IMG/VR virus record: IMGVR_UViG_3300002307_000021
Span: 32,001-96,000 of that record
Reading direction: 5' to 3' (one strand)
Length of the DNA stretch: 64,000 nucleotides
Source of the DNA: a virus
The notes under the pieces were generated by a model, which saw nothing but the letters and a program-made list of their open reading frames with translations, was not told the DNA's origin and ran no database searches. Within the stretch, counting starts at the first letter, position 1. Every line of letters starts with the position of its first letter. Both the position numbers and the translations under genes were made by a program. Positions 1 to 64,000 of this stretch are shown here, piece by piece.

Positions 1-325
1 CACCTAAGATGAAACTACGTGAGCGATCACGATTACGAATCATGTCTTCTTTTGGACTGTGTTTGTTAACGTCTAGTTCAGCGTGACCTGCTGAATATAA
101 ACTCCAGTGATAGGGAAAGTATGCGGCATCTGGATTGAGCCAATTAAGTCCTTCGATACCTGTTTCAAAGTTGCTTGGAACACGTGTACTATCAACATAT
201 AAATTACCATTGACATCTGGAAAACGTTGTTTACCTACATACGTTGCATAAAAGCCTGATAGTGCAGGTAAAAAGACCGCATAGTCTTTTTGTTTTGCTG
301 TTAAATTATCTCTTTCAATGGTCAT
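1..325 (-). CDS. N-terminal part of a TGT/DpdA-like (queuine/deazaguanine transglycosylase-like) protein; runs off the window edge
   Basis: Not in ORF track. ATG at 325 opens MTIERDNLTAKQKDYAVFLPALSGFY...WSLYSAGHA...RDRSRSFILG and stays open to position 1. The next codon starts with G, compatible with the TGT DSGG motif, but the motif itself lies outside the window. Confidence 0.55.
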   Translation of the reverse strand, partial: MTIERDNLTAKQKDYAVFLPALSGFYATYVGKQRFPDVNGNLYVDSTRVPSNFETGIEGLNWLNPDAAYFPYHWSLYSAGHAELDVNKHSPKEDMIRNRDRSRSFILG

Positions 326-509
326 TTTTTAGTATCTCATATGTTTTATATGCTGCATATCTTTCTTTAATGTCTGGATTTAGTTCTAAGAAGCGTTGAT
401 AGACATCCCACTCTTCGAGTTTCTCTGCTACTAATCTATAGTTATTACCTGCACCGCCTGATCCAGCAGTGCCAACTATGTTGTATAAACCACTAAGTGG
501 GTTGCTCAT
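315..509 (-). CDS. small hypothetical protein
   Basis: 64 aa ORF overlapping both neighbours in operon fashion. Confidence 0.7.
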   Translation of the reverse strand: MSNPLSGLYNIVGTAGSGGAGNNYRLVAEKLEEWDVYQRFLELNPDIKERYAAYKTYEILKNDH

Positions 510-843
510 TCTTTTCTTCTTCCTTGGTAAGAATATCCATTATCTGGAATTTCTCATAGGCATCTTTAAGACCAGGATGCCGTTCCATACGCTCTTTAAG
601 AGTAGCTTCTTCTTTCTCTTTTTCAATGGCCCAACGTATAGCTGAGTCGGCTTCCCAACTTAATCCAACAGTGGCACCTTGTGTCATTATCTGCCACATA
701 TTGCCATCAAACACTTCCATGCTTTGATTCATTGGATTATACCTAACATTACCAACTCCTACCTGCCCATTATTGTAAATAGTAGGAGGATAAGAAGCTG
801 ATACTGTTACATGTGCGCTACTGCTGGTTAATGTCTTAATCAT
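493..843 (-). CDS. hypothetical protein
   Basis: 116 aa ORF directly after the clamp gene. Confidence 0.8.
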   Translation of the reverse strand: MIKTLTSSSAHVTVSASYPPTIYNNGQVGVGNVRYNPMNQSMEVFDGNMWQIMTQGATVGLSWEADSAIRWAIEKEKEEATLKERMERHPGLKDAYEKFQIMDILTKEEEKNEQPT

Positions 844-844
844 A

Positions 845-1576
845 TTATTTTGATTGTGCTGGTAAAATGTAGTTGTAAGTTGCTAGGCCTGTGTTTACAG
901 TAATCTGTGCCGCGCCTTCATCACTGATACGTACAACCTTATCACCTGCTAGGTTTAGAATAGCAATAAACGCATTAATTGGCCATGACCAACCTTTATT
1001 CAACACACCTGTAACGCCACTTTGGAATACAAAGTTACCTGCGTGACTGCTGTGATCACCAAAGTATAGTTTTAAATCATTACCTTCAGTTTTAGCTGTA
1101 AACACAGTTTCTTCTGAGTTAGCTGATTGTTGGAATTTTAATCTTTGAATATTAACCACACTTGGTTCAAACTCTACGTTCCATGTAACACCGCGGAATT
1201 TAACTGTTTTAAGTTTGTCTGTGACTAACTCTTGGCTCATAAAACGATAGTCGTTTTTAAAGTCACCGCTGGCATTTTCAAAGTGTAGACCTGATGGAAT
1301 AGCTACGCCATCTTTTTCTTGTGTGTTCAAAGAAATCTTAGCGTTTTCTTTATACTCACTAATGCCTAAGATAGTGTTTAATTTGCCTAGGTTTGGCATA
1401 CCAAATGTACCAATGAACTCTGGTACTGGTCCGTTTAGTTTACCTTGAACAATAACACTGCGATCTTCAGCTAATGCGTCAATGCTTGTTTCTGTTTCTG
1501 TGCCTGTGATTTTAACTAAATCGATAATACCTAAGCCATAAGTGTTTTTTACGATGTCTAATAGATGGTCTCTCAT
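845..1576 (-). CDS. DNA polymerase sliding clamp (T4 gp45-like)
   Basis: 243 aa, beta-rich, adjacent to DNA polymerase, PCNA/gp45-like C-terminus (TYNYILPA); AAGGAG SD. Confidence 0.7.
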   Translation of the reverse strand: MRDHLLDIVKNTYGLGIIDLVKITGTETETSIDALAEDRSVIVQGKLNGPVPEFIGTFGMPNLGKLNTILGISEYKENAKISLNTQEKDGVAIPSGLHFENASGDFKNDYRFMSQELVTDKLKTVKFRGVTWNVEFEPSVVNIQRLKFQQSANSEETVFTAKTEGNDLKLYFGDHSSHAGNFVFQSGVTGVLNKGWSWPINAFIAILNLAGDKVVRISDEGAAQITVNTGLATYNYILPAQSK

Positions 1577-1644
1577 TTACTTCTCCTTGATTGATAGTTT
1601 AGTTTATATGATGTATTTAGGTTTTGCAAACAGTTTGATTAAAT

Positions 1645-4305
1645 TTATTCAAAAGAAAATAGGTTATCAAACGTGGTTGCAATCTGGGTATTCTCACTGA
1701 TGCTCCACTTGAGAACGCCCAGTAAGTTTTCTACCTTTTGATCAACGATACCTGTTTCCATACTAGCGTCGTCAAATGGTAATTCTTTAAACCAATTAGG
1801 TAAGTGTGCTTCATCAGTTGGATAACCAACTGAATTATACCCAAGTGGATTGTCTTTGAGTTTACATACAATGGTCTTCATACCATCAACAATACTAGTT
1901 GAATAGTTATCACCATGCATACGTTTTAGATTGTTCCAGTTCATTGCGGCGCGAACGTGTCCTGGCATATTAGCTTTGCCTAGGCGTTCTTCTTCTTTGG
2001 TATACTTGGTCAAGTTGTTTACACGTTTAGGTGTGCCTTTCTCCCAAGCCGGACGTTCTGTAAATATCAATTTGAACTCACGTACTTTGTCAATGATACT
2101 CTCACGTTGTGTACCTGTAAGAACATCCATTAAGATCTCACTTAAGAAGTCCTGGATAACTTTAGGAGTATCTGAACGTTTTAAGTCTAGACCCATGGCT
2201 TTTACTTTGCCCGGTTTGTCGTGTGTGTCTAGACGCTTACCTTCCATGTCATAGATCAGCACAGCATAACGTTTCTTCTTAATAAACAGACCTTTAAGTG
2301 CTACTAGTTCACGTCCGCCTTTGATAAGTTCACCTTGTTTGCGTGGAGTATGGAATACTCGTTCACAAAATGCTGGAAAACTCTCATTAACTCTGTCAGC
2401 GATAGTGTCGTATAGTTGTACAGCGATGTCTTTGTTCCATTCCATCTTGCCCGATTCAACTTCTTCTTTGATGATAGGCCATGCACTAAAGTAACACGAG
2501 TCAGTATCACCGTAGATAATAGCTTTACCTACATGATCATACTCGCCAGTGATGCACTCATTAATATAAGCATCCATGTGACGGGCGATCGTACGACCCG
2601 TAAGAGTAGTCGACTGGCCAATTCTTTTATCAAAAAAGCGACACCCAGGGTTGAGAATAGCACCGTATAAGCTGTTGAGGTTAATCTTTTTGACAAGTTG
2701 TCGCTTATCCCAAAACGCGATATCTTCATTAGTAGTTGCTTCCTTCTTTTTAGCCTGCATTTCTTTACGTTCAGCATACCAACGTTCAAGTAATCCTGGA
2801 ATAACACCCTTGCGTTCGTTGCTAAAGATAGTACCATTGGCACTGATAATCCAACTCTTATTACTGTCAAAGATTAAACGCCAAACGTCCGCGGCACTTA
2901 AGACATCACTGGTTCCATTTTCCCAGTCGATAGTTATTTCAGTCCCTACTTCGCCTTTCATTACAGCATCGTATTCTAAACTGCCAAATAAACCTTCCCA
3001 TGCATCAGCAAACTTACCTCCGTTTTCACGCATTTTGTCACTGATGTAACGGTCTGTCATAGTCTGACGTAGTTGGCCTACGATGGTTTCTGGACCCATG
3101 TTAAGTGCGCGAATAGCACTTGGATATAGTGAGTTAATGTCAACTGCGCCAATGTAGTCATGCATACCTGCTTTAGGAGTAGCTACATACGCACCTGCGG
3201 CCTGTGTGTTTTCTGTTTCATCACGGGTACGATTTGGAACAACCATACCAAGTTGATGTGCTTCGTTGATAATTGCCTGCTCTGTAACTGCCACAGCACC
3301 CATGGTCGTTTGTAGTAGCACAGTATTATCATGCGCCAACTCGTTGGCTAGATCTAAGAAGCGTAGTTTCTTATCTAACTTAGCTACAATCATTGTATCT
3401 TGACGATTGTACACAATGAACTTTTCAAAGTCTTTATTGTATAGTTGATCTAAGGTACCTTCGTACTGTGTTTTACGTTCGTCTAACTCATATTCACCAA
3501 TAGCATCCAATGAATAACTATGACGTTCTTCATAGGTATACTTACGATATAGTTGCATGTAGTCTAGATGCACACGACCAATAAGGTCAAAGGTTAAGTT
3601 ACTAGCACCAAAGCGTTCAAATTCACGTTGTTTAGGATACTGGCCCCATAGACAGTAACGACGGGTATCGTCTTTGCTTAGAACACGATTGGTACGCATG
3701 ACCATATACGGAATATCAAAGCCTTCACTGTTCCAACCACTTAATATGTCTGCGTCATCAATAAGATCTAAGAATGTATTCAGCAGGTCTTCTTCACGTT
3801 CCATTAAGAAACAGTTATCAAACTTACTACAGATCTCCTCAGCAGTTTCCCAACTCATACTCTTGGGAGGAACAACCATGGTAACTAGTTTATCTAACCA
3901 ATCTAAGTATACACTCACAGCGGTAATTGGATTAAACGGATCGTCTGGACGACTAAAGCCTCGCACTGGGTCAAAGTCAACCTCAATGTCGAAGAACGCT
4001 GTTTGTAGTTTAGGTGCCATCTGCCCTAGATAGTTTTCTTCTAGACAGCGGAATACAGGATTGATATCACTTTCCCAAGTCTTCTTACCCGAATTAATTC
4101 TTACTTCTTTATGGAATTCTTTACCTACTTTAGTACTGAAACGTGACACAGGGGTGTCATAGATAGTGCGAAATTTACCTTTAGGATCGTCATAATAGAA
4201 AACATAGTTAGCAGGATATTCTTTATACTCTCTCTGCCCGTTTGTTCTCTCAACGATATAGATGCGATCTTTATTACGATCAAATAGTGCGTCGATGTAA
4301 CTCAT
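1645..4305 (-). CDS. family B DNA polymerase (T4 gp43-like)
   Basis: ExoI FDIEV, ExoII WNSEGFD, ExoIII YNRQD; polymerase motifs DINSLYPS, KINLNSLYG, YGDTDS, KKRY. Confidence 0.97.
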   Translation of the reverse strand: MSYIDALFDRNKDRIYIVERTNGQREYKEYPANYVFYYDDPKGKFRTIYDTPVSRFSTKVGKEFHKEVRINSGKKTWESDINPVFRCLEENYLGQMAPKLQTAFFDIEVDFDPVRGFSRPDDPFNPITAVSVYLDWLDKLVTMVVPPKSMSWETAEEICSKFDNCFLMEREEDLLNTFLDLIDDADILSGWNSEGFDIPYMVMRTNRVLSKDDTRRYCLWGQYPKQREFERFGASNLTFDLIGRVHLDYMQLYRKYTYEERHSYSLDAIGEYELDERKTQYEGTLDQLYNKDFEKFIVYNRQDTMIVAKLDKKLRFLDLANELAHDNTVLLQTTMGAVAVTEQAIINEAHQLGMVVPNRTRDETENTQAAGAYVATPKAGMHDYIGAVDINSLYPSAIRALNMGPETIVGQLRQTMTDRYISDKMRENGGKFADAWEGLFGSLEYDAVMKGEVGTEITIDWENGTSDVLSAADVWRLIFDSNKSWIISANGTIFSNERKGVIPGLLERWYAERKEMQAKKKEATTNEDIAFWDKRQLVKKINLNSLYGAILNPGCRFFDKRIGQSTTLTGRTIARHMDAYINECITGEYDHVGKAIIYGDTDSCYFSAWPIIKEEVESGKMEWNKDIAVQLYDTIADRVNESFPAFCERVFHTPRKQGELIKGGRELVALKGLFIKKKRYAVLIYDMEGKRLDTHDKPGKVKAMGLDLKRSDTPKVIQDFLSEILMDVLTGTQRESIIDKVREFKLIFTERPAWEKGTPKRVNNLTKYTKEEERLGKANMPGHVRAAMNWNNLKRMHGDNYSTSIVDGMKTIVCKLKDNPLGYNSVGYPTDEAHLPNWFKELPFDDASMETGIVDQKVENLLGVLKWSISENTQIATTFDNLFSFE

Positions 4306-4365
4306 TTATTCTCCACCACTTATGGCTGGCTTGCCGTTCTACATGCTCATTGGGTGAGCGAACCC
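4306..4365 (-). promoter_or_regulatory. structured 5' leader of DNA polymerase (candidate translational operator)
   Basis: Hairpins GCTCA-CCCAA-TGAGC and CCA(G)CCA-TAAG-TGGTGG; the second overlaps the GGAG SD. Confidence 0.45.
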
Positions 4366-4367
4366 TA

Positions 4368-4655
4368 TTAACTATATAATAGCTTAACCCAAGCAATTAA
4401 GTCAATGATAAAAATAGTAATACTTGTGGCTAATAACCCAAAACTACCTCTGCTGATACTAGTATAGATACTAATACCGATAGCTAATAAAAACAAAGTA
4501 TAGCATAGCAGTAGAGGCACAGTGGGTACAGTAAACGCAAATATCAATGCTACTGCTAGATTTAGCATCCAGTTAATGATTTCAAATACAACCCTAACTG
4601 GATTAGACTGCCAGTCATTTCGTATAAACTTAGCAGTCTCGTGCCAATCGATCAA
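4368..4655 (-). CDS. small multi-pass membrane protein
   Basis: 95 aa with three hydrophobic segments. Confidence 0.75.
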   Translation of the reverse strand: MIDWHETAKFIRNDWQSNPVRVVFEIINWMLNLAVALIFAFTVPTVPLLLCYTLFLLAIGISIYTSISRGSFGLLATSITIFIIDLIAWVKLLYS

Positions 4656-4912
4656 AGTGTACGACCAACAGTTTCCAAGATGTCTTGTACTGTTTCGTGA
4701 TCTTGGTTAGTTTCACCAAATTTAGATTTTTGAGCAATTTTAATAGCTTTTTTGAGCAAGCTAGGTTTGATCTCTAACTCTTCTGCTACAGCTTTAACAG
4801 TATCATTAAGCCCGCCAGTTAGATCTTCAATTTCTGTAAGTACAGCAATACCTTCGTTCACAAGCTGGGTAAGTTTCGCACGTTGTTCTGCGCTGAACAT
4901 TTTTGATGACAT
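4652..4912 (-). CDS. small helical protein, possibly T4 DsbA-like dsDNA-binding protein
   Basis: 86 aa, VKAVAEELEIKPSLLKKAIKIA pattern; AAGGAG SD. Confidence 0.5.
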   Translation of the reverse strand: MSSKMFSAEQRAKLTQLVNEGIAVLTEIEDLTGGLNDTVKAVAEELEIKPSLLKKAIKIAQKSKFGETNQDHETVQDILETVGRTL

Positions 4913-4913
4913 G

Positions 4914-5633
4914 TTATATCTCCTTAATAATTGATAACTTCTTTTTTGCTTCTCTTAGTTTAGCAGCTTCTGCCATCTTTTTCCTAGTCTCTTCAGAACG
5001 TTTAATTCCTTTAAGTTTAATTGATATTTTTTGACTAATAGAAGCATCCTTAGCTCTTATTATAGCAGCCTTGGACATGTTTTGTCTAGCTTTTTCTGAT
5101 AATTTTTTACCTTTTGTTCTTCCTGGTTTGCCAATCATATTTTTTGATAATTTATTCTTATGTTCCTGGGTAAAAGTTTTCCCAAACATCGGATTCTTCT
5201 TTCCTTGTTTTAAATCAGATAACTTCTTTTTAGTCTCTGTAGAATGTTTTCTACCTTTTAATCCATTGGAAATAGCCAATTTATGTTCTATAGATAGTGA
5301 TCTACCCTTTTTGATTTCAGACCACTTATTTTTAGTTTCCTGAGAATGAATAGTTCCAGAGGCACCTTCACCTCCGTCTGAAATATTACACAAACATCCA
5401 GTACCATCTATTAGTTTACCATAAGATTTAATTAACTCTTTTTCTAAATCCCACGCTTCTTCTTCGGTTAAATTATCTTTAACTCGTTTAACTACGTAAC
5501 CGTGTTTATTAAAAATATTCTTCCAAAAACGATTTCTATATGTTGAAAGGTCTCTTTTATTTTTACCTTTTCCTATATAAAACGGTAATCCATTTTGGTC
5601 ATCAGATTTATAATGAGCGTAAACAAAATACAT
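4914..5633 (-). mobile_element. free-standing GIY-YIG homing endonuclease with NUMOD3 repeats
   Basis: FVYAH...FYIGKG motif, repeated HSxETKxKxS units, K-rich and very AT-rich; own late promoter AATAAATA at 5653-5660; SD spacing favours the ATG at 5633. Confidence 0.9.
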
Positions 5634-5671
5634 AAGCATTCCTTACTAGTTGTATTTATTTAGCTTATTGA

Positions 5672-6091
5672 TCAATTTATTCTACATTTTCTGAGTATAC
5701 GAGTAGCAGTTTGAAACTCTACTGCTAGGTCGTCATATAAATCCTCAGCTGGATGTTCTGCAAATGCACGGTTCAAATAGGCCATTTGACCCATGTCGGC
5801 ATAGTAGTTGTTACTAGGCCAGCGTGGTTTGCCCCATTCCATAGCATTAATCAGTAGGCATTCGTCACCTACTTCTTTGAGTATCTGTTTACGTAACGAA
5901 ATTGGTTTGGTATTGCTTTCTAGGAGTTTGATACAGACTGGTTCAGTGTTGACTAAAGGTTTATCTAAGAAATGGGCAAATAAGTGTACTATGTATGCTT
6001 CTACTTCGTGCGCCAAATTAATTGTAAGTTCGCACTCTGCTCTGCGAATAATATCATACGATTCTCTAACGTAGATATCCCAGTTGGTCAT
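5672..6091 (-). CDS. hypothetical protein
   Basis: 139 aa ORF in operon context. Confidence 0.8.
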   Translation of the reverse strand: MTNWDIYVRESYDIIRRAECELTINLAHEVEAYIVHLFAHFLDKPLVNTEPVCIKLLESNTKPISLRKQILKEVGDECLLINAMEWGKPRWPSNNYYADMGQMAYLNRAFAEHPAEDLYDDLAVEFQTATRILRKCRIN

Positions 6092-6097
6092 GTTATA

Positions 6098-6877
6098 TTA
6101 GCAGTTCCAACGACGACGTGCCTTACAAATAGCTTTATCTGGTGTCTTAGTGCAGTCAATATTGTGCATCTTTTTTTGACCTAGACTTCTAGCACAATAA
6201 CTTGAACGACGTTTACTATCTGCACTACCTTTCTTAAGTTTACTAGGTTTAGTAGTTACTGCTGTTTTTAATTTGCTACCAGGATGTTCACGGCGATATG
6301 CACTAACAGCTTTCTTGCTCATACCATCTGTCTTATCTCGCTTGTTGACCTTTTGCCAATCTTCTTCTACAGGCACACAGTTATTTACACGTGTGTCCCC
6401 TTTCATTTTAGTGCCTTGTTTCTTGTAGCCCTTCCAGCATTTAGCATCTAAGCGTTGTTTGCTTTCTGGTATTAATACAGGATCAGCACTTAGGTATTCT
6501 GGGAATTGTTTATCAAATTCACGCATCATAATACCAGCTTGTTCGTGTGCTTCATTTTCAATAGGACTACCTGTGTGCCAACTGTCGCCGTCTAAGCGAT
6601 GTTGTTCACCTTGTGCATAGTGTACCATTTCATGTGCTAGGGTACGTAAGATATCTACAGGGTTACGATTAGCAACAACCACAGTAATAATTTTTTCTTC
6701 GTTAACAAAACGACCAAATGTTGGAACGTTTGCATCTGGAATAGATTTAACTAGTTTGATTTTAGGAATGTGATCTAATTTTAAATTCTTAACTGCAATA
6801 GGTAAAAAGTCACGTAGTGCATCAATTAGCGTTAGTTTATTAGGACCTTCTAGGTCAAACATTTCAAATAAGTTCAT
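6098..6877 (-). CDS. putative internal head protein: HExxH metallopeptidase-like domain plus basic Cys-containing modules
   Basis: RTLAHEMVH; CWKGYKK..VNNCVP module; RRSSYCARS...ARRRWNC module; N-terminus MNLFEMF. Confidence 0.65.
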   Translation of the reverse strand: MNLFEMFDLEGPNKLTLIDALRDFLPIAVKNLKLDHIPKIKLVKSIPDANVPTFGRFVNEEKIITVVVANRNPVDILRTLAHEMVHYAQGEQHRLDGDSWHTGSPIENEAHEQAGIMMREFDKQFPEYLSADPVLIPESKQRLDAKCWKGYKKQGTKMKGDTRVNNCVPVEEDWQKVNKRDKTDGMSKKAVSAYRREHPGSKLKTAVTTKPSKLKKGSADSKRRSSYCARSLGQKKMHNIDCTKTPDKAICKARRRWNC

Positions 6878-9800
6878 TATTTCAATCCTGCTAATCTGCG
6901 TATAAGGCTAATGCTTTCGTTGGTTTGATTAATAGGGCGTATATCTAAATCACCTAATGATAATCCTAAGTCTTGTTCGTGCTCACGAGCTTTTCTTACA
7001 GCATAAGTGATATCACCTTGACTTACACGACTAACTACCTCACCGGTTGATGGGTTATAGATTTCCCATTCTTGATGGTCTGGATCTACACCTTGTTGCG
7101 TTGCTGCCATGTCTTGTGAAATTTGCTCACGCTCTTGACGCATACGCTCACGCTCATCTGCATAGGTAGTAGTTGGAGATGGTGTTGCTTCGTCCGGATT
7201 AATACCACGACGACGTAGTTCGTGTTTGATAGTAACTCTAAAATATGCGGCCTGTTGTTCATTTAATACTGTAGTTGTATTCATATTGTTTAGAACATTA
7301 ATCAAACTTATATCGCTATGGTCTGCGATGTTTTCTAACCACTCGCGATGTGCTGTAGGTAAACTAGCACGCACAGCATTTTCAGCACTACCTGCGGCCT
7401 GTGCTAAGTCAGTATTACTTGATGTTGTAGTAGTTGTATTGCCTGCTCCAGGTACGGCTGTGTAGTTTCTAGTTTCAACATTATTAACGCTACCGTAGAT
7501 GTGTAATGCTTCATCACGTGTAGTTGCACTTACTGTGCCTACTGGTCTATTGAATCCATCCAATACTATCCAACTTTGTTCTTCACCGGTTTCACCTGTG
7601 TCCTGTCTACGACGTAGTTCGTCATCAATAACTCCAATCACAGCATCTCGTTGTTGTTGTGAGCCCAGTACACTATTATAGGTACCTTGTTCAATTTGCT
7701 GTCTTTTCTCTGTAATTTCATCTGTGCGACGGTTGATTATTGTGTCAACCCAATCACGCCATGATTGTGGGATAGCATGTACAGCACCAGCATTATTATT
7801 AGTGCCTATAGCAGTAGCAATCAAATCGTCAACATCAACGCGATTGTGTAATACACTCAAAAACTTTTCTTGTGCTTTGATTTTAGCCTGGCGTGGCGTA
7901 TCCGCATCAACAATAAAATGCCCATTACCGCTGCGATGTTCGACCTTCCAGCGTGTTTCGTTGTTGTCCACTGTGCTGTTTTGTCTACGGTCTAGTTCGT
8001 TGTCATCTTGTTTACGGAACTCAATTAGTTCATTAATGTAGTCTAATAGATATTCAGTACTTACTTCATCTAAGTAGCTAAACTGCCCAGCTTTAAGTTC
8101 TCTTTCAAATCTTAATAACTCATTAACTTCTGCCTTGGGTGCTTTGTTTTCGATCCAATCTTTCCAACCACCAGTTAATGTTTCTGGTGCTGGTTTAGTT
8201 GGCGCAGGTCCCGGCGCAAGTCTTTCAAACGGCTCGGCTTTGAGTTTGCTAATACTCGCCTCACGCTTCATGCCCATCTGTTTGCCACCTTTGATGATAG
8301 CTTCTGTTGGGCTAGTAGCATGTACCATTTGCTTACCACCTGTGCCGTCTTTGTTCATTACCCAGTACTGTTGTTCTTCACCTTTCTTCTCTTTACGAGC
8401 TACCTGTGCTTGACGAACATTACTTACTAATTCTGATTTGTTGATCTGGCCTAGAGCATAGCGACTGAATAGGGCTACTGAATTGTTAGGATCAGTCCAC
8501 TCACCCTCTGGGCCAATTAGTTTATATAACTTCTTAGCGTACTCTTGTTTGTAAGCACCATCATCTGTGGCAATACGTAATGCTTGTGCGGCACGTAGAG
8601 CAGTATTAAGTAATTTAGGGATATCTTGTTCTAAGTAGTTACCACCCGGACCACGGAATTCTACATATTTGTCTTTGGTATTGATACTGGTGTATTTATT
8701 AGTAATGCCTGAGTGTACTAGTTTACTAGCGGCAGCATTTACATGCTCTTTCATTTTGGCTAACAATGCTGTGGCATTTTCTGGATTCTGTTCTATCTTT
8801 TCTTTAACTACCTTCATAGCACTCTTAGCGTAACTATTATATGTACGATCAAATTCTCGTAGTACGTGTTCGTCACCTAAGAACAGGGCTAGTTTAACAT
8901 AGTCAAGATTATCAATAGTCATGTTAGGCACACTGATGTTCATGTGTAGGCCAGTTGACTTATTAGTATAACAGCCAGCAGCACTGGCCCAGTCCTTAAC
9001 CTTTTTAATCATAGCCAAGCCATCTTTAAGTGGCATTGCTGGACTGATAAACTCTAGCCCTGCGTCACCTTGATCGGCATCAATTGAACCATCCGGCTCA
9101 ATGATAAAGTAACCTTGTTGCTGTTGATCGCTGCGGCTAGCACTGTGATAGTTATTATAACCCTTGGCTCGGAAACCTGTGTAATCTGAAAAATCTTCTG
9201 CTACTTGGTCAACGTCAGCTTCGCCACCGCTACTATAGTAAGTCCAGTGTGGCCAATCTAACCCCCACTCACGTTCTGCTTCACTCATGTAGCTAATGCC
9301 TAGACTACTCAACCAGTCTGATTGATCGTAGTCATCACGCATTTCATCTTCCATCTCTTGACGTACATCGTCGTAGGCACGTTGATACTCGCGACTGTCA
9401 GTATCTTCCATCATATCATCTAGGGTTTTTTCATTTAGTTTTAGAGCTAACTGATGTATTTCATCTTCTGACGCTTTGTCTTCTGGATTCTCGTCTGGGT
9501 TATTTTCTTGCCATTGTTCCTTGGCTAACTCAGTCATGTCGTCAAAGTCAATATCACTGTCTAAGCGATCACGGATACGATCATTTAATTCGTCAGTGTC
9601 TATGTTATCACTGATTTGTTCACTTTGCCAATCTAAGAACTGATCCCACATTTCACTGCGTAGGCGATCAGCACCACTGGCGCCTAGGTTTGACATTTCA
9701 CCTTCCTGAAAGAAACGTATAATGTCGTCGATATCGTTGGCACGTTCGTCCATGTCATAGTCGTATTCACCTTCACCGCTGTCATTATCGACGTTGGCAT

Positions 9801-9948
9801 TGGGAACGCAAAGCTCAAACTCTACTCCTATTAACATTCCCTCAGCCTCGGGGCTATTAGCAAACTTCTCTAAGGATGTGGGGCTCATCGATACTTCGTC
9901 GATAATCTCTGCTTCAATAAGTGCTTGTTTAATTTCTGTATATCGCAT
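6877..9948 (-). CDS. putative amidoligase (COOH-NH2 ligase) with repetitive C-terminal modules
   Basis: GVEFE, EPDGS, LEFISP, TNKSTGLHMNIS, KYTSIN, VEFRGPGG. Start placed at MRYTEI (9948) because the longer track start overlaps the HNH gene. Confidence 0.85.
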   Translation of the reverse strand: MRYTEIKQALIEAEIIDEVSMSPTSLEKFANSPEAEGMLIGVEFELCVPNANVDNDSGEGEYDYDMDERANDIDDIIRFFQEGEMSNLGASGADRLRSEMWDQFLDWQSEQISDNIDTDELNDRIRDRLDSDIDFDDMTELAKEQWQENNPDENPEDKASEDEIHQLALKLNEKTLDDMMEDTDSREYQRAYDDVRQEMEDEMRDDYDQSDWLSSLGISYMSEAEREWGLDWPHWTYYSSGGEADVDQVAEDFSDYTGFRAKGYNNYHSASRSDQQQQGYFIIEPDGSIDADQGDAGLEFISPAMPLKDGLAMIKKVKDWASAAGCYTNKSTGLHMNISVPNMTIDNLDYVKLALFLGDEHVLREFDRTYNSYAKSAMKVVKEKIEQNPENATALLAKMKEHVNAAASKLVHSGITNKYTSINTKDKYVEFRGPGGNYLEQDIPKLLNTALRAAQALRIATDDGAYKQEYAKKLYKLIGPEGEWTDPNNSVALFSRYALGQINKSELVSNVRQAQVARKEKKGEEQQYWVMNKDGTGGKQMVHATSPTEAIIKGGKQMGMKREASISKLKAEPFERLAPGPAPTKPAPETLTGGWKDWIENKAPKAEVNELLRFERELKAGQFSYLDEVSTEYLLDYINELIEFRKQDDNELDRRQNSTVDNNETRWKVEHRSGNGHFIVDADTPRQAKIKAQEKFLSVLHNRVDVDDLIATAIGTNNNAGAVHAIPQSWRDWVDTIINRRTDEITEKRQQIEQGTYNSVLGSQQQRDAVIGVIDDELRRRQDTGETGEEQSWIVLDGFNRPVGTVSATTRDEALHIYGSVNNVETRNYTAVPGAGNTTTTTSSNTDLAQAAGSAENAVRASLPTAHREWLENIADHSDISLINVLNNMNTTTVLNEQQAAYFRVTIKHELRRRGINPDEATPSPTTTYADERERMRQEREQISQDMAATQQGVDPDHQEWEIYNPSTGEVVSRVSQGDITYAVRKAREHEQDLGLSLGDLDIRPINQTNESISLIRRLAGLK

Positions 9949-10030
9949 AGTCTTTTCTGATAAATAATAGTGTAGTTCACGATACTGGTAATATCCAACT
10001 ACCCTAATACTGTTAAGGAGTATCAGCTTT

Positions 10031-10657
10031 ATGTTATTTATCACAAACAAATATACCACCTGGTATAATAATATTATCACACAAGCACAACTTAGATCGC
10101 TGCCAATTAATGTTTATTTTGAAAAACATCATATTATTCCTAAATCAATGGGAGGTAACAATGCTAAAGATAACCTTGTTGGTCTAACCGCAAGAGAGCA
10201 TTTTATCTGTCATTGGCTACTAACTAAAATGACAACAGGCGAAGCAAAACATAAAATGATATATGCAGCTTGGTCTATGGTAAGAAAAGGTAGAGGACAA
10301 GAACGCTACAAGATGACAAGTAGGACTTATGAGTCATTAAGAAAACAACTCTCTGAAACTAAACGAGGAAGAACACCTTGGAACAAAGGAAAAACACATT
10401 CAGCAGAAACAAGAGCAAAAATGTCTGCAGACAGGAAAGGTAGAACGCCGTGGAATAAAGGATTAGGCGGAACTTATGAGTTTAGCGACGAAGCTAAACA
10501 AAAAATGTCTACAGCACAAAAAGGAAGAGTGTTCTCAGATGAACATAGACTTAAATTGTCACTTGTTCAAAAAGGTAAACCTAAGTCAGAAGAAACAAAA
10601 AGAAAGTTATCAGAAGCCATCAAAGCAAAACACGCCGCTAAACAGCAAGGAAAATAA
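10031..10657 (+). mobile_element. free-standing HNH homing endonuclease with NUMOD3 repeats, opposite to operon direction
   Basis: EKHHIIPKSMGG..NLVGLTAREHFICHWLL; PWNKG and HSAETRAKMS repeats; late promoter GATAAATA 9959-9966; AAGGAG SD. Confidence 0.92.
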
Positions 10658-10658
10658 T

Positions 10659-10739
10659 TGCTCACTTTTGGCATCCCTCCAGGCCAGCAGCCGGCCACAC
10701 CAAAACCGCTACGGATAGCGGGCCTAAGGTAGGTGTTCT
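10659..10739 (+). ncRNA. candidate structured ncRNA made of rRNA-like segments (decoding-centre mimic); strand uncertain
   Basis: GC-rich island in AT-rich DNA; GCCAGCAGCCG, GCCGGCCACACC and CGGGCCTAAGGTAG segments; stems GGCC/GGCC, ACACC/GGTGT, CCGCTA/TAGCGG. Confidence 0.6.
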
Positions 10740-10838
10740 TTACGACAGTATTACAGTAAACACAATAAACCAAGACCAAGCAACAAGTCCAACTACTATG
10801 GTCAATGGTAAATTGTCAAAAGTAAGATATTCTTTCAT
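10740..10838 (-). CDS. 32 aa single-pass membrane peptide
   Basis: MKEYLTFDNLPLTIVVGLVAWSWFIVFTVILS*, starting 1 nt after the upstream stop; below the track cut-off. Confidence 0.55.
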   Translation of the reverse strand: MKEYLTFDNLPLTIVVGLVAWSWFIVFTVILS

Positions 10839-10839
10839 G

Positions 10840-11184
10840 TTAGTTTAACTCTACAATAGGCATATACAAGTTTCTTGCACCTGGTTCTTCACGCATTACT
10901 GTATTTACAAATAGGGTATTAGTGTTATCACCATTGGGTGTATATACACAGCCTAGGTCAACCCATAATTCGTTATCACGTAAGCGGAATTTTTGCTTGC
11001 CCAATACAGATTCTAATTTTGGTGCCATTTCAGGTGATACAGCCATATCTAACATTCTAGTAACATAACTCCAAGGTATGCCACGCTCTTGCGCACGATC
11101 CTGTACGTGATCGCTGACTCTTAAAATTAAGTTACCAAGTTTGCGTCTTATCAACGCTTCGGTTAAAAGTTCTTCTATTCTCAT
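10840..11184 (-). CDS. putative BECR/RelE-like ribonuclease-fold internal protein
   Basis: MRIEELLTE N-terminus; SDHVQDRAQERGI helix and C-terminal VNTVMR strand, as in DUF4258-like RNases. Confidence 0.5.
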   Translation of the reverse strand: MRIEELLTEALIRRKLGNLILRVSDHVQDRAQERGIPWSYVTRMLDMAVSPEMAPKLESVLGKQKFRLRDNELWVDLGCVYTPNGDNTNTLFVNTVMREEPGARNLYMPIVELN

Positions 11185-11185
11185 A

Positions 11186-12520
11186 TTAGTGTATGGCGTA
11201 TTCTGTACGCTTACCTTCTTTATTTGTGTACAGCAGACTAACGTCCCATACACCTTCACGACGTTTAATGTAGATGTGATCTCTAATCCATCCCGGAACA
11301 CCGCCATCGCCATCTCTGCTGCGCATATTTTTTACTATACTATTGCTGACAACAGTATCAAGGTCGCTAACATCCAGGGTTGAACCATATTCGTTTTCTT
11401 CTTCAACAGCAAGTTCACGAACTTCAGATGGAGTTAGATCTACAGCATTAGTAATGTTGTGAATAAAATTAGCTACGTCATAGTTCCAATCTGTATAAGA
11501 TACATCAGCGGCATGGACAGCATCCCAGTCAATTTGACCTTCATCTTCGTGCCCTTCTGGATACACATAGCCTTCACTGCGTAGGTAATCCCACCAGTAG
11601 TCATCTTGGCTTTCCCAATCGCTGGCCATTTCATTAACGTGATCAGTTACAGCCGTGTTGATTTTGTCAATTAACGGTTTTAATACTTCGTCTGGTGTAA
11701 ACACTAGCCAATCATTGATTGCTGGTTCACGTTCACGGAAGAACGATACTAGATCACCAAAACGTGTAGTCAGTAACTCAACAATGTTATCTACACTATT
11801 ATCACCTTCATCCATAAACTGATTACTTTGGAAGTGTAGTTGATACTTTTCGCCTTCGTGTTTTGGTTTCTTAGGTAGTAAGATATACAAGTTGCCGTCT
11901 TTAGCATAGCGACTGTACATATTATTTTCACGAGCCGCTGTACACCAACGTGTACCTTGACCGTAGTAGCAAGCGGCTTCTTCATTGTAGGGAACAATAA
12001 TACGCACTGCTTCGTTATCAAATACAGTTTCGCTAGAACCTTTGTCTACAGTTTTTGCGGCACCCTGTTCTTCTTTATCGGATAATGCTTGTAGTAATCC
12101 CGGATTAGCGGCTAGGTATTCTACATCACTAAACGTTAGTCTACCAATATCACGTTGTTCTGGTGGAAGTATTTGTTTAGTTTTAAATTCATGATACATC
12201 TTAAGCGCACTATTACCACGACTTAGAATATCTTCTAATTTGACACCTTGGTTAGCATAGACTTTAGCTAGCCATTGTACATATTCTTTATTTTTAGTAG
12301 GGTCACTGTCTTCGAGTGATGACATGATACCATTGACTATCTGTCTGTACATTTCAGGTGCTATTTCAGCAACTGGTTTACCTTCAATAAACTCTTGAGA
12401 CTTAGCTACCCAAGCTAGGCCATAGCTTTTATCTTTTTGAAATGCGGCGATAAGTTTGTTGCCAAATACATTAGCAGTCTTTTCTCTGCTGTATTCTATT
12501 AAAAAGTCTCTAGCTCTCAT
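11186..12520 (-). CDS. putative internal head protein (TRWCTA, PcfJ-like domain)
   Basis: MRARDFLIE start; DPTKNKEYVQWL and AACYYGQGTRWCTA motifs; acidic C-terminus. Confidence 0.6.
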   Translation of the reverse strand: MRARDFLIEYSREKTANVFGNKLIAAFQKDKSYGLAWVAKSQEFIEGKPVAEIAPEMYRQIVNGIMSSLEDSDPTKNKEYVQWLAKVYANQGVKLEDILSRGNSALKMYHEFKTKQILPPEQRDIGRLTFSDVEYLAANPGLLQALSDKEEQGAAKTVDKGSSETVFDNEAVRIIVPYNEEAACYYGQGTRWCTAARENNMYSRYAKDGNLYILLPKKPKHEGEKYQLHFQSNQFMDEGDNSVDNIVELLTTRFGDLVSFFREREPAINDWLVFTPDEVLKPLIDKINTAVTDHVNEMASDWESQDDYWWDYLRSEGYVYPEGHEDEGQIDWDAVHAADVSYTDWNYDVANFIHNITNAVDLTPSEVRELAVEEENEYGSTLDVSDLDTVVSNSIVKNMRSRDGDGGVPGWIRDHIYIKRREGVWDVSLLYTNKEGKRTEYAIH

Positions 12521-13220
12521 CTTGTTCATCCAAACTTAATTCTTGATCAACTTTTTGTTGTCTGGCATTATATAGTCGTTCAATGAACTTTTTATTACGT
12601 ATGATTTTGTATGCTAAATTCTCTGTACTAAACTCTCCTGCGCGGTCTAGTCCAGCTTGACGCATGTCTTTGATTTTATCTGTTAGTTTATCTAAATCCT
12701 CAGCACTACCAGCTTTGATAGCACGTGTAATCTGAGTCATTAGATCTCTGGCCTTGGCATTAACTGCACGGTCATTGATGCTTGGTTCTTCATGCTCCGG
12801 AGTATCAATCCATTTATTATCTAATACGCTGAACATACCTGCTGATACATTGTGTGCATCTTTGTCCTCTACGTATAGTTCTACTTCGTGACCTTTGATC
12901 ATAATGTCGTGTTCGTCATTCCAAATCTTTTTCTTAGCCATATAAAATGGTTCAGTAATATCACTGTCTAATAGGGCATAGTCTGTAACTATGTGTAGGT
13001 CAAAGTCACTGTAGGCAGTGTAGTTATAGTTAACCAAACTACCGCGTAGGATAACATCTAATAGTTTGAAGTTAGGTACATCAAGATAATCAACAAAACG
13101 CTGTGCGATTTCTAAAAGTTTGTAGCGTACATCTATACGCAGTTCAGTGCCGTTCCATACCTCTTGATTTAACTCATCGTGATAGGCTATGTTGCCTTTG
13201 ACTAGATCTTTTGCTCTCAT
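12510..13220 (-). CDS. Pol-beta superfamily nucleotidyltransferase
   Basis: GSLVNYNY..SDFDLH and VELYV. Confidence 0.85.
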   Translation of the reverse strand: MRAKDLVKGNIAYHDELNQEVWNGTELRIDVRYKLLEIAQRFVDYLDVPNFKLLDVILRGSLVNYNYTAYSDFDLHIVTDYALLDSDITEPFYMAKKKIWNDEHDIMIKGHEVELYVEDKDAHNVSAGMFSVLDNKWIDTPEHEEPSINDRAVNAKARDLMTQITRAIKAGSAEDLDKLTDKIKDMRQAGLDRAGEFSTENLAYKIIRNKKFIERLYNARQQKVDQELSLDEQDES

Positions 13221-14236
13221 TAAAATAAACCTTTAACCATATCCAACCCTTGTTGGATTTTGATTCTATCTTGTTCTGCACGAGCCTGTGCTTCTGGTGT
13301 TGCGGCTTTATCGCGCTTTTTACCTTGCATATCAATTATTGCTTTTTCTTCGTAACGTTGTACAAACTTTTGTAGGAAGTCTTGTGCTGATGAAAATTGA
13401 GCTAGGTCACCATGCCCAAACATACCGTTGGCTTCACAGCTGGCCGCAAATCCTTTTACACCGTTTACTAATTTACTTATCTTAACATCATTTATATCAT
13501 TTCCTGGGAACTGTGATAGTAATGAGTCAACTTTAGGATTCTGTACACCTAGTTGTTTAGCTTCATAGTTAAAGATATCAGAGATAAATGTTTCTGGGTT
13601 AGTAGTTACTGTGACTAACTCAGTGCCTTTTTGTTTGCTAAATGGTACATGCTGTCCATCTACTACTTTTAACTGTACACCAGCATGCTGTATGCTTATA
13701 TCAAGTAGTTCACCTAGTACGCTGAACATATTACCATGTAATAGTCCTTTAACACCACGCTCGGGTGTAACACGGCTAGCACCCCATTGTGATAGACGTT
13801 CTGGGTGCCACATAAAATCAATTTGTACGTAGTCTGTAGGACCTACTTTAAAAATAGGATGTCCTGGCTTGCTTTCTGTAGTGTCTACATAAGGCGCATG
13901 ACCTGCACGTACAAACTCATCTGCTAGTTTATTCCAATGCGCAGTAAACTGTCCCTGTGTTAGTCCTTCTACTTCTGGAGCAATCATCTGTAGGTCAATA
14001 TCACCGTAGATTTTTTCTGGATCTTCAGCCGAGTCTGCTTCATGATGGGCACTTGAACCAGTTGGGCGACCACGTTTAATTGGACCTTGTCCTTGTGTGG
14101 CTAATTGTTTATTAAAATCAGCCACAAACTGATCAACAACACCTAGAGCTACTTTAACTATACGTGGATGCAGTACTGTGCCTTGCGTAAGAGTAGTGTC
14201 CCAACCACCCTCAAAGATAAAATCACGGGCTCGCAT
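13220..14236 (-). CDS. Pol-beta superfamily nucleotidyltransferase-like protein
   Basis: TGSS...YGDIDLQ...YVQIDFM. Confidence 0.75.
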   Translation of the reverse strand: MRARDFIFEGGWDTTLTQGTVLHPRIVKVALGVVDQFVADFNKQLATQGQGPIKRGRPTGSSAHHEADSAEDPEKIYGDIDLQMIAPEVEGLTQGQFTAHWNKLADEFVRAGHAPYVDTTESKPGHPIFKVGPTDYVQIDFMWHPERLSQWGASRVTPERGVKGLLHGNMFSVLGELLDISIQHAGVQLKVVDGQHVPFSKQKGTELVTVTTNPETFISDIFNYEAKQLGVQNPKVDSLLSQFPGNDINDVKISKLVNGVKGFAASCEANGMFGHGDLAQFSSAQDFLQKFVQRYEEKAIIDMQGKKRDKAATPEAQARAEQDRIKIQQGLDMVKGLF

Positions 14237-14967
14237 TACTTGTTAGCCCACTGTCTAAACCAAGCACCGGTACCAGGTAATGCCATACCAGCATCTTCTG
14301 GTAACTGTACATTTTCTCTACCTAGCGTTTCACGTGCATCTTTAACTAACTGTTCGTAGTCTGGATTATTCTTAATTTTATTAATAATTGTTTCCACTGA
14401 TACTATATCTTTTGGTGTTCCGTTGAGCAGTTTTTTAGCAATTTCGGCTGGGTTTTTGGTGATAATTTCGTTAGTTTCACGGTCTACGAGGCCGTTTTTA
14501 TACGACCATTTCATTCCTAATGCTTTGGCAATACTAGCCAATAGAATATGACGATGCATGCCTTTATAAGGACTGCCTTCTGGACTGCCTGTCATACTAA
14601 AGCGTTGGAACTCTGGCTCACCAAACATAAAGTCTGTTTGTACATAGCCGTTAGCTTTATCGCCAAGGATAGGTGTTTTTAAGTGTACGCTATCACCTGT
14701 TTTCTTCATGTCGGTGCTGGGTATGCCTTTAGACATTAACTGTTGGATTAGTACATCTTTGCTGATCTTACTAGCATCAACAGCTAGATCCAAATCACCA
14801 CTTGATTCTTTCTTACCAGTTGTGCCTAGCATGTTGTCTACTAGATTAAGACCAGTCAACTGTTCTAACCATTGTACAGTAGGAACTACGTTGTCACGTG
14901 TAATACGTCCTGTTGCTGGTTTGCCATCTGCAAGTTTAAAAACATTACCGCCTTCTTTTAATATCAT
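14236..14967 (-). CDS. Pol-beta superfamily nucleotidyltransferase-like protein
   Basis: LGTTGKKESSGDLDLAV...YVQTDFM. Confidence 0.8.
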   Translation of the reverse strand: MILKEGGNVFKLADGKPATGRITRDNVVPTVQWLEQLTGLNLVDNMLGTTGKKESSGDLDLAVDASKISKDVLIQQLMSKGIPSTDMKKTGDSVHLKTPILGDKANGYVQTDFMFGEPEFQRFSMTGSPEGSPYKGMHRHILLASIAKALGMKWSYKNGLVDRETNEIITKNPAEIAKKLLNGTPKDIVSVETIINKIKNNPDYEQLVKDARETLGRENVQLPEDAGMALPGTGAWFRQWANK

Positions 14968-15503
14968 TTTCCGTATGCCTTTGCTAATTCGTCAGCTACC
15001 ATTTGTAAACTATCCTCGTCGGCTTGATACTTAATACCAATACCTCCCCTTGCTCTCCATGCTACAATATTAGTACCGCGATCATCAATTAAGATGTTAG
15101 GGCTACCATCTGAATTAGTAGCATGTTGTTCTTTGCGGCCTGTGATAATGATTTCTGCAGGTTTAATACTTAAGTTCTTTTTAATCCATTCTTTCTTCCA
15201 ATGTCCGCTATTAGCATGGTCTCCACGTAGTGGACTTGAACAAATATCGTATGTAGGTGTGTATTGTAATACTAGTTTGATCAATGCATCTGCTGTAGGA
15301 AATTTAGGAAGTCTAAAGAAAAAATCTGTACCTATCATTTTGTCCAATGTAGGGTCAGCTTTGGCTGGCGGAATATCTCTATAGCTACCTGATTTAACTC
15401 CAGCTAATTTTGCGTACTCTGCAAAGAAATCACACAAAACTCCATCCATGTCTAGGTAGATTTTAGTGTTTTCAGTTGCTCCAGTTAGTTCGTTTGCTCT
15501 CAT
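14964..15503 (-). CDS. HAD-family 5'(3')-deoxyribonucleotidase-like phosphatase
   Basis: YLDMDGVL, SSP, K, LIDD HAD motifs. Confidence 0.9.
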   Translation of the reverse strand: MRANELTGATENTKIYLDMDGVLCDFFAEYAKLAGVKSGSYRDIPPAKADPTLDKMIGTDFFFRLPKFPTADALIKLVLQYTPTYDICSSPLRGDHANSGHWKKEWIKKNLSIKPAEIIITGRKEQHATNSDGSPNILIDDRGTNIVAWRARGGIGIKYQADEDSLQMVADELAKAYGK

Positions 15504-15510
15504 GATTTAG

Positions 15511-15518
15511 TATTTATC
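15511..15518 (-). promoter_or_regulatory. T4-type late promoter
   Basis: GATAAATA 7 nt upstream of the ATG at 15503. Confidence 0.7.
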
Positions 15519-15536
15519 GTAGTTGTAATTTACAGT

Positions 15537-15565
15537 ATTATAAGCTATTTTGGATTAAAAGTCAA
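15537..15565 (-). promoter_or_regulatory. sigma70-type promoter
   Basis: TTGACT-17 nt-TATAAT. Confidence 0.8.
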
Positions 15566-15566
15566 T

Positions 15567-15593
15567 AAAAAACCGCCACTTGGGCGGTTTTTT
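15567..15593. terminator. intrinsic terminator, potentially bidirectional
   Basis: AAAAAACCGCC-ACTTG-GGCGGTTTTTT. Confidence 0.85.
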
Positions 15594-15605
15594 GGTTTGG
15601 ACCAA

Positions 15606-16313
15606 TTACTTAGGTAGGTTAAATTTGATACCTGTTGCAGCTTCAATCTTGTCTACTGTAACAGCATACTTAGGTAAGTCTGCTACAGGTAATGCTGTGT
15701 TAGGCATTAACCATGCTGTAACTTTTTTGCTGTTCTTTTCGTATACAATCTTGTATAAACGTGTAGGAATGCCTAGACCACTACCAATCTTTTGATAACC
15801 TTGATCCCAAATACCTCCATTAATGATGTAGTAGTCAGTACCGGGAGCAAGTGCCCATTGACGTTCAAATGTTTCTGCTTGTTTCCAAATACCACGGTTG
15901 TTATTAGCAACTTGTGGAACCATATTTGACAAGTTAAAACTTTCACTCATGATATCATCATTTTGTGTGTTGTTACCTGCTGGACTCATATGACCACGGT
16001 CATGTGTTTTACCAACAATAGCGTAGTCAGCTAATGTAGCTGAACATGCTGGTGTTACACTAGCATCAGGGTGGAAATTATCTTTGCGTTTTGCTGGACC
16101 TTTTTCCGCCGCAGGTGTTAGGTGCTCAAATACTGCTTCTGGTGCTTTAACATCACAACGATGAATTACAGCATAGTTTTTGTGACATAATTCTTGGTCA
16201 CCTGCTTTTGCTGTGTATGTCGGTAATGCTACTTCAAATTGTGAACAATCTTTTAAACCTGCCCACGCACTTGTTGATGCTAATAATGCTACTACTAGTA
16301 ATACTTTTTTCAT
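15606..16313 (-). CDS. exported DNA/RNA non-specific endonuclease (NucA/EndoG family)
   Basis: Signal peptide ending SAWA; DRGH, NMVPQ and NRGIW motifs. Confidence 0.92.
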   Translation of the reverse strand: MKKVLLVVALLASTSAWAGLKDCSQFEVALPTYTAKAGDQELCHKNYAVIHRCDVKAPEAVFEHLTPAAEKGPAKRKDNFHPDASVTPACSATLADYAIVGKTHDRGHMSPAGNNTQNDDIMSESFNLSNMVPQVANNNRGIWKQAETFERQWALAPGTDYYIINGGIWDQGYQKIGSGLGIPTRLYKIVYEKNSKKVTAWLMPNTALPVADLPKYAVTVDKIEAATGIKFNLPK

Positions 16314-16351
16314 TGAAAAACTCCTTTAAATGTTTAAAATACTTATCTTAT

Positions 16352-18022
16352 TTATACTTTAGTTGGTGCGATTGTGGTATTGCTTAATAATGGTTTCCAA
16401 ACACCTGCGTCTTTGATGTAGATCATTTCTGCTGGTTTCCATCCACCTTCGCTAGTTATTATTGTAGTAGCATTTTCGGTATAGACAAACGTAACTGAGC
16501 CAGGGCCACCGTTACCGCCACTTGCAGCACCACCATTTGTTCCAGTGTTGAGAGACCCACCACCTGGAACCAAACTCTGACCTGTAATACCAGAATATGC
16601 ACCGCTGTCACCACCTACTGTTGCACCACCTGCGCCACCATAAGGATATCCAGCACCACCTGCGCCACCACCACCACCGTCACCTGATTTGTTAGTACCA
16701 GGTAATCCTACAGGAGTTGAATTGTATGTAGCAGATGCTTGCCCTAATCCCACAGGGCCGTTACCTGCACCACCACCACCACCGCCACCTGCAGCTACTA
16801 ATAAAGTTGAACCGTTTAATAAAATGCTGGTTGCGGCACCGCCACCGCCACCGCCACCAGATGAGCCACTACCACCGGCATTGCCGCCAAGACCACCATT
16901 ATAAATTCCTGCTGGGTCTGTACCTCCAAGACCACCTGTTGCTCCGCCTGTTCCGTCAAGACCACCTTTACCCCCAGTACCTATATTAATGGTAAGTTTA
17001 TCTCCTGGGGTCACTGAAACCGTATACGACACTACTGCTCCCGGATACCCGGCATGTCCTGCTGCTCCGGCATCATTACCACCAGCCCCGCCACCAGCAC
17101 CTAAGGCTGTTATGGCAATGCTAGTTACTCTTGCTGGTACAGTGAATACTGTAGTGCCAGAGGTAAACACGTTAGATTTTATGCTAGCCGGTACACTACT
17201 TGTTACTGAGGTTGTTGGGGTTTTATAAAATACGTTGCTGATGGTAGTCCATGTTCCGGATTGTTTGTTCAGTATTTGTACTGTACGAGTAAATGTCATT
17301 TTTGCATAGCCAGCATAACCTGCATCACCGTAGCGTTGTCCTGCTATTACATTGCCTGAACTTGTACCGGATCCGTTGATTAGTTGACTAGGAATTTCTA
17401 AAGCATAGTTTTGACCGCCACTACCGCCTTCCCCACCTTGTCCGTCATCGCCGTATGAAGTCCCAGTCAGCCCGCCTTTGTATCCACCACCGCCACCACC
17501 ACCTACTCCACAACCGCCAGCATTTGATTGGCCAACAGTAGTACTAGTTAATCCAGAATATACTCCGCCTGGTAATCCGGCAGTTGCACCTCCACTACCA
17601 TCATCGCCATAACCACCGCCACCGCCGCCACCAGCGGCTACTGCTTTAATTGTACTATTAACGACTATAGCTGATGCGGCACCGCCGCCACCTGATCCGC
17701 CACTGTCGCCATCTTCGTCACTTGTTGATGCACCTGATCCGCCTGCAAATCTACCATCGTTAAAAGAACTACCAGCACCGCCACCAGTTGCACCAGACGC
17801 ACTAACACCCGGGCTACCTACGCCAATATGAACAACATCACCGCTACTAATAGTTGTATACGTAGAAACATAACCACCACCTCCAGCACCTGCACCAGAC
17901 CCACCACCGCCACCTGCTCCCCAAAGTTCTACGTGTACATTAGAACTAAAGCCAATTGGCATAGTAAACTGATATTCTCCTATACTAGGAAAGGTAACTT
18001 GATATATGGTTGATGTAGTCAT
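16352..18022 (-). CDS. glycine-rich virion/tail-fibre-associated protein
   Basis: Two Gly-rich domains, each opened by a WGAGGGG/LGAGGGAG motif. Confidence 0.75.
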   Translation of the reverse strand: MTTSTIYQVTFPSIGEYQFTMPIGFSSNVHVELWGAGGGGGSGAGAGGGGYVSTYTTISSGDVVHIGVGSPGVSASGATGGGAGSSFNDGRFAGGSGASTSDEDGDSGGSGGGGAASAIVVNSTIKAVAAGGGGGGGYGDDGSGGATAGLPGGVYSGLTSTTVGQSNAGGCGVGGGGGGGYKGGLTGTSYGDDGQGGEGGSGGQNYALEIPSQLINGSGTSSGNVIAGQRYGDAGYAGYAKMTFTRTVQILNKQSGTWTTISNVFYKTPTTSVTSSVPASIKSNVFTSGTTVFTVPARVTSIAITALGAGGGAGGNDAGAAGHAGYPGAVVSYTVSVTPGDKLTINIGTGGKGGLDGTGGATGGLGGTDPAGIYNGGLGGNAGGSGSSGGGGGGGAATSILLNGSTLLVAAGGGGGGGAGNGPVGLGQASATYNSTPVGLPGTNKSGDGGGGGAGGAGYPYGGAGGATVGGDSGAYSGITGQSLVPGGGSLNTGTNGGAASGGNGGPGSVTFVYTENATTIITSEGGWKPAEMIYIKDAGVWKPLLSNTTIAPTKV

Positions 18023-18024
18023 GC

Positions 18025-18483
18025 TTATATTGCCTTGTGGCTACTCAATGATGTAGCCAGTTGATGTATTTTAGTACTATATTCTTTACCGTGTTGCTTA
18101 CGTAATCGTTCTAAGTTAGCAAAATATTCTTGACGTGCCTTTGGGTCACGTGCTGTTGCTGCAGCTAGCCCTTTAGCAGTAATAGCATCTGACATTTCAT
18201 TACCTTCTGCTTCTGTAGCAATTAAATTACTAACTGACATATCTTCATTTGCGTGTTTAAAATACTGTACTTGACGTTCACGTTTTTCAGCACCAGCACG
18301 AGTAGGATATGTACCTAAATTCTTACCAGTCTTTTTACTAACAAGACGATAGCCATCTTTAACTTTAACAATATGCTCGTTTGTTTGGGCTTGCGAGTGT
18401 TCATTCTCTGAAGCTTTCTTCGTTGCTTGATGGTCTGCATACGAGTCGCCCTCCGGAGAGCTAAAGAATTCGGTTAGTAACAT
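18025..18483 (-). CDS. putative internal head protein
   Basis: MLLTEFF start; KNLGTYPTRAGAEKRERQVQYFK module; late promoter GATAAATA 18515-18522. Confidence 0.65.
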   Translation of the reverse strand: MLLTEFFSSPEGDSYADHQATKKASENEHSQAQTNEHIVKVKDGYRLVSKKTGKNLGTYPTRAGAEKRERQVQYFKHANEDMSVSNLIATEAEGNEMSDAITAKGLAAATARDPKARQEYFANLERLRKQHGKEYSTKIHQLATSLSSHKAI

Positions 18484-18535
18484 ATATCAATTCCGTGTTT
18501 AAACTTATTAAGAGTATTTATCAGATTTAAAACAC

Positions 18536-18564
18536 TTGACAACTTTAGATAAAGAGTGTATAAT
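18536..18564 (+). promoter_or_regulatory. consensus sigma70 promoter
   Basis: TTGACA-17 nt-TATAAT. Confidence 0.88.
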
Positions 18565-18598
18565 AGCTATGTCTTTAATCAACCTAAGAGTAAACTCA

Positions 18599-19045
18599 AT
18601 GACGCAGGTAGCAGAACTATTAAATGAAATTATTGGTGATCCAATTGATGGTCCTTACGAGGGCGAAGATTATTGGATTGACGAAGATGGCACTATTCAG
18701 GTAGCCGAAAACAATGTAAAGCTAGCGGCAATGATCATGCGCAAAGCTAATTCAAGTGGACATTTTGATAAAAAATTAGTTAAAATTGGTGCGCAGGGTG
18801 ATAGTATTTTGCTAGGATTTGACTCACTAGTAGACATAGCACCTGTACATGTAAGTAAAATTGGTTTTAAAGGCGACATGCTAGCCGAAGTAAAACAGGA
18901 TCAATCTGGTAAATTTTGCTTATATTTAAATGGTAAGCGTACAGCTCGTATGTTTACTAAACTAGCATCAGTAAAGAGCTTTTTAAAGAAACTAGATAAA
19001 GAAATGAAGGCCGCCGGCGATGAACCAGAGGACTTCAACGATTAG
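18599..19045 (+). CDS. hypothetical early protein
   Basis: The track start (TTG 18536) is the -35 box itself; the real start is ATG 18569 or 18599. Confidence 0.75.
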   Translation: MTQVAELLNEIIGDPIDGPYEGEDYWIDEDGTIQVAENNVKLAAMIMRKANSSGHFDKKLVKIGAQGDSILLGFDSLVDIAPVHVSKIGFKGDMLAEVKQDQSGKFCLYLNGKRTARMFTKLASVKSFLKKLDKEMKAAGDEPEDFND

Positions 19046-21025
19046 TTATTTCTGTTGTTTTTGTTGTTGCTGTTGTTTACTAACGTTAGCCTGCTGTGCA
19101 AGACTCTTAAATTGTTGAGCAACTTTAGGATCTTGTGCAGCCTGCCCAATGATATCCATCATAGGTTCAAGATTCTTACTATCCGTCCCCGGAATACCTT
19201 TACCTGTCATAGCAGTATTTAGAGCTTTAACTACATTAGGTGCTGGTGCAGTAATGCCTGATGCATTTTTCACTGCCTGTGTAGCTTGTAAGGCCTGCTG
19301 TGCTTGAAGTTTTGCTTCGGGATCGGTTGATGTGGTATTAATATTGATAGCTGTGTTAGCTGTGGTATTAGTACCTTGATTAGGAGCCGCTTGTGTATCC
19401 TGTCCAGATTGTGGAGGATCCATGTCTTCGTCTACATCAATTTCACGTTTGTAAATAGTATTTGGATTTTTCTTCAAATACTCTTGTTGTTGCTGTTTGA
19501 TCAAACGTTGATGCTGTGCATATCCATCTTCTTGCTCACCACTGCCCATCTTACGTTGTAATTCAATTTGTTTAAGTTTATTAGCAATAAGTTTATGCGC
19601 ACGACTTTCACTTATGCCCATAGCCTTAGCCTGCTGTATTAACTCTGCTTTACGGCGTACTAATTCTGCACTTAGTTGTGGATCTTGATGTGTATGTCGA
19701 TCTACTTGGATATCCTGTAGGGCCTTACTTTTAGCCATATAGTCGTCACGATCACGTAAAGGAGTATTTGATTCACCTAGACGTGGTCGACTAGCAGCCT
19801 GACTAGCCATGCTACTAACTACGTTAGTTGATTTGGCCTTGGTCTTAGCTGGGTTTTCGTTCTTAACTGTTAAAATATCTGAACTAAATTTAACCTTAGT
19901 TGGGTTAATACTATCCACATAGTGTTGAATAGCTGGGCTATTTTTGTTAGCATCAACCAAGTCTTTGAGTAAGAATGGTTGGCTAGTAGCCGCTACTACC
20001 ATATTAGTAATAACTTCTGGAGCAACTTCTGTATGACCTTGTTGAATAAGTTCTTGTACAGCATTTAGTACAGCACTTTCAATTGGGTCAGCACTTTCAA
20101 TACCTTCACCTAGATACTTTGTATGAGTACTAATACCAATCATACGTGGATTAGGAGTTTTAGGATCTGCCATTAATTTAGTACGTGCGGCATCTGCTTC
20201 GGCTTGGCTAGCATATTCACCCGGAAACTTGTAGTTAGGTTCCATGTTAGGACCACGACCTGTTAAGGTATATACTTTAGTTTGTGGACGTTTTGTCTGT
20301 GCCGCAATAGCTTCATCATCTGCTTTGGCTGTACGCATAGCATCATATTCAGCATCTGGATCACGTTCTCTACGTGGACGATCATCTGGAGCACCCGGAC
20401 TACCACCCCAACCTTCACCAAAACGGCCACGATATGAGTTAGAACTCATGCTATTACGAGAACCAATAACACTTTGACCTTCACCACTTAATAATAAGTC
20501 GTACATTAGTTTAATAACAGCAATTGGAGTAGTTAGACTATCAAGTCTTGATTTAAACCATTGTACTTTTTCTGGTTTCATTGGACGTTTACTTGGTTTA
20601 CTAATTAATGCAAACGCACGGTCTTTCAATGTTGCTAGGTCTCTAATCCCTTCTAACTCTTTAATATCAGCAGCAGTAAAGTTGTCTGTTTCTTTACCGT
20701 ACTCGTTAACTGGTGTATAACGTTTACTTGGCTTACCGTGTTTAGTATATTCGCGATGTGGACGGTCACTACTACGACTTGGACGCTTAGGTTCTACGCC
20801 TAGATCATCTTCATTAAACTGTGCTAATGCTTCTGCTAGTTCTTCTTCTAATGTTTTAGGTTTTTTACCTTTGCTTAGATCTTTAAGGATTGAATTATCC
20901 TTGCTGTCGCCAACTAGTTTTGTACCTGGAGTACCTTTATCAGTACCTTTCCATTGCTCACCTGATTTTTGCTCAGGCTCACCTGCAAATTTAGTAATTG
21001 ACTCTAATAGTTTCTTCATATCCAT
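19046..21025 (-). CDS. putative internal head/scaffold-like modular protein
   Basis: MDMKKLLES start; charged modules separated by hydrophobic-x-E sites; Q-rich tail. Confidence 0.65.
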   Translation of the reverse strand: MDMKKLLESITKFAGEPEQKSGEQWKGTDKGTPGTKLVGDSKDNSILKDLSKGKKPKTLEEELAEALAQFNEDDLGVEPKRPSRSSDRPHREYTKHGKPSKRYTPVNEYGKETDNFTAADIKELEGIRDLATLKDRAFALISKPSKRPMKPEKVQWFKSRLDSLTTPIAVIKLMYDLLLSGEGQSVIGSRNSMSSNSYRGRFGEGWGGSPGAPDDRPRRERDPDAEYDAMRTAKADDEAIAAQTKRPQTKVYTLTGRGPNMEPNYKFPGEYASQAEADAARTKLMADPKTPNPRMIGISTHTKYLGEGIESADPIESAVLNAVQELIQQGHTEVAPEVITNMVVAATSQPFLLKDLVDANKNSPAIQHYVDSINPTKVKFSSDILTVKNENPAKTKAKSTNVVSSMASQAASRPRLGESNTPLRDRDDYMAKSKALQDIQVDRHTHQDPQLSAELVRRKAELIQQAKAMGISESRAHKLIANKLKQIELQRKMGSGEQEDGYAQHQRLIKQQQQEYLKKNPNTIYKREIDVDEDMDPPQSGQDTQAAPNQGTNTTANTAININTTSTDPEAKLQAQQALQATQAVKNASGITAPAPNVVKALNTAMTGKGIPGTDSKNLEPMMDIIGQAAQDPKVAQQFKSLAQQANVSKQQQQQKQQK

Positions 21026-21027
21026 GA

Positions 21028-21411
21028 TTATTTTTTACTCTTTTTAGCTTGTTGTTCTGCACGTTTCATAAAAATACTTTTGCCAAATCCACCATCTGTG
21101 GTAGCAATACTACTAGTACCCATACCGCTAGCATCTTCTGCTACTGCTGGTACGTCTTGTTCTTGATCTACTGTAGGTTGTATGCCCTGTTCATGTTGAC
21201 TAATCATGTAATCCATAACACCAACTAACATACCTTTAGCAGTGGCAATCTTTTCCTGCACCCATTCAGGCATATTCTCATTATCTTTAATATCTCTACA
21301 TAGATGAGTCATTACACGAACAATAGTGTGTATGTCATTTTTAACCATACCTGCTTCGTCGTTGTATTCGTTGTGATCATATGCTTCTTTGATAAATTCT
21401 GATGGTTTCAT
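21028..21411 (-). CDS. putative internal head protein
   Basis: MKPSEFIKE start; PEWVQEKIA motif; late promoter 21432-21439. Confidence 0.65.
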   Translation of the reverse strand: MKPSEFIKEAYDHNEYNDEAGMVKNDIHTIVRVMTHLCRDIKDNENMPEWVQEKIATAKGMLVGVMDYMISQHEQGIQPTVDQEQDVPAVAEDASGMGTSSIATTDGGFGKSIFMKRAEQQAKKSKK

Positions 21412-21437
21412 GCTAATTTCCTAATATCTTATATTTA

Positions 21438-22412
21438 TTATGCTAACTTAAATGCTTTCAAATTCTTTGCAGGAGTACTTGGTTGTATATCTTGAGTCAT
21501 GCTAGTGCTGTAACGTGGATCCTTGGCCATTTTCTTATTACTAGCCACTACACCAACGCCTGCAGCATCTTCTGCTACTTTAGGTGCCCAAAACTTGTGA
21601 GCGCCAAACATTTTATCGCAGTGTTCAATTTTCATTTGATCCATCTTTGATGCAGTTGAGCTACGATGCCATTTTTTAGCATCTTTAACTTCGTAATTCC
21701 ACTTGCCACTCATTGTCTGTCTTAGGCCAGCTTTAATAGCCGCTATGCGTTGTTCTGGGCTAATATTGTAAAAATAATATCCTGGTTTTGGATCTTGCTC
21801 GATAGTAGTTTGTTCAACAGATTCAACTAGACCCATGCCATTACGTACAGCCTGAAATAGTTGTGGCGCTAGTTCCCCTGCGCCTGTTGATTTGGTAAAT
21901 GCATCCATATTGTTAGCCACAGCGGCAGCACGTGCTTGACTAGCACTAACACCTTCTACGCCTTCTGCGCCATCTTCACGTTCACCGCTACTAACAAAAT
22001 TAAGAATAAATTTATAATAACCATCCGCCCTCTGCACTCCATTGTATGATTCTAGTAGTTTTTGGAATGCTTCCATACGATCACTGCCTGCAGCAAATGT
22101 CACTGAAGTGTAGCCTTTACCGTATAACCAGTCTGCTACCTGCATGATAGTTTTGAGCTGTATGTCAAATACAACATGGCCTGCTTGTTGTGGGAATAGT
22201 GCTTTAAGGAACTTAATTTTGGTTGTGTAGTCTAGGGGATTATCTTTACGATCTTGTGTTTGACTAACAAATACAAAGTAATCGCCACCTTGAGCTGCGG
22301 ATTCTACTGTGTTAATTAATTGTGCGTGTCCAACAGTAGGAGGATTCATGCGGCCAAAACAAAAAGCCGCATGTTTCTCTTGTGTTGATTCAAATAATTC
22401 AGTTAAAAACAT
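21438..22412 (-). CDS. cytidyltransferase-like (HIGH superfamily) protein
   Basis: FGRMNPPTVGH, AGSDR, SASQAR; MFLTELFES start. Confidence 0.85.
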   Translation of the reverse strand: MFLTELFESTQEKHAAFCFGRMNPPTVGHAQLINTVESAAQGGDYFVFVSQTQDRKDNPLDYTTKIKFLKALFPQQAGHVVFDIQLKTIMQVADWLYGKGYTSVTFAAGSDRMEAFQKLLESYNGVQRADGYYKFILNFVSSGEREDGAEGVEGVSASQARAAAVANNMDAFTKSTGAGELAPQLFQAVRNGMGLVESVEQTTIEQDPKPGYYFYNISPEQRIAAIKAGLRQTMSGKWNYEVKDAKKWHRSSTASKMDQMKIEHCDKMFGAHKFWAPKVAEDAAGVGVVASNKKMAKDPRYSTSMTQDIQPSTPAKNLKAFKLA

Positions 22413-22454
22413 AGTAATCCAATTTCTATTACTATATTTAGCTAAAGTCTATTC

Positions 22455-23300
22455 TTAATAAACAGATGCCTTTGCAGGAGGCTGTTGAGGTTGTTGTGCT
22501 TGTGGTTGTGGAGGAGTTGGTTGTCCGCCAGTTAATACACTTAAATCACCAGCAAACTCATAGTGTCCTGAATGGTTTAGCAACACTTTAGCATGAGCAT
22601 AGATCTCACCGCCTAGTTTAGCCCAACGACGACAGAATAACCAATCTTCACTTAGATAGTGACCTTTTTCGTCAATTTCACAATCAAAGATTGAGAACAT
22701 AGTTGGCTCGTATTGTTTACCTAGACCAACATCATCAACGTATTTGCATTCTGGATGAGCTGCGCATAGTTTTTCGTATACGTGACGTTTAAACATCATA
22801 AAGCCTGTGCCCATTGTGTCTACTGGGAAAATATCGTTTTGGATAACTGTACCAGGTTTAACATTAATTACATAGCTGATTGGTAATGCTTTCTTGGGAT
22901 ATAATCCACCAATAACATCTTTGTCTGTAGCTAACATCATAAAGATACTTTCTGGTTGGAAGCGGATGTCTGCATCAATGAACATAAAGTGCGTGGCCGC
23001 AGTATTAGTCATCATCTTAGCCATTAAGTTATTACGAGCACGTGTTACTAGTGACTCATTAACCATAGTGTCTAATGACCATTGTAAACCCATTTTACTT
23101 GCCATTAAGATGAAACGTAGGAAACTAGTAAAGGTTGGCTCTGAAATCATACCGCCATAACATGGAATACCAAAATGTACATGCACTTTGCTAAAATCGT
23201 ATGGTTGGCCTGGTTGTTGTTGACCCATTTGGGCCGGTACTGCTCCATTTTGCATCATGCGAGGCGCATTGGGCTTAATACGTTTTGATGGTTTTGTCAT
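22455..23300 (-). CDS. GT-A fold glycosyltransferase-like protein
   Basis: IPCYGG, ESLVTRARN, FIDADI, GTGFM, LSEDWLFC. Confidence 0.8.
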   Translation of the reverse strand: MTKPSKRIKPNAPRMMQNGAVPAQMGQQQPGQPYDFSKVHVHFGIPCYGGMISEPTFTSFLRFILMASKMGLQWSLDTMVNESLVTRARNNLMAKMMTNTAATHFMFIDADIRFQPESIFMMLATDKDVIGGLYPKKALPISYVINVKPGTVIQNDIFPVDTMGTGFMMFKRHVYEKLCAAHPECKYVDDVGLGKQYEPTMFSIFDCEIDEKGHYLSEDWLFCRRWAKLGGEIYAHAKVLLNHSGHYEFAGDLSVLTGGQPTPPQPQAQQPQQPPAKASVY

Positions 23301-23324
23301 TGAAAATCTCTCTTTTTAATTGAA

Positions 23325-23489
23325 TTATGCTACTTGAATTTCTACAAGTGTACCAGCACCTGCTAGCTCTTGTACTACTGCTTCTAAACTATCTAAAGTA
23401 CCCGAATTTAAAATGATTGCTGATTCTGCATCATCTCTAACTAGTTTACTTACTTTTACTACGATAACTTCTTCATGTAATTTTGCCAT
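23325..23489 (-). CDS. 54 aa hypothetical protein
   Basis: Not in track: MAKLHEEVIVVKVSKLVRDD...LVEIQVA*, AAGGA SD, late-promoter-like GTAAATA upstream. Confidence 0.75.
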   Translation of the reverse strand: MAKLHEEVIVVKVSKLVRDDAESAIILNSGTLDSLEAVVQELAGAGTLVEIQVA

Positions 23490-23547
23490 GATCGATCCTT
23501 AAATAATATACTACTATTATTTACCATGGCAAAAATACACGTAAAAA

Positions 23548-25842
23548 TTATTCTACTACGATAAAGCCGTTATCGTCAACCATCTTGTTTTCAAGTAGGT
23601 CAACTTTTGGCGGAGCAACTACTACAAACTTAACTTGATCATCTAACCAGTCTGCATTAACAATGCTACCAGCTTCAATGTGCTCAAATAAGATTTTCTT
23701 ACTTAGTGGCACTTTGATTAAGTCATTAATCTTACGTGCTAGTGGACGTGCGCCCATTGCAGGGTCAAATCCAACTTCAACTAAGTGATCGATCAATGAT
23801 TCTGTAGCATGCACTTTAATATTACGTTCTGCTAGTAGATCATTAACTTCATTAAGGAACTTAGCAACAATTTTCTTCATTGAAATCTTGTCTAGTTTCT
23901 CAAACTTAACCACAGCATCAAGTCTATTACGGAACTCTGGTTTAAAGAACTTCTTAACAGCGGCATCATCTGCGCCTGTTTTAGCTAGGTCACGACCAAA
24001 GCCAATGTTATTCTTTTCACCGTCTGCGGCACCTAAGTTACTAGTTAAAATAACAATAGCATGACGGCAGTCTGCTTTCTTACCATTGCTGGCAGTAATA
24101 GTACCCTCGTCCATGATCTGTAGTAATAGGTTACTAATGTCAGGGTGAGCTTTTTCAATCTCATCTAACAAGATAATGGAATGTGGGTTACGTTCTACAT
24201 CACTAATCAGCAACCCACCTCCTAAATTGCCGTCCTCGTAACCCACATAACCTGGAGGAGCACCAATCAATTTAGCCATTGAATGTTTCTCTTGGTACTC
24301 ACTCATATCGTAGCGTAGTAACTTCATGCTTAAGTTTTCACTTAGAAGTTTAGCAAGTTCTGTTTTACCAGTACCAGTTGGTCCTAGGAACAGGAAGTTA
24401 CCTACAGGTTTGTTGTGTGCCTTCATACCAGCTTTGGCCACATAGATCTTTTCTAATACTTGATCCACTGCGGTGTCTTGACCATATAAATGATCTTTAA
24501 TAGTTACTTCTAGGTTACTTAGATTATCGCTGGCTTTCTCACTCATTAGGTTTTCTTTAGGAACCTTAGTAGCTTTAGCAATAGTTTCAATAATATCGTT
24601 TTTAGTAACTGTAAAGTCAGAGTTAATAATCTTAAGTTTAGCACAGCTCATGTCAATTAAGTCAATTGCTTTATCTGGTAAACGTTTGTCTGTTTGATAG
24701 CGTACACTTAGATCAACAGCCGCTTCGATAGCATCATCGGTAATAACACCACCGTGGAACTTTTCAAAGTGTGTGCGTAGACCTGATAAGATGTCTTTAG
24801 CTACCTGTGGGGTAGGCTCATCAATGTTTAGTTTGTAGAATCTGCGCATTAACGCACGATCTTTTTCAAACGATTGTGTGTATTCTTCAAAGGTAGTACT
24901 AGCAATAACTTTAATGTTGCCTTTAGCCAGTGCTGGTTTAAGCATGTTAGCAAAGTCTACACTACTTGACCCACCACTACCTGCACCCTGCATTTGATGT
25001 GCTTCGTCGATGAATAAAATAGTTTTACCTTTAGCTGAAAGTGCGGCTAAGATATCTTTAAGTTTCTCTTCAAACTCACCACGGTACTTACTACCTGCTA
25101 ATAAACTACCAATTTCTAAGTTGTAGACTGTGTACTCTTTTAAGTACTCTGGAACTTCGCCATGTACAATCTTGTGTGCTAGTCCTTCTGCTATAGCAGT
25201 TTTACCTACACCAGGATCACCAATCATAAGCACGTTTGATTTGCTACGACGAGCAAGTACCTGTGCAATTTCTTCTAACTCTGTAGCACGACCAATAACA
25301 GGGTCAATCTTACCATCATCAACATGCTTGTTAAGATTAGTACAGTACTCAGTTAGAATCTTATCAGCAAAGTCTTTCTTGCCTTGATCTTTCTTAGTAA
25401 CAGTAGTCTGTTGGCTCATGTAGTAGTCAATTAGTTGTTTACGGTTGATGCCCCACTTAACCAGATAGTATGCGGCATGACTATTGTTTTCTTGACTAAT
25501 AGAAAGGTATAGATCAATTGGATCCATCTGCTCACGTGCGCTGAACAATACCTGTGTAAACGCACGATTAAACACACGTTCTAAACTGTGTGTGCGTTGT
25601 GGAGTAAAGTCATCACGTTCTGTAACTATGTGATTTTGATCACCAATGTATGCATACAGATCACGGATTAGGTGATCAGTCTCAACACCAAACTCTGTTA
25701 GCAGATGATTGAATTTTGGGAATTCAAGTAATGCTATTAACAGATGTTCTAGCGTTACATACTCATGCCTAAAGTCTTTGGCTAGTGAGCATGCATCAGC
25801 AATAATTTGTTCAATATCTGGATTATTTTTCAATTCGGCCAC
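23548..25842 (-). CDS. clpA: ClpA-like AAA+ chaperone
   Basis: Clp N domain (HEYVTLEHLL), Walker A GDPGVGKT and GPTGTGKT, IGF loop, PEFRNRLD, MGARPL. Confidence 0.92.
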   Translation of the reverse strand: MAELKNNPDIEQIIADACSLAKDFRHEYVTLEHLLIALLEFPKFNHLLTEFGVETDHLIRDLYAYIGDQNHIVTERDDFTPQRTHSLERVFNRAFTQVLFSAREQMDPIDLYLSISQENNSHAAYYLVKWGINRKQLIDYYMSQQTTVTKKDQGKKDFADKILTEYCTNLNKHVDDGKIDPVIGRATELEEIAQVLARRSKSNVLMIGDPGVGKTAIAEGLAHKIVHGEVPEYLKEYTVYNLEIGSLLAGSKYRGEFEEKLKDILAALSAKGKTILFIDEAHQMQGAGSGGSSSVDFANMLKPALAKGNIKVIASTTFEEYTQSFEKDRALMRRFYKLNIDEPTPQVAKDILSGLRTHFEKFHGGVITDDAIEAAVDLSVRYQTDKRLPDKAIDLIDMSCAKLKIINSDFTVTKNDIIETIAKATKVPKENLMSEKASDNLSNLEVTIKDHLYGQDTAVDQVLEKIYVAKAGMKAHNKPVGNFLFLGPTGTGKTELAKLLSENLSMKLLRYDMSEYQEKHSMAKLIGAPPGYVGYEDGNLGGGLLISDVERNPHSIILLDEIEKAHPDISNLLLQIMDEGTITASNGKKADCRHAIVILTSNLGAADGEKNNIGFGRDLAKTGADDAAVKKFFKPEFRNRLDAVVKFEKLDKISMKKIVAKFLNEVNDLLAERNIKVHATESLIDHLVEVGFDPAMGARPLARKINDLIKVPLSKKILFEHIEAGSIVNADWLDDQVKFVVVAPPKVDLLENKMVDDNGFIVVE

Positions 25843-25871
25843 GTCGAGTCCTTAATGACTGTTAAAAATAT

Positions 25872-26729
25872 TTATTGACTAGATTTAATGGTTCTAAGTA
25901 TACTTAATTGTGCTTCAGTAAGCACGGGCGTTTTAACAATAACGTTAACAATTAAATCACCGCGATGCATGGTGTTCATTTGATAAAGTCCTTGCCCTTG
26001 TAACCCAAACTTACTGCCAAACTGACAAGCCTGTGGAATCTTGATGTTATATTCTTTACCATCAACACCCTGTATAGTCTTATCCATTCCGGTCATTGCA
26101 TCAATTGAATCTATTTCTAAATTCAGTATTACATTGATACCGTGTAGCTCAAACCTTTCGTCATTCTCTACGTTAATTATAACATAAAGATCTCCTCTTG
26201 TCAAGGTATCAAAGAAATTATCTCCAAGTTGAGCATACTTAATAGTAGTTCCACTGTTGACACCACGTGGAATATCAACATCAACATTGTAACGATCACC
26301 CTTAGTAGTCTGTACACTAATAGTCTTACATTGTTGGTCTAATGTGCTAGCCAGACTAACACTTAGCTGTACTCGTAGGTCTTTATTGCGTCTTGGTTGG
26401 TGTTGTTGCTGTTGGAAAGGATTGCGACCACCAAAGCCCGCCTGTTGAAAGAATTGAGCAAATATATCCTGTGGGTGTCCGCCGCCAAAGTGGAACTCAA
26501 AGCCGCCATTGCCTGGATGACCATGCTGTCCAAATGGATTTGGATTATCGTGTTCTGCTCGTTTCTGAGGGTCAGCTAGGGTGTCGTATGCTGATTGGAT
26601 CTCTTGGAACTTAGCAGTATCACCGCCCTTATCTGGGTGGTTCTGACTAGCAAGTTTACGATAAGCTCTTTTAATTTCTTCATCAGAAGCGCCACGGGCT
26701 ACTCCTAATACGGTATATGCATCTGCCAT
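25872..26729 (-). CDS. DnaJ/CbpA-like co-chaperone
   Basis: J domain with HPD, G/F-rich linker, C-terminal domain, no Zn finger. Confidence 0.92.
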
Positions 26730-27440
26730 TTACTTTTTCTTCGCCTTTTTCAATTCTGATTCGTACCACTCTTCTTCTGCTACGTAGATGTCATTAAAGT
26801 GTTCATCTAGGTTGCATTGTTCGTCAATTGGTTGAGGGATAGTAGCAAAGCCACGTTTAACCAGCATGCTAATTCCTGTACGACGATCACTTACATTACC
26901 ATCACCGTAGACCATACTACCAAACGGGAATGTAACTAGATCAAAAGTACCGTCCCATAACTTAGTGCGTAGTTCAATCATAAACTCACGACACCCATCA
27001 ATACTCATAGTATCGTGAAATACAATAATACCTGTTTCACTTAGTTGTGGATAGATAGCTAGAAAGTCATTTTTAATACCATCGTAACTATGACAGCCAT
27101 CAATAAATGCTAGGTCGATACGAGGATGTTTTATTTTAATTAATTCGTGGAATTCTAGAGTTTTACTGTCAATTTTAGTTAACTCAAAGTTTGCGTAGCC
27201 CTCTTTGCGTAAGCGTTCTTCGCAGGCTTCTTTACTTGACCAATGTTGGAATTGATTTTGTAAGCCGTGCGTGTCCCAAATATCATATCCATATACGAAT
27301 CCGTTTACACGAGCAGCGCCACGACATAAAAATGATGTGGTTTTAGCTTCTGCTACACCCACCTCTACTACCACTTTACATTGATTAAGATAAATTAATG
27401 CTTCTAAAAACGGACTATGTTCTTCTACAGTTACGGCCAT
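26730..27440 (-). CDS. class I SAM-dependent methyltransferase (Methyltransf_24-like)
   Basis: VEVGV, FIDGCHSY, VFHD; start at MAVTVEE with GGAG SD. Confidence 0.82.
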   Translation of the reverse strand: MAVTVEEHSPFLEALIYLNQCKVVVEVGVAEAKTTSFLCRGAARVNGFVYGYDIWDTHGLQNQFQHWSSKEACEERLRKEGYANFELTKIDSKTLEFHELIKIKHPRIDLAFIDGCHSYDGIKNDFLAIYPQLSETGIIVFHDTMSIDGCREFMIELRTKLWDGTFDLVTFPFGSMVYGDGNVSDRRTGISMLVKRGFATIPQPIDEQCNLDEHFNDIYVAEEEWYESELKKAKKK

Positions 27441-27457
27441 CACAACTCCATTGAATA

Positions 27458-27506
27458 AAAAAGGCAAGTACTAAAATAGTATACTTGCCTTTTTATTTAA
27501 CGTCAA
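27458..27506 (-). terminator. intrinsic terminator overlapped by a sigma70 promoter
   Basis: 13-bp inverted repeat 27458-27470/27482-27494 with U-tract; TTGACG-17-TATACT at 27506-27478. Confidence 0.75.
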
Positions 27507-27520
27507 CTAGACTGGTAAGA

Positions 27521-27802
27521 TTAATTTCTCTTACGGCGTAGTGGACGATTGGGATCGTTATTGTCCACTACTGTGGTCTGATTTACAGTTTCGTTAACTA
27601 CAACTTCTTGCGCAGGTGTATCAGGTGCAGGTGTATCATACGCGGTATTATCTGCTGGCGGAGTATATGTATCTACCGGCACTGGCTGTTGAGGCTGTGC
27701 CCAAGTTTGTTGCGTAGTATACCCCTGTGTGGGTTGTGGTGCACTAACCCATTCAGGTTGTGCTGGAACACTTACTTCTGGGGCTGTTCCGGACCCCTCT
27801 AT
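27521..27802 (-). CDS. -1 frame C-terminal extension of the holin (93 aa, P/Q/T-rich, basic end)
   Basis: Stop-free, ATG-less frame IEGSGTAPEV...DPNRPLRRKRN* entered through slippery site GGGAAAA. Confidence 0.75.
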   Translation of the reverse strand: MEGSGTAPEVSVPAQPEWVSAPQPTQGYTTQQTWAQPQQPVPVDTYTPPADNTAYDTPAPDTPAQEVVVNETVNQTTVVDNNDPNRPLRRKRN

Positions 27803-27808
27803 TTTCCC
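27765..27808 (-). promoter_or_regulatory. programmed -1 frameshift signal (slippery heptamer plus H-type pseudoknot)
   Basis: G GGA AAA, spacer TAGA, then GGGGT-CC-GGAACA-GCCCC-AGAAGTAAG-TGTTCC. Confidence 0.8.
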
Positions 27809-28080
27809 GCTTCAATCTCTGCTACTTTTTCTTTACCACGACTAAATGCCGCAATACCTAAGATAGCACCCATGGACAAGTGATATAGTCCACCACCTTG
27901 TAGGGTTAACGGTGTCCAGCTAGTAACTGCCTGTCCTGGATTGTAATACTGTAAGATGTTGAATAAGATTGGGCCTACGATAAAGTCAAACCAAATTGTA
28001 GCCATATATGTAATAGCCATTAACGGACGCCATTTGCTGGTCATCCAATCTTCTGTTTTCTTTTCTGCTGCTGTTGTCAT
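27799..28080 (-). CDS. holin (GTA 3TM holin-like)
   Basis: WRP motif, hydrophobic helices, RGKEK end, lysis-cassette position; late promoter AATAAATA 28111-28118. Confidence 0.75.
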   Translation of the reverse strand: MTTAAEKKTEDWMTSKWRPLMAITYMATIWFDFIVGPILFNILQYYNPGQAVTSWTPLTLQGGGLYHLSMGAILGIAAFSRGKEKVAEIEAGK

Positions 28081-28126
28081 GTCTATGCTCCTAGTGCTTT
28101 ATTATAATAGTATTTATTGCTTTTGG

Positions 28127-28333
28127 TTAAATTGCACCTGCCACTGCAATCAAGCCATTGATCAACTGATTGAGCTGTGCCTTCATTTCTAGATCGTCCG
28201 CAGTAGCACTGATAACTTTAGTATGCTGGATGTCTTCTAGTAATTCTTTGTATTCACTTGCTGATAATTTACCAGCTTTAAATTGTGATTCTAATTCTTT
28301 TATTTCTTCTACTACGTTTTGTGTATTACTCAT
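28127..28333 (-). CDS. small helical protein in lysis cassette
   Basis: 68 aa, ATGA overlap with upstream gene. Confidence 0.75.
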   Translation of the reverse strand: MSNTQNVVEEIKELESQFKAGKLSASEYKELLEDIQHTKVISATADDLEMKAQLNQLINGLIAVAGAI

Positions 28334-28731
28334 CTTGGTTTCGCTCCTATCGCTGTTTGAATTGTTGTTGCGTTTTTCTCAATAGATTTAAATTTAAGAT
28401 TACAGTAGCTTGGGCTTACTGGTTCTAAGCTATCGTATTTTTCGCTTAGGCCTTTGACAATATCAGCTAGTTCGGCAGTCATTTTAGCTGCTTCTTCGTT
28501 GTGCGGTATTGAAGCTGAATAGTTTTTTAATTCAAGTGACTTAGACCATAGACTATCTACTACGGGTACAACTTCTGGACTGCCACATTTTTCTACACCA
28601 ATACTAGCAGTAGTTCTAATGTTATTAGCTAATAGGTATTCGTTGTTGTCAAAGCGTGCCATGCGATAGATATCAACAATTGCACAGCCATTTAATAAGA
28701 CTAATAAAGATAGAACTAGTAGTTTTTTCAT
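28330..28731 (-). CDS. lipoprotein
   Basis: Lipobox LLNG-C after hydrophobic signal. Confidence 0.8.
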   Translation of the reverse strand: MKKLLVLSLLVLLNGCAIVDIYRMARFDNNEYLLANNIRTTASIGVEKCGSPEVVPVVDSLWSKSLELKNYSASIPHNEEAAKMTAELADIVKGLSEKYDSLEPVSPSYCNLKFKSIEKNATTIQTAIGAKPR

Positions 28732-28991
28732 TATTTTATTTCCTCAAATATTTGTTTTTGTTTAGTATACCATTCGTTCCAACGCATGTTATATTCTTGG
28801 CATTCATGATATTGACTATAATTATCTACTACCGTACCAATAACCTCACTTAACTTTTCTGTATAAGGAGTTTGTTGTAGATCAACGCAGGGTTTTTGTA
28901 GTTCAGCAGGTACCTCGGGCCACTTGGCTTTAACTGGGACTAGTTCACATCCTGCAAGTAGTACTATGAATAGAATTGGAATATATTTCAT
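28731..28991 (-). CDS. o-spanin (Rz1-like lipoprotein)
   Basis: Lipobox LAG-C; PxxPAELQKPC; NY..Y.EC. Confidence 0.8.
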   Translation of the reverse strand: MKYIPILFIVLLAGCELVPVKAKWPEVPAELQKPCVDLQQTPYTEKLSEVIGTVVDNYSQYHECQEYNMRWNEWYTKQKQIFEEIK

Positions 28992-29452
28992 TGAGTTAGC
29001 CCTTTAGTTACAACTGCCGCTTCACCGCGGGCAGAACTATTTAAAATATCAATAGCTTCTTTAGGAACTTTACACTCAGCATTGATAACTGTTTCATGTT
29101 CTTTAATAACTTCTTTAGTTTTATACTGCACTTCTTTAATCTTTTTAATCTTAGTTACAATTTTAGTTTTGATATCAGTATTAACCACTTTAGATTTAGC
29201 TTCTGCTGCATCTACTTTCTTTTGCATTTCTGCAACACGGTCACGCCATTGCATTTCAAATTCGTAGCCACCCTTCATATAAAGGCCAGCGCCAAGGGCT
29301 AGTATACCCACTACTTGAATGATTAAACGCCATTGTTCAAAAAACTTAAAACGGAATATAAAGCCAAATAGTGTACACGCTATACCTGTGTAGAATATAA
29401 GATTTACAAAGTATATCAGCATACTTGTTGGAAGTAATTGTAGTAGAAACAT
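28988..29452 (-). CDS. i-spanin (Rz-like)
   Basis: N-terminal TM segments, coiled coil, C-terminal Cys; lies between endolysin and o-spanin. Confidence 0.75.
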   Translation of the reverse strand: MFLLQLLPTSMLIYFVNLIFYTGIACTLFGFIFRFKFFEQWRLIIQVVGILALGAGLYMKGGYEFEMQWRDRVAEMQKKVDAAEAKSKVVNTDIKTKIVTKIKKIKEVQYKTKEVIKEHETVINAECKVPKEAIDILNSSARGEAAVVTKGLTQ

Positions 29453-29453
29453 A

Positions 29454-30296
29454 TTATTGTCCTAACATTTTTTTGATAGTGTTTGGTCCTACAATGCCGT
29501 CTGCAACCAAGCCATGTGCTGTTTGCCATGCTTTAACTGCTTTTTCTGTGCCCGGTCCGTACTTGCCGTCAGGTGTTTGTCCTAGGGCAGTTTGAACTGC
29601 TTTAACTGTGTCGTTGTTACTACCTAAACGCACTGTTACGTATTCTGTACTTGTAGTTATTGGGGCCGACTCTGGTATAGCACCACCACTTAGTAACTGT
29701 TTAGCCTTAGTGTAATGTGCTGTACGATCTTCTAAGCCAATTGTACCACCATTGATCTTTTTAGTCATTTTAACAATGTCGTCTGCATCACATACAGCAT
29801 TTAAGCCGTTTGTTTTCCAAAACCAACACGCTGATTCAATAGCACCATCTAGTGTTTCTAAGTCATGCACTGCTTCATCTAATGTCATACCAACGCTAGC
29901 GGCATACTTAGTATAGTTGTCTTTACCTGTAAGTTGAATAGCACCGCGTCCGCAGAACTTGTAGCCATCGCCACTTGATTCTGGACCATTGCCCATACGT
30001 CCACCATAGACCTTGTTAGCGATCTTTTCTGGGTTACGTGCATAACTAGCAGCACTAGCCGCATCTGGAAAGTATTTGTGGAAAATTTTAGTTAAACCAT
30101 CTGCTGAGTAGTTTAAGTTTTCTTTAAGAACAGTAAAGCCGTTTGATTCGTGTCCGCACTGTGCTAAAAAGCCAGCGGCACGATTAACTGTATTAATTTC
30201 GTATTTGGTAAATTGTTCTGTAAGAACCTCAGCTAGGTCTTGTGGATATTTGTACTGAGGATAAATTGCTTTGATTAGTGCTGCGCTTATTTGCAT
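29454..30296 (-). CDS. endolysin: GH19-type catalytic domain plus peptidoglycan-binding domain
   Basis: FLAQCGHES, ENLNYS, GRGAIQLTG, INGG; C-terminal DGKYGPGT..DGIVGPNT. Confidence 0.93.
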   Translation of the reverse strand: MQISAALIKAIYPQYKYPQDLAEVLTEQFTKYEINTVNRAAGFLAQCGHESNGFTVLKENLNYSADGLTKIFHKYFPDAASAASYARNPEKIANKVYGGRMGNGPESSGDGYKFCGRGAIQLTGKDNYTKYAASVGMTLDEAVHDLETLDGAIESACWFWKTNGLNAVCDADDIVKMTKKINGGTIGLEDRTAHYTKAKQLLSGGAIPESAPITTSTEYVTVRLGSNNDTVKAVQTALGQTPDGKYGPGTEKAVKAWQTAHGLVADGIVGPNTIKKMLGQ

Positions 30297-30312
30297 TGTT
30301 GAACTCCGTTAA

Positions 30313-30882
30313 TTATCTTATACCAGCCGCTATTCTTAAGCTCTCCGTAAAGTTGTTAACAGGTGCCTTAGTAGTTACTTCTACACCTGCGGCTGCTTTT
30401 AATGCATCGATCTCTTCTGTATCTTTGCTAAATTTTCTTTCATATGCTTCCGGTGTTAGCGGAACAATTTTTGTTAACTCTTCAATAGTTAACGAATAGC
30501 TTTTGTGATTTTTGTGATACTTCATATGCCAGTCGTCTAATGTTTGCTCTGTTAGGTTCATAAGGTCTTCCATGATCCTAATAATCTGTTCTGGTAGTTC
30601 TTTATTACGATCGAGCTCAACAAATACTAGGTAGTCGCCGCCCTCTTTTTCGCCTGAGCTAACATCAGCATCAAGTACGTAGCTGTAGCCTTTTTCTACA
30701 AAGCTAACTAAATCTGCGCTAGGTTCTTTACCCGACACTTTAAAGCTAACTACGCAAACATCTTTGTCCTCGCCCATCTTTGACTTATATTCGTCAATGT
30801 GCAGTTCAGGTTGAATTAGACGTTTTAAATCACCAATTTCTAAGTTTTCGTTAAGTTGATTAGAATTGAGGTTGTGTTGCAT
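30313..30882 (-). CDS. hypothetical protein
   Basis: Probable start MQHNL (30882) with AAGGAG SD; C-terminal ESLRIAAGIR. Confidence 0.75.
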   Translation of the reverse strand: MQHNLNSNQLNENLEIGDLKRLIQPELHIDEYKSKMGEDKDVCVVSFKVSGKEPSADLVSFVEKGYSYVLDADVSSGEKEGGDYLVFVELDRNKELPEQIIRIMEDLMNLTEQTLDDWHMKYHKNHKSYSLTIEELTKIVPLTPEAYERKFSKDTEEIDALKAAAGVEVTTKAPVNNFTESLRIAAGIR

Positions 30883-31417
30883 CTGCTGCCTCTCCTTCTT
30901 GGCCTTGACCTTCTGTTTCATCATATGTTGCTTCTGCGTCATTGCCTTCTTCGTATGCTTGTTCAATATCTTCTAAGTCTAGTGTAGCACCTTCTAATTC
31001 TAAACTACCTTGTTGTATTTCTTGCATTAGCTTTTTAGGCATAACAATTTTAACTAACCAAATAGGAACTTTTTTCATTTTAGGCATTTTGCCGCCTGCT
31101 TCGTAGTCATCTGGAGTTTTAACTTTAACAGGGTATTCTAGTATATCTTTACTGTAATATACTTCACAGTCATAGTCTAGTAGACGTTCGCCACCACGTG
31201 GATCAGGCATACGTTTGTGAGGCCACATAAACGTGCAGGTTACGAAATACTTCTCGTAAATTGGGCCTTCTACTAACTCACCATCTTTCCAGTTGGCAAA
31301 AACATAGGTATCAAGTTCATCTAAGACACGTTCAAAATCCAACAGAGTGTTGAGATTAGAATCAGTCATAAAGATTTCTTTAATATTGTCTATAACGTCG
31401 TGTATTGCTTTGCTCAT
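30860..31417 (-). CDS. hypothetical acidic protein
   Basis: 185 aa; late promoter CATAAATA 31439-31446. Confidence 0.8.
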   Translation of the reverse strand: MSKAIHDVIDNIKEIFMTDSNLNTLLDFERVLDELDTYVFANWKDGELVEGPIYEKYFVTCTFMWPHKRMPDPRGGERLLDYDCEVYYSKDILEYPVKVKTPDDYEAGGKMPKMKKVPIWLVKIVMPKKLMQEIQQGSLELEGATLDLEDIEQAYEEGNDAEATYDETEGQGQEGEAADATQPQF

Positions 31418-31603
31418 AGGAATAGGACTCTTTTTTATTATTTATGCTGTTTGTGAGATAACGGAATTAATGAATACTACGATGGATAGCTTAATACTTA
31501 GTCCAGATAATAAAGTTTTAACTGCTCACATTCAATAAAAAAATTGACTCTTAAATATCTGTGTAGATGCTTTAATCTACAAACACTTCAAAGGAGCATT
31601 AAC

Positions 31604-32350
31604 TTGTCAAGACATCGCAGATCAGCAGCACGTAACGTAAACGCATTCGCAACCCAACAAGATAACACAGTAGTCAGCTTCAATAACTATGTCCAGCAAA
31701 GGAAGACAGTTCACCTAATACCCAAAAGTTTAAACCAAGAAGATTATATTAGCCTATTAACAGACGATTCTAAGTGTATCGTCTTTGCAACGGGCCCTGC
31801 CGGTACTGGCAAAACCATGTTAGCTATGCTAGCTGGTATTAAAGCATACAAAGAAGGAACAGTAAGTAAACTAATTTTAACACGTCCGGCGGTAGGAGTG
31901 GACGATGAAAAGCATGGCTTCCTACCAGGTGATATAACCGCTAAGATGGAACCGTGGACTAGACCACTTTTTGATGTCATTCAGGAGTATTATAGCCCAA
32001 AAGAAGTAGCACGCATGCTAGAAGAACAGATAATAGAGATAGCTCCACTAGCATATATGAGAGGTCGTACATTTAAGGGATGTTGGATAGTAGCAGATGA
32101 GATGCAAAACGCCACCCCTGGACAGATAAAGATGCTCCTTACACGACTCGGCGAAGGTTCTAAAATAGTTGTAACAGGCGACACACGTCAAGCTGATAGA
32201 CGAGACCCGGATAATGGCTTACTAGACTTTAAACGTTTGTTTGAAGGCTTTAGTAATAGCAAATACATCGCAGGTGTTGAGTTTAATGCTAAAGATATTG
32301 CCCGTCATCCTGCTGTTGCGGAGGTGCTAAGACTATACGGAGAAGACTAA
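31604..32350 (+). CDS. phoH: PhoH-like ATPase
   Basis: GPAGTGKT, GFLPG, YMRGRT, DEMQN, TRLG, GDTRQ, RH; TTG start after AAGGAG. Confidence 0.95.
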   Translation: MSRHRRSAARNVNAFATQQDNTVVSFNNYVQQRKTVHLIPKSLNQEDYISLLTDDSKCIVFATGPAGTGKTMLAMLAGIKAYKEGTVSKLILTRPAVGVDDEKHGFLPGDITAKMEPWTRPLFDVIQEYYSPKEVARMLEEQIIEIAPLAYMRGRTFKGCWIVADEMQNATPGQIKMLLTRLGEGSKIVVTGDTRQADRRDPDNGLLDFKRLFEGFSNSKYIAGVEFNAKDIARHPAVAEVLRLYGED

Positions 32351-32352
32351 CC

Positions 32353-32673
32353 CTACAATAAATGCTTATCTGAGGGGATACTCGGTGTTTTAATGGTTAC
32401 TACCTGAGTGTCCTCTAGATATTCTAATTGACTAACATCGCCTGGATACAGAATATGTATGTCACCGGCTTCAAATATTTCGCCATTAAGTAACGCACGC
32501 CCACTAATCACTAAGGTGATCTCAGTGATTTCTTTATGTACATGCGTTGGGGTTTTGCAACGTGGATTATTTTGATAGCAGACTTCAAAGTCATTGGTTT
32601 TAAAAACTGCTTCTGGAAAATTACCTATAAACCAACCACGTGCACCACTATCACTTAGTTTGAATCGTTTCAT
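32353..32673 (-). CDS. cupin-fold protein
   Basis: GWFIGNF, HVHKEITE. Confidence 0.75.
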   Translation of the reverse strand: MKRFKLSDSGARGWFIGNFPEAVFKTNDFEVCYQNNPRCKTPTHVHKEITEITLVISGRALLNGEIFEAGDIHILYPGDVSQLEYLEDTQVVTIKTPSIPSDKHLL

Positions 32674-32965
32674 TTAATTTGTTTACGCTATCATCAATAT
32701 ATTCGGAATATGCTTCGTAGAAGTACTCGAACATGTCTGCAAAACTTGTGCCACTATTGAACGAATTTTTGACGATTTTCTCTTCAGTTAGGTTCAAAAC
32801 AACGTTGTTTTCGGCATCTTTATCCCTCAATCCGCGAGTGATGTACACTTGCTCATCATATTCAATATTCTCAGGATTTATCATATATCCCGCCTTAGAA
32901 GTCTGTTTAGGATCTTTAGGTCTTGCTTGATACTTTGCTATAAGGTAAATGTTTAAATTAGCCAA
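32651..32965 (-). CDS. hypothetical protein
   Basis: 104 aa, coupled to the clamp loader gene. Confidence 0.78.
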   Translation of the reverse strand: MANLNIYLIAKYQARPKDPKQTSKAGYMINPENIEYDEQVYITRGLRDKDAENNVVLNLTEEKIVKNSFNSGTSFADMFEYFYEAYSEYIDDSVNKLNETIQTK

Positions 32966-33881
32966 TTTGACTTAACTCCACTAACGTTGCTGAAATATTG
33001 ATCTCCGGATCTGCTACCATACTGTGGTTAACTAGACCTTTGCGAATAGCTAGAATAGCTTCGTCTTGACCTTCATCTGTTTTACTCCAAATATCTAAGT
33101 TATCATACATCCAGCGGAATAGATCATCCATCTCATCTGATTGTACTTGACTACACAGTAGTTGACGTGCTTCACGGATCTTACCTGCTTTAAACAATGC
33201 TACACAATCTAACTTCCAATCACCTACACTCTTATCACCTTCTTTAGGTTTACGTAGGTTACCTTCTGTTGAGTTTTGTTGCACAAGATTTAAGCATTTA
33301 CGTAGATCAGGATAGCATGCTTTAACATAGCTATCTAATGTATCTAGTTCAAACTCAATACCTTCTGATACTAACACAGTAGCAACACGGGCAGTGTATT
33401 CTGTGTGATCTGCTTTGGCAATCTGTAGACTTTGACAACGACTATGAATAGCTGGCATAATCTTATTTGGATAGTTACATGTTAAGATAAAACGCACGCT
33501 GTCACTATAGTCTTCCATCAAATTACGTAGTGCCGGCTGTACTGAGTTAATATTCATATAGTCAGCTTCGTCAATTAACACCACTTTAAACTTACCAAAT
33601 GGCATAGTTTGACAAAAACTAATAAGTTTGTCTACCCATTCAACTTTACGTGCTTCTTTACTACCGTTAGCAGTAAGCACATCAAATTCATCTACACCCA
33701 TTTCGTTAATCAACATCTTGGCTAATGTAGTTTTACCTGTGCCTGGGCCACCACTGAATAATAAATGTGGAATAGTGCCTGCTTTGATCCAGCTGGCTAC
33801 TTGATCACGTTGACTATCATCAACAAACACATACCCATCAAGTGTTGATGGTCTATACTTCTCTACCCATAATTGTTTCAT
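32958..33881 (-). CDS. clamp loader ATPase subunit (RFC-small/gp44-like)
   Basis: LWVEKYRP, GGPGTGKT, DEAD, SRC; start at MKQLW. Confidence 0.93.
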   Translation of the reverse strand: MKQLWVEKYRPSTLDGYVFVDDSQRDQVASWIKAGTIPHLLFSGGPGTGKTTLAKMLINEMGVDEFDVLTANGSKEARKVEWVDKLISFCQTMPFGKFKVVLIDEADYMNINSVQPALRNLMEDYSDSVRFILTCNYPNKIMPAIHSRCQSLQIAKADHTEYTARVATVLVSEGIEFELDTLDSYVKACYPDLRKCLNLVQQNSTEGNLRKPKEGDKSVGDWKLDCVALFKAGKIREARQLLCSQVQSDEMDDLFRWMYDNLDIWSKTDEGQDEAILAIRKGLVNHSMVADPEINISATLVELSQIG

Positions 33882-34105
33882 TTCTTTAACATCTCCATTA
33901 GCCTTGTTCGTTCCCATTCCTGTTCGTGTTCTGGAAAGGATGGTGTAAGTTTATACTGATCTTCTATAAAACATTTTAACACATAAAGTTGGTGTTTGCA
34001 ATGACATTGGTTGAATCCATCTGAATATGGATCATTGCTTTTTTGGGTCAGTTGGCGGATATATCTGACTACATCCGCTCCTGTTTGATCTAGATCTCTG
34101 GGCAA
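33878..34105 (-). CDS. hypothetical protein
   Basis: 75 aa ORF filling an operon gap. Confidence 0.65.
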   Translation of the reverse strand: MPRDLDQTGADVVRYIRQLTQKSNDPYSDGFNQCHCKHQLYVLKCFIEDQYKLTPSFPEHEQEWERTRLMEMLKK

Positions 34106-34486
34106 TTAATCTCTAGTCTTTTTGTTTACGCCCATGTTATCGCCGATGGATTCATCTTGCATGGGTACATCACTGACTAATAGGATATCATCATTATCAA
34201 TTCTGCGAATAGTCTTTTCACCTTCGTCGTCTTGAATTTCTAAGCCTCTAGTCCAACGTCCGTGCTTGACACAAACGTATTGGCCAACCCGAACATCTTG
34301 TTGTTTTGGACCAACTGCGTAAACTTTTGCCCAACGAGCATGTATGCCTTCTAGTTTACCGTCACCACTTAAGATAATAATGCCACTTAGACTGGTGCGC
34401 ATGTCAAAATTCATATCACATACAATGATATGATTACCAATTGGTCTAATAGACTTGATCTTGTTTGCTTCAAATAATGCTACCAT
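34106..34486 (-). CDS. GroES-like co-chaperonin
   Basis: IRPIGNHIIV, SGIII, VYAVGP, DILLV. Confidence 0.8.
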   Translation of the reverse strand: MVALFEANKIKSIRPIGNHIIVCDMNFDMRTSLSGIIILSGDGKLEGIHARWAKVYAVGPKQQDVRVGQYVCVKHGRWTRGLEIQDDEGEKTIRRIDNDDILLVSDVPMQDESIGDNMGVNKKTRD

Positions 34487-34495
34487 TTCTAATCC

Positions 34496-34900
34496 TTATA
34501 GTCTTTGAGGGCCACTTGGTTTGCCTAATTGGCTAGCAGGTGTTAATAGTTCTTGATTAACTTCTGTAGTTTGTGCTACCGCATCAGCAAAACTTCCGCG
34601 TGGTTTATTGGTATTAGCCTGATTTGATTCTGCTTGCGGATGCAACGGTGCAGGCTCTGTTGTAGCTTCTGCTACTTGTTCGGCATAAGGATCTTCTTCA
34701 ATCTGTTCTTCAATTGCATTTGTTTGATGGTATTCAGCCATTATCTGTGCGCGAGTTTTAATAATTTTACCCCCTGGTCCTAGTTGATCACCACGAGCAT
34801 TAGTTTTAGTATTACCCACGGCAATAGTTGTTTCGTTAGCAAGGCGTAATCTATCAATATCGATAGCACTCCCTTGTGCAGTTCTGCGAATGTTACTCAT
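34496..34900 (-). CDS. hypothetical protein
   Basis: 134 aa, AGGAG SD, late promoter 34924-34931. Confidence 0.8.
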   Translation of the reverse strand: MSNIRRTAQGSAIDIDRLRLANETTIAVGNTKTNARGDQLGPGGKIIKTRAQIMAEYHQTNAIEEQIEEDPYAEQVAEATTEPAPLHPQAESNQANTNKPRGSFADAVAQTTEVNQELLTPASQLGKPSGPQRL

Positions 34901-34926
34901 GTTACTCTCCTATTATATACGTATAT

Positions 34927-35439
34927 TTATTTTAAGAATTCATCAATAGATAATTCATAATATAAGCTGTTAATTTTATGCACACCTAATAAGAATAGTA
35001 CATAACTTGCCACGCTCGATCCACGACCCACACCCCATACCAGGTTATTTTTACGTAGGGTATCTACTAGATACTTTAGGTAACGCAATAGATTAAACAG
35101 GTCACGCTCTTGATATAGCAATAACTCTTCTGCTACACGTTGTAATTCATAATCTTGTGTACACAAACTTAGAATATGTTCAGCTATATCTAGTTCTTTG
35201 TATTCGTTGGGCATGCGCCAGTTAGATTGGAATCTTTTGTCAAACTCTTCAATACTATCAGCTAGTGTTACATACCCGGTTAAATTAGGCACATCTGCGT
35301 GCAATTCTGCTCGACTTTTGTTAAATTCTTGCGGATCTTCAACCAAAAACAGGCTCAAATCCAGTGAAGGATTCTTATACAGTAAGTTGCATAGTTCTTT
35401 ACTTTCTGTATATGTTCTGCCGTATTGATCGTATTTCAT
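34927..35439 (-). CDS. stand-alone DnaE (Pol III alpha)-like fragment
   Basis: RVAEEL...GVGRGSSVASYVLFLLG; only 170 aa. Confidence 0.8.
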   Translation of the reverse strand: MKYDQYGRTYTESKELCNLLYKNPSLDLSLFLVEDPQEFNKSRAELHADVPNLTGYVTLADSIEEFDKRFQSNWRMPNEYKELDIAEHILSLCTQDYELQRVAEELLLYQERDLFNLLRYLKYLVDTLRKNNLVWGVGRGSSVASYVLFLLGVHKINSLYYELSIDEFLK

Positions 35440-35690
35440 TAGTCTTTTGTGATGTCCAATGGTGCTTCTGGGTCGCCACCAAATCTACCAGATTTCATTG
35501 CTTGGTCTAACAGTCGTCTATTTCGTGTTTCTGCTTCGATCGCATAATCACCTAATACTAGCGATATTTGATTTACTAACTCACCATTACCTATGTTGTA
35601 GGCAAATGATAATTTATTCTGCAATTCACTACGTTTTTTAAACAGTTCGTCGTCCGATAGTCCACTTAGATCTGGGGTTAATGGATGCAT
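35439..35690 (-). CDS. hypothetical protein
   Basis: 83 aa, coupled to neighbours. Confidence 0.78.
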   Translation of the reverse strand: MHPLTPDLSGLSDDELFKKRSELQNKLSFAYNIGNGELVNQISLVLGDYAIEAETRNRRLLDQAMKSGRFGGDPEAPLDITKD

Positions 35691-36097
35691 TATAGATCTC
35701 CGGTTTGCCTATTCTCACTGTAATGGGCATCAAACTCACCACCAGGATAGCGGCTTTTTAGTTTGTTAATATTTTCTAGTATAACATCATTGGGATCTAA
35801 ATTCAATGCTCTGCAGGCATTAATCCAATACCACATAATATCGCCTAGTTCACGTTTCATATGAAAGATGTTTTCTTCGTTTACTGGCTTACCTTGAAAT
35901 AGCATCTTCTTAGGAATTTCAGCAAATTCACCTGTTTCTGCGGCTAGGCCAATTGCGGCTGTTAGCAGTAAGCTAGGATTGATAGTTGTGGATTCGTTAA
36001 TTGCACGAATTTTTTCAATTAGTAGGTCTGGGTAATTTGACTCTGCTGATGTAACTTCACGTACAAAGTCTTGATATTTGTTTAAATCAATTTGCAT
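35690..36097 (-). CDS. MazG-like NTP pyrophosphohydrolase
   Basis: ETGEFAE, ELGDIMWY, NINKLKSRYP. Confidence 0.9.
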   Translation of the reverse strand: MQIDLNKYQDFVREVTSAESNYPDLLIEKIRAINESTTINPSLLLTAAIGLAAETGEFAEIPKKMLFQGKPVNEENIFHMKRELGDIMWYWINACRALNLDPNDVILENINKLKSRYPGGEFDAHYSENRQTGDL

Positions 36098-36101
36098 AAA
36101 T

Positions 36102-36150
36102 GAAAAACTCCTTATACTACATTATATACTAACGTAGGATAAGGAGTCAA
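36102..36150 (-). terminator. terminator/SD-sequestering hairpin with embedded sigma70 promoter
   Basis: ACTCCTTAT-C-CTAC...GTAG-T-ATAAGGAGT then TTTT; TTGACT-18-TATAAT. Confidence 0.7.
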
Positions 36151-36165
36151 TGGGTTTTGGTACTA

Positions 36166-37122
36166 TTAGCCTACTTTATACCATTTGCTTTCTACTGCAT
36201 GGTAGAAGTATTCTACTTTTGATCCTGCGGCTAAAGAAATATTACCTTGGTTAGTTAGTGTTGTCCCTGTATTTGGTTGAACATACAAGAATTGTACAGC
36301 CTGTGTTGAACTAATAGTAACAACAGTAGCATCAACGTTGCTAGCTGGTAATGTAATATTTGCATAAAGACTAATAAGACCTGCACCACTTGGATCCATT
36401 ATAATACGGCTTACATTGGTGTTGGCAGTGAACGCTAAATTGCCTGTTGGGCTATAGTATTGATAACCTGCTTCAACTCTAGCACCACTGGTAGTTAGGT
36501 TACCAGTAATAGCAAAGTCTGTTACATTATCTGCATTTCTAAATGCATCAGCAATAGTTACAGTAGCACCACTGTCATATGTGGTAAAATCAAATGTATA
36601 GATACCTGCACTTGGGAAAGTAATAGCACCAGTAGCATAATTATACCCCTGGATAGAATTAGCAAATGATGTTAATACTGTGCCAGGTAACGAAATAGTA
36701 TACGATGTACTAGTTACGTTAGCTTGTAAGCGTAAAGTTGTATACAAGTTTGTTAATGGCCATGTAGTTGCAAATGATAAATTAACGCTACCTGCTGTGG
36801 TTAATGTTTGGAAATGTCCTTGTGTCCAATCAATTGTGGTAGTGCTTGACACTGGACCAAGATCAATTTTAGTTGATGTAAACTGTTTAATTTGTGCCGC
36901 AACCAATGGTTGTTGACTTAAATTGTTGAAGTTAGCATCAACAGTGCCTCCACTAAGTGGTCCTTTTAATACAGCATTAGTTTGAAGATCAGTAATCTCA
37001 CTAGCTGCAAACTGAAAGTTATTTTTAGTTTCAGTAAAATTATTGCGGAATCCTTGGCTGTCGTTGTCCTGACCAGCAATAGGATATGTTCCGTCAATGG
37101 TGTTTGGGTTAATGCTACTCAT
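36166..37122 (-). CDS. virion structural protein (baseplate/tail associated)
   Basis: YPIAGQDNDSQGFRNNF N-terminus; T/S/N-rich. Confidence 0.7.
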   Translation of the reverse strand: MSSINPNTIDGTYPIAGQDNDSQGFRNNFTETKNNFQFAASEITDLQTNAVLKGPLSGGTVDANFNNLSQQPLVAAQIKQFTSTKIDLGPVSSTTTIDWTQGHFQTLTTAGSVNLSFATTWPLTNLYTTLRLQANVTSTSYTISLPGTVLTSFANSIQGYNYATGAITFPSAGIYTFDFTTYDSGATVTIADAFRNADNVTDFAITGNLTTSGARVEAGYQYYSPTGNLAFTANTNVSRIIMDPSGAGLISLYANITLPASNVDATVVTISSTQAVQFLYVQPNTGTTLTNQGNISLAAGSKVEYFYHAVESKWYKVG

Positions 37123-40100
37123 TATGTAAATACTCCAGTTTTAGCGAATTTAATGTATTTATCCCCTTGCTCAGGAACACTATACGAATCGCGATAGTTA
37201 AAGAATCTAGTACTATTATTATCAAATGTGGTGAATACTGTGGCTACTATATACGGTGTGCTGATATATCCAGCGCCACCACTGGTTAATCTAATACCAA
37301 CAATACTACCATTTTGTACTATTGCTGTAGCAACTGCTCCTGCACCCTGACCTCCAGTAAACACGAGATTTGGTGCTGATTTGTACCCACTACCACCGCT
37401 GTTAATAATAACAGATGTAACCTGTCCTGTGCGATCAATAACCGCAGTTAAGCTAGCTGATACATTCACTGTTTGTGCATTTTTAAGCAAACTGTAGTGT
37501 GGAATAGTATTTAATCCAGAAGCAGTTGACCTATCATAATAGATGCGTTGACCACTATGGGTGATACCATTTCTTACATATACTGTATTGTCAAAGTTGA
37601 TTTCTTGTTTAAACGTCAATGTTACTATATTTTCACTAGATACGTTAACTGTCCATACTCCAATACGACGATTTGCTACCGGATAATGATATATTGGATT
37701 TGCAGCTGTTCCAACGTTAATTCTTGCCGCCAACCATTCTTGGTACCCTAGAACATAACCTGAGGCATCCCATCCTAGATCGTCTGTACCAATTAATGGG
37801 GTGTCGTTGTCCCAATCCCAATTTTCCATATCCCAAATTGCTGTAGCAATATTCCAACCATCATTATATCCACTAGTAGCTGCACCAGGATTAATAAATT
37901 CTTGATTAAAGAATACCAAGGTTTGGCCGTCACTAAAGCTCTTGATACCATCAAGTCCGCCTTGTTTGTAGATTTCTGCAACTGATCGTTGGTTAATCTG
38001 TTCAAATGGTACATTAACTGCATAGTCTACACTGGCTACTAATGTTTGTAAGGCTGGAAGGGCTGGTAGTCTATCAAATGTAGTTTCGTTACTGGCAATA
38101 AATGCACCAGCATTACTGCTATAATCTACAGTGGTGTCCGATGGTATTGATAATGTTGGTAGATACCCTAACTCAGCACCATAGAAGTTTGGTGTAAACT
38201 GTGTATAGTCCCAGGTACCAATAATTGACTGGTCAGCGTCAAGAATAACATTTTTAGCAATTTTAAAGTTATCAGTATAGTTATTATCTAACTCGTAACG
38301 ATCAACAGTAAAGTCTAATTGGTTAAGGTCAAACCCGGCTTGTGCGAATCGATAGGCAATAGTAGCACCAGCACCTGGCTGTGCATACGCTAACACTACA
38401 GCACGGGTAAATCCCAATACACGCCCGTCTAGTTGTTTACTGGTCATCCAGTCAGGTAGTGCGCCTTTGTTAGCATAGCCAATATTATTAACTATTGCAG
38501 TATCCATGTTAGTAAATGCATTAGGATATGCTGTAACGTATGCATTACCTTGTAGGTCAAAATAAGGATTGGTTATAGCGGGATATTGAATATCAGCGGG
38601 CCCTTGCCCTAGAGCATTCATTTCGCTGTCAAATACTTCTACATATACTACTTCGTATTTTACATGTTCGTTAGTTAGTTGTGCATTTGGAGGTATAGTA
38701 CTCGATGGTACATACCCCATGCTAAAATCAGTAGGTACAAATCCTATTAGGTCTTTAAATGTACCTATAACCTCTCCAGTGGCGATGTCTGCTACATCAT
38801 AAGTGGTACTATCGCTGGCAATTGCAGTTTTAATCCGACCTAATGTAATACGTTTAGCATAGTGATTAGTGCTGGTCGCATTAGCATATTTGCTTAGTAT
38901 GTTTGGATTTAATCCTGCTAAAAATAATGCTTTTAAATCTTTAGCAATACCAAAATAAGGATCTTCATTTCTGTAGATTAAACTGCTCGGAAACACTGCC
39001 GAATCTCTGACAATATCTTGGAACTGTGTTCGTTGATATTGATTTAGATATGCTTTAAGATATAGATCTTCGTAAGGATACGGATTGCGTTGAACTACTT
39101 GGATAGTAAATAAACGTGTTGCGGCAATACTTTGATCAGAATCTGATGCAGTAACACTAAAGGTATATGTGTTATCAAATGTAGTAGCTTTTCCATTTCT
39201 AGAAGTTACATCTAGCGTAGTACTACCGTGATCTAAACCAAATACTTCAAAACTTACTCGACCACTTAATAAACCATTGGATGTTAATTCCATCCCTTGC
39301 GGTAGTCTGTAGTACGATCCCGGACTGTAACTGTATGGATACATATACGACGGTACCTGGATAGTGTATTTGGTACCGTTTACATTATATGCATTTAACG
39401 AATATCCAGACATACTTCGAGGAATGTTGTAATTTGGGCTAGGTGTTAATGAATAATAAAGTGTTTTACCTTTAGAAGACAATGCTTTAACTGATAGGTC
39501 ACTGATTCTACCATTTTCAATGGTGCCTAGATTAATTGGAGTTAACCAGTTAATAGTATTATTAAGATCGCCTAATATTTTTAAATCAAAGTAACGAGAC
39601 GATATATATTCTGGATAAGCGGCTTTTTTAACTAGGACTTGGAAGTTGTAATCAACTTCATTGATAGATTGTATTGGTAGTCTACCAGTCATCCAACCTG
39701 AGTTTGCATCTATCTTTAATGTACCAGGTAAACTAATAACCCCTTGGTCATACTTGCCTTCATCGTACCCAACAACACCTTGGGTTTCTGCGCTAGATAA
39801 GTCAACCCCAACACTGGTTAATTCAGTTGGTATAGCACCGGTGCTAATACCATTAATATAAGTTACAGCTGCTGCAGTTTCTGCATTAAAAACAAATACA
39901 CTTGAATTAGTATAAGTTGCTTCAACTTCTACATGTGAATTTATGTCAACAGGGTAACTGTATGTTATGTTGCCATTGATCGTAATATTACCTGCTGAAG
40001 CTCCTGTAGCGAATGTTCCGCTGGTGAGTACAACTGGTATTACAGTAGCACCTGGAGTTAGCGCAGTTACGTTAGCAGTAGCACCCGTGCTAGCTTGATA

Positions 40101-42212
40101 TATAACGTCACCTTCGTAGGCTACAATAGATACTGGAGTAGCATTACCAACTAACACACTGATAGGAAACGAACCTAATGCGCCAATTGTGTTTCCGTTT
40201 AATAATAAATTTCCAGGGTTTATGATAGTATTAGCCGCAAACTGATTCTTAGTAAATACCACAGGAACAACCACAGATGAAACAACGGTAGCAGTTACAG
40301 TAGCATTAGAACTAGTGCTGGCTTGTGTGAGTACATCTCCAACATTTGCAGTAAGTAGATTACCCTCAAGTGTAACAATACCTGCAATTAGATTTCCACC
40401 AATAGTAAATTCGGCAGTAGTTGCACTGATGTTAGATATCAGAGCGTTTGCTCCTGTTTGTGCTTGGGTAATATATCCGCCAATATTTCCAGAAATTATA
40501 GTATTACCGGTCAATTGGATAGTAACGTTTGAGTTTGTGGTTCCTTCATACCAAGTAAAGTATGTTTGTTCAGTACTAGGATTAGTATACGGATTAAGAA
40601 CTTGAACCACTGAGTTAGGTAATAGTCCAGCAGCACTATAGTCAAAACTTACTGATGGTGCTCCAGTGACTAATGATATTGGATAAAGTGCTGTATCTAC
40701 ACCACCTATATACAGGTTTCCTGACCCTGATTTAAAACTACCACCGGTTATGCTAACCACAGTAATACTAGACGTTGCTACAGCATTTGATACGACTCTA
40801 GCATTGGCTCCGCTAAGAGGTTGGGTAATATATTCACCAACATTGGCACTGATAACTGACCCTGATTTTATGTTGATAATTGTTGAGGTATATGTAACAA
40901 TAGTTTTAGGAAATACACCTGAATACAGTTTCCCGTTGATTAAAGGAGATGCAATATATGGTACGCTAGCACCAGTAAACTCTTGCTCGTCATATAAACC
41001 CGCATCAGCATTGGGTACACTATAAATTAAAGTATCACCATCGATATCTATAGCATTAAAGTGGAATGAAAACCAACTGTTCTGACGTTCGGCTGGTATA
41101 TCACCTGCTTGACTTAATATAATTGGATAATGTTTAGGTCCATGATCAACAGTCAATGGTATATCTTCTACAATAGTAGCATCAACTGTTAAAAGTGTAC
41201 TGTCTGCTTCAAATGCCTTTCTAGGTATTACAAAGATTTGATATGTACAAAGGTCAAAGGTAACACCATCACTTACTTCAATAGTAAAACTGAATCCTTT
41301 ACTAGTAACACCTGCAGCAAAATCCCAACCTAATGTAGCTGTATCTGGTGTACTGCCTGTTAAGTATTTTTCGTCCCACGGTGTTTTATCCCAACCAGGT
41401 GTACTAGCGGGCCCAACAATAGGAATAGGATAAATGTATCCTGATATTAGTCCTTCGGGACTAAGTGATAATCCTGGTGGAATCACTCCACCTTTTAATG
41501 ACCAAGTTAGATTACCACCTGGTATAAATTCAAGTGCTTCAAGTTGGAGATCAACAAGATCACCATCAAAATATATTCCAAGATTGCGTGTTGATGCTAG
41601 TGCGCTAATCTGACTACCAATAGGGTAGCAGTGAGCATCACCTACGCTAGGGTGGTTAAGAATATTACCACTAATAATATTAAGATTGCCGTAGCCTAAA
41701 ACGAACGGAGTAATTGTGTTATACAATACATTGATGGTAGAGGTATTAACTGCATCAGCAAGTACTATAGCATTAGCACCACTAATACTCTGAGCAATAA
41801 TATCATTAATATTAGCTGAAATAGTACCAGTCAAGGTTAATTTTGTACTGGTCTTATTGGTTTTGGGTGTGATGATTGGTGGAGCAACGTTAGTTATAGT
41901 TAATGTGAATGTACGATCACTTACTGCACCATCATTAGCATTAGTAACTCTAATAGTAAAACTATAAGTTTGATTTAAATCTGAGGTGGTTGAATACGCC
42001 ACACCAAAATCTGAAAAGGTAGTACTAACAGGAATACCTCTTAATGCACCAGTGGATACTAATTGTATCCCTGGGGGCATTTTTCCTGAGATAAACGAGT
42101 AAACTAATGTACCGCCAGCATCATCGTATGCATCAAGAGTAAAGTCATAGTACTCTAATTCGGGTACGATGCCTAGATTGCCTGCAGGTGTAATCCACTT
42201 AGGTAGTGCCAT
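37122..42212 (-). CDS. large baseplate wedge-like protein with Ig/cadherin-like repeats
   Basis: 1696 aa; repeated LPxGLxL..G.(I/L)SG and FT(I/V).V units; SGGSGY repeats. Confidence 0.75.
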   Translation of the reverse strand: MALPKWITPAGNLGIVPELEYYDFTLDAYDDAGGTLVYSFISGKMPPGIQLVSTGALRGIPVSTTFSDFGVAYSTTSDLNQTYSFTIRVTNANDGAVSDRTFTLTITNVAPPIITPKTNKTSTKLTLTGTISANINDIIAQSISGANAIVLADAVNTSTINVLYNTITPFVLGYGNLNIISGNILNHPSVGDAHCYPIGSQISALASTRNLGIYFDGDLVDLQLEALEFIPGGNLTWSLKGGVIPPGLSLSPEGLISGYIYPIPIVGPASTPGWDKTPWDEKYLTGSTPDTATLGWDFAAGVTSKGFSFTIEVSDGVTFDLCTYQIFVIPRKAFEADSTLLTVDATIVEDIPLTVDHGPKHYPIILSQAGDIPAERQNSWFSFHFNAIDIDGDTLIYSVPNADAGLYDEQEFTGASVPYIASPLINGKLYSGVFPKTIVTYTSTIINIKSGSVISANVGEYITQPLSGANARVVSNAVATSSITVVSITGGSFKSGSGNLYIGGVDTALYPISLVTGAPSVSFDYSAAGLLPNSVVQVLNPYTNPSTEQTYFTWYEGTTNSNVTIQLTGNTIISGNIGGYITQAQTGANALISNISATTAEFTIGGNLIAGIVTLEGNLLTANVGDVLTQASTSSNATVTATVVSSVVVPVVFTKNQFAANTIINPGNLLLNGNTIGALGSFPISVLVGNATPVSIVAYEGDVIYQASTGATANVTALTPGATVIPVVLTSGTFATGASAGNITINGNITYSYPVDINSHVEVEATYTNSSVFVFNAETAAAVTYINGISTGAIPTELTSVGVDLSSAETQGVVGYDEGKYDQGVISLPGTLKIDANSGWMTGRLPIQSINEVDYNFQVLVKKAAYPEYISSRYFDLKILGDLNNTINWLTPINLGTIENGRISDLSVKALSSKGKTLYYSLTPSPNYNIPRSMSGYSLNAYNVNGTKYTIQVPSYMYPYSYSPGSYYRLPQGMELTSNGLLSGRVSFEVFGLDHGSTTLDVTSRNGKATTFDNTYTFSVTASDSDQSIAATRLFTIQVVQRNPYPYEDLYLKAYLNQYQRTQFQDIVRDSAVFPSSLIYRNEDPYFGIAKDLKALFLAGLNPNILSKYANATSTNHYAKRITLGRIKTAIASDSTTYDVADIATGEVIGTFKDLIGFVPTDFSMGYVPSSTIPPNAQLTNEHVKYEVVYVEVFDSEMNALGQGPADIQYPAITNPYFDLQGNAYVTAYPNAFTNMDTAIVNNIGYANKGALPDWMTSKQLDGRVLGFTRAVVLAYAQPGAGATIAYRFAQAGFDLNQLDFTVDRYELDNNYTDNFKIAKNVILDADQSIIGTWDYTQFTPNFYGAELGYLPTLSIPSDTTVDYSSNAGAFIASNETTFDRLPALPALQTLVASVDYAVNVPFEQINQRSVAEIYKQGGLDGIKSFSDGQTLVFFNQEFINPGAATSGYNDGWNIATAIWDMENWDWDNDTPLIGTDDLGWDASGYVLGYQEWLAARINVGTAANPIYHYPVANRRIGVWTVNVSSENIVTLTFKQEINFDNTVYVRNGITHSGQRIYYDRSTASGLNTIPHYSLLKNAQTVNVSASLTAVIDRTGQVTSVIINSGGSGYKSAPNLVFTGGQGAGAVATAIVQNGSIVGIRLTSGGAGYISTPYIVATVFTTFDNNSTRFFNYRDSYSVPEQGDKYIKFAKTGVFT

Positions 42213-42223
42213 GTGTTATCCTA

Positions 42224-42538
42224 TTACCAAGATGCCAATGTGGCACGTTTCCATGTATTTGTTGCTACACATACATAGATATTTCCGCTGTCCCACGATA
42301 TCTGCCCAATTGTTCCTGTTGCAGATGCGGTCCTCGGAACATAGGTATTACCAACAACAAAGCTAGCACCTTGAATAGTGCCAGTGGCAACTAAATTAAC
42401 AGTTGGAATACCAACTGTTTCGTAATTGCTAAAGTTGCTGTTTACCTGCGTAAATGCATCGCGAATAGTAGCACCAGTACCATCATTTGGTGCTGATCCT
42501 GTATTAACTGCGATATATGGTTGAGTAGTTATAGTCAT
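42224..42538 (-). CDS. small baseplate/fibre protein (gp9/gp10-like N-terminus)
   Basis: NTGSAPNDGTGATIRDAF; C-terminal YVCVATNTWKR. Confidence 0.7.
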   Translation of the reverse strand: MTITTQPYIAVNTGSAPNDGTGATIRDAFTQVNSNFSNYETVGIPTVNLVATGTIQGASFVVGNTYVPRTASATGTIGQISWDSGNIYVCVATNTWKRATLASW

Positions 42539-42601
42539 GTTTTTGCTCTAGATTATTCCGATATACTACTATTTACCTAGATCAAATAAACGCTGGCCAA
42601 T

Positions 42602-42627
42602 AAAAAACCCGCCTTAGCGGGTTTATT
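42602..42627. terminator. intrinsic terminator
   Basis: AAAAAACCCGC-CTTA-GCGGGTTT. Confidence 0.8.
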
Positions 42628-43467
42628 TTAATAATCTAATCGCCCCGGTGGACTACCAAACCCAGGATTCATAGGATCAATATTACGGTCAATGTCTATT
42701 TGATAGTAGATACGCATGGTACTATCGGCTAGTGCTTTAAACTGAATACCCAAAGACTGCGTAATCCATCTTGCACTGTGGAACTGCCAATCAGTGTAGT
42801 TAGGATCCTTAGGATCATCAATCATTGAATCTGTAGTAGTATTAGCCATAAGCTCATGTACACAGGTAATCTGATCCATAACACGACTAGGCCCAATCCA
42901 GTAGATATCTTCCAGACGACTCATACCATGTCCTGGATAGATATTGTAATGATCACCAAACACAAACATGTTATCATTGGTAATTTGTGCAATATCATCA
43001 GCTAGGCTTTTATGCTCAGCAAACACTGTATCGGGTCTGATACGAATAGTGTAGTCATAATTAATTTGATTTTTACGAGCATAGGTCATCTTTAGCAGAT
43101 TAGCTTCGTATACGCTTTCCCACATACTAATATAACGTTTACCTGCACCTGGGTTGAATCTACGTCCACCCCACGTGCTTAATGTTTTAGTTAGATCGTA
43201 TTGCTCAACGACCATAGCCACAGGATTATATGCACGATAAAAGTCAGCAAACTTATCCTTGTCTTTAACAGGAATAGTAGTATGTACTGATTCTGATAAA
43301 CTATCAGTGCCTAGTCTATTACTGTATCCTGTACCTAGACATTCTACGTCCCAGGTGTGTACAAAGAAGTCACAGTTGGGAAGTAAATCTCCAATATAGC
43401 GTAGAATATTTGGCGCGGTTACAGCACCAGTTCTTATTTGTCCACTAAAGCAAAGTGCGATCTTCAT
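42628..43467 (-). CDS. glycosyltransferase-like protein
   Basis: MKIALCFSGQIR, FVHTW, YDYTIRIRPD. Confidence 0.6.
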   Translation of the reverse strand: MKIALCFSGQIRTGAVTAPNILRYIGDLLPNCDFFVHTWDVECLGTGYSNRLGTDSLSESVHTTIPVKDKDKFADFYRAYNPVAMVVEQYDLTKTLSTWGGRRFNPGAGKRYISMWESVYEANLLKMTYARKNQINYDYTIRIRPDTVFAEHKSLADDIAQITNDNMFVFGDHYNIYPGHGMSRLEDIYWIGPSRVMDQITCVHELMANTTTDSMIDDPKDPNYTDWQFHSARWITQSLGIQFKALADSTMRIYYQIDIDRNIDPMNPGFGSPPGRLDY

Positions 43468-44258
43468 TAGATTGCGTAGCCCCCGTTGTTGTCAATTACA
43501 CCGTGTACTGTGCCTGGTGGTTTAGCATATATTTCAAACGGAATCTTAGGAGCAATTTCACCCGTACGTACAGGATGATCAAAGATATGACATACGTGTA
43601 GGTTTTCAATATTGAACTGTGGTTTAGCTTCAATCTTACGAATTTCATGTTGCTCATTAAACTCTTCAATAGCCAATTCCATACCTGCATACTTGCTCAA
43701 GGTAATCAACCATTTGATATCATCAAAGTAGATAGGCACAGCTGGCACATAAGCAGTTGGTAACATATCAAAGATCTTTAATGTAGCCACAGTTGAACTA
43801 TAAAAGTCTACGTCGTCAATTACCAATGCTAGTTTACTATCGCCTTGCTCAAAGGTTTTATTAAACGCAGGAACAGTTTCGTTGATATCACCGATAATAA
43901 TATCAGCCCATTCTGGTAATTGTGCCTTAAGTCCAGCTAGGTCCGGATGACGGAACATACCCTTACGCCAAATTTCTGGGTGGTCTTTATAACCTGGAAT
44001 TGGATCAGGTAGGCCTGTACCTACGTCAAACCCAACTACGCGAATATCCATGCCTAATGCTTGTCTAAAGTATTCTGCCGCCTTGAGTAGGCCAATAAAT
44101 CCACCACCCTCACCAACACCAAATTCAATGGCTGTGATTTTGTCGTATCCACAATGATATGCTTGTAAGATGCCGTGTGCTAATCCTAGTGCGTAGTGCT
44201 TACGGCCGAGGTCTATGGTACCAGCTCTGATTTGGCCAGCAATTTCTTGAAGTGTCAT
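43467..44258 (-). CDS. TylF-like O-methyltransferase-fold protein
   Basis: EFGVGEG, GFD..TGLP, DVDFYSST, YFDD; late promoter 44290-44297. Confidence 0.7.
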   Translation of the reverse strand: MTLQEIAGQIRAGTIDLGRKHYALGLAHGILQAYHCGYDKITAIEFGVGEGGGFIGLLKAAEYFRQALGMDIRVVGFDVGTGLPDPIPGYKDHPEIWRKGMFRHPDLAGLKAQLPEWADIIIGDINETVPAFNKTFEQGDSKLALVIDDVDFYSSTVATLKIFDMLPTAYVPAVPIYFDDIKWLITLSKYAGMELAIEEFNEQHEIRKIEAKPQFNIENLHVCHIFDHPVRTGEIAPKIPFEIYAKPPGTVHGVIDNNGGYAI

Positions 44259-44323
44259 GATGTTCCTTTAATTGAATGTACTATACTACTATTTATTGCA
44301 TTATATGGGTAGTTAATTATTTC

Positions 44324-44872
44324 TTAGATACGCTGATTAATCACTTCCCAATTAATTATTTTCCATTGATTTTCCAAGTACTTCTTCTTATCGTGTTGAT
44401 AGTCTAAAGCCCAGGCATGCTCCCACCAATCAATTAGCAGAACAATATCCTGTTTGATCTGATGGTTCTTAATGGTCTTGATCTGTCCGTAGTTAGATAG
44501 ATAAATCCAACCACTGCCCTGTATCTTCATTGCTTCTTTAGTAAACTCTTCTTTAAACTTATCAAATGATTTAAAGTGTTGGTCTATTAGGTTTAATGAT
44601 TTGCCTGTGGGCTTGTTGTTGTTACGTGGTGCATGAAACTGTGTAAAGTAAATGTCGTGTAAGAACGCACCTGCTTCGTTGAAGTCTTGATCGCCTTCTC
44701 CTTTGTTGTAACGGTCAACATAGCCTTTGTATAGTTGTCCATAGTGATAGTCTAAACTAACCTTGCTTAGGCTACGTCCTAGTTCACTGCGGCTGTATGG
44801 TAGAGGTGTTTGTGTAAGAGTTTTGGGCTCTTTTGATTCTTTTAGTGTTACGTATTTGATAAAGTTGTACAT
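44324..44872 (-). CDS. Fe/Mn superoxide dismutase (divergent)
   Basis: LPY, YHY..Y, FLH, GSGW, DWWEHA. Confidence 0.9.
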   Translation of the reverse strand: MYNFIKYVTLKESKEPKTLTQTPLPYSRSELGRSLSKVSLDYHYGQLYKGYVDRYNKGEGDQDFNEAGAFLHDIYFTQFHAPRNNNKPTGKSLNLIDQHFKSFDKFKEEFTKEAMKIQGSGWIYLSNYGQIKTIKNHQIKQDIVLLIDWWEHAWALDYQHDKKKYLENQWKIINWEVINQRI

Positions 44873-44883
44873 GGTTGTTTTCT

Positions 44884-45000
44884 TATAAATATCTTAGTCA
44901 AGCTATCAATAGGGTTCCCAAGGATCCGCAAGCTATGAATTTTCCCTATTTCTTCTTTTAGCACAGCCAATGTGGCTCAACGGTAAATTGGGGCTTGACA
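44884..45000 (+). ncRNA. candidate late-expressed structured RNA
   Basis: Perfect TATAAATA on + followed by no ORF; closing stem GTCAAGCT/GGCTTGAC; inner stems AATAGGG/CCCTATT and AGCCA/TGGCT. Confidence 0.5.
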
Positions 45001-45216
45001 CTATCTTCTGTAGGTAATTCTTGCTTTGGTAAGATCATATGGGGTCATTTCAACGTCGACTTTATCTCCCAAGATAATCTTAATAGTGTGCATACGCAGT
45101 TTACCACCAATGTATGCGATTACTGTATGATCATTTTCTAGTTTAACACGGAACATGCTATTACCTAGCACTTCTTCTACTATTCCTGAAAGTTTAATAA
45201 CGTCTTCTTTTGCCAA
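45001..45216 (-). CDS. infA: translation initiation factor IF-1
   Basis: MAKEDVI...FRVKLEN...I.GK.R...[25 protein letters not shown]; TTG start. Confidence 0.96.
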
Positions 45217-45245
45217 GTGATCCTTTCCTCTAATATACTATTTAC

Positions 45246-45614
45246 TTAATTTTTAAGCTCACCATTTAAAACAGCCCAGGTCATCCACTGTTTAAATGCT
45301 TCGTACACGTGTTTGGCTTCCTTTTCGTCAGCTTCTACCTTTACTCCACGTACATAAAACCCATCTTTGGCCACACGTATCATTTCTTCACCACCGCCAG
45401 TAAGTGTGATGTTATTTGATGCTACTCCTAGGGTATTATATGTGGCCCAATCAATGCCATCTAAACTAATTGATCCCAGATCAAATGGCGGATAATTTGC
45501 ATCTGATGCAAATCCACTAGCAGCATAGTCGTAGTAGTCAGATATGGTAATATTACCAATATAATCATCGCCACCAATAGTGATTATTTCTACGTTGCTA
45601 TCTTCATCACCCAT
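45246..45614 (-). CDS. hypothetical protein
   Basis: 122 aa ORF in operon. Confidence 0.75.
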   Translation of the reverse strand: MGDEDSNVEIITIGGDDYIGNITISDYYDYAASGFASDANYPPFDLGSISLDGIDWATYNTLGVASNNITLTGGGEEMIRVAKDGFYVRGVKVEADEKEAKHVYEAFKQWMTWAVLNGELKN

Positions 45615-45822
45615 TATAATTTTCCCATCGCCACCCTTGCTTTAATTCTTTATCGGTCCAACCATCTTCTTTAAGATTATCATTCCAACTCTTATACCAA
45701 GCATCTGGCAGTAGGAATGTAGTAGGAATATCAGGTTTAGCTACTCTAATACGACGTGGTTTAGATAATCTGTAGGTCTTAACCTTACATTTTTTAAATA
45801 ATCGTTTTAATAGTTTAAGCAT
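45607..45822 (-). CDS. hypothetical basic protein
   Basis: 71 aa, coupled. Confidence 0.65.
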   Translation of the reverse strand: MLKLLKRLFKKCKVKTYRLSKPRRIRVAKPDIPTTFLLPDAWYKSWNDNLKEDGWTDKELKQGWRWENYNG

Positions 45823-46217
45823 TATCCACGCCTCATTTTAGCCGCATCTTCTGCGCTTTGTTTACTAAACACGGGCTGTAGACAGCTCTTGTGCATTACA
45901 GCAATGCCAATACATTCAGTACCTGTATACTGTTGCGATTCTTTCTTACTGGCTATTCCGGCGCCACTGTCCAGGCTAGGTATGTGACTAGTGCGACGAC
46001 TATCAGGTATAAGACTATTGTGAAGATATGATTTAGCAATTGGTTTAGATTTAGCTTTAACTTGTGCATCTGGTTTAATGTCCCATTTCTTTAATAGTTC
46101 CTGCCAGGATTCAGCTTGTGCTCTTTTCTGGCGGGCAACGTCGGCATTACGATGTTGACGCTTGCTTTTTTTCTTACCTGTGGTACTATACATTGGAGGT
46201 AACATGTGCATGCTCAT
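45822..46217 (-). CDS. hypothetical basic protein
   Basis: YTGT.CIGIAVMHKSCLQPVFS...AKMRRG. Confidence 0.8.
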   Translation of the reverse strand: MSMHMLPPMYSTTGKKKSKRQHRNADVARQKRAQAESWQELLKKWDIKPDAQVKAKSKPIAKSYLHNSLIPDSRRTSHIPSLDSGAGIASKKESQQYTGTECIGIAVMHKSCLQPVFSKQSAEDAAKMRRG

Positions 46218-46528
46218 AGTTTAGCGTCCTTTGCGTTGTTGTCTAAAGTTACCACACTCTTGCCTGGAAACTTGGCCTGGGCAATATCCCATAGTTCTTT
46301 TTCAGTGGGAGCCTGGCAGATAAAGGTATGTGTAACAATGTCATACATATGATACATACCATCTACTTGTTCGATGTAAACAAGTTTCATAGTTTTCTTA
46401 ACAGTCTCTATACCTTTTTCTACGCCAAGTTCTTTGCGTAGATTTCTAATCAGTCCTATTAGGAATAAGGTAAAACATATAGTACTGATAGTAACGTAGG
46501 CTGTGATTAATGCTCGTATAATATCCAT
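46214..46528 (-). CDS. membrane-anchored hypothetical protein
   Basis: N-terminal TM helix; FICQA motif. Confidence 0.75.
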   Translation of the reverse strand: MDIIRALITAYVTISTICFTLFLIGLIRNLRKELGVEKGIETVKKTMKLVYIEQVDGMYHMYDIVTHTFICQAPTEKELWDIAQAKFPGKSVVTLDNNAKDAKL

Positions 46529-46555
46529 AAATTGCTTTCTTTTATAGTATATCGT

Positions 46556-46584
46556 ATTATAGCACCATTTTGGTAGTTTGTCAA
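46556..46584 (-). promoter_or_regulatory. consensus sigma70 promoter
   Basis: TTGACA-17 nt-TATAAT. Confidence 0.88.
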
Positions 46585-46775
46585 GTACTAAGTGCCGCCA
46601 TAGTTGTCATATGTGGATCAGTAAATTCAAATTTGTAGTGCGGGGGTACCATATTTAACAGTTCAATTGACCAATCGTCTCTGGCTAGATTGGCCTTGCA
46701 CCAATGCCCAAGATCAATTGCTCGATCAAGATCGTGTATGTCTAACCTATTTTGCATTGTCATCCTCTGTGCCAT
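46581..46775 (-). CDS. small hypothetical protein
   Basis: ~60 aa; exact start uncertain. Confidence 0.6.
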   Translation of the reverse strand: MAQRMTMQNRLDIHDLDRAIDLGHWCKANLARDDWSIELLNMVPPHYKFEFTDPHMTTMAALST

Positions 46776-47160
46776 GTAACAATGCTTCTAAGGTCTTATA
46801 ATGCTCGTATGCTTCGCGTAAGTTATCGTATTTCTCGAGTAGTTCAGGTTTGGGCTGTAGGATATTTAAACGATCAGTAATACCATTTAAGATATCTTTT
46901 AAACTAATACCATTCATTACAATATCAGCATTCTCACCTTCTAAGTGCAGTTGACCTTTAGCAGTCATTTTAGCACTAGTATCGTTTGACCAATTAGCGC
47001 CACTTGTACCAATTGACAGTAACACACTATTACTAGGATATATACTGCCACCGCCTGCACCTGTGACGCTGATAGTATTAGTCCCGACAACATAACCCCC
47101 ACCAATAGTTATATTTCCACTAGAAGTAGTGATCTTACTTGTTGGGTATGCAATTGACAT
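46747..47160 (-). CDS. hypothetical protein
   Basis: S/T/G-rich N-terminus, helical C-terminus. Confidence 0.78.
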   Translation of the reverse strand: MSIAYPTSKITTSSGNITIGGGYVVGTNTISVTGAGGGSIYPSNSVLLSIGTSGANWSNDTSAKMTAKGQLHLEGENADIVMNGISLKDILNGITDRLNILQPKPELLEKYDNLREAYEHYKTLEALLHGTEDDNAK

Positions 47161-47864
47161 TACTCGTCATCTTCCTCTTCTTCGTCGCTATCACCGCGCT
47201 CTTCACCTTCATAAACTTCTTCAGAGTCACCAACAATGATCCATTTGTTCTCACCCCATTTACCTGTGGTGTCGTAGTCATAGCCATCAATATCTTCACC
47301 ATCGTAACTCACATTACCGCTAAGTTCCCAACCATCGACGTCATAGTAGGTAATTCGTAATTTTTTAGGATCAAACGGCTGTTTGATTTCAAATTCATTG
47401 CCAAAGAATGTACCCTTTTCGCCTTGCCCACCCCAAAACACTACAGTACCTTCTTCGTAGTCATTGATGTACTGTTCATCAGCACACTCAACTTCTACAC
47501 CTGCTTTTTCTAAAGATTCAACACCTAGTGGACTTTGCCAAACTTCTTCACCGTTCTCATCATAGACAGTAATATAGCTCATTTCATCAAACGTAGCGCC
47601 GCTTTCGTGAACACCACCAATATCATACGGACTGCCTGGCTCAAATGGACGCAGTTCACTTGTTACAAACTCCCACTTTTCATCGTCCCAATCACTAGCA
47701 TACTGTTCGATATCAATCTTATGTTCTTTAAAGAAGTCGTAGGTCTTACGATCTACTTTACCAAAATAGACCTCGCCGCCGTAACCAGTAATCTCAACTT
47801 TGTATTTGCGTGGAGTAAACTTAAGCGTTGCTAATAGTTCTTCTTTTTGTTTTTTTGTGGCCAT
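47160..47864 (-). CDS. acidic hypothetical protein
   Basis: 234 aa; GYGGE and EKGTFF motifs. Confidence 0.82.
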   Translation of the reverse strand: MATKKQKEELLATLKFTPRKYKVEITGYGGEVYFGKVDRKTYDFFKEHKIDIEQYASDWDDEKWEFVTSELRPFEPGSPYDIGGVHESGATFDEMSYITVYDENGEEVWQSPLGVESLEKAGVEVECADEQYINDYEEGTVVFWGGQGEKGTFFGNEFEIKQPFDPKKLRITYYDVDGWELSGNVSYDGEDIDGYDYDTTGKWGENKWIIVGDSEEVYEGEERGDSDEEEEDDE

Positions 47865-48076
47865 TATACAATTCTCCCTAATGCGTTATGAAATAGTTCT
47901 CTTAAAAATGGTTCGGTATCCTGTCCTTTGGTGTAGGCATTGTACATATCACGAATGATAACCTCGTTGCCTCCTCGGTAAGCAACGTCACGCGAATCAA
48001 GTTCTTCCAATAGATCATCAGTGTCAAAGTCTGCTAGATCTACTTCAACTTCTACTTCTTGATAAACAGTTACCAT
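47864..48076 (-). CDS. small acidic hypothetical protein
   Basis: 70 aa, first gene after a promoter. Confidence 0.78.
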   Translation of the reverse strand: MVTVYQEVEVEVDLADFDTDDLLEELDSRDVAYRGGNEVIIRDMYNAYTKGQDTEPFLRELFHNALGRIV

Positions 48077-48099
48077 ATGAATTCCTTTGCAATATATAA

Positions 48100-48128
48100 A
48101 TTATATACTAGGCGTACCATGCTGTCAA
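48100..48128 (-). promoter_or_regulatory. consensus sigma70 promoter
   Basis: TTGACA-17 nt-TATAAT. Confidence 0.88.
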
Positions 48129-48548
48129 ACGATTTTCATCGTAGACTCGCTCAACTGCTGAATATATTTGGTCCAAGTCAATACCATGCGCTAGGTATCC
48201 TTCAGACAATAGATCAACGTAATTTTGGCTTGGGTAGCTTAACTTTTCTTCTGGATACATTAGATAGGTCATAGCAGTTACAGTTTTACCGTCAATGATA
48301 ACGTCAACCATTTGCTTGTTATAGTAAACAGGATACCCCTCTAGGATATCTAAACTTGCTTCGTCACTTGGTTGTAGTTCCCAAAGGACACCGTCAACAT
48401 TACTGTTGATATCTGCTTCAACTGTGGCAAACTGCTTAAACTCAAAACGGAAACCAGGCAATACAGCGGCACCTAAGCTAGTAGCTGTTGGGCAACGACG
48501 AGCCATTTGGTCCAAGTTTGTGTTCATTCCGTAACTAAAGTACTTCAT
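48108..48548 (-). CDS. gamma-glutamylcyclotransferase (AIG2/GGCT-like)
   Basis: YFSYGMN, GVLW, LDILEGYP..Y, PSQNY. Confidence 0.88.
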   Translation of the reverse strand: MKYFSYGMNTNLDQMARRCPTATSLGAAVLPGFRFEFKQFATVEADINSNVDGVLWELQPSDEASLDILEGYPVYYNKQMVDVIIDGKTVTAMTYLMYPEEKLSYPSQNYVDLLSEGYLAHGIDLDQIYSAVERVYDENRLTAWYA

Positions 48549-49123
48549 AGTGATAGTGTGCTACCTTTCGCTTGTGTATAAAAAATATGTTGTCCTACTT
48601 TGGTAATACGCTTACTGTTATCCTTCCAAGTTGGATTAACATAATCTGCATGATAAAACAGTGCTTTCTTCAATGGCTTAACTCTTACACCGTAACTTAG
48701 TACTTGGCTGGCGGCCACCTTACTGGCTTCCCAATTAGCGCCTTTGTTTTGCAACCAAGCACGTTTCTTATCTTTGGTCCAACTAAACTGATCTTTAGCG
48801 TAAACCACATTACAGATGTTCTTACCCCAATAGCCTGAACGTAAACGATTAAGTGTTACCTGCGCTACTGCTACTTTACCTACAAAGTTTTCAACACCTG
48901 CTTCGTAGTAAATGTTACGAGTCATACAATCAAACTCACGTGGAGTATATCTAACTGGTGTGCTTGACTGCTCTAAAATTACAGTTTTAATGTCTTTGAT
49001 ATCCTCATGGATATCAGCGACCTTGCTTTCTATGTTTGAAATGCGATGATCTTCGTATTGAGCATACATCACATTACCTACAAATACTGCTACACCCAAT
49101 CCTATATATAAACGAGCTGACAT
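48545..49123 (-). CDS. SleB-like cell wall hydrolase (Hydrolase_2) with N-terminal anchor
   Basis: NIYYEA, VAQVTLNR, QFSW, FYHADYV.P.W, HIFY. Confidence 0.9.
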   Translation of the reverse strand: MSARLYIGLGVAVFVGNVMYAQYEDHRISNIESKVADIHEDIKDIKTVILEQSSTPVRYTPREFDCMTRNIYYEAGVENFVGKVAVAQVTLNRLRSGYWGKNICNVVYAKDQFSWTKDKKRAWLQNKGANWEASKVAASQVLSYGVRVKPLKKALFYHADYVNPTWKDNSKRITKVGQHIFYTQAKGSTLSL

Positions 49124-49154
49124 TGTTGACTTTCATAACGTTTAAACAAGTACA

Positions 49155-49183
49155 ATTATACACTCAAAAAGGCTATTTGTCAA
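49155..49183 (-). promoter_or_regulatory. consensus sigma70 promoter
   Basis: TTGACA-17 nt-TATAAT. Confidence 0.88.
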
Positions 49184-49188
49184 CTAAT

Positions 49189-49213
49189 AAAAAAGCCCCA
49201 AAAGGGGCTTTTT
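49189..49213. terminator. intrinsic terminator
   Basis: AAAAAAGCCCC-AAAA-GGGGCTTTT. Confidence 0.85.
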
Positions 49214-49238
49214 GTATGATATTCTAGTAACTAAACAA

Positions 49239-49544
49239 TTAGTTAGCTGAGAATAATTTAGCACGTGAACCGTTTACGTCACGAGCTGAAACTGTGTAAA
49301 CTGTGTTACCTGTAGTGTTTACGCTAGTTTTAACTTGAAGACCGCATTTACGGAACTCTGACATACGAGCTGACAAGTTTAAGATGCCATAGTTAGCAGC
49401 CGCTTGTGCTTGGCTAATTGAACGACCTGTACCGCGTAGGTGTTTTTCTAAGAATGAAACTTGGTTAGTAACTTTGTTTAAGTTAGCAACAACTTTCTTA
49501 GTAGATGTTTTTGTAGCCATTGATTTTGATTTAGTGCTTTTCAT
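49239..49544 (-). CDS. small basic winged-helix DNA-binding protein
   Basis: ISQAQAAANYGILNLSARMSEFRKCGL; start uncertain, GGAG favours 49544. Confidence 0.65.
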   Translation of the reverse strand: MKSTKSKSMATKTSTKKVVANLNKVTNQVSFLEKHLRGTGRSISQAQAAANYGILNLSARMSEFRKCGLQVKTSVNTTGNTVYTVSARDVNGSRAKLFSAN

Positions 49545-49675
49545 GCTTTGCTTCTCCATAAATAACAAACTTAATAATGACATTTCTGTCCCTTTATATA
49601 AAGCTGACAACCCATCAGCGTTATAGTTATAATACACTCTGTTTATAAATTAAGCAATAGTCAATTTAACCAAAA

Positions 49676-49951
49676 TCAAATTACTATAGGCATACCCATG
49701 CTAATTTTAACTTCAGTTACTGAATCTACACGGAAACTACGCCAAGCCTGTTTATCTGTACACCAAACGCTTAATGTAGCCTTTTCTTTATCTGTAGCTT
49801 CTTTAACCGGTGTTTTACGCTCATACGCAGGCACAATATCCTCTTTAAGGGTACAGGGCATAGTACGAACTTCACCGTTTACTTTGGTAAATGTTACTTC
49901 ACATACATTAGTTTTGAGTGTTTCTATAAGTTCTTCTTTGGTTAAAATCAT
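49676..49951 (-). CDS. WYL_2/SH3-like protein
   Basis: VTFTKVNGEVRTMPCTL...WRSFRVD. Confidence 0.8.
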   Translation of the reverse strand: MILTKEELIETLKTNVCEVTFTKVNGEVRTMPCTLKEDIVPAYERKTPVKEATDKEKATLSVWCTDKQAWRSFRVDSVTEVKISMGMPIVI

Positions 49952-50205
49952 TTGTCACCTTTCAATGTATCAAAAACAATATCTTTGGCACGTTGATCTA
50001 ATGTTTTACGTTCTAACACGTCTACAGTTCGCAAGATATCTTGCATTAGATCTACAATAACTTCGCGGCCTTCTTCTGTAAAGTAGCAGTACTCTCGCCC
50101 TACATCACTATGTCTCCATAATCGTGGATTTTTGGTAATTTCTAACATAGCACCGTAGACAGTGCTTCTATTTGCGTCTTGTGCTAACTTATAGTTTTTC
50201 GCCAA
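49948..50205 (-). CDS. hypothetical protein
   Basis: Probable TTG start at 50205; the track start overlaps the ligase by >100 nt. Confidence 0.65.
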   Translation of the reverse strand: MAKNYKLAQDANRSTVYGAMLEITKNPRLWRHSDVGREYCYFTEEGREVIVDLMQDILRTVDVLERKTLDQRAKDIVFDTLKGDK

Positions 50206-51499
50206 CTTCAAACCCCCTAAAACGCAAGAACCTAGGAAAACGTAGTGAGTAAGTACCGTCTTGATTTTGCGTAACAGCATCTGCACGTACCTCAACTATC
50301 TGACCCCGTAACTCATCACGGTTGGTCCAAAAAACTGTACGATCGTTATCAGTAAAGCCACTACCGCAGTTAACAACAATCCCACGGCCATCATCTTCGC
50401 CACTACATACCAAAGCCCCCAATCGACCTTCGTTGCGCCCTGTTCCTTCTTCGACATCTGTTACCTCCAAACTAACTTCAATAAATGGTTTAAGTTTGAG
50501 CCAGGCTACACTACGTTTACATTCGTAGGTCGCACGTGGATCTTTAATCATAATGCCTTCGTAACCACCGGCTACTGCATCTTCATTGATTTTCTTAAAG
50601 CGTAGTTTACCTTCATCAGAATCTAGGTCTACTAGCTCTTGCCCTACTACTGTTACATTGGGCATATGGTCTTTAAATTGGTTATACCAAGCAAACAAAC
50701 TATAGCTACGATCATCTTGGCGATGATTACCACTACCTGATTGAAATTCACGTAGGGTAATAATATCAAACAGATTAAGTACAGCATCAGTTGATTCAAC
50801 ATCACTCTTACGATGTACCTGTTTCATTAGATCTTGAAAACTTGCTGACATAATTTCACCATCGAGTACCATTGGCTCTGCAAAGAATATAGCGTGCTTG
50901 CCTAACTGCCGCTCAACCAATGGAAAGTTTGCCAATTGTTTACCGTTCCGGCTAAAAAGATTAACAGCCCCAGTTGGATAGACAATAGCAATAACACGAA
51001 CTCCATCGAGTTTAACTTCGATGAGTCTTTTTCCCGCCACTTTAGACTCGTGATTTGCACTATCGTGAGCAAGTTGGCAAGTAAACACAGGAATAGCGTA
51101 ATCCGCATATTTTTTCTCCACTACTTTGTTGATGGTTTTTTCACTTACACCACAGCGTAAGTCTTTGATAAGGATACGACGATACCAATCATTCCACTGT
51201 GCTTCTGTGGAATTCATACGTGCATAGTTTACTGCTGTTAATGCCGCATTACCGGTTAGTTGTCGTGTACTTAATTCTGTTGTTAATTTTAAGAAAGCGT
51301 CCCAGCTAAAGCCACGACCATCACCGGTCTTAGGTTCAACTTGTTTTACGCCAAATGTGATCATGCTGTCTAGGGCTAACCGACAACCTGCAAAGAATTC
51401 ACTATTGCCTGCTAGTGCCTGTACTTCGATGATTTGTTCTTTATTAGTTCTTAGATTGTGAAGTTCTAAGTCTTTGATTACCTGCCAAGGTTGATCCAT
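50189..51499 (-). CDS. ATP-dependent DNA ligase
   Basis: KLDGVR, LDGE, FD, EGIMIK, WLKLK, CGSGF, SLRFPRF. Confidence 0.96.
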   Translation of the reverse strand: MDQPWQVIKDLELHNLRTNKEQIIEVQALAGNSEFFAGCRLALDSMITFGVKQVEPKTGDGRGFSWDAFLKLTTELSTRQLTGNAALTAVNYARMNSTEAQWNDWYRRILIKDLRCGVSEKTINKVVEKKYADYAIPVFTCQLAHDSANHESKVAGKRLIEVKLDGVRVIAIVYPTGAVNLFSRNGKQLANFPLVERQLGKHAIFFAEPMVLDGEIMSASFQDLMKQVHRKSDVESTDAVLNLFDIITLREFQSGSGNHRQDDRSYSLFAWYNQFKDHMPNVTVVGQELVDLDSDEGKLRFKKINEDAVAGGYEGIMIKDPRATYECKRSVAWLKLKPFIEVSLEVTDVEEGTGRNEGRLGALVCSGEDDGRGIVVNCGSGFTDNDRTVFWTNRDELRGQIVEVRADAVTQNQDGTYSLRFPRFLRFRGFEVGEKL

Positions 51500-51530
51500 A
51501 TAATCTGCCTAACTTTTAATGTATAAGCGT

Positions 51531-51559
51531 ATTATATATGAAATTGACTAGCTTGTCAA
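51531..51559 (-). promoter_or_regulatory. consensus sigma70 promoter
   Basis: TTGACA-17 nt-TATAAT. Confidence 0.88.
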
Positions 51560-51570
51560 GTGATTTTTGA

Positions 51571-52119
51571 TTAAGATGCTGTTACAGCAAGAATATTGGT
51601 TGTAGCTGTATTGATTTGAGCAATAGCACCGCCCAATGTATTAACATTGCCTGCGTAGGCTGTAGGATTAACTGCCCAAATTGCTGCGGCATTGTCCTGC
51701 GCACTAGGTACAGTAACACCACTAGTGGTATAAGCATAGGCCAAACTACTAACAGTAGCAATAACACCGCCGCCTGATAGCACTGTATAAGGACTACTTG
51801 CACCACCTTCTAGGTAAATGATACCTGTTAGTGTTACCTGATGGTCGATAACGATTTTCCAACCGTTGGTAACAAAGTAGATATCACCCGCATACTGTCC
51901 GCTACCTACACTGTCACCACCAATTGTACGAATAGGCGGATAGTAGTCAACGTTTTGTCTGCGAGCTAGCCAACGTTTGCTAGCTGAGTAGATGTCTTGT
52001 TTAGCACGAACTACGCTGTACTGAGGATTGACGATGATATTTCTATTATCACCGTCAAAGGTAACCAACATAGGATCTAATAGATCATCCCAGAAACTAA
52101 CAAAGTTGGTCATGTACAC
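51571..52119 (-). CDS. virion structural protein
   Basis: 182 aa; DIYSASKRW..PIRTIGGD..YFVTNGW. Confidence 0.65.
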   Translation of the reverse strand: MYMTNFVSFWDDLLDPMLVTFDGDNRNIIVNPQYSVVRAKQDIYSASKRWLARRQNVDYYPPIRTIGGDSVGSGQYAGDIYFVTNGWKIVIDHQVTLTGIIYLEGGASSPYTVLSGGGVIATVSSLAYAYTTSGVTVPSAQDNAAAIWAVNPTAYAGNVNTLGGAIAQINTATTNILAVTAS

Positions 52120-52121
52120 GG

Positions 52122-54182
52122 TTAGCGGATTTCCTTCCAGTACTTAGTATAGTAAGCACCAGGGTTAACACCAGGAGTAAGTGCTCTACATGCGAATGTA
52201 AAGATTGGGTATGTATTAGGATCTAATGCAACACCATCATTATTACCTGCGCCGTTAACACCAGTACCTGCTTGAATATCACAGAACGCTGGTAACCAGA
52301 ATGATTTATACATACGATCACCTAGTGCATAACGTATGCTACTGTTTGCTGGAGCAATAAAGCTTTCAATCATAAAGTAGTTGGTTAGAAGTGAACCAGT
52401 TGGTGGACTGTAATAGTTTTGATTCATTGACATTGCTGACGTATCCATACGTAGTAATGATTGTGGTACTAATGACAAGCCTTCTGACCAATACGGATCG
52501 CTTGTACCGTTGGCTAATCTTAGGTTAGCTGCTGCATTGCCGTAGAATACGCAGATACCTACATGTATTGAGCTAGCACCGTTACTACAGAAGTCAAACG
52601 ATTCGTGAATACCAATCATATTGTTACGTAGACCGTTGACCATTGGTTTTGGTGTAAATGATAGTAGTGGTTGGTAACTACCATAACTCCATGCACCTGC
52701 TGTAGATGACCAAACGTTACTTGTCGTATTACTTGTAATAATACGTGGACCATCTAGTGGGAATACGTGAATTTGTGTACCTGTGTACTGCAAGTCGGCC
52801 GATTCAGTAAACACAACACCCCATGACCAGTTAAGGGCTGAGCCGTAACCTGGAGTAGCATTACCATTGTTGTAGATGTTTAATGTAATCGGTAGTGTAC
52901 CTGTCTGCATGAACGGAACTAGACCTTGACCACCAAAGTTAGCTGCTGTTAATGCTGGAACGTATGTTCCGTTACCAAATTGGTATTGGTGACATTGTAC
53001 ACGACGTCCGTCCGGTGATACAACACCAAGAATAACCTGACCCGCTGAGTAGGCCATGTCCATCCAATAGATGTTTTCTTTAGTTGGATCTAAGTAGAAG
53101 TCACTGGTAGTAGAGCTTTGTAGTGTGTTAATGTTCCAAAGACTTTGCGGAATTTCTAAATCTGATGGTACTGTGCCTGTACTTGCAGCCACGTTGCCTG
53201 ATGTACGTAAGAATACATACATTTTTTGATCACGTAGTCTAAAGCCAAAGCCATTGTAACGGTCAAAGTAACCCCATTCACGTGTTACACCGTTTTGACC
53301 TGGTGTAGCCTGTGTACCGTCTGGTGTTGTACCTGCTGTAGGGCCGTTAGCACCTGTTACAGCAGCAGTAACACTCAAGTAGATCAATTGTGATACACCT
53401 GGTTTGTTTGGGTGGTATTGATTAGTACGACGTAGTGATTGGTCATACCTACCTGTACCTACTGACATCGTAATCACTGACAGGTTAGGATTAAATGCTA
53501 CGTTAGCAAAGCTACCAGAAGCTGCTGTATTAGCACGCCACACCGGGTTAACACCGCCAGTTACACCTTGTGTGTTTGCTTGGAATGTTACATAAGGATC
53601 TGTTACAGGATAACCTGTTGCTGAACCAGTAATAACACCACCAGGGCCTGTACCGTTAACGCCCGAAGCGTTAGTAGAAGTCCACCATTTAGGAATATAT
53701 GTAGGTTGATCTTGTTGCACAGCGTAGTATTCACCAACCGCTTGCATCTGTGAAACCTGCATGTGACCAAAGCTATCAAACTGTGGAGTACCTTCTGGGA
53801 AAGTAGTATATGCCGCACCACGTTTGTTAATGCTTAGTACATATTCAGGTGTCTTAGGATCTGAAATTGTAGAACTAGCTACATAAACGTTACTAGCTAC
53901 TGATGCTACCGCAGAAGCATATACTGTACCTGTTACGTTATCAACTAGTGTGTCACTGGTTGTAAACATAGCATTACTGGCATCGCCGATAAAGTATGTA
54001 GTATCTGATGAGCTAGAATATGTACCTGTTATAGTACCCGTAGCTAAAGAGACTGTGCCTTTAACTACAGTACCTACCGCAGGAGTAGTTACTGGGGTTA
54101 CTTTTAAGTCGTGTATTACACGGTGTCTTATTTTCTTCCCCACCCCATCTGGTGGTAATTGAACGATTTGCGTGGTGGTCAT
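52122..54182 (-). CDS. virion structural protein (beta-rich)
   Basis: 686 aa, T/G/S-rich; late promoter GATAAATA 54216-54223. Confidence 0.7.
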   Translation of the reverse strand: MTTTQIVQLPPDGVGKKIRHRVIHDLKVTPVTTPAVGTVVKGTVSLATGTITGTYSSSSDTTYFIGDASNAMFTTSDTLVDNVTGTVYASAVASVASNVYVASSTISDPKTPEYVLSINKRGAAYTTFPEGTPQFDSFGHMQVSQMQAVGEYYAVQQDQPTYIPKWWTSTNASGVNGTGPGGVITGSATGYPVTDPYVTFQANTQGVTGGVNPVWRANTAASGSFANVAFNPNLSVITMSVGTGRYDQSLRRTNQYHPNKPGVSQLIYLSVTAAVTGANGPTAGTTPDGTQATPGQNGVTREWGYFDRYNGFGFRLRDQKMYVFLRTSGNVAASTGTVPSDLEIPQSLWNINTLQSSTTSDFYLDPTKENIYWMDMAYSAGQVILGVVSPDGRRVQCHQYQFGNGTYVPALTAANFGGQGLVPFMQTGTLPITLNIYNNGNATPGYGSALNWSWGVVFTESADLQYTGTQIHVFPLDGPRIITSNTTSNVWSSTAGAWSYGSYQPLLSFTPKPMVNGLRNNMIGIHESFDFCSNGASSIHVGICVFYGNAAANLRLANGTSDPYWSEGLSLVPQSLLRMDTSAMSMNQNYYSPPTGSLLTNYFMIESFIAPANSSIRYALGDRMYKSFWLPAFCDIQAGTGVNGAGNNDGVALDPNTYPIFTFACRALTPGVNPGAYYTKYWKEIR

Positions 54183-54233
54183 TTATGATTCCTTAGGTAT
54201 TTCCGTTAATATGTTTATTTATCACAATTTGGG

Positions 54234-56402
54234 TTAGGTAGCATAGTTCTTCTCTTGAGAACTAACCGCAGTAATAGTATTAGTTAATGATCGTTGTAGT
54301 GTAGCTGTAATATTAGCAAATTGTCCGTTAGTTGTGCCAATGGCTACTAAGGTCACGCTAGGTCCTGTAATAGGTGTAGCAAATCCACCATCTGTACCCT
54401 GTGTCCATGCACTAGATGATGTATAATTAGCAGTAACCTGATACCAAACAGTTGTACCAACACTGTTAACTATACAATATTGATCACCAATATAATAGTT
54501 ATTATTAGCCAACCAACGACATTGTTGGTTATTATCGTAGGGGAAGTCAAATGCTACACTAGTAGCCCCACCTTGAAGATTACCTTTGATTAGATAAGTG
54601 CCGTCACCGCTAGGGTCAATAGCAAATCCTCTAACTAATTGTGCATATTTAGTACCGTACGATAAGCTACCGTTGACTGTGTAACCTGCTGTGGTAATTG
54701 TACCTTGGTTAATTTGATTGTAGAATAATCTATACACAGCTACATTGCCATCACTGCTTAGTGTGCTAGTAAAACTTAATGTACCAAATGCTACGTAGGT
54801 AAATGTTCTAGTGTTTTGTGTATTATCTGCAAATGCTAGATTGTTAATATCTAGTTCACGGAAGTGATCAATAAACACACCACCGTCTGTGCTGTCGTAT
54901 ATTGTAGTTAATGTACTACCACTGTAGGTAACTAAGCCACGAGTAGTTCTACCGTTTTTAACACCTGCTACACTGCTGTCGATATCAACTGTGCTAGGAC
55001 GACGTAATAACCATTGTACATATTCATATATTTGTTGAGCTGTAGCACTACCGTATGTGGTACTGCTGGTTAGTTTATTGTTAGCATCAATAATTACGTT
55101 AGCATAATAGGTAACATTATTAATAGTTCTAGCCTGCGGAGTAGCATACCAAGTAACACTCATATTATTGAATGGACTTGCAGTAGCGTTAGCAGTGGTT
55201 TGATTGCTAGAGATCGTACTATCACCGTCTACAATGTTAGTATCAACTACACTGGTCAGCGGGAATCTATAAGTTTGATAGGTTAAATTAGCAAAACCAA
55301 TGTCAGTTTTACTTGCTTGATAGAACGTATAGCCCTGTTCACGGGTGTACATAACAAATACGTTACTGCTACTTCTATAGTCAAAGTTACCTCTGGCAAC
55401 ATTACCATAGATCTTAACAGGATTATTAGCCTGTCCCGGCATAACTGTGTTTGTTGGTTGTAGATTAACGTTAGCCCCAATTACATAGTATGGTTGATCT
55501 TTAGGTCTAATAGATATTAGTGCACCTGATGGTATTGATGATATTGTTTTGTTAATTGTAATATTACCATTAGCTGAATTGTTTGTAGATATTACAATAG
55601 CACCGTAGGGTATACTAGGACCTGTGACGAAAGATCCAACTGTTACAGTGGTTGCTACAGTTGCGCCAATCTGTAATACATTGCTGGCTGTAACTGCACC
55701 GGTTAATGCTGTAGTTGATGTAAGTCCCTCAGCCCCTAGCGCACCTAGAGATATAACACCCATCCATTCTTCCGAACTGCTGGCAGTGGTATTGGCCTTA
55801 ACTGCCCACCCAGCAGTGCGGATTAGGTTAAATGTATAGTCTACATCTGCCCAAAATGTTAGATTAGCCCCACCAGTCGATAGACTGTTAGCTGATATGG
55901 TAAGTGTAGTACCGTCTGGACTGACATTAGTTACCTGTACGTTAGCATTAGCAATAACATTACCCTGTGCGGCTATACCGTTACCAACTACATAGGCATT
56001 AATGAATACGTTACTAGTATTGAAATTAGTACCAAATGCAGTGTTAGCTGTGACAGTAGTAGAGTTAACTACAGTATTACAAGGTACAGTAAATTTATAT
56101 GTTGAACTTGGTTGTTGATCAAAGTTCCAACCATTGATTAATTCGTATTGTTCGTTGGTAATAGGATTAATAGGAAAAGCACGTGGAGTTAAGTTTGCAT
56201 CAACTGCCCATATTTCTTTTAATTTACTGTATACGCACTGTAGAGTAACACCGTCAGCAGTAAGATTACCTACTCTAGTTAATTTAATAACCAAGTTTGC
56301 CGTGTCAATTACTAGTTCTTTACTAGTGATGGCAGTATTAGAGGCTAGCTCATATGATAAGCTATCCGGATCTTGTAATAAACCACCTATTGTTGCTGCC
56401 AT
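54234..56402 (-). CDS. virion structural protein
   Basis: 722 aa, T/N/S-rich; late promoter GATAAATA 56424-56431. Confidence 0.7.
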   Translation of the reverse strand: MAATIGGLLQDPDSLSYELASNTAITSKELVIDTANLVIKLTRVGNLTADGVTLQCVYSKLKEIWAVDANLTPRAFPINPITNEQYELINGWNFDQQPSSTYKFTVPCNTVVNSTTVTANTAFGTNFNTSNVFINAYVVGNGIAAQGNVIANANVQVTNVSPDGTTLTISANSLSTGGANLTFWADVDYTFNLIRTAGWAVKANTTASSSEEWMGVISLGALGAEGLTSTTALTGAVTASNVLQIGATVATTVTVGSFVTGPSIPYGAIVISTNNSANGNITINKTISSIPSGALISIRPKDQPYYVIGANVNLQPTNTVMPGQANNPVKIYGNVARGNFDYRSSSNVFVMYTREQGYTFYQASKTDIGFANLTYQTYRFPLTSVVDTNIVDGDSTISSNQTTANATASPFNNMSVTWYATPQARTINNVTYYANVIIDANNKLTSSTTYGSATAQQIYEYVQWLLRRPSTVDIDSSVAGVKNGRTTRGLVTYSGSTLTTIYDSTDGGVFIDHFRELDINNLAFADNTQNTRTFTYVAFGTLSFTSTLSSDGNVAVYRLFYNQINQGTITTAGYTVNGSLSYGTKYAQLVRGFAIDPSGDGTYLIKGNLQGGATSVAFDFPYDNNQQCRWLANNNYYIGDQYCIVNSVGTTVWYQVTANYTSSSAWTQGTDGGFATPITGPSVTLVAIGTTNGQFANITATLQRSLTNTITAVSSQEKNYAT

Positions 56403-56435
56403 GTTATTATCCTAATTCTAAATTATTTATCGCTA

Positions 56436-59400
56436 TTACGCTGGGTTAGTGTACTGTCTGTCAATTTGTTGATTAACCGTCACAGCCGACCCTGCATAGA
56501 GTAAGGTACTACTTGGGTATAGTTCTTGGTATCCTAATGCCAATACTGCAATGTTAACAGGTGTATCAAAAGTTAAGTATGTACCTGCTGTTACTGTAGC
56601 AGATTGGCTTAGGGTATATGTACCTGCTCCGCCTACACCTGAGCCTAGGGCTGTGATTGTGGTACCTGTAGTAATACCTGTACCATTTACTGTCATACCT
56701 ATTAAAATATTTCCAGAAATTACTGAAGATAGTGTTAATGTAGTGCTACTTGCACTACCAAACGCTGTGGTATAGATGAAACTGTAGGTTGCTACAAATT
56801 TACCTGAGTTTACAGTGTCGTTAGATATGGTAAGATTACCAACAGTTGTTCCTACTAATCCACTACCTACAGAAGTCACACCTGCAATAGCTACTAATGG
56901 ACTAGCAAATACGTTAGCATTATATATGCTAACATTAGATCCTGTGACTAATCCGCTGATTGCTAGTGTACGTATTGGTGGTAGAGAAACTTGATTGCTA
57001 TTTGTTGCCGCTGCAGATGTTGCAACACCAGTAGATACTAATTGATTAAATAGCAACGGAGTATTGGCAGGTGCGTCCCAATAGATGTCAAAGTTATTAC
57101 TGTTAAACGACACTGATGTTGATGTTAATGATACAAGAGTACCAGCAGTGCTAGCACCAGTGTACTGAATATGTAGTGCACCACTACCTGAAGTATTAAA
57201 GTTAAATTGGCTATTTGATATAGCTGTTAAGTTTGCCTGTAGAGCAGCCTGGGTAGCACCTTGAATTAAACAAGCACCACTACCTGATGTTGCAGCAGTA
57301 TTAGCATAGATACAGTTTGTTACATTGGCACCTACTATAGGTACTTCTACACAGCGAGTAAACGTAATACCGCTGAGTGCAATATTTGGTTGTAGAACGA
57401 TATTACCTGCACCTTGAATAAAGGTACTGGCAAAGTTATATGTGGCTAGTGCGCTACCTGCTGAGTTAGGAGCAAATCTCCAGAAAAATTTACTTTGACT
57501 TGATACCACAGCATTGGTGTGAATAATTGTGTCACCTACACCAGCATTGTACGTGATACCTACAACATTATCCACTGAATTATAGTATACCTGTTTACTG
57601 CTTAGGCTGTACTGTTGAGGGAATTCAATAACAGTAGAGTCCATGTTTAGGTATATTGGATTGGTGCCGCCATCACCAAACTGTACCGGCTGTAGAATCA
57701 ATGCCTGCGATACACCTTGTTCTAGTACACTTAGTCGTTCTTTACCTGTGGCCATAGTTTTAAGTAGACCAGCAACACTCACAGGGTTAGCTGCATTACC
57801 ACCAGACATAATAGTAGTATCTAACATCCACATACTGCCAAACTGCCATATAGGAGCCAACACACTACCAGACACAAAGAAGCCAAAGTTATTAATACTT
57901 GATGATTGTAGTGACCCAATATTACCAATGTTGCCTGCTACAGCATTGTTATTAATTACCAACGGTACAAACGTACTTGGGTTCCATAATGTGCCGGCAC
58001 CATGTACATGCCAAACTTTAAAGTTTACGTTGGCTGTTCCTGATGCCATGCCAATAGCCATACCTTTAACACCACTACGTCCAATACCGTCTGTGGTCTG
58101 TAGTGATTTAGGTGTATTTGGTCTTGTGTGTATTAAAATATTCTTGTTTGTAGCATCTGGCATATTTGCTGAATTGGGTGCAAAATTAGAACCAGCCCAC
58201 TGGCCTGAGGATGTTAATCCTGTTAACGTTGCTAATGAGTGATATGAGTTAACTCCAACGTCAGTAGTAGTTGATACAGTACCGTTTAATAATATCTTAC
58301 CGTTTAATGCCCCTGGAGCAAGTGCAGGTCCTGCATTACCAAAATAAGTCACTCCGGTGCTGGCAAATGTACCGTTTAGATTATAGGGGTTTGTACCGTT
58401 TAACGGATCAATCCAAAAACTATTATCACCTGCACAGTAGGGAGGAATAACAGTTGCACCACCTGCTGGAGGGTTAATTGATATGGTACTTACTAGTGTA
58501 TTAGCAATGTTTGGACTACCTTGTCTATTCCAATAGACCACTGGTGAAGTCACCCCTGCGGTACGTTGCATACTCCAACCCCAACCTTGACTTTGTGCAA
58601 ATCCGTCTGATCCGTCTTCGTATACTACAGGACCTTCTAATACCATTGCGGCTGTACCGTTAGTAACTGCGGTACTGTCTACATTTAAGTACATTAATAA
58701 ACTATTGGCATTAGCAGTGAATATCTGTGGCATTGGACCACGGCCGGCACCTGTACTTTTATTGCTAGAAACTCCGGTTGCAGCTCCTTGCGGATTGCTA
58801 ACAATATAGTTGCCTACGTGCCCTGGTGTGTAAAAATTAATTGTACCACTTGGACTACCAGTTAAAGGCAGTGAAAAGAATACTGTGGTATTACCTGTAT
58901 AGTAACTAGTAACGTAACTACCAGCAGCGATACCTGTGGTATTACCTATTAGGTTACCTGGAGCAATTGTGCCAACAAAAGGACTTGTAAGTACCATGCT
59001 ATATGAACCAGTAGTACCACTACTGTATGCAGCAGTTGCTTGTGGTGTTGTAGTTCCGTTGATTTGGGCGATTACAATATTACCAAATGTTAATGATCCA
59101 CCACCAACTACGGTGTTGGCCAATTGATGCCCTGGAATAATATTACCTGAAGTCATACTACTAACACGCATAACACTATTTGCGCCAGGCCCAACTCCAC
59201 CAATGTTAGCTTGGAAGAATGCACTGACGTTAGCAGTAACAAATCCTGTACCTGTTAGAGCATTGATTATATTACCACCTGTGGTAACTGCGGTTATTGC
59301 ATTTCCACCAAACGGGGTAAACGGATTAACATCACGAATAGTGATTGTATGTACCTGTGCAGTTGAGTTACCAATACCGTTAGTAGCACCCCAGTTGTAG

Positions 59401-60089
59401 ACGGTGTCAACTTCGTTACCTGATGATATTTTATACAACACAGCAGCATTAATGTTGCCATTCAATGTTGAATATAATGTAGCATAGCTAACATTAGCGG
59501 CCACGTTACCGTTAGTAGTTTGGCTAGTATTTACTGTGTAGATACCTACACCACCACTAGGATAAAAATTATAGGTACCACTACCTGTGGTTGAAAAGTT
59601 TTGTGTTAGAGTAACAGTTAATCCAGATACGTTGGCTACGTAGGTACTATTTAACAGTCCTGTGCCTATGACTAATTGGTTGATTACAATACCAGTAGCA
59701 GAACTAACGTTAAATGTATTTGTACCAGCGGCACCACCACCGGTCAGTGAGGTAGTTGCCTGCGCGGCCGCATCTGAAGTTACCTGAGATACTACCATAG
59801 TACCGTTGGCCAACCCACCAACACCACTACTTGTGTTAAGAATCGTTCCAGGAGTTACTACGTTACCACTCCATTGCGCACCTGCGGTAATAGACCAAAC
59901 GTGCATATTGGTACCAGTGATATTGGCTGTGATACTAGCTACATTACCCCAGTAGGCTTGGTTTACTATATTTTTAGTATTGATTGCAACTAAGATCAGA
60001 TCGCCCGCCTGTGTCTGTGGCATATAACCAGTCACTGTGGTCAGTGCTGTAGTAGTATAGTTCATGGTCGAATCGCGGATTGCTGGCAT
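56436..60089 (-). CDS. large tail fibre/appendage protein
   Basis: 1217 aa G/T/N/S-rich; repeated G..GG.G.Y.(V/L) modules; late promoter GATAAATA 60113-60120. Confidence 0.72.
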   Translation of the reverse strand: MPAIRDSTMNYTTTALTTVTGYMPQTQAGDLILVAINTKNIVNQAYWGNVASITANITGTNMHVWSITAGAQWSGNVVTPGTILNTSSGVGGLANGTMVVSQVTSDAAAQATTSLTGGGAAGTNTFNVSSATGIVINQLVIGTGLLNSTYVANVSGLTVTLTQNFSTTGSGTYNFYPSGGVGIYTVNTSQTTNGNVAANVSYATLYSTLNGNINAAVLYKISSGNEVDTVYNWGATNGIGNSTAQVHTITIRDVNPFTPFGGNAITAVTTGGNIINALTGTGFVTANVSAFFQANIGGVGPGANSVMRVSSMTSGNIIPGHQLANTVVGGGSLTFGNIVIAQINGTTTPQATAAYSSGTTGSYSMVLTSPFVGTIAPGNLIGNTTGIAAGSYVTSYYTGNTTVFFSLPLTGSPSGTINFYTPGHVGNYIVSNPQGAATGVSSNKSTGAGRGPMPQIFTANANSLLMYLNVDSTAVTNGTAAMVLEGPVVYEDGSDGFAQSQGWGWSMQRTAGVTSPVVYWNRQGSPNIANTLVSTISINPPAGGATVIPPYCAGDNSFWIDPLNGTNPYNLNGTFASTGVTYFGNAGPALAPGALNGKILLNGTVSTTTDVGVNSYHSLATLTGLTSSGQWAGSNFAPNSANMPDATNKNILIHTRPNTPKSLQTTDGIGRSGVKGMAIGMASGTANVNFKVWHVHGAGTLWNPSTFVPLVINNNAVAGNIGNIGSLQSSSINNFGFFVSGSVLAPIWQFGSMWMLDTTIMSGGNAANPVSVAGLLKTMATGKERLSVLEQGVSQALILQPVQFGDGGTNPIYLNMDSTVIEFPQQYSLSSKQVYYNSVDNVVGITYNAGVGDTIIHTNAVVSSQSKFFWRFAPNSAGSALATYNFASTFIQGAGNIVLQPNIALSGITFTRCVEVPIVGANVTNCIYANTAATSGSGACLIQGATQAALQANLTAISNSQFNFNTSGSGALHIQYTGASTAGTLVSLTSTSVSFNSNNFDIYWDAPANTPLLFNQLVSTGVATSAAATNSNQVSLPPIRTLAISGLVTGSNVSIYNANVFASPLVAIAGVTSVGSGLVGTTVGNLTISNDTVNSGKFVATYSFIYTTAFGSASSTTLTLSSVISGNILIGMTVNGTGITTGTTITALGSGVGGAGTYTLSQSATVTAGTYLTFDTPVNIAVLALGYQELYPSSTLLYAGSAVTVNQQIDRQYTNPA

Positions 60090-60138
60090 TACGAATTCCT
60101 ATCTATGTATTATATTTATCTACATTTAGTTAGGCTAG

Positions 60139-60633
60139 TTAGTAAGTATTATAGGTAGCGCCAGTTAGAGTGTTTCCAGAGAAAACAAGATTTTTTGTGA
60201 ATATGTGTGATATTGCTGGGCCAAATATAGCCACAGATGATATTTGATTATTACCGTAACTATATTGTTTAGTAATAATGCCACTAGGAGTTGTGTAGAC
60301 TACGTTGCTGATAAATGAACCTGTATAGTTCATCACATAAGGATATGAATTTAGATTACGTGTTACTACGTCAAAGTTACTGGCACCAATGTTACCAGTA
60401 ATGAACCCGCCAACGTTTAAGTTGCCAACTACACCAGTGCCTCCAAATACTACTAAGGCACCACTTTGTGGATTAACTGATACTGCTTGACTGTTTAGAC
60501 TTAGGGTGTTGCCCTGTAGATTAGTAATACCAGAACCAACACGAATCCACGCTGTTTTGGTACTATTCCACTGATAGAGTATACCGTTTACTGTGGCCTG
60601 TTGACCATTGGTGGGCGTGGTAGGAAAAGCCAT
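60139..60633 (-). CDS. tail-fibre-associated protein
   Basis: MAFPTTPTNGQ..Y.W...W N-terminus; SGALVVFGG unit; late promoter 60657-60664. Confidence 0.7.
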   Translation of the reverse strand: MAFPTTPTNGQQATVNGILYQWNSTKTAWIRVGSGITNLQGNTLSLNSQAVSVNPQSGALVVFGGTGVVGNLNVGGFITGNIGASNFDVVTRNLNSYPYVMNYTGSFISNVVYTTPSGIITKQYSYGNNQISSVAIFGPAISHIFTKNLVFSGNTLTGATYNTY

Positions 60634-60662
60634 TAATTAAATCCTTGTTAGTATAGTATTTA

Positions 60663-62870
60663 TTAAGCCCACGAACCAATAACCACGTTACCAGTAGCAG
60701 AACCTGCACCACCAAATCCCACGGCTGCTAATTTCATATAGCTACCACCTTGTACATAGGATACGCCACCAGGAGCAACGGTATAATTAACACGAGGACT
60801 AATCCAACCAGCAGTGCTAGTTACAATGGTACCTTTAACTGTGGTCCAGCTATGCTGTGCTGCTGTACTTGGTTGTGAGATAGTTATTGACGTATTACCT
60901 GCAATATTAGCCCACCCAGTATTAACAGCGTTAACAGTGTTAGTAGTTACACTGCCGCCACCGGTTACCGGACTAGGGGTATTTGCTGACCAAAATTGAT
61001 AGTTAATCCAGCTAAATCCAGCAAGACCGGTTAATGCACCAGTCGCTGTGCCTGCACCAAGATTAAATTGTAGTACACTTAAGGTACCACCAAGTGTAGA
61101 ATTTTTGTAGATATCAAACATACATTCAAATTCGTATGTAGTTGATGCGGCTACAAATACATTAGTATTAAAGATACGCATATCGCCAATACCGTTAGCT
61201 AACTGTAAGTTAGCATTTAGTGAATAATATTGATATGCTGGGCGAACACCAACTTGTGCAATACCAGGGGTACCAGTACCGCCTGTGGGGTTACCAAAAT
61301 TATATCCACCACTAAGAATATTACCAGCTACGCTAAGGTTACCAGATGCCACATTTAAGAAACCAGATGCTGTATCTGCGGTACCTCTGGACAAAATTAT
61401 GTTACCTTTGATAATATGATTATTTTGCGGACCAATAGAAAAATCATTACCTAAGGCCAAGTTGCCGTAAACGTTTAAGTTACCTTGGATGCCAGTACCG
61501 CCTGTCACTACTAACGCACCCGAACTTATGTCAATTGAGCTTAACGCCGACTTGACATTAGTTCTGAATTGAGTCGCATCACCGGTTATAATGTTACCAG
61601 TTACGTTAATGGTACCAGCATTGATCCAACTACCTGTTGTGGTTAAGTTACCTTGGATACCCATACCACCCACTACCTGTAGAGCACCTGATGTTGTTGA
61701 AGTACTTGGAGCAGTATTGGTGATCTGTACGTTACCACCTGGGTAAACAAATAAGTTGCCCTGTACCTGTAAGTTACCACCAATGCCCACACCACCCACT
61801 ACCTGTAGAGCACCTGATGTTGTTGAAGTACTTGCTGTGGTGTTTGCTACAATTAACTGCCCTGGTGTTGTAATTTGATTAATATCTGTTCTAAAACGTA
61901 GTCCAGTACCACCCGAGACAGTACTCCATCCAGCTAAGGTCAAATTACCTGTATTTTGTGCATTTTGGTAAAATGCAATAAGAGCATCATTTACTTGAGT
62001 TGTGCCATTAGTTGCTCCTTGGGTGGCATTTGCTGTCATCCAAAGTTGTGAGTTTGTTGTTGCGCCAAAACTGTTTATAGCCAGAGTTTGAGCTGTTGAT
62101 GCTGAGGCTGCTCCATAAAATGATATGTTACCAGTAAAATTATGTGCGATTCCGGGAATGGCTAAACTACCAACGTTTAAGTTACCCTGTACACCAATAC
62201 CACCAGCTACAGTCAGAGCACCTGATGTTGTTGAAGTACTTGGGGTTGAATGCCCTACAGTTAAGTTTGAGTAGGTTGTTGGAGTAGTTGTGCCAACTAA
62301 AAGATTACCACCAGCATCAATACGCACACGTTCCGCACTGTTATTAAATACAATATTACCAGTTGTGGACGTGGTATATATGCTTAATCCGCTTGGATAT
62401 GTGGCATTAGTAGACGAATAAAGTGTTACTCCACCATATGTTCCAACATCGTTATATACCAAAAATCTAGCAGTGGCACTTGTACTAGTACTTAAATTTT
62501 GGGCTCGAGCCCCAACAACCCCAGCAATGTTTCCCGACACATCTAACTGAAATGCTGGGCTACTTGTACCAATACCCACAGAACCATTATACTGTGCTAG
62601 TTTAATTACACCCGTGTCTAGTACTTCAATACTAGGCATACCAGATATGTCGTTAACTGAAAAAATACTACCGCTTAGACTATTAGTAACAGAGAATAAC
62701 TGCCCAGCACTGCCTTCAAATGATAATGTTCCACTGTTTGTTGGGTATGCTCTGAGTGTAATGTTAGATGCTGTAACTGCTGAGTTAGCCGCAGAGAAAA
62801 CAATTTTTGGATCATCTGTGCTAGATCCAATATTTGGTGTTATAACTATATTTTTATCTGTGGTTGCCAT
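60663..62870 (-). CDS. tail fibre protein with STTSGAL-x-V-x-GG repeats
   Basis: LSFEGSAGQLFS N-terminal domain; VGIGTSSP; repeated SGAL..GG.GI.GNL; perfect TATAAATA 62893-62900. Confidence 0.8.
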   Translation of the reverse strand: MATTDKNIVITPNIGSSTDDPKIVFSAANSAVTASNITLRAYPTNSGTLSFEGSAGQLFSVTNSLSGSIFSVNDISGMPSIEVLDTGVIKLAQYNGSVGIGTSSPAFQLDVSGNIAGVVGARAQNLSTSTSATARFLVYNDVGTYGGVTLYSSTNATYPSGLSIYTTSTTGNIVFNNSAERVRIDAGGNLLVGTTTPTTYSNLTVGHSTPSTSTTSGALTVAGGIGVQGNLNVGSLAIPGIAHNFTGNISFYGAASASTAQTLAINSFGATTNSQLWMTANATQGATNGTTQVNDALIAFYQNAQNTGNLTLAGWSTVSGGTGLRFRTDINQITTPGQLIVANTTASTSTTSGALQVVGGVGIGGNLQVQGNLFVYPGGNVQITNTAPSTSTTSGALQVVGGMGIQGNLTTTGSWINAGTINVTGNIITGDATQFRTNVKSALSSIDISSGALVVTGGTGIQGNLNVYGNLALGNDFSIGPQNNHIIKGNIILSRGTADTASGFLNVASGNLSVAGNILSGGYNFGNPTGGTGTPGIAQVGVRPAYQYYSLNANLQLANGIGDMRIFNTNVFVAASTTYEFECMFDIYKNSTLGGTLSVLQFNLGAGTATGALTGLAGFSWINYQFWSANTPSPVTGGGSVTTNTVNAVNTGWANIAGNTSITISQPSTAAQHSWTTVKGTIVTSTAGWISPRVNYTVAPGGVSYVQGGSYMKLAAVGFGGAGSATGNVVIGSWA
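61665..62242. repeat. exact direct repeats inside tail fibre gene
   Basis: 44-bp identical copies at 61665-61708 and 61791-61834; 28-bp core again at 62215-62242. Confidence 0.9.
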
Positions 62871-62895
62871 TGTTTATCCAAATCCCTATATGTAT

Positions 62896-64000
62896 TTATA
62901 AGCCAAAACGTCCGCGCAGGGCGTTGAAGTTTTGTAGTACTTCTTCTGCAGACAGTGCTCTATTGTAGATCTTAACCACATCTAATTTTCCCGAGTAGTA
63001 TTCTGCCAAGTCCCAGCGTCGTCCAAGTACTATCCCTGTAGTACCAGTTGTTGGATTTCCAGAGTAGGTAGTAGTACTGCCGCCACTTACACCGTTTAGA
63101 TATATTGTTTGATTTGTACCATCGTAGGTGTATACTACATGTTGCCAAACGTTGTTTGTCTGTATAGCTGTTGGACTGTAATACCAAGTATTTGTTTGAA
63201 ATATGCCTCCTTGCCATTGACCGTTTGCATATATACAAAAATTAATAGTACCAGTTGTGCCGGGGTATATGTCAGCTACTGCGGCGGCAGTGCCAGTATA
63301 ACCTGTAGGGTATGCCCAAATCTCAACAGTGAATCTTGTTAGTGCGGTTGGGTGCGACAATGTAGCATAATTAGCAGAAGCGGCGGTAAAACTATAAGAA
63401 CCATCGCTGTTGTAGGTTAAGCTGTTTGCTGTAACTGTTTTGTTATTGGTTAGGTCAAGTAGTGCCTGCGCTGTACTACGAGTGCCGTTAACGTATGGAG
63501 TTGCGTATGCTTTAGCTTCCATTTGCGGATGCCACATGTATAATGATCCGGTACCTATGCCATACGCACCAATATAAAATGTTCCAGAGTGGGTCGTTAA
63601 CGTGTATGCTCGGGTTGTACGACAACGATACCAACCATAACCAACAGGTGTTATTGATGCCGTTGTACCAGCTGGGGTTGAGGTTATTGTGCCCGTAGTT
63701 AAATCAAAATATGTTACGTATGTTACAGCCCCACCCGATCCGTTATTATCGTAATCTTCAAATATCAATACATTAGTAGTACCTGTCTTGGCATAAAGAG
63801 TTTTTGTGTATGTAGTGCCGCTGACAACGCCCACTGCAGCATTGTTTATGTATGAGTTAGTTGAGCCGCTGGCAAATACGTTAGCTGCAGTATAGGTACC
63901 ATCCGGAGCCTGCGCAGCGTTTTCTGTTATGGTCATAGCCGCAGTTTTTGACCAACCAGTATTCATGTTGTTTGGTGCAACATATAAATTAACTGTTGGT
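62896..64000 (-). CDS. C-terminal part of a virion protein with carbohydrate-binding-like and LamG/concanavalin A-like domains
   Basis: APDGT, GWYRC, TPY; WQHVVYTYDG..IYLNG, KIYNRALSAEEV.QNF; frame stays open to the window edge. Confidence 0.85.
   Translation of the reverse strand, partial: PTVNLYVAPNNMNTGWSKTAAMTITENAAQAPDGTYTAANVFASGSTNSYINNAAVGVVSGTTYTKTLYAKTGTTNVLIFEDYDNNGSGGAVTYVTYFDLTTGTITSTPAGTTASITPVGYGWYRCRTTRAYTLTTHSGTFYIGAYGIGTGSLYMWHPQMEAKAYATPYVNGTRSTAQALLDLTNNKTVTANSLTYNSDGSYSFTAASANYATLSHPTALTRFTVEIWAYPTGYTGTAAAVADIYPGTTGTINFCIYANGQWQGGIFQTNTWYYSPTAIQTNNVWQHVVYTYDGTNQTIYLNGVSGGSTTTYSGNPTTGTTGIVLGRRWDLAEYYSGKLDVVKIYNRALSAEEVLQNFNALRGRFGL

Follow-up and report, generated by a model that had tools for sequence, protein, structure and literature searches.

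Does a phage carry an RNA modelled on the host ribosome? The question was raised by a spacer at positions 10659-10739 of a 64,000-nucleotide stretch of viral DNA, referred to here as the window. The original prediction described this spacer as a compact non-coding element assembled from look-alikes of three ribosomal helices (16S h18, 16S h44 and 23S H69-H71). A + strand RNA acting as a decoy for defence toxins or translation factors was proposed, with an antisense RNA made from the - strand operon as the alternative.

The window comes from an IMG/VR virus record of 158 kb with an estimated completeness of 45%. It contains a T4-type DNA polymerase and virion genes, and almost all of its genes lie on the - strand. 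The spacer has no ORF in the ORF list, as had been stated, and is flanked by two stop codons. On one side, an HNH/NUMOD3 homing-endonuclease gene on the + strand (10031-10657) ends with a TAA at 10655-10657. On the other side, a hydrophobic 32-aa ORF on the - strand (10740-10838) has its TAA stop at 10742-10740 and ends at the element. This ORF is probably a real gene for a small membrane peptide, because it is conserved with the related locus L006, where 94 of 107 bases are identical. The description of the spacer as a GC-rich island was partly right. Its GC content was raised (0.53 versus about 0.40 in the surroundings), but the rise was modest and comparable peaks were found close by. ARAGORN found no tRNA or tmRNA. 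The folding energy of this single copy remained at the level of shuffled sequences, with z values of 0.0 on the + strand and +1.0 on the - strand.

The family and its fold

The spacer is one copy of a widespread, undescribed family of structured RNAs in large T4-like and jumbo phages. Two degenerate patterns run over the viral collection gave at least 120 matches each, and a second class of the P3 hairpin described below was reached through the word CAGCAGCCGC. At least 234 members on phage contigs were parsed, of which at least 192 were distinct, so the homologues expected in related phages do exist. The 20-base core GGCCAGCAGCCGGCCACACC had 53 exact matches in viral contigs. Among bacterial genomes (596 Gb) it had five, all in unrelated GC-rich coding DNA. 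A 24-nt pattern taken from the P2/L1 region of the window copy itself found no second exact copy. The element was present once per genome in six large records (149-354 kb), including a complete phage of 352,754 bp with terminal repeats.

No known family matched the window or the element. Rfam 15 gave no match over the whole window at the gathering threshold, and with E values up to 10 the best match within 10600-10800 was Actino-ugpB, with 16.3 bits versus a threshold of 42.5. Nothing was found on the element at 12 other member loci. A search of 50,697 GenBank phage records, by megablast with the locus and by blastn with a representative element, gave no match. In the literature on rRNA mimics, on H69 and phages and on T4 intergenic motifs, only papers on promoter-early stem-loop (PeSL) cassettes were found, and no description of the element. 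As a separate observation, positions 1-234 of locus L007 (- strand) hold a group I intron (Rfam RF00028, 58.9 bits) that is truncated at the end of the locus, about 3 kb from the element copy there.

The fold was derived from a covariance model (R1) of 101 positions, built from 29 relatives with the window excluded. R1 gave exactly one full-length match in each of 100 loci. In the window it matched 10657-10743 with the + strand of the model over positions 1-101 of 101 (48.5 bits, E = 2e-10). In the R1 alignment 86.9% of the paired cells were able to pair, versus 61.8% in shuffles. Cells changed on both sides numbered 449 versus 153 in shuffles, and none of 500 shuffles reached 449. The covariation score was 0.447, versus at most 0.085 when the partners were slid, and changes on both sides occurred in 18 of the 21 pairs. 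These values support four helices, and they bear out the claim of a conserved, structured non-coding element.

Three to four helices make up the fold. P4 and P3 are followed by P1, and P1 encloses P2 where P2 is present. The whole element spans about 10654-10742. It and all of its parts are assigned here to the - strand, the putative transcript strand, and are quoted in the sense of the rRNA-like + strand unless stated otherwise. In that sense the order is an A/T-only flank, the tail GCUCACUU, P4, P3, P1 (enclosing P2 and a loop) and a pyrimidine-rich tail, UUCUUA.

The A/T-only flank (10654-10659) overlaps the TAA of the HNH gene. It reads ATAATT in the window and A-W-W-A-N-T in the family, with almost no C at positions -6 to -1 and T at -1 in 79% of 196 distinct loci. 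On the - strand it forms a U-rich stretch after GUGAGC. The adjoining single-stranded tail (10660-10667) is invariant; its + strand sequence is GCUCACUU, corresponding to AAGUGAGC at the 3' end when the - strand is read. Its identity was 98-100% in 100 aligned members. It was present in all 234 parsed members, but it was also part of the search patterns.

In the window, P4 has a degenerate short form (10669-10681) with the stem TGG/CCA and the loop CATCCCT, which is shared with L002, L004, L006 and L016. Most relatives have a longer, two-part stem with the loop GUAGCGAAU, GCACGACU, a GUUCCGG-like sequence or UGGCGUAA (110 distinct members). Its outer and inner stems (helices 1 and 2) covary.

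P3 (10682-10696) has the stem GGCC/GGCC and the loop AGCAGCC, which reads GGCUGCU on the - strand. The loop and its closing C-G pair are invariant and identical to 16S 519-527 (columns 90-100, 99-100% conserved), and an exact 10-mer match begins at 16S 518. The two outer pairs covary (GC/AU/CG). The general form is NN(C/G)C-AGCAGCC-G(G/C)NN, and the second class is NGGC-AGCAGCC-GCCN. The P4 and P3 region of the window resembles 16S 505-527 (GGC-N-CUCC-N2-GCCAGCAGCCG), with a local alignment over 511-527. A 3-bp GGC/GCC pairing as in 16S 505-507/524-526, with both sides invariant, is possible from the sequence. By eye, the invariant loops of the class to which the window belongs showed no convincing complementarity for pseudoknots.

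P1 (helix 4) pairs ACACC at 10697-10701 with GGTGT at 10732-10736, as had been predicted, and all five pairs change on both sides across the family. Within it, the predicted hairpin CCGCTA-CGGA-TAGCGG forms P2 (10706-10721, helix 5), which also covaries. P2 is missing from about 25 members, and its loops vary (CGGA, ACAAG, ACUAG, AGA and others). In the window, P2 on the - strand is followed by UUUUGG and received a terminator-like score in a terminator scan. The loop L1 (10722-10731) reads G-CCUAAGG-UA, with CCUUAGG on the - strand. CCTAA is conserved at 94-99% and GG at 86-91%. The family consensus, GGUCCUAAGG(UAG), also written (G)GUCCUAAGG(UAG), is identical to 23S 1921-1933, with an exact 13-mer match at 23S 1921; the window is one base off this consensus, with G for U1923. 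The pyrimidine-rich tail (10737-10742; UCUUUA, or UAAAGA on the - strand; T-rich columns 168-174) holds the TAA of the 32-aa ORF. On the + strand it gives P1 a U-rich, terminator-like ending.

Ribosomal words in the element

When compared with the rrsH and rrlH genes of E. coli MG1655, the three predicted rRNA matches were found where they had been placed. GCCAGCAGCCG (10683-10693) is identical to 16S 517-527, GCCGGCCACACC (10690-10701) matches 16S 1401-1412 at 10 of 12 positions, and CGGGCCTAAGGTAG (10719-10732) matches 23S 1920-1933 at 13 of 14. Mononucleotide shuffles of the window copy reached its 23S score in 14 of 500 cases and its 16S score in 31 of 500. Each match alone was therefore reached by 3-6% of the shuffles, and the joint match that had been stressed was never reached (0 of 500). 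Taken alone, the window copy resembles rRNA only weakly beyond chance.

At the family level the likeness is clearly not due to chance. The best + strand match to 23S fell within 1800-1990 in 182 of the 192 distinct members, and the best match to 16S fell within 495-535 in 162 of the 192. When the conserved blocks were shuffled, the exact matches were reached in 4, 367 and 1769 of 20000 cases, and jointly in none of the 20000. As a side observation, AGCAGCC (10686-10692) and GCUCACU (10660-10666) also occur as exact 7-mers at 23S 1070-1076 and 1099-1105. Both sites lie inside the 58-nt GTPase-associated region with their order swapped, possibly by chance.

The words held invariant in the family are C-AGCAGCC-G (16S 519-527) and CCUAAGG, usually as GGUCCUAAGG(UAG). 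The proposal that the rRNA-identical words are the conserved part was thus upheld for the 530-loop word and for CCUAAGG. The h44 match did not survive. It is one strand of P1, and its sequence is free (ACACC, AUACAC, ACUCG, AUUUGG, CUUCAC). Mimicry of h44 was ruled out because the P1 helix covaries while its sequence is not conserved.

The H69 likeness fared between the two. P2 takes the position relative to CCUAAGG that H69 has in 23S. It is near-identical to 23S 1908-1930 in L256, L266, L237 and L018, and several members, including L256 (over 23S 1908-1941), L266 and L018, carry a near-exact H69. However, members can lack the hairpin and its loop varies, and H69 mimicry as a selected feature was ruled out. 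With a variable h44 word and an H69-like hairpin that some members do without, selection is not maintaining a decoding-centre surface. The original caveat that G530, A1492/A1493 and the H69 loop (A1913 and the pseudouridine positions) are not reproduced was borne out, and the P3 match stops at 16S 527/528.

The conserved unpaired words are rRNA pieces in permuted order, and the variable loops copy other words of 23S domain IV. In the largest subclass (class a), the first nine bases of the P4 loop GGUAGCGAAUC equal 23S 1929-1937 (GGUAGCGAA), and therefore L1 and this loop (L4 class a) together spell a contiguous 23S 1921-1937. In another subclass, the P4 loop (A/C)UGGCGUAA equals 23S 1971-1978 and is complementary to GACGCC(UG) after P3, which corresponds to 23S 1826-1835. 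UGGCGUAA and GACGCCUG are the two strands of 23S helix 67 (H67). A small hairpin, an H69-like hairpin and CCUAAGG then follow in the order of 23S domain IV, and the 3' continuation has been shifted upstream. Internal pairing of the rRNA-like loop UGGCGU with ACGCCA occurs in one class, and some rRNA words therefore serve the fold of the element itself. This use fits descent from rRNA, or structural imitation of it, as well as antisense action. The P4 loops GCACGACU and GUUCCGG-like, which are found in about a third of the members, had no significant rRNA match.

Strand and gene context

In about 95% of loci, the neighbouring genes are read from the strand that does not carry the rRNA-like words. 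Of the right flanks, 210 of 216 had their coding sequence within 1.5 kb on that other strand, as did 208 of 231 left flanks. The element tail contains the stop codon of an upstream - strand ORF (at least 60 aa) in 77 of 149 loci. Promoters showed the same bias. Within 45 nt of the element in 196 loci, a late-type ATAAATA box occurred 39 times on the - strand and never on the + strand, and a sigma70-type promoter 41 times versus 3; those on the - strand lie beyond the element and come with a Shine-Dalgarno sequence. Promoters beyond the element were present in at least 80 of 196 loci; otherwise a start codon follows at 6-20 nt. On the + strand, no position-specific promoter signal was found at any fixed distance in the 196 loci, and in compact loci the region upstream is the antisense of a coding sequence starting 6-20 nt away.

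The loci L141 and L142 have a convergent + strand gene. Between it and the element lies a GC hairpin with a T run that resembles a terminator (identified by eye). Transcription of the + strand would thus stop short of the element; read from the - strand, the gene comes first, then the element and then the terminator. The hairpin (GCCCC-loop-GGGGC) has A and T runs on either side and lies beside the GCTCAC end. In L141 the convergent gene is an ORF of 194 aa, in L142 a hydrophobic one of 229 aa.

Base-pair statistics gave a less uniform picture. Across the alignment, A.C cells on the + strand (60) outnumbered G.U cells (32), even though the alignment had been fitted to the + strand; in P1 alone, these counts did not favour the - strand. 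The - strand folded more stably in 112 members, versus 76 for the + strand (p = 1e-4), to which its higher G content may contribute.

The element thus lies opposite to the rRNA-like sense of its words, has no promoter of its own, and has gene-strand promoters beyond it. On this anatomy the element RNA is most likely part of a - strand mRNA that carries the complements of the rRNA words. Of the two options originally offered, the antisense RNA from the - strand operon is the one favoured. No canonical terminator was found at the - strand end of the element. An intrinsic terminator would have a GC-rich hairpin and an adjoining U run kept across relatives; here P2 can be missing, relatives do not keep the U run, and downstream genes without promoters start 6-20 nt after the element. 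Neither promoter type adjoins the window copy, because the HNH cassette is inserted there.

Clustering of the neighbouring proteins gave 71 groups; a fatty-acid desaturase, a glycosyltransferase, an IscA-type protein and a radical SAM protein are among them. The RNase-like neighbour pointed out in the original prediction and the 32-aa ORF are therefore not in a conserved system with the element, and a functional link to either was rejected at the family level. A Ro60/TROVE partner was also rejected, as there was no TROVE gene in five records. The commonest downstream gene (40 loci, for example L007:3039-3302) encodes an 86-96-aa protein (phrog_12534 / phrog_639, 'transcriptional regulator'), possibly the counterpart of T4 dsbA. 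An 87-aa version of it matches phrog_639. Genes of this type have their own sigma70-type promoter and a strong Shine-Dalgarno sequence. Several flanking proteins start with MRAxE-type leaders, and the same leader type is seen in the window.

The IF-1 (InfA) homologue of 71 aa is encoded on the - strand at 45001-45216, 34 kb from the element. All six large element-bearing records encode IF-1, with PF01176 scores of 71-84 bits in the other five. Element-bearing phages may simply be relatives, and this co-occurrence is therefore a lead and not evidence.

Possible action of the element and its alternatives

Our tentative reading, to which we give limited credence, is a 3'-UTR or intercistronic RNA whose loops would pair with host rRNA. 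The element would be transcribed with the - strand genes, beginning at the upstream stop codon and ending before the next promoter or start codon. Its exposed hairpin loops would carry complements of rRNA. These are CCUUAGG and GGCUGCU, to which relatives add AUUCGCUAC. Among the - strand words, GGCUGCU complements 16S 520-526, CCUUAGGAC complements 23S 1922-1930, and AUUCGCUAC (class a) complements 23S 1930-1937. At the sequence level, the loops thus have the exact complementarity to defined targets that is typical of loop-mediated antisense RNAs. The partners in kissing-loop pairing could be the universally conserved stretches 23S 1922-1937 and 16S 520-526, either in free subunits after termination and recycling or in nascent rRNA. 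Because the element directly follows a stop codon, subunits would be freed nearby. Subunits might be held near the phage mRNA, or host ribosome assembly or subunit joining might be disturbed. The invariance of the loops over hundreds of diverse phages argues for a universally conserved partner, and the universality of the target words would let a single element act in any host.

A more specific proposal, which we consider possible but doubtful, is a dedicated anti-rRNA element of large T4-like phages. This multi-loop part of the mRNA would kiss the 16S 530 loop and the 23S H69-H70 junction, and would capture, hold or disable subunits or their precursors; as a variant, it might serve as a splint or shield against ribosome-cutting defence nucleases. 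If the loops do pair with rRNA, this would be the first known phage RNA to address the host ribosome through its RNA. It would also offer a testable route to ribosome takeover or protection by jumbo phages, which carry IF-1 and other translation genes.

Several known systems share parts of this design. CopA/CopT, RNA I/RNA II and OxyS-fhlA are antisense RNAs that recognise their targets by hairpin loops, and OxyS-fhlA forms a two-loop kissing complex. The conserved 7-9 nt loops of the element on stable stems are similar, and L1 and L4 class a are complementary to the adjacent 23S segments 1922-1930 and 1930-1937. In contrast to those RNAs, the proposed target is rRNA and not an mRNA or a replication primer, the element is embedded in an mRNA, and the proposed pairing is one of sequence complementarity. 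In eukaryotic viruses, TURBS motif 1 of caliciviruses and the BYDV-type 3' cap-independent enhancers are complementary to rRNA and are thought to tether subunits. They too belong to mRNAs, lie in a 3'-UTR or where termination meets reinitiation, and complement part of the small-subunit rRNA. However, they use one short motif against 18S only, whereas the phage element has 16S and 23S words and lies downstream of a stop codon. The leaders of r-protein operons (L1, S8, L10, L20 and others) mimic an rRNA site in the sense orientation, upstream of the gene whose product binds them. The element resembles them as a short fold copying an rRNA site in sequence and local structure. It differs in being antisense to the local genes, in having no link to an r-protein gene, and in combining several rRNA sites in permuted order.

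In mature subunits the target bases are paired or buried: the 530 pseudoknot contains 524-526, and the stem of H69 contains 1921-1924. Together with the rRNA words that serve the element's own fold and the third of P4 loops unrelated to rRNA, this makes descent from captured rDNA the main rival. The same - strand element would then make no rRNA contact. It would be a module for mRNA processing, stability or insulation, or a dock for a phage or host protein, and its likeness would come from captured rDNA (23S domain IV and 16S h18) that was permuted and trimmed. We consider this, too, a possibility of modest weight. Native rRNA pairings are kept inside the element (the H67-like UGGCGU/ACGCCA, the H69-like hairpin and the possible GGC/GCC), the H69 likeness decays differently in each lineage, as in a relic, and the P4 loop classes differ. 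On the other hand, a plain stabiliser or terminator needs no three word-perfect unpaired motifs across hundreds of divergent phages, and among the 71 flanking clusters there is no linked candidate for a binding protein.

The position of the element also suits such a module, as it sits in the niche of the terminator/promoter cassettes of T4-type phages (PMC4122927, PMC2839356), with promoters beyond it in many loci. These PeSL cassettes are short, occur in many copies per genome, and combine a terminator hairpin with an early promoter (Arbiol et al. 2010, PMC2839356; Comeau et al. 2014, PMC4122927). Like a PeSL, the element is an intergenic module of T4-like genomes that separates a gene end from the promoter after it. 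It lies in variable regions that also carry auxiliary genes, and it may be a point of modular exchange. Unlike the many PeSL copies of hyperplastic regions, it occurs once in each of the six records, and it has three to four covarying helices with invariant loops, rRNA words and no promoter of its own. In place of a terminator joined to a sigma70 early promoter, - strand sigma70-like promoters were found in 41 of 196 loci and late-type ATAAATA boxes in 39, and the - strand end lacks a canonical terminator.

Even if the likeness reflects only ancestry, the family ranks among the most widespread and best-conserved unannotated non-coding elements of large phages, and it is a clear case of rDNA fragments captured, permuted and kept. 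The family model also provides a marker for this phage group and explains a recurrent insertion point of homing endonucleases.

The + strand decoy of the original prediction now appears unlikely. It would be a small RNA imitating the 530 loop, the H69/H70 junction and H67, and drawing off a ribosome-binding factor, a modification enzyme or a toxin. The rRNA-sense words and rRNA-like local folds are on the + strand, as is the U-rich tail after P1. In the window and in L131, a + strand HNH gene leads directly into the element, and IF-1 accompanies the element in all six large records. Against this stand the opposite gene strand, the near-absence of + strand promoters, the antisense position of the upstream region in compact loci and the hairpin ahead of the element in L141 and L142, in addition to the missing decoding-centre bases and the unconserved h44 word.

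Least probable is a DNA-level site, in which the element would be a landing or homing site of an endonuclease or a recombination cassette, and its rDNA likeness would reflect the target preference of rDNA-type homing endonucleases; an endonuclease gene of this kind adjoins the element at just 2 of about 234 loci, hairpin-preserving compensatory changes are unexpected for a double-stranded protein target, and the strict orientation to transcription points to RNA. At those two loci, the element DNA does seem to be a landing site for the HNH/NUMOD3 family. In comparison with the endonuclease-free L006 and L036, about 700 bp with the HNH/NUMOD3 gene are inserted exactly at the GUGAGCAA border in the window, and in L131 a homologous HNH gene (3521-4045) adjoins an element of a different subclass. 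The matching segment 23S 1917-1951, a classic insertion zone for introns and endonucleases, also counts for this alternative. The cassette in the window (9950-10658) is free-standing and has an ATAAATA-type box on its own strand near 9962-9969.

Follow-up and report, generated by a model that had tools for sequence, protein, structure and literature searches.

African swine fever virus (ASFV) encodes a minimal family X DNA polymerase, Pol X (pO174L), which consists of a palm and a thumb only and works with the ASFV DNA ligase. In Phaeocystis globosa virus 16T, the Pol X core of PgVPolX is fused to an NAD+-dependent DNA ligase, and this protein demonstrably fills base-excision-repair gaps and seals them (PMC5537341). 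Bacterial LigD, which serves NHEJ, unites ligase, polymerase and phosphoesterase. Kinase/HAD healing, a Pol-beta nucleotidyltransferase and ligase are represented in phages by T4 Pnkp/Rnl1 and by RlaP with RNA ligases (PMC12776372, PMC7824862): RlaP, an RNA-ligase-associated Pol-beta nucleotidyltransferase, extends damaged RNA by 1-2 nucleotides (PMC12776372), and jumbo phages combine RNA ligases, PNK, HAD phosphatases and Pol-beta nucleotidyltransferases (PMC7824862). The present analysis, which draws on predicted structures and on gene context, suggests with fair probability that an operon of a giant freshwater phage provides a phage module for repairing nucleic-acid breaks with its polymerase ("fill") part and probably with an end-healing part. 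Our literature search found no paper describing such a PolX-like/DUF6267 module.

The operon is a minus-strand run of four genes behind a single promoter, located in the window, i.e., the whole 64,000-nucleotide stretch of DNA that was analyzed. The features of the unit, by window coordinates, are as follows:

15567..15593, minus strand: intrinsic terminator at the end of the upstream Endonuclease_NS gene (11-bp stem with 5 GC pairs, 5-nt loop, T run)
15537..15565, minus strand: sigma-70-like operon promoter, TTGACT-17-TATAAT (11/12 consensus matches)
14964..15503, minus strand: HAD, an NT5C-type HAD phosphatase (5'(3')-deoxyribonucleotidase family), 179 aa (Pfam NT5C, phrog_2643)
14236..14967, minus strand: P2, predicted minimal family-X-like nucleotidyltransferase (Pol beta palm and thumb), 243 aa (AF2 model, VIA, Foldseek)
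13220..14236, minus strand: P3, predicted larger second family-X-like paralogue that ends in a basic helical C-terminal extension, 338 aa (AF2 model, VIA)
12510..13220, minus strand: P4, candidate generic Pol-beta-superfamily nucleotidyltransferase, 236 aa (phrog_36119, 3.7e-45)
11186..12529, minus strand: 447-aa protein, an ORF overlapping the end of P4 that matches only unknown-function PHROGs
10840..11184, minus strand: 114-aa gene, the last of the unit, also called as a gene in ENA scaffolds of the same phage
10706..10721, minus strand: terminator-like hairpin (6-bp stem with 4 GC pairs, T-rich tail)

The HAD and P2 genes overlap at an ATGA, the P2/P3 and P3/P4 junctions are TAATG overlaps, and the four genes are translationally coupled, which confirms the four overlapping genes proposed in an earlier, sequence-only reading. 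The promoter lies 34 nt upstream of the HAD start codon, and the exact late-type box TATAAATA is absent there. The hairpin at 10706..10721, within the 10659-10739 spacer element, is the first terminator-like hairpin 3' of the unit; together with the promoter it fits the earlier assignment of the downstream genes to the same unit. Two labels from that reading found no support: the "RNase-like" 114-aa gene had no match in Pfam or NCBIfam searches, and Rfam does not bear out an "rRNA-like" spacer. The 447-aa gene, whose true start is probably 12520, keeps its linkage to P4 in relatives L087-L091.

P2 and P3 have the YVQxDFM and KG motifs in common and match each other both in pairwise BLAST (E 0.002) and in hhalign (46-69% probability, covering the YVQxDFM motif only), which bears out the earlier suggestion that they are paralogues. 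The motifs of P2 are G48..S56-G57-D58-L-D60 and V109-Q-T-D112-F-M, and D58, D60 and D112 are the sole invariant columns in an alignment of 46 diverse relatives. Those of P3 are G60-S61, Y77-G-D79-I-D81 and V137-Q-I-D140-F-M; these motifs, with D79, D81 and D140, are conserved in a relative at 29% identity, and P3 identity is 66-78% over 80 viral loci.

AF2 models of P2 (pLDDT 93.6) and P3 (pLDDT 87.3) show the anticipated nucleotidyltransferase fold as a palm plus thumb, with the 8-kDa and fingers domains absent from both. In a VIA comparison with 48,161 chains, the nine best matches of each model are all Pol X. The best matches comprise Pol beta, lambda, mu, TdT and ASFV Pol X, and the Pol X alignments span palm and thumb (Z 7.8-10.2, 156-193 residues). 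P2 aligns with Pol beta over 164 residues (Z 9.8) and with ASFV Pol X over 156 of 176 (Z 8.6); for P3, the nine matches (Z 8.7-10.2, 160-193 aligned) cover residues 14-253, with 169 residues aligned to ASFV Pol X (Z 9.5). All 50 top matches of the P2 model in a Foldseek search of the PDB are Pol lambda, beta or mu (E 1e-4, probability 1.0), and the matches in BFVD are uncharacterised phage proteins followed by giant-virus family X polymerases. By contrast, non-Pol X nucleotidyltransferases align on the palm only (85-118 residues): MenT1, CD-NTases and OAS reach Z 5-7, and CCA-adding enzymes Z 4.8 over ~90 palm residues. Since the Pol X match extends through palm and thumb whereas that to CCA, CD-NTase, MenT and MNT enzymes stops at the generic palm, P2 and P3 are, on these models, divergent minimal Pol X-like paralogues, an assignment made at middling Z (9-10) and 10-18% identity on predicted structures. 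Pfam Pol X models match neither P2 nor P3 themselves, although one P2 relative matches DNA_pol_B_palm (1.1e-5), and sequence searches from P2 and P3 reached no solved Pol X. The same contrast, Z 9-10 over palm and thumb versus the CCA-type values, argues against the earlier idea that these enzymes rebuild tRNA CCA ends.

It bears equally on the earlier proposal of counter-defence by NMPylation, considered here for proteins or small molecules and together with synthesis of a signal nucleotide. The palm core is indeed common to MenT toxins, CD-NTases and OAS, and ART-PolyVal or Tad3 domains occur in single P2-domain proteins. However, the likeness ends at that generic palm, the main fusion partners in relatives are ligase-like, kinase and phosphatase domains, and a HEPN or effector/target partner is absent; we regard this proposal as very improbable.

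P4 appears to be of different descent. G60-S61...S71-D72-F-D74 and E112/E114 are invariant in its 24 relatives, 21-22 of which give sub-threshold matches to NTP_transf_2, MTPAP palm or Polbeta (best 9.3e-5), and profile comparison found no similarity to P2. From sequence, P4 is a candidate Pol-beta-superfamily enzyme unrelated to P2/P3, and all three nucleotidyltransferase candidates keep the G[S/T]...DxD plus third acidic residue originally noted. P4 relatives are sometimes annotated as aminoglycoside nucleotidyltransferases. Linkage of P4 to P2/P3 is confined to this lineage and L079; in the complete relative G001 the gene sits 137 kb away, and in Maribacter, Synechococcus and Prevotella phages it stands alone.

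The HAD protein has DMDGV as motif I, passes the Pfam NT5C cut-off of 24.8 bits (25.2 bits, 1.8e-5) and matches phrog_2643 at 6.7e-19, so that its earlier description as a HAD nucleotidase stands. Because NT5C and P2 domains are fused in relatives (P0384, P0385, P0426), the phosphatase is functionally linked to P2.

Across the 80 related phage loci, P3 nearly always adjoins P2-like and ligase-like DUF6267 genes. The order P2-P3-DUF6267 is found in 50 of the 80, most others being variants of it, and DUF6267 lies <=2.6 kb from P3 in 47 of 50 loci with enough flank. This usual locus comes after a DnaB-type helicase/primase, likewise in the cultured phages Atu_ph07 and Phosso. The ligase-like KxDG, GDL, EGxV and K..R positions are invariant in DUF6267. 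DUF6267 domains occur in 52 of the best 150 relatives of P2, and NT5C, polynucleotide kinase or P3 in a few; the fusions among these 150 representatives comprise 45 P2-DUF6267, 3 DUF6267-P2, 1 DUF6267-P3-P2, 2 NT5C-P2 and 1 P2-DUF6267-NT5C. One protein, P0381, carries cytidylyltransferase, polynucleotide kinase, P2 and DUF6267 together, and of 48 long proteins with a P2 domain, 12 contain CTP_transf_like. A domain of this type, which relatives have joined to P2 and DUF6267 domains, is also encoded in the window:

21438..22412, minus strand: cytidylyltransferase-like (HIGH-type) protein (phrog_3041, phrog_395 cytidyltransferase; C-terminal half of phrog_455, the N-terminal half of which is DUF6267)

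In the window P4 occupies the place of DUF6267, which is absent at this locus and in the 158-kb record (45% complete).

These recurring associations also bear on the possibility that the operon merely gathers four independent accessory enzymes under one promoter in a hyperplastic region, with HAD managing the dNMP pool once host DNA has been broken down, P2/P3 acting as translesion or terminal-transferase-type enzymes, and P4 modifying a small molecule or protein. The region from the family B polymerase to the 659-aa gene differs greatly among relatives, unrelated genes are inserted in the HAD-P2...P4 frame of L091 and L093, P4 relatives can stand alone, and a nuclease gene lies directly upstream of HAD. 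Yet P2-P3 adjacency and the fusions among P2, P3, DUF6267 and NT5C recur far beyond chance, and the genes are coupled, making a lack of any common pathway improbable.

Set beside the described systems, P2 and P3 resemble ASFV Pol X in being virus-encoded and minimal, with a gene paired to a ligase-type enzyme in this phage's relatives. They differ in sequence (14-15% identity, with no sequence-profile link found), in their extra C-terminal helical regions, in being two tandem paralogues, and in belonging to a bacterial virus with a predicted partner, DUF6267, that is not a recognised DNA ligase. The 52 DUF6267-bearing P2 relatives recall PgVPolX, which also has a Pol X-type polymerase and a ligase in one polypeptide; in PgVPolX, however, the Pol beta-like core is complete and has dRP lyase activity, and the ligase domain is of the NAD+ type, whereas neither the 8-kDa nor the fingers domain is present in the phage proteins, their ligase-like domain is of a different family, and the operon in the window has no ligase-like gene. 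LigD is similar in combining end cleaning, nucleotide addition and sealing in one protein or operon, but it uses a polymerase of archaeo-eukaryotic-primase type and a phosphoesterase that has no relation to HAD. T4 Pnkp/Rnl1 and RlaP have domain partners like those fused to P2 in relatives; the differences are the Pol X thumb of P2 and P3 and the window's HAD, which is NT5C-type and unfused to a kinase.

This last likeness raises RNA repair, in which P2/P3 would replace nucleotides that tRNA or other RNA has lost on cleavage, HAD (with polynucleotide kinase in relatives) would heal 3'-P/5'-OH ends, and DUF6267 would be an RNA ligase. Such a system would counter anticodon nucleases of the host in the manner of T4 Pnkp/Rnl1 and RlaP. 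Some family X enzymes (Pol mu, TdT) readily use rNTPs, which speaks for this possibility, as do the fusions of P2 with polynucleotide kinase and NT5C/HAD. A canonical DNA ligase occurs in the phages but an Rnl2-type RNA ligase was not found in them, making DUF6267 a candidate for that role, and there is precedent in jumbo phages (PMC7824862) and RlaP (PMC12776372). Nevertheless, the structures match DNA polymerases best, enzymes whose thumb reads duplex DNA; P2, P3 and P4 match neither Pfam RlaP (PF10127) nor CCA enzymes; the NT5C family is one of deoxyribonucleotidases; replication genes accompany the locus (in the window a family B DNA polymerase is encoded 8 kb from the operon); and the window contains no tRNA genes. 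We consider RNA repair possible but unlikely, and DNA somewhat more likely than RNA as substrate. The healing and rebuilding part of the earlier end-healing proposal fits the P2 fusions with ligase-like, PNK and NT5C domains; its tRNA CCA part is not supported.

Some observations count against a break-repair module. P2 and P3 are without the 8-kDa and fingers domains that bind DNA, the locus has no ligase-like partner, and P4 is linked to them in so few lineages. Kinase/phosphatase fusions are equally typical of RNA repair, the phage already encodes a replicative polymerase and a canonical ATP-dependent DNA ligase, so that a role in DNA could be redundant, and NT5C enzymes are known as mononucleotide rather than polynucleotide-end phosphatases. 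Even so, because P2/P3-like genes adjoin or are fused to a ligase-like enzyme in related phages, the operon is most likely part of a mending kit, for which we infer both the activities and the time of action. P2 and P3, with a palm bearing the predicted GS/DxD/D metal-binding triad and a thumb, would extend a 3'-OH by one or a few nucleotides, either within a gap or at the end of a break. HAD, being NT5C-type, would remove a blocking 3'-phosphate, like the HAD domain of T4 Pnkp, or dephosphorylate dNMPs, and P4 would be a separate nucleotidyltransferase added to the operon in this lineage only. In nearly all relatives the adjacent or fused ligase-like DUF6267 would then seal the break; with DUF6267 absent from the locus and the 158 kb, sealing in this phage would fall to another gene, either one in the half of the genome outside the record or the canonical ATP-dependent DNA ligase.

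Four minus-strand ORFs, which the sequence-only reading had proposed as one coupled operon, were all found across 12510-15503: a HAD protein (14964-15503), P2 (14236-14967), P3 (13220-14236) and P4 (12510-13220), with overlapping stop and start codons in the form ATGA at HAD/P2 and TAATG at both P2/P3 and P3/P4. The window covers bases 32001-96000 of a 158-kb IMG/VR record estimated to be 45% complete; a 334,676-bp ENA freshwater scaffold (ERZ19029764, scaffold_16) represents the same phage, with identical gene order, and the genomes of relatives reach 354 kb. Homing endonucleases and a glycine-rich fibre-like protein also lie around the operon, together with the following elements.

Features in the neighbourhood of the operon
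1645-4305: T4-type family B DNA polymerase
10721-10706, minus strand: next terminator-like hairpin on the same strand
11186-12529, minus strand: gene for a 447-aa protein, overlapping the end of P4 and staying adjacent to P4 in relatives
15565-15537, minus strand: promoter TTGACT-17-TATAAT, directly after the strong terminator and 34 nt 5' of the first start codon
15593-15567, minus strand: strong terminator, ending the Endonuclease_NS nuclease gene
15606-16356, minus strand: probable separate unit, directly upstream of the operon, of a secreted-type Endonuclease_NS nuclease (gene 15606-16313)

Because the next terminator-like hairpin is encountered only at 10721-10706, the transcription unit probably extends through the 447-aa gene and a 114-aa gene. 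The operon resembles an early or middle unit more than a late one, as judged purely from consensus matches, because the sole nearby exact TATAAATA box belongs to the nuclease gene and not to HAD-P2-P3-P4. The window has only three exact TATAAATA boxes, where chance alone would give 8.7. One of them precedes the Endonuclease_NS gene, which is probably a late transcription unit of its own, separate from the operon; the N terminus of this nuclease resembles a signal peptide (MKKVLLVVALLASTSAWAG). The 447-aa protein has a conserved central region with GTRWCTA and matches only PHROGs 28193 and 17056, both of unknown function; its equivalence to the 429-aa gene lying ahead of P2 in relatives was rejected, as the two have no similarity. 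Across the whole window, Rfam at gathering thresholds and ARAGORN gave no match, a megablast search with the locus as query found no match in 50,697 phage records, and an NCBIfam search returned no match for any operon protein.

The first gene of the operon is predicted to encode an NT5C-type HAD phosphatase. Its product matches Pfam NT5C at 25.2 bits, a small margin over the cut-off of 24.8 (E 1.8e-5), and phrog_2643 at 6.7e-19, and HAD motif I appears as D18-M-D20-G-V. A second, divergent NT5C-like HAD gene is carried by the same phage record outside the window (G000:C1:15765-16256, minus strand; phmmer E 2.8e-12).

The nucleotidyltransferase motifs listed earlier are all present and all conserved. 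Those of P2 are G48/S56-G57, D58, D60 and D112, and the three aspartates are the sole invariant columns among 46 relatives with a mean column identity of 32%; those of P3 are G60-S61, D79, D81 and D140, with the D79/D81/D140 triad kept at 29% identity. Relatives in uncultured large phages number 2657 for P2 and 630 for P3 at 90% clustering, and neither protein is named by Pfam, PHROGs or NCBIfam. Specifically, P2 and P3 match no Pfam family at E <= 0.1, including DNA_pol_B_palm and thumb; profiles A1, A2 and A5 found no Pol X in the PDB; and single-sequence and profile searches of P2, P3, P4 and DUF6267, a ligase-like domain found beside or fused to P2/P3 in related phages, gave no meaningful match to solved structures. 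One of 48 long relatives with a P2 domain does match DNA_pol_B_palm (1.1e-5).

AlphaFold2 models built from alignments of these relatives (pLDDT 93.6 for P2 and 87.3 for P3) were compared exhaustively with 48,161 PDB representatives. For each protein the best nine chains were all family X DNA polymerases, comprising the Pol beta palm-thumb, Pol lambda, Pol mu, TdT, Leishmania Pol beta, Thermus PolX and ASFV Pol X. The Z values are only moderately above the tool's stated background of 7-8, at 8.7-10.2 for P3 (160-193 residues aligned, spanning residues 14-253) and 7.8-9.8 for P2 (156-173 residues, spanning residues 11-192). Against residues 142-335 of Pol beta, the predicted model of P3 14-253 gave Z 10.2 and rmsd 3.7 over 180 residues, and that of P2 11-192 gave Z 9.8 and rmsd 3.5 over 164. 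Foldseek places nothing but Pol lambda, beta or mu among the top 50 PDB matches of P2 (E about 1e-4, probability 1.0); in a viral library unnamed phage proteins come first, followed by giant-virus family X polymerases. The aspartate triad is placed on strands 58-64/108-116 in the P2 model and 80-86/136-145 in the P3 model. Because the top rows all belong to one family, both subdomains are covered and the three carboxylates sit on equivalent strands, we trust the assignment of the modelled P2 and P3 to the family X type, with a Pol X palm and thumb; for these two proteins, the nucleotidyltransferase fold assumed at the outset is recovered in confident models.

Like ASFV Pol X, P2 and P3 lack the N-terminal 8-kDa (dRP lyase) and fingers (helix-hairpin-helix) domains, with only ~10-20 residues before the palm. 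P3 differs from P2 in an insertion between GS and DxD and in a conserved, basic, helical C-terminal extension (residues 254-338). The two are paralogues, as had been suggested, albeit distant ones: their sequence similarity is confined to the common YVQxDFM strand region (hhalign probability 46-69%). A prediction of the P3 + P2 complex scored 0.00, which weighs neither way on binding.

Other nucleotidyltransferase families match a smaller part of the models. For terminal uridylyl transferases, poly(A) polymerases, CD-NTases, OAS, MenT1 and CCA-adding enzymes, the alignment is confined to 85-118 residues of the palm (Z 4.8-8.4), and CdnB/C/D/E/G, OAS1 and cGLR chains (85-116 residues, Z 5-7.6) fall below every Pol X row. 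The sequence-only reading had offered two functions for the nucleotidyltransferases, the rebuilding of tRNA CCA ends and protein NMPylation, and neither is borne out. For the P2 model, the match to the CCA enzymes 1ou5 and 3h37 stays within the palm (87-91 residues, Z 4.8), and there is no Pfam PolyA_pol match for the CCA-adding/poly(A) family; MenT1 (8an4) likewise aligns over 94-95 palm residues (Z 5.7-6.0), and no HEPN family was found among the operon proteins.

P4 is a different case. It is unrelated to P2 by hhalign (0.5% probability) and belongs to phrog_36119, which carries no functional label; phages of Maribacter, Synechococcus, Prevotella and Caulobacter have relatives of it. Its motif residues G60 S61, D72 D74 and E112/E114 are invariant and fit the superfamily pattern hG[GS]x9-13Dh[DE]h with a third carboxylate, and 21-22 of 24 relatives weakly match NTP_transf_2, MTPAP palm or Polbeta, the best at 9.3e-5 and all below gathering scores; the MTPAP-like palm matches of P4 are weak (best 0.0068). 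This takes P4 as far as a generic candidate nucleotidyltransferase of the Pol-beta superfamily. Two more specific identities were rejected: RlaP, since PF10127 matches none of P2, P3 and P4 in Pfam and does not figure in the list of 15 families that the 24 relatives of P4 give at E <= 1, and a substitute ligase, since P4 has no ligase motifs.

To follow the genes across phages, ORFs in 80 viral loci encoding P3 (L005-L084) were labelled by BLAST and home-made HMMs. P3 is 66-78% identical to the window protein across these loci, the adjacent P2-like genes are 23-83% identical (to either reference) and DUF6267 is 29-89% identical; P3 seems the most constrained of the trio. The order P2-like, P3, DUF6267 occurs in 50 of the 80 loci, most others being permuted or cut by contig ends, and DUF6267 lies <=2.6 kb from P3 in 47 of 50 loci with enough flank. 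The usual P2-P3-DUF6267 locus comes after a DnaB-type helicase. In tblastn searches against phages, P3 had no match and P2 matched only Atu_ph07 and Phosso, cultured jumbo phages of Agrobacterium and Sinorhizobium, respectively, in which the P2 homologue also follows primase and helicase genes.

The window operon departs from this arrangement in reading HAD-P2-P3-P4 without DUF6267 at the locus, and neither the Pfam model nor the unfiltered home-made HMM found DUF6267 in the 158-kb record (45% complete). Among near relatives of the window's P2 and P4, the shared frame reads HAD-P2-(variable gene)-P4-447aa, and two of these loci (L091, L093) carry unrelated genes in place of P3. In G001, a complete 354-kb relative, the single P2 is grouped with P3 and DUF6267 close to the helicase, and P4 lies 137 kb away, adjoining the family B polymerase. 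Because of these frames and this layout, P2-P3 is the deep conserved pair, and the connection with P4 is peculiar to the window's lineage.

Searched by profile, 1.84 billion representatives yielded 1033 P2-family clusters (50% identity). Among the best 150 of these, 45 are P2-DUF6267 fusions, three DUF6267-P2 and one DUF6267-P3-P2, and NT5C is fused in three more proteins (two NT5C-P2, one P2-DUF6267-NT5C). Of 48 long P2 members annotated with Pfam, 35 carry DUF6267, 12 a cytidylyltransferase-like domain and 3 NT5C. One protein joins cytidylyltransferase, polynucleotide kinase, P2 and DUF6267. A link of NT5C to P2-P3 is supported by rare fusions together with several loci in which NT5C lies a few kb away. 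DUF6267 has invariant K50, D52, D127, H172, K307 and E332-G333 and near-invariant K344 and R348, a pattern (KxDG...GDL...EGxV...K..R) that resembles covalent nucleotidyltransferases such as ligases; by sequence it has no link to a solved ligase in the PDB, a PHROG function or NCBIfam.

Other domains also accompany these proteins. A GNAT acetyltransferase is fused N-terminally to P3 in four loci (L004:6001-7401, L058, L081 and L082) and to the P4 relative P0360, and no GNAT occurs within the window operon; these fusions suggest that an acetylation step may be tied to both P3 and P4. A large Amidoligase_2-type protein is encoded a few genes downstream of P4 in the window (6877-9948, minus strand) and in L091 and L093, as marked by Pfam on relatives, and Amidoligase_2 is fused to a P2 domain in 2 of the 48 long relatives.

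The recurring partners are a phosphatase, a kinase, a nucleotide adder of the Pol X type and a ligase-like enzyme, and they support the earlier idea of end repair. They suggest a scheme in which broken polynucleotides would be healed by the end-phosphatase and end-kinase, filled by the nucleotide adder and sealed by the ligase-like enzyme. P2 and P3 would be the enzymes that fill, and the HAD protein would be a 3'-end phosphatase or a dNMP phosphatase. The earlier interpretation is partly supported, and all of these activities are predicted ones.

As substrate, we rank DNA somewhat ahead of RNA, counting in its favor that the models show a Pol X palm and thumb, that the HAD protein belongs to a deoxyribonucleotidase family and that the genes keep company with replication genes. 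Viral precedent also counts for DNA: ASFV Pol X works with its own ligase. A second precedent is PgVPolX, a polymerase-ligase fusion (PMC5537341). If the mended strands were instead RNA, the system would join the sets of kinase, phosphatase, nucleotidyltransferase and ligase with which phages are known to counter tRNA-cutting defences (PMC7824862, PMC12776372), and it would make sense of the fact that these phages, in which no Rnl2-type RNA ligase was found, already own both a replicative polymerase and a canonical DNA ligase of the ATP-dependent type. The protein concerned is as follows.

About 50489-51043, minus strand: canonical ATP-dependent DNA ligase in an open frame of 439 aa (Pfam DNA_ligase_A_M, 67 bits)

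No other recognised ligase turned up in the 158-kb record, and searches of that record and of three relatives for an NAD+-dependent DNA ligase or an Rnl2-type RNA ligase were negative. On balance DNA stays somewhat ahead.

Several otherwise unrelated neighbors in and around the operon begin with a common leader (MRARDFIFE, MRARDFLIE, MRAKDLV, MRANEL, MRYTEI..LIE and MKPSEFIKE).

Leader-bearing gene starts within 6877-21411 of the window
9948; 12520/12529; 13220; 14236; 15503; 21411

For the 447-aa protein, the second ATG (12520) is the probable start and provides the common MRARDF leader. The leader pattern is found in 6 of ~12 genes in the 6.8-21.4 kb region versus 8 of 176 crude genes in the 158-kb record, and at 1.2% of internal methionines. 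The P2 and P3 domains always start right after a hydrophobic-x-Glu/Gly-Gly junction, fusions included. The genes inserted at the same place in L091 and L093 start with MRAKEF/MRAKQF and end with ..GLLK/..SGLK. The leader may be a capsid-targeting or a protease signal; the operon promoter looks early, not late, and a search for a T4 gp21-type prohead protease (PF03420) in the phage's own record and in G001 gave no match, a result that is uninformative because the control was silent too. A bolder proposal, which we consider unlikely, is that P2 and P3 form a minimal Pol X pair with split roles (template-directed versus end-tailing, or DNA versus RNA) and, with the HAD protein and the DUF6267 of relatives, a self-contained break-repair machine that would work at the very start of infection, either brought in together with the giant genome or acting on it as it enters, the M-R-x-x-D/E-F...hxE/GG leaders serving as a sorting or processing signal.

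In eukaryotes, family X polymerases fill gaps during base-excision and end-joining repair, and viral members are known from ASFV and giant viruses; to our knowledge, they are not recognised in phage biology, and our literature searches turned up no account of DUF6267 or of a family of minimal Pol X enzymes in phages. Virus-encoded, Pol X-based repair is already known as a kind of system, and the activities in phages are predicted. The present models point to a large, unnamed phage family with the family X fold (>1000 clusters at 50% identity), of which the window phage has two tandem Pol X-like paralogues tied to a phosphatase. If these proteins do fill breaks that are then sealed, large phages would come equipped with a short-patch or RNA repair pathway of their own. 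The polymerases would be very small (about 220 residues), with possible practical use, and the pathway would bear on how large phages survive environmental damage and host nucleases.

Follow-up and report, generated by a model that had tools for sequence, protein, structure and literature searches.

The window, by which the whole analysed stretch of 64,000 nucleotides is meant, belongs to an uncultivated phage represented by a 158-kb IMG/VR record with an estimated completeness of about 45%, a combination that implies a jumbo phage; it falls in a freshwater clade in which related contigs extend up to 372 kb. The minus strand of the window carries a lysis cassette that opens with an endolysin gene and has the gene of a small holin-like membrane protein as its last member (Table 1). 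The order of endolysin, spanin-like pair, lipoprotein, 68-aa gene and holin is conserved among relatives, and the linkage between endolysin and holin is retained, in varied arrangements, down to 51% identity. The N-terminal part of the 154-aa i-spanin-like protein (28988-29452, -), ahead of the coiled coil, contains two or three hydrophobic segments; this protein could itself be holin-like, in which case the cassette would encode more than one hole-former. Promoter-like elements are found at two points on the same strand. One of these (TTAACC-18-TATAAT, 10/12, 28101-28130) lies directly 5' of the ribosome-binding site of the holin gene, which may therefore have its own transcription, while the other (TTGACG-17-TATACT, 27478-27506) lies across the terminator region that separates the tail stop from the methyltransferase gene.

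Table 1. Features of the lysis cassette and of the candidate recoding site at the end of the holin-like gene (coordinates of the window).
Feature	Position	Strand	Basis
Endolysin, GH19 + PG_binding_1, first gene of cassette	29454..30296	-	profile matches
Spanin-like pair	28731..29452	-	weak matches: phrog_456 E 0.001, LysC E 0.011
Spanin-like membrane/coiled-coil protein, 154 aa	28988..29452	-	
Spanin-like lipoprotein, 86 aa, overlapping the 154-aa gene	28731..28991	-	
133-aa lipoprotein and 68-aa protein, between spanin-like genes and holin gene	28127..28731	-	order kept in relatives
Shine-Dalgarno AGGAG, 7 nt 5' of ATG	28088..28092	-	read from sequence
0-frame ORF, short isoform, 93 aa	27799..28080	-	ORF list, translation, profile matches, hydropathy
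Slippery heptamer G_GGA_AAA, in frame, X_XXY_YYZ register	27802..27808	-	sequence; G_GGA_AAR in 55/55 distinct relatives
0-frame stop TAG abutting heptamer	27799-27801	-	sequence
Spacer TAGA, 4 nt (relatives: 4-5 nt)	27798..27801	-	sequence, relatives
H-type pseudoknot, whole	27765..27797	-	sequence and covariation
Pseudoknot stem 1, GGGGT/GCCCC	27797-27793 / 27784-27780	-	
Pseudoknot loop 1, CC	27792-27791	-	
Pseudoknot stem 2, GGAACA/TGTTCC	27790-27785 / 27770-27765	-	
Pseudoknot loop 3, 9 nt, A-rich, AGAAGTAAG	27779-27771	-	
-1 extension, 93 codons + stop	27521..27802	-	frame entered at last A of heptamer
Intrinsic-terminator-like hairpin (10-bp stem, 11-nt loop, T-run)	27454..27491	-	read from sequence
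Downstream methyltransferase gene	26730..27467	-	

The 93-aa product was matched to Pfam PF11351 (GTA_holin_3TM) with an E-value of 2.4e-5 and 25.3 bits, against a curated cut-off of 24.8, and to phrog_3427 “holin” with an E-value of 3.5e-7, while profile searches with this product returned no match to any other family. The PF11351 match spans positions 57-117 of the 123 in the profile, covering the last two transmembrane segments (TMs) only. The hydropathy of the protein agrees with this, displaying two hydrophobic segments (residues ~20-45 and 63-82) in place of the three that define the Pfam family, such that the protein corresponds to TM2-TM3 of the profile. Atlas neighbours also bear the holin name, and precomputed PF11351 assignments are present on many relatives. 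The protein's small size, its membrane segments and a gene position next to an endolysin within a lysis cassette are characteristic of the holin class. The AlphaFold model of a long relative (L004), in which the whole protein is encoded in one frame, contains two long helices and a disordered tail at a low pLDDT of 58. Close relatives retain Met13 (28042-28044, -, ...EDWMTSKWRP), whereas distant ones have Ile or Leu at this position; translation begun at this codon would yield a protein without the charged N-terminus. Dual starts of the lambda S type do not describe the pair of forms considered below, which differ at the C-terminus through recoding.

The 3' end of the short ORF reads GCG GGA AAA TAG, about 50 residues past TM1 and 13 past TM2. 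For this position an initial annotation had claimed an in-frame G GGA AAA on the minus strand followed by TAG, an H-type pseudoknot four nucleotides further on, and a -1 frame that stays open for 93 codons without an ATG, ends in RPLRRKRN and reaches up to the terminator. The ORF and heptamer were correct to the base, every stem and loop of the pseudoknot was recovered at the coordinates given, and the open frame was confirmed, running from 27802 to 27524 with its stop at 27523-27521. The long isoform is thus predicted to contain 186 residues. The terminator hairpin begins 30 nt past the tail stop, not directly after the short ORF, and the transcript therefore appears to extend through the tail; owing to its 11-nt loop, this hairpin is missed by a terminator scan with a loop limit of 8 nt.

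Taken singly, several of these elements are modest. The heptamer by itself is unremarkable, with 14 copies in the 64-kb window against 11 expected. Folding of the single sequence gave z values of -0.9 to -3.4, mostly non-significant, with -8.6 kcal/mol for stem 1 and -6.6 kcal/mol for stem 2, and since nested folding of this kind is non-significant, the case for the structure rests on covariation. A search against Rfam returned no frameshift element, with only sub-threshold chance matches close to the terminator. With all five pairs of stem 1 formed, the window has a spacer of 4 nt, on the lower edge of the usual range of 5-8 nt or slightly below it. When the tail was shuffled, just 0.9% of trials left the frame open. 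It is the combination of elements and its conservation in 55 distinct relatives that is beyond chance.

Scans of IMG/VR and of JGI metagenomes yielded 160 related loci. Those with G_GGA_AAR in frame, a 0-frame stop soon after it and an open -1 frame are termed type A here, and comprise 67 loci, or 55 distinct genes, from many metagenomes and independent assemblies, with 79-92% protein identity to the window. The heptamer G_GGA_AAR, ending in AAA or AAG, is unchanged in all 55 genes, and the 0-frame stop follows immediately or one or three codons later. In every gene except one, the -1 frame remains free of stops over 62-93 codons. The codon preceding the heptamer may be GCG, TCG, CCG or ACG, encoding Ala, Ser, Pro or Thr, and its third base is nonetheless G throughout; the Gly codon within the heptamer is GGA, again in 55 of 55. 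At the remaining conserved codons for Gly, Ala, Pro and Thr in these genes, two to four different third bases are found. By this comparison, what is conserved in the heptamer is the nucleotide sequence, against synonymous drift, and not the encoded protein. No relative contains an extra A that would fuse the two frames.

Two related sequences depart from this pattern. In the one exceptional type A gene (L109:1767-1838), GAA has become TAA in the tail frame four codons past the slip site and stem 2 is weakened to AAACA/TGTTT, while the remainder of the tail frame can still be read; this gene may be a natural short-only derivative that has recently lost the long form, or may reflect a sequencing error. 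In a 150-aa protein (P0035) on a JGI contig of 15.6 kb, the junction is read in the third frame (…AGERENNGVRNSPRSK…), apparently following an indel that destroyed the GGGAAAA site, and is probably a mutant or an assembly error. Tail-only queries against IMG/VR produced no additional loci. Among phage records, blastn matched no cultured relative and tblastn found distant homologues only (28-38% identity; Atu_ph07, Phosso and the PA5oct group), none of which has the slip site or an open -1 frame.

The pseudoknot was aligned in 57 distinct sequences, and controls were provided by sliding the 3' partners 1-3 columns and by 500 shuffles. In the proposed pairs 95.5% of cells are paired, compared with 36-64% for the slid partners, and no shuffle attained the observed pairing or covariation score. 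Changes on both sides are observed in five of the six pairs of stem 2, which occurs as GGAACA/TGTTCC, GAAACA/TGTTTC, GGAGA/TCTCC, CGAAGA/TCTTCG, TGAAGA/TCTTCA, GAGGAC/GTCCTT, CGAGGG/CCTTCG and GGTGCTT/AAGCATC, while stem 1 closes with U-G, C-G, U-A or A-U. Several of the switches in stem 2 alter the residues encoded by both arms (Gly-Thr...Val-Pro versus Glu-Asp...Ser-Ser), an argument that selection acts on the RNA. The final two A's of loop 3 are invariant though they stand as the third base of nine different codons. Adenines placed in this manner would contact the minor groove of stem 1, as in other frameshift pseudoknots. Relatives that lack the slip motif also lack the pseudoknot, and are either plain long ORFs (L025, L030, L027, L143, L040 and others) or plain short ORFs (L046, L062, L066 and others). 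The pseudoknot is hence present only where the slip motif is present, indicating that the two act as one module confined to one clade. An upstream Shine-Dalgarno stimulator was considered and rejected: GGTGA occurs 3 nt upstream in some relatives and is absent from the window.

The peptide that a shift would add is conserved as well. The -1 products of type A genes have in common an N-terminal motif GTAPEVSVPxQPQW, part of which the pseudoknot itself encodes, followed by TQGYxTxQTWAQP, often by DFGSAPPAFGD, and by a terminal DPNRPLRR[KV]KK. Between these motifs lie linkers rich in Pro, Ala and Glu that vary in length, and every change in length preserves the frame. The tail of the window is 41-42% identical, with E-values of about 1e-10, to the C-terminal parts of two relatives in which it is encoded in frame (L004 and L019). 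In the window and its relatives no start codon lies 5' of the conserved N-terminal motif in the tail frame; reinitiation, readthrough and hopping were considered as routes to tail expression and rejected, given a tail in the -1 frame with no start codon nearby. On this comparative evidence the -1 frame is real coding sequence. The tail is rich in Pro, Gln and Thr, and in the window its first 84 positions contain 11 acidic and no basic residues, while the last nine contain five basic ones; disorder is predicted in the model of a relative. Tails of the wider family (proteins P0047-P0201) end in recurrent motifs, namely DP[ND]RPLRRKK, TPTRKIT, PPRRAK and PxPEL/DPIL/PEI, and such endings look like short docking peptides at the tips of disordered linkers.

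A second arrangement around the same pseudoknot, absent from the initial annotation, was observed in related phages. The tail is in the 0 frame in 19 distinct genes of 170-195 aa, and about 40 such proteins are present in the protein collection. All 19 carry N_NNT_TTT_AR at the junction, as G_GGT_TTT_AAT in five, TCT/CCT_TTT_AGY in ten and GAT_TTT_AAY/AGT in four, and a -1 slip here would place TTT in the decoding frame with TAA or TAG immediately after it. The two-stem pseudoknot follows 4-5 nt past the motif. In this set alone 92.8% of cells are paired, as against 40-67% with slid partners, and six of ten pairs show double changes. The in-frame genes may thus mirror the window: standard translation would yield the long form, and frameshifting a short one of about 100 aa, a reading we favour by a little. 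It is held no more firmly because G_GGT_TTT is the only canonical heptamer among these junctions, because the Phe-Asn/Ser dipeptide could be conserved for reasons of the protein, and because in E. coli a U_UUU tetramer with a strong pseudoknot shifts within the range of active tetramers, 0.26-5.6%, and G_GG.U_UU.U stands outside the top class of heptamers (PMC4066793). A tree of the DNA of the TM domain (207 columns) was poorly resolved and gave no count of switches between the two arrangements.

Considered together, the conserved slip site and pseudoknot very probably allow one gene to give forms of 93 and 186 residues. The proposal of the initial annotation, a programmed -1 frameshift with short and long isoforms, is strongly supported by comparative sequence evidence: slip-site conservation, stem covariation, conserved coding in the -1 frame and tail homologues encoded in frame. 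The alignment of homologues that it had suggested as a check likewise upheld the heptamer (55/55), the stems (95.5% paired) and the openness of the -1 frame (54/55). In the process envisaged, most ribosomes would terminate at TAG and release the 93-aa protein. On G_GGA_AAA a fraction would move back by one base, with the compact H-type pseudoknot 4-5 nt downstream as stimulator, and translate 93 further codons, such that the 186-aa product would have the same membrane domain followed by a disordered acidic tail with a basic end. Stimulatory structures generally begin 5-8 nt downstream of the slip site, and heptamers of the class V_VV.A_AA.R, G_GG.A_AA.R among them, shift most efficiently in E. 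coli (PMC4066793); G_GGA_AAG has been characterised as highly shift-prone (PMC5009743). From the efficiency of this class, a substantial minority of ribosomes is expected to make the 186-aa form. To the whole account, that of a GTA_holin_3TM-family protein of a lysis cassette made in short and tailed forms by pseudoknot-stimulated -1 slippage, we assign a probability of roughly 0.82.

What the two forms do is less certain. The positive-inside rule predicts that both ends of the protein, and the tail with them, face the cytoplasm. Both forms may co-assemble through their common TM domain, and, by analogy with lambda S, the tailed form may modulate or delay the formation of membrane lesions in mixed oligomers. 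A timing role akin to that of holin and antiholin is accordingly proposed tentatively, at slightly below an even chance. The existence of short-only and long-only relatives implies that the two-form arrangement is optional and that no fixed ratio is universally required. A still wider picture, in which this freshwater clade of jumbo phages relies on frameshifting to fix the proportions of tail-less and tailed holin, uses both arrangements around one pseudoknot and employs recoding as a lysis clock, with a slip rate that perhaps senses membrane insertion or the state of the membrane, is speculative and, as a whole, less likely than not.

The main competitor accepts the frameshift and disputes the function: the tail might tether the protein to a partner or to the membrane surface, or the product might be an accessory membrane protein of the lysis cassette, not one half of a timing pair. 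This alternative is a serious minority possibility. The match to PF11351 is borderline, the 30 residues of the TM domain that are invariant among relatives are unusually many for a pore former, and the upstream 154-aa protein with its N-terminal hydrophobic segments could be the real holin. The Atu_ph07 and Phosso homologues are located away from the lysis genes, and the PA5oct homologue (L003, 212216-212542, 108 aa, 28% identity) is annotated as a virion structural protein, detected by ESI-MS/MS and encoded among structural genes, which conflicts with a pure holin role across the wider family; in view of that annotation, the name “holin” rests on family name and context. Against this stand the endolysin linkage, kept over wide divergence, and a small size and two-TM topology that suit holins, in the absence of a match to any other family.

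The remaining alternatives dispute the frameshift itself. The tail could be a decaying, untranslated remnant of an in-frame extension, with the stem-loops serving mRNA stability or pausing. Long in-frame relatives do exist, and L109 combines a stop in the tail frame with a weakened stem 2; yet a frame that stays open as far as a conserved C-terminal motif, 62-93 codons away, in 54 of 55 type A genes, changes length without breaking frame, follows a heptamer frozen against synonymous drift and precedes the terminator makes this improbable. An even smaller chance attaches to slippage of RNA polymerase in place of the ribosome. Runs of A or T are used in this way by some bacterial and phage genes, but longer homopolymers than the three or four A's present here are needed, and a tandem X_XXY_YYZ with a pseudoknot at ribosome-entry distance is the signature of ribosomal shifting (PMC4066793). 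Least credible of all is an assembly or sequencing indel in the A-run that split a single 186-aa ORF. Homopolymer runs are error-prone, but this run is short, the same frames recur in the 55 distinct genes of many independent assemblies with both AAA and AAG, fusion by an additional A is not seen in relatives, and those with the tail in frame carry a different junction. Programmed ribosomal frameshifting is retained as the preferred reading.

Each element of the mechanism has a counterpart in known systems. As the initial annotation had recognised, the heptamer is of the lambda G/GT type. Lambda G/GT has the same heptamer (G_GGA_AAG) and a -1 shift that, shortly before a short ORF ends, leads into a longer product with a shared N-terminus; it is conserved within a gene family of dsDNA phages (PMC5009743). 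The lambda product is a tail assembly chaperone, whereas that of the window is a membrane protein of a holin family. In phage tail genes, a structured RNA element following the frameshift site has seldom been identified, and the window differs from these genes in the covarying pseudoknot after the site and in the 0-frame stop that abuts the heptamer. Signals of the IS3/IS911 type combine bacterial heptamers, including G_GG.A_AA.R, with a pseudoknot a few nucleotides downstream and a fusion product (PMC4066793). In the window, by contrast, no transposase is involved, and the pseudoknot is smaller (4-5 bp plus 5-7 bp) and wholly contained in the coding sequence of the extension. The in-frame relatives resemble E. 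coli dnaX, in which a -1 slip onto an immediate stop yields truncated gamma beside full-length tau; dnaX uses A_AAA_AAG, an upstream Shine-Dalgarno and a hairpin, while the relatives have N_NNU_UUU and a pseudoknot, and their frameshifting is inferred. Lambda S105 and S107 are likewise both made from one holin gene and have the membrane domain in common, with a difference at one charged end. There the difference is two N-terminal residues from alternative initiation, and here it would be a 93-residue C-terminal extension from recoding, with a function that we infer. Cytoplasmic charges at the C-terminus of lambda S tune the timing of lysis. In alphavirus 6K/TF, too, a -1 frameshift occurs in the gene of a small membrane protein soon after the TM segments, and events in the nascent chain can raise -1 frameshifting (PMC12776465); alphaviruses are eukaryotic RNA viruses, and a similar coupling to membrane insertion in a phage holin is pure speculation.

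Full-text literature search combining holin with frameshifting returned frameshifts in other genes only (tail genes and, going by titles and abstracts, capsid, transposase or similar genes), and the PRFect paper and the accessible part of the Atkins 2016 review make no mention of holins. The mechanism is classical; within the literature searched, its use in a holin-family gene, together with the apparent two-way arrangement, is new. Gene callers annotate the 93-aa ORF only, and approximately 280 nt are left “empty” in dozens of phage contigs.

Burst size is decided by holin timing, a question with a long history in phage biology. A holin and its inhibitor are known to arise from dual starts or from separate genes. 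If the interpretation is true, a pair set by frameshifting would be a third, stoichiometric route, and pseudoknot-dependent -1 frameshifting would extend beyond the usual phage cases of tail chaperones and capsid proteins, and beyond insertion sequences. The apparent flip between extension and truncation among orthologues with one pseudoknot would furthermore constitute a natural series for the evolution of recoding signals.
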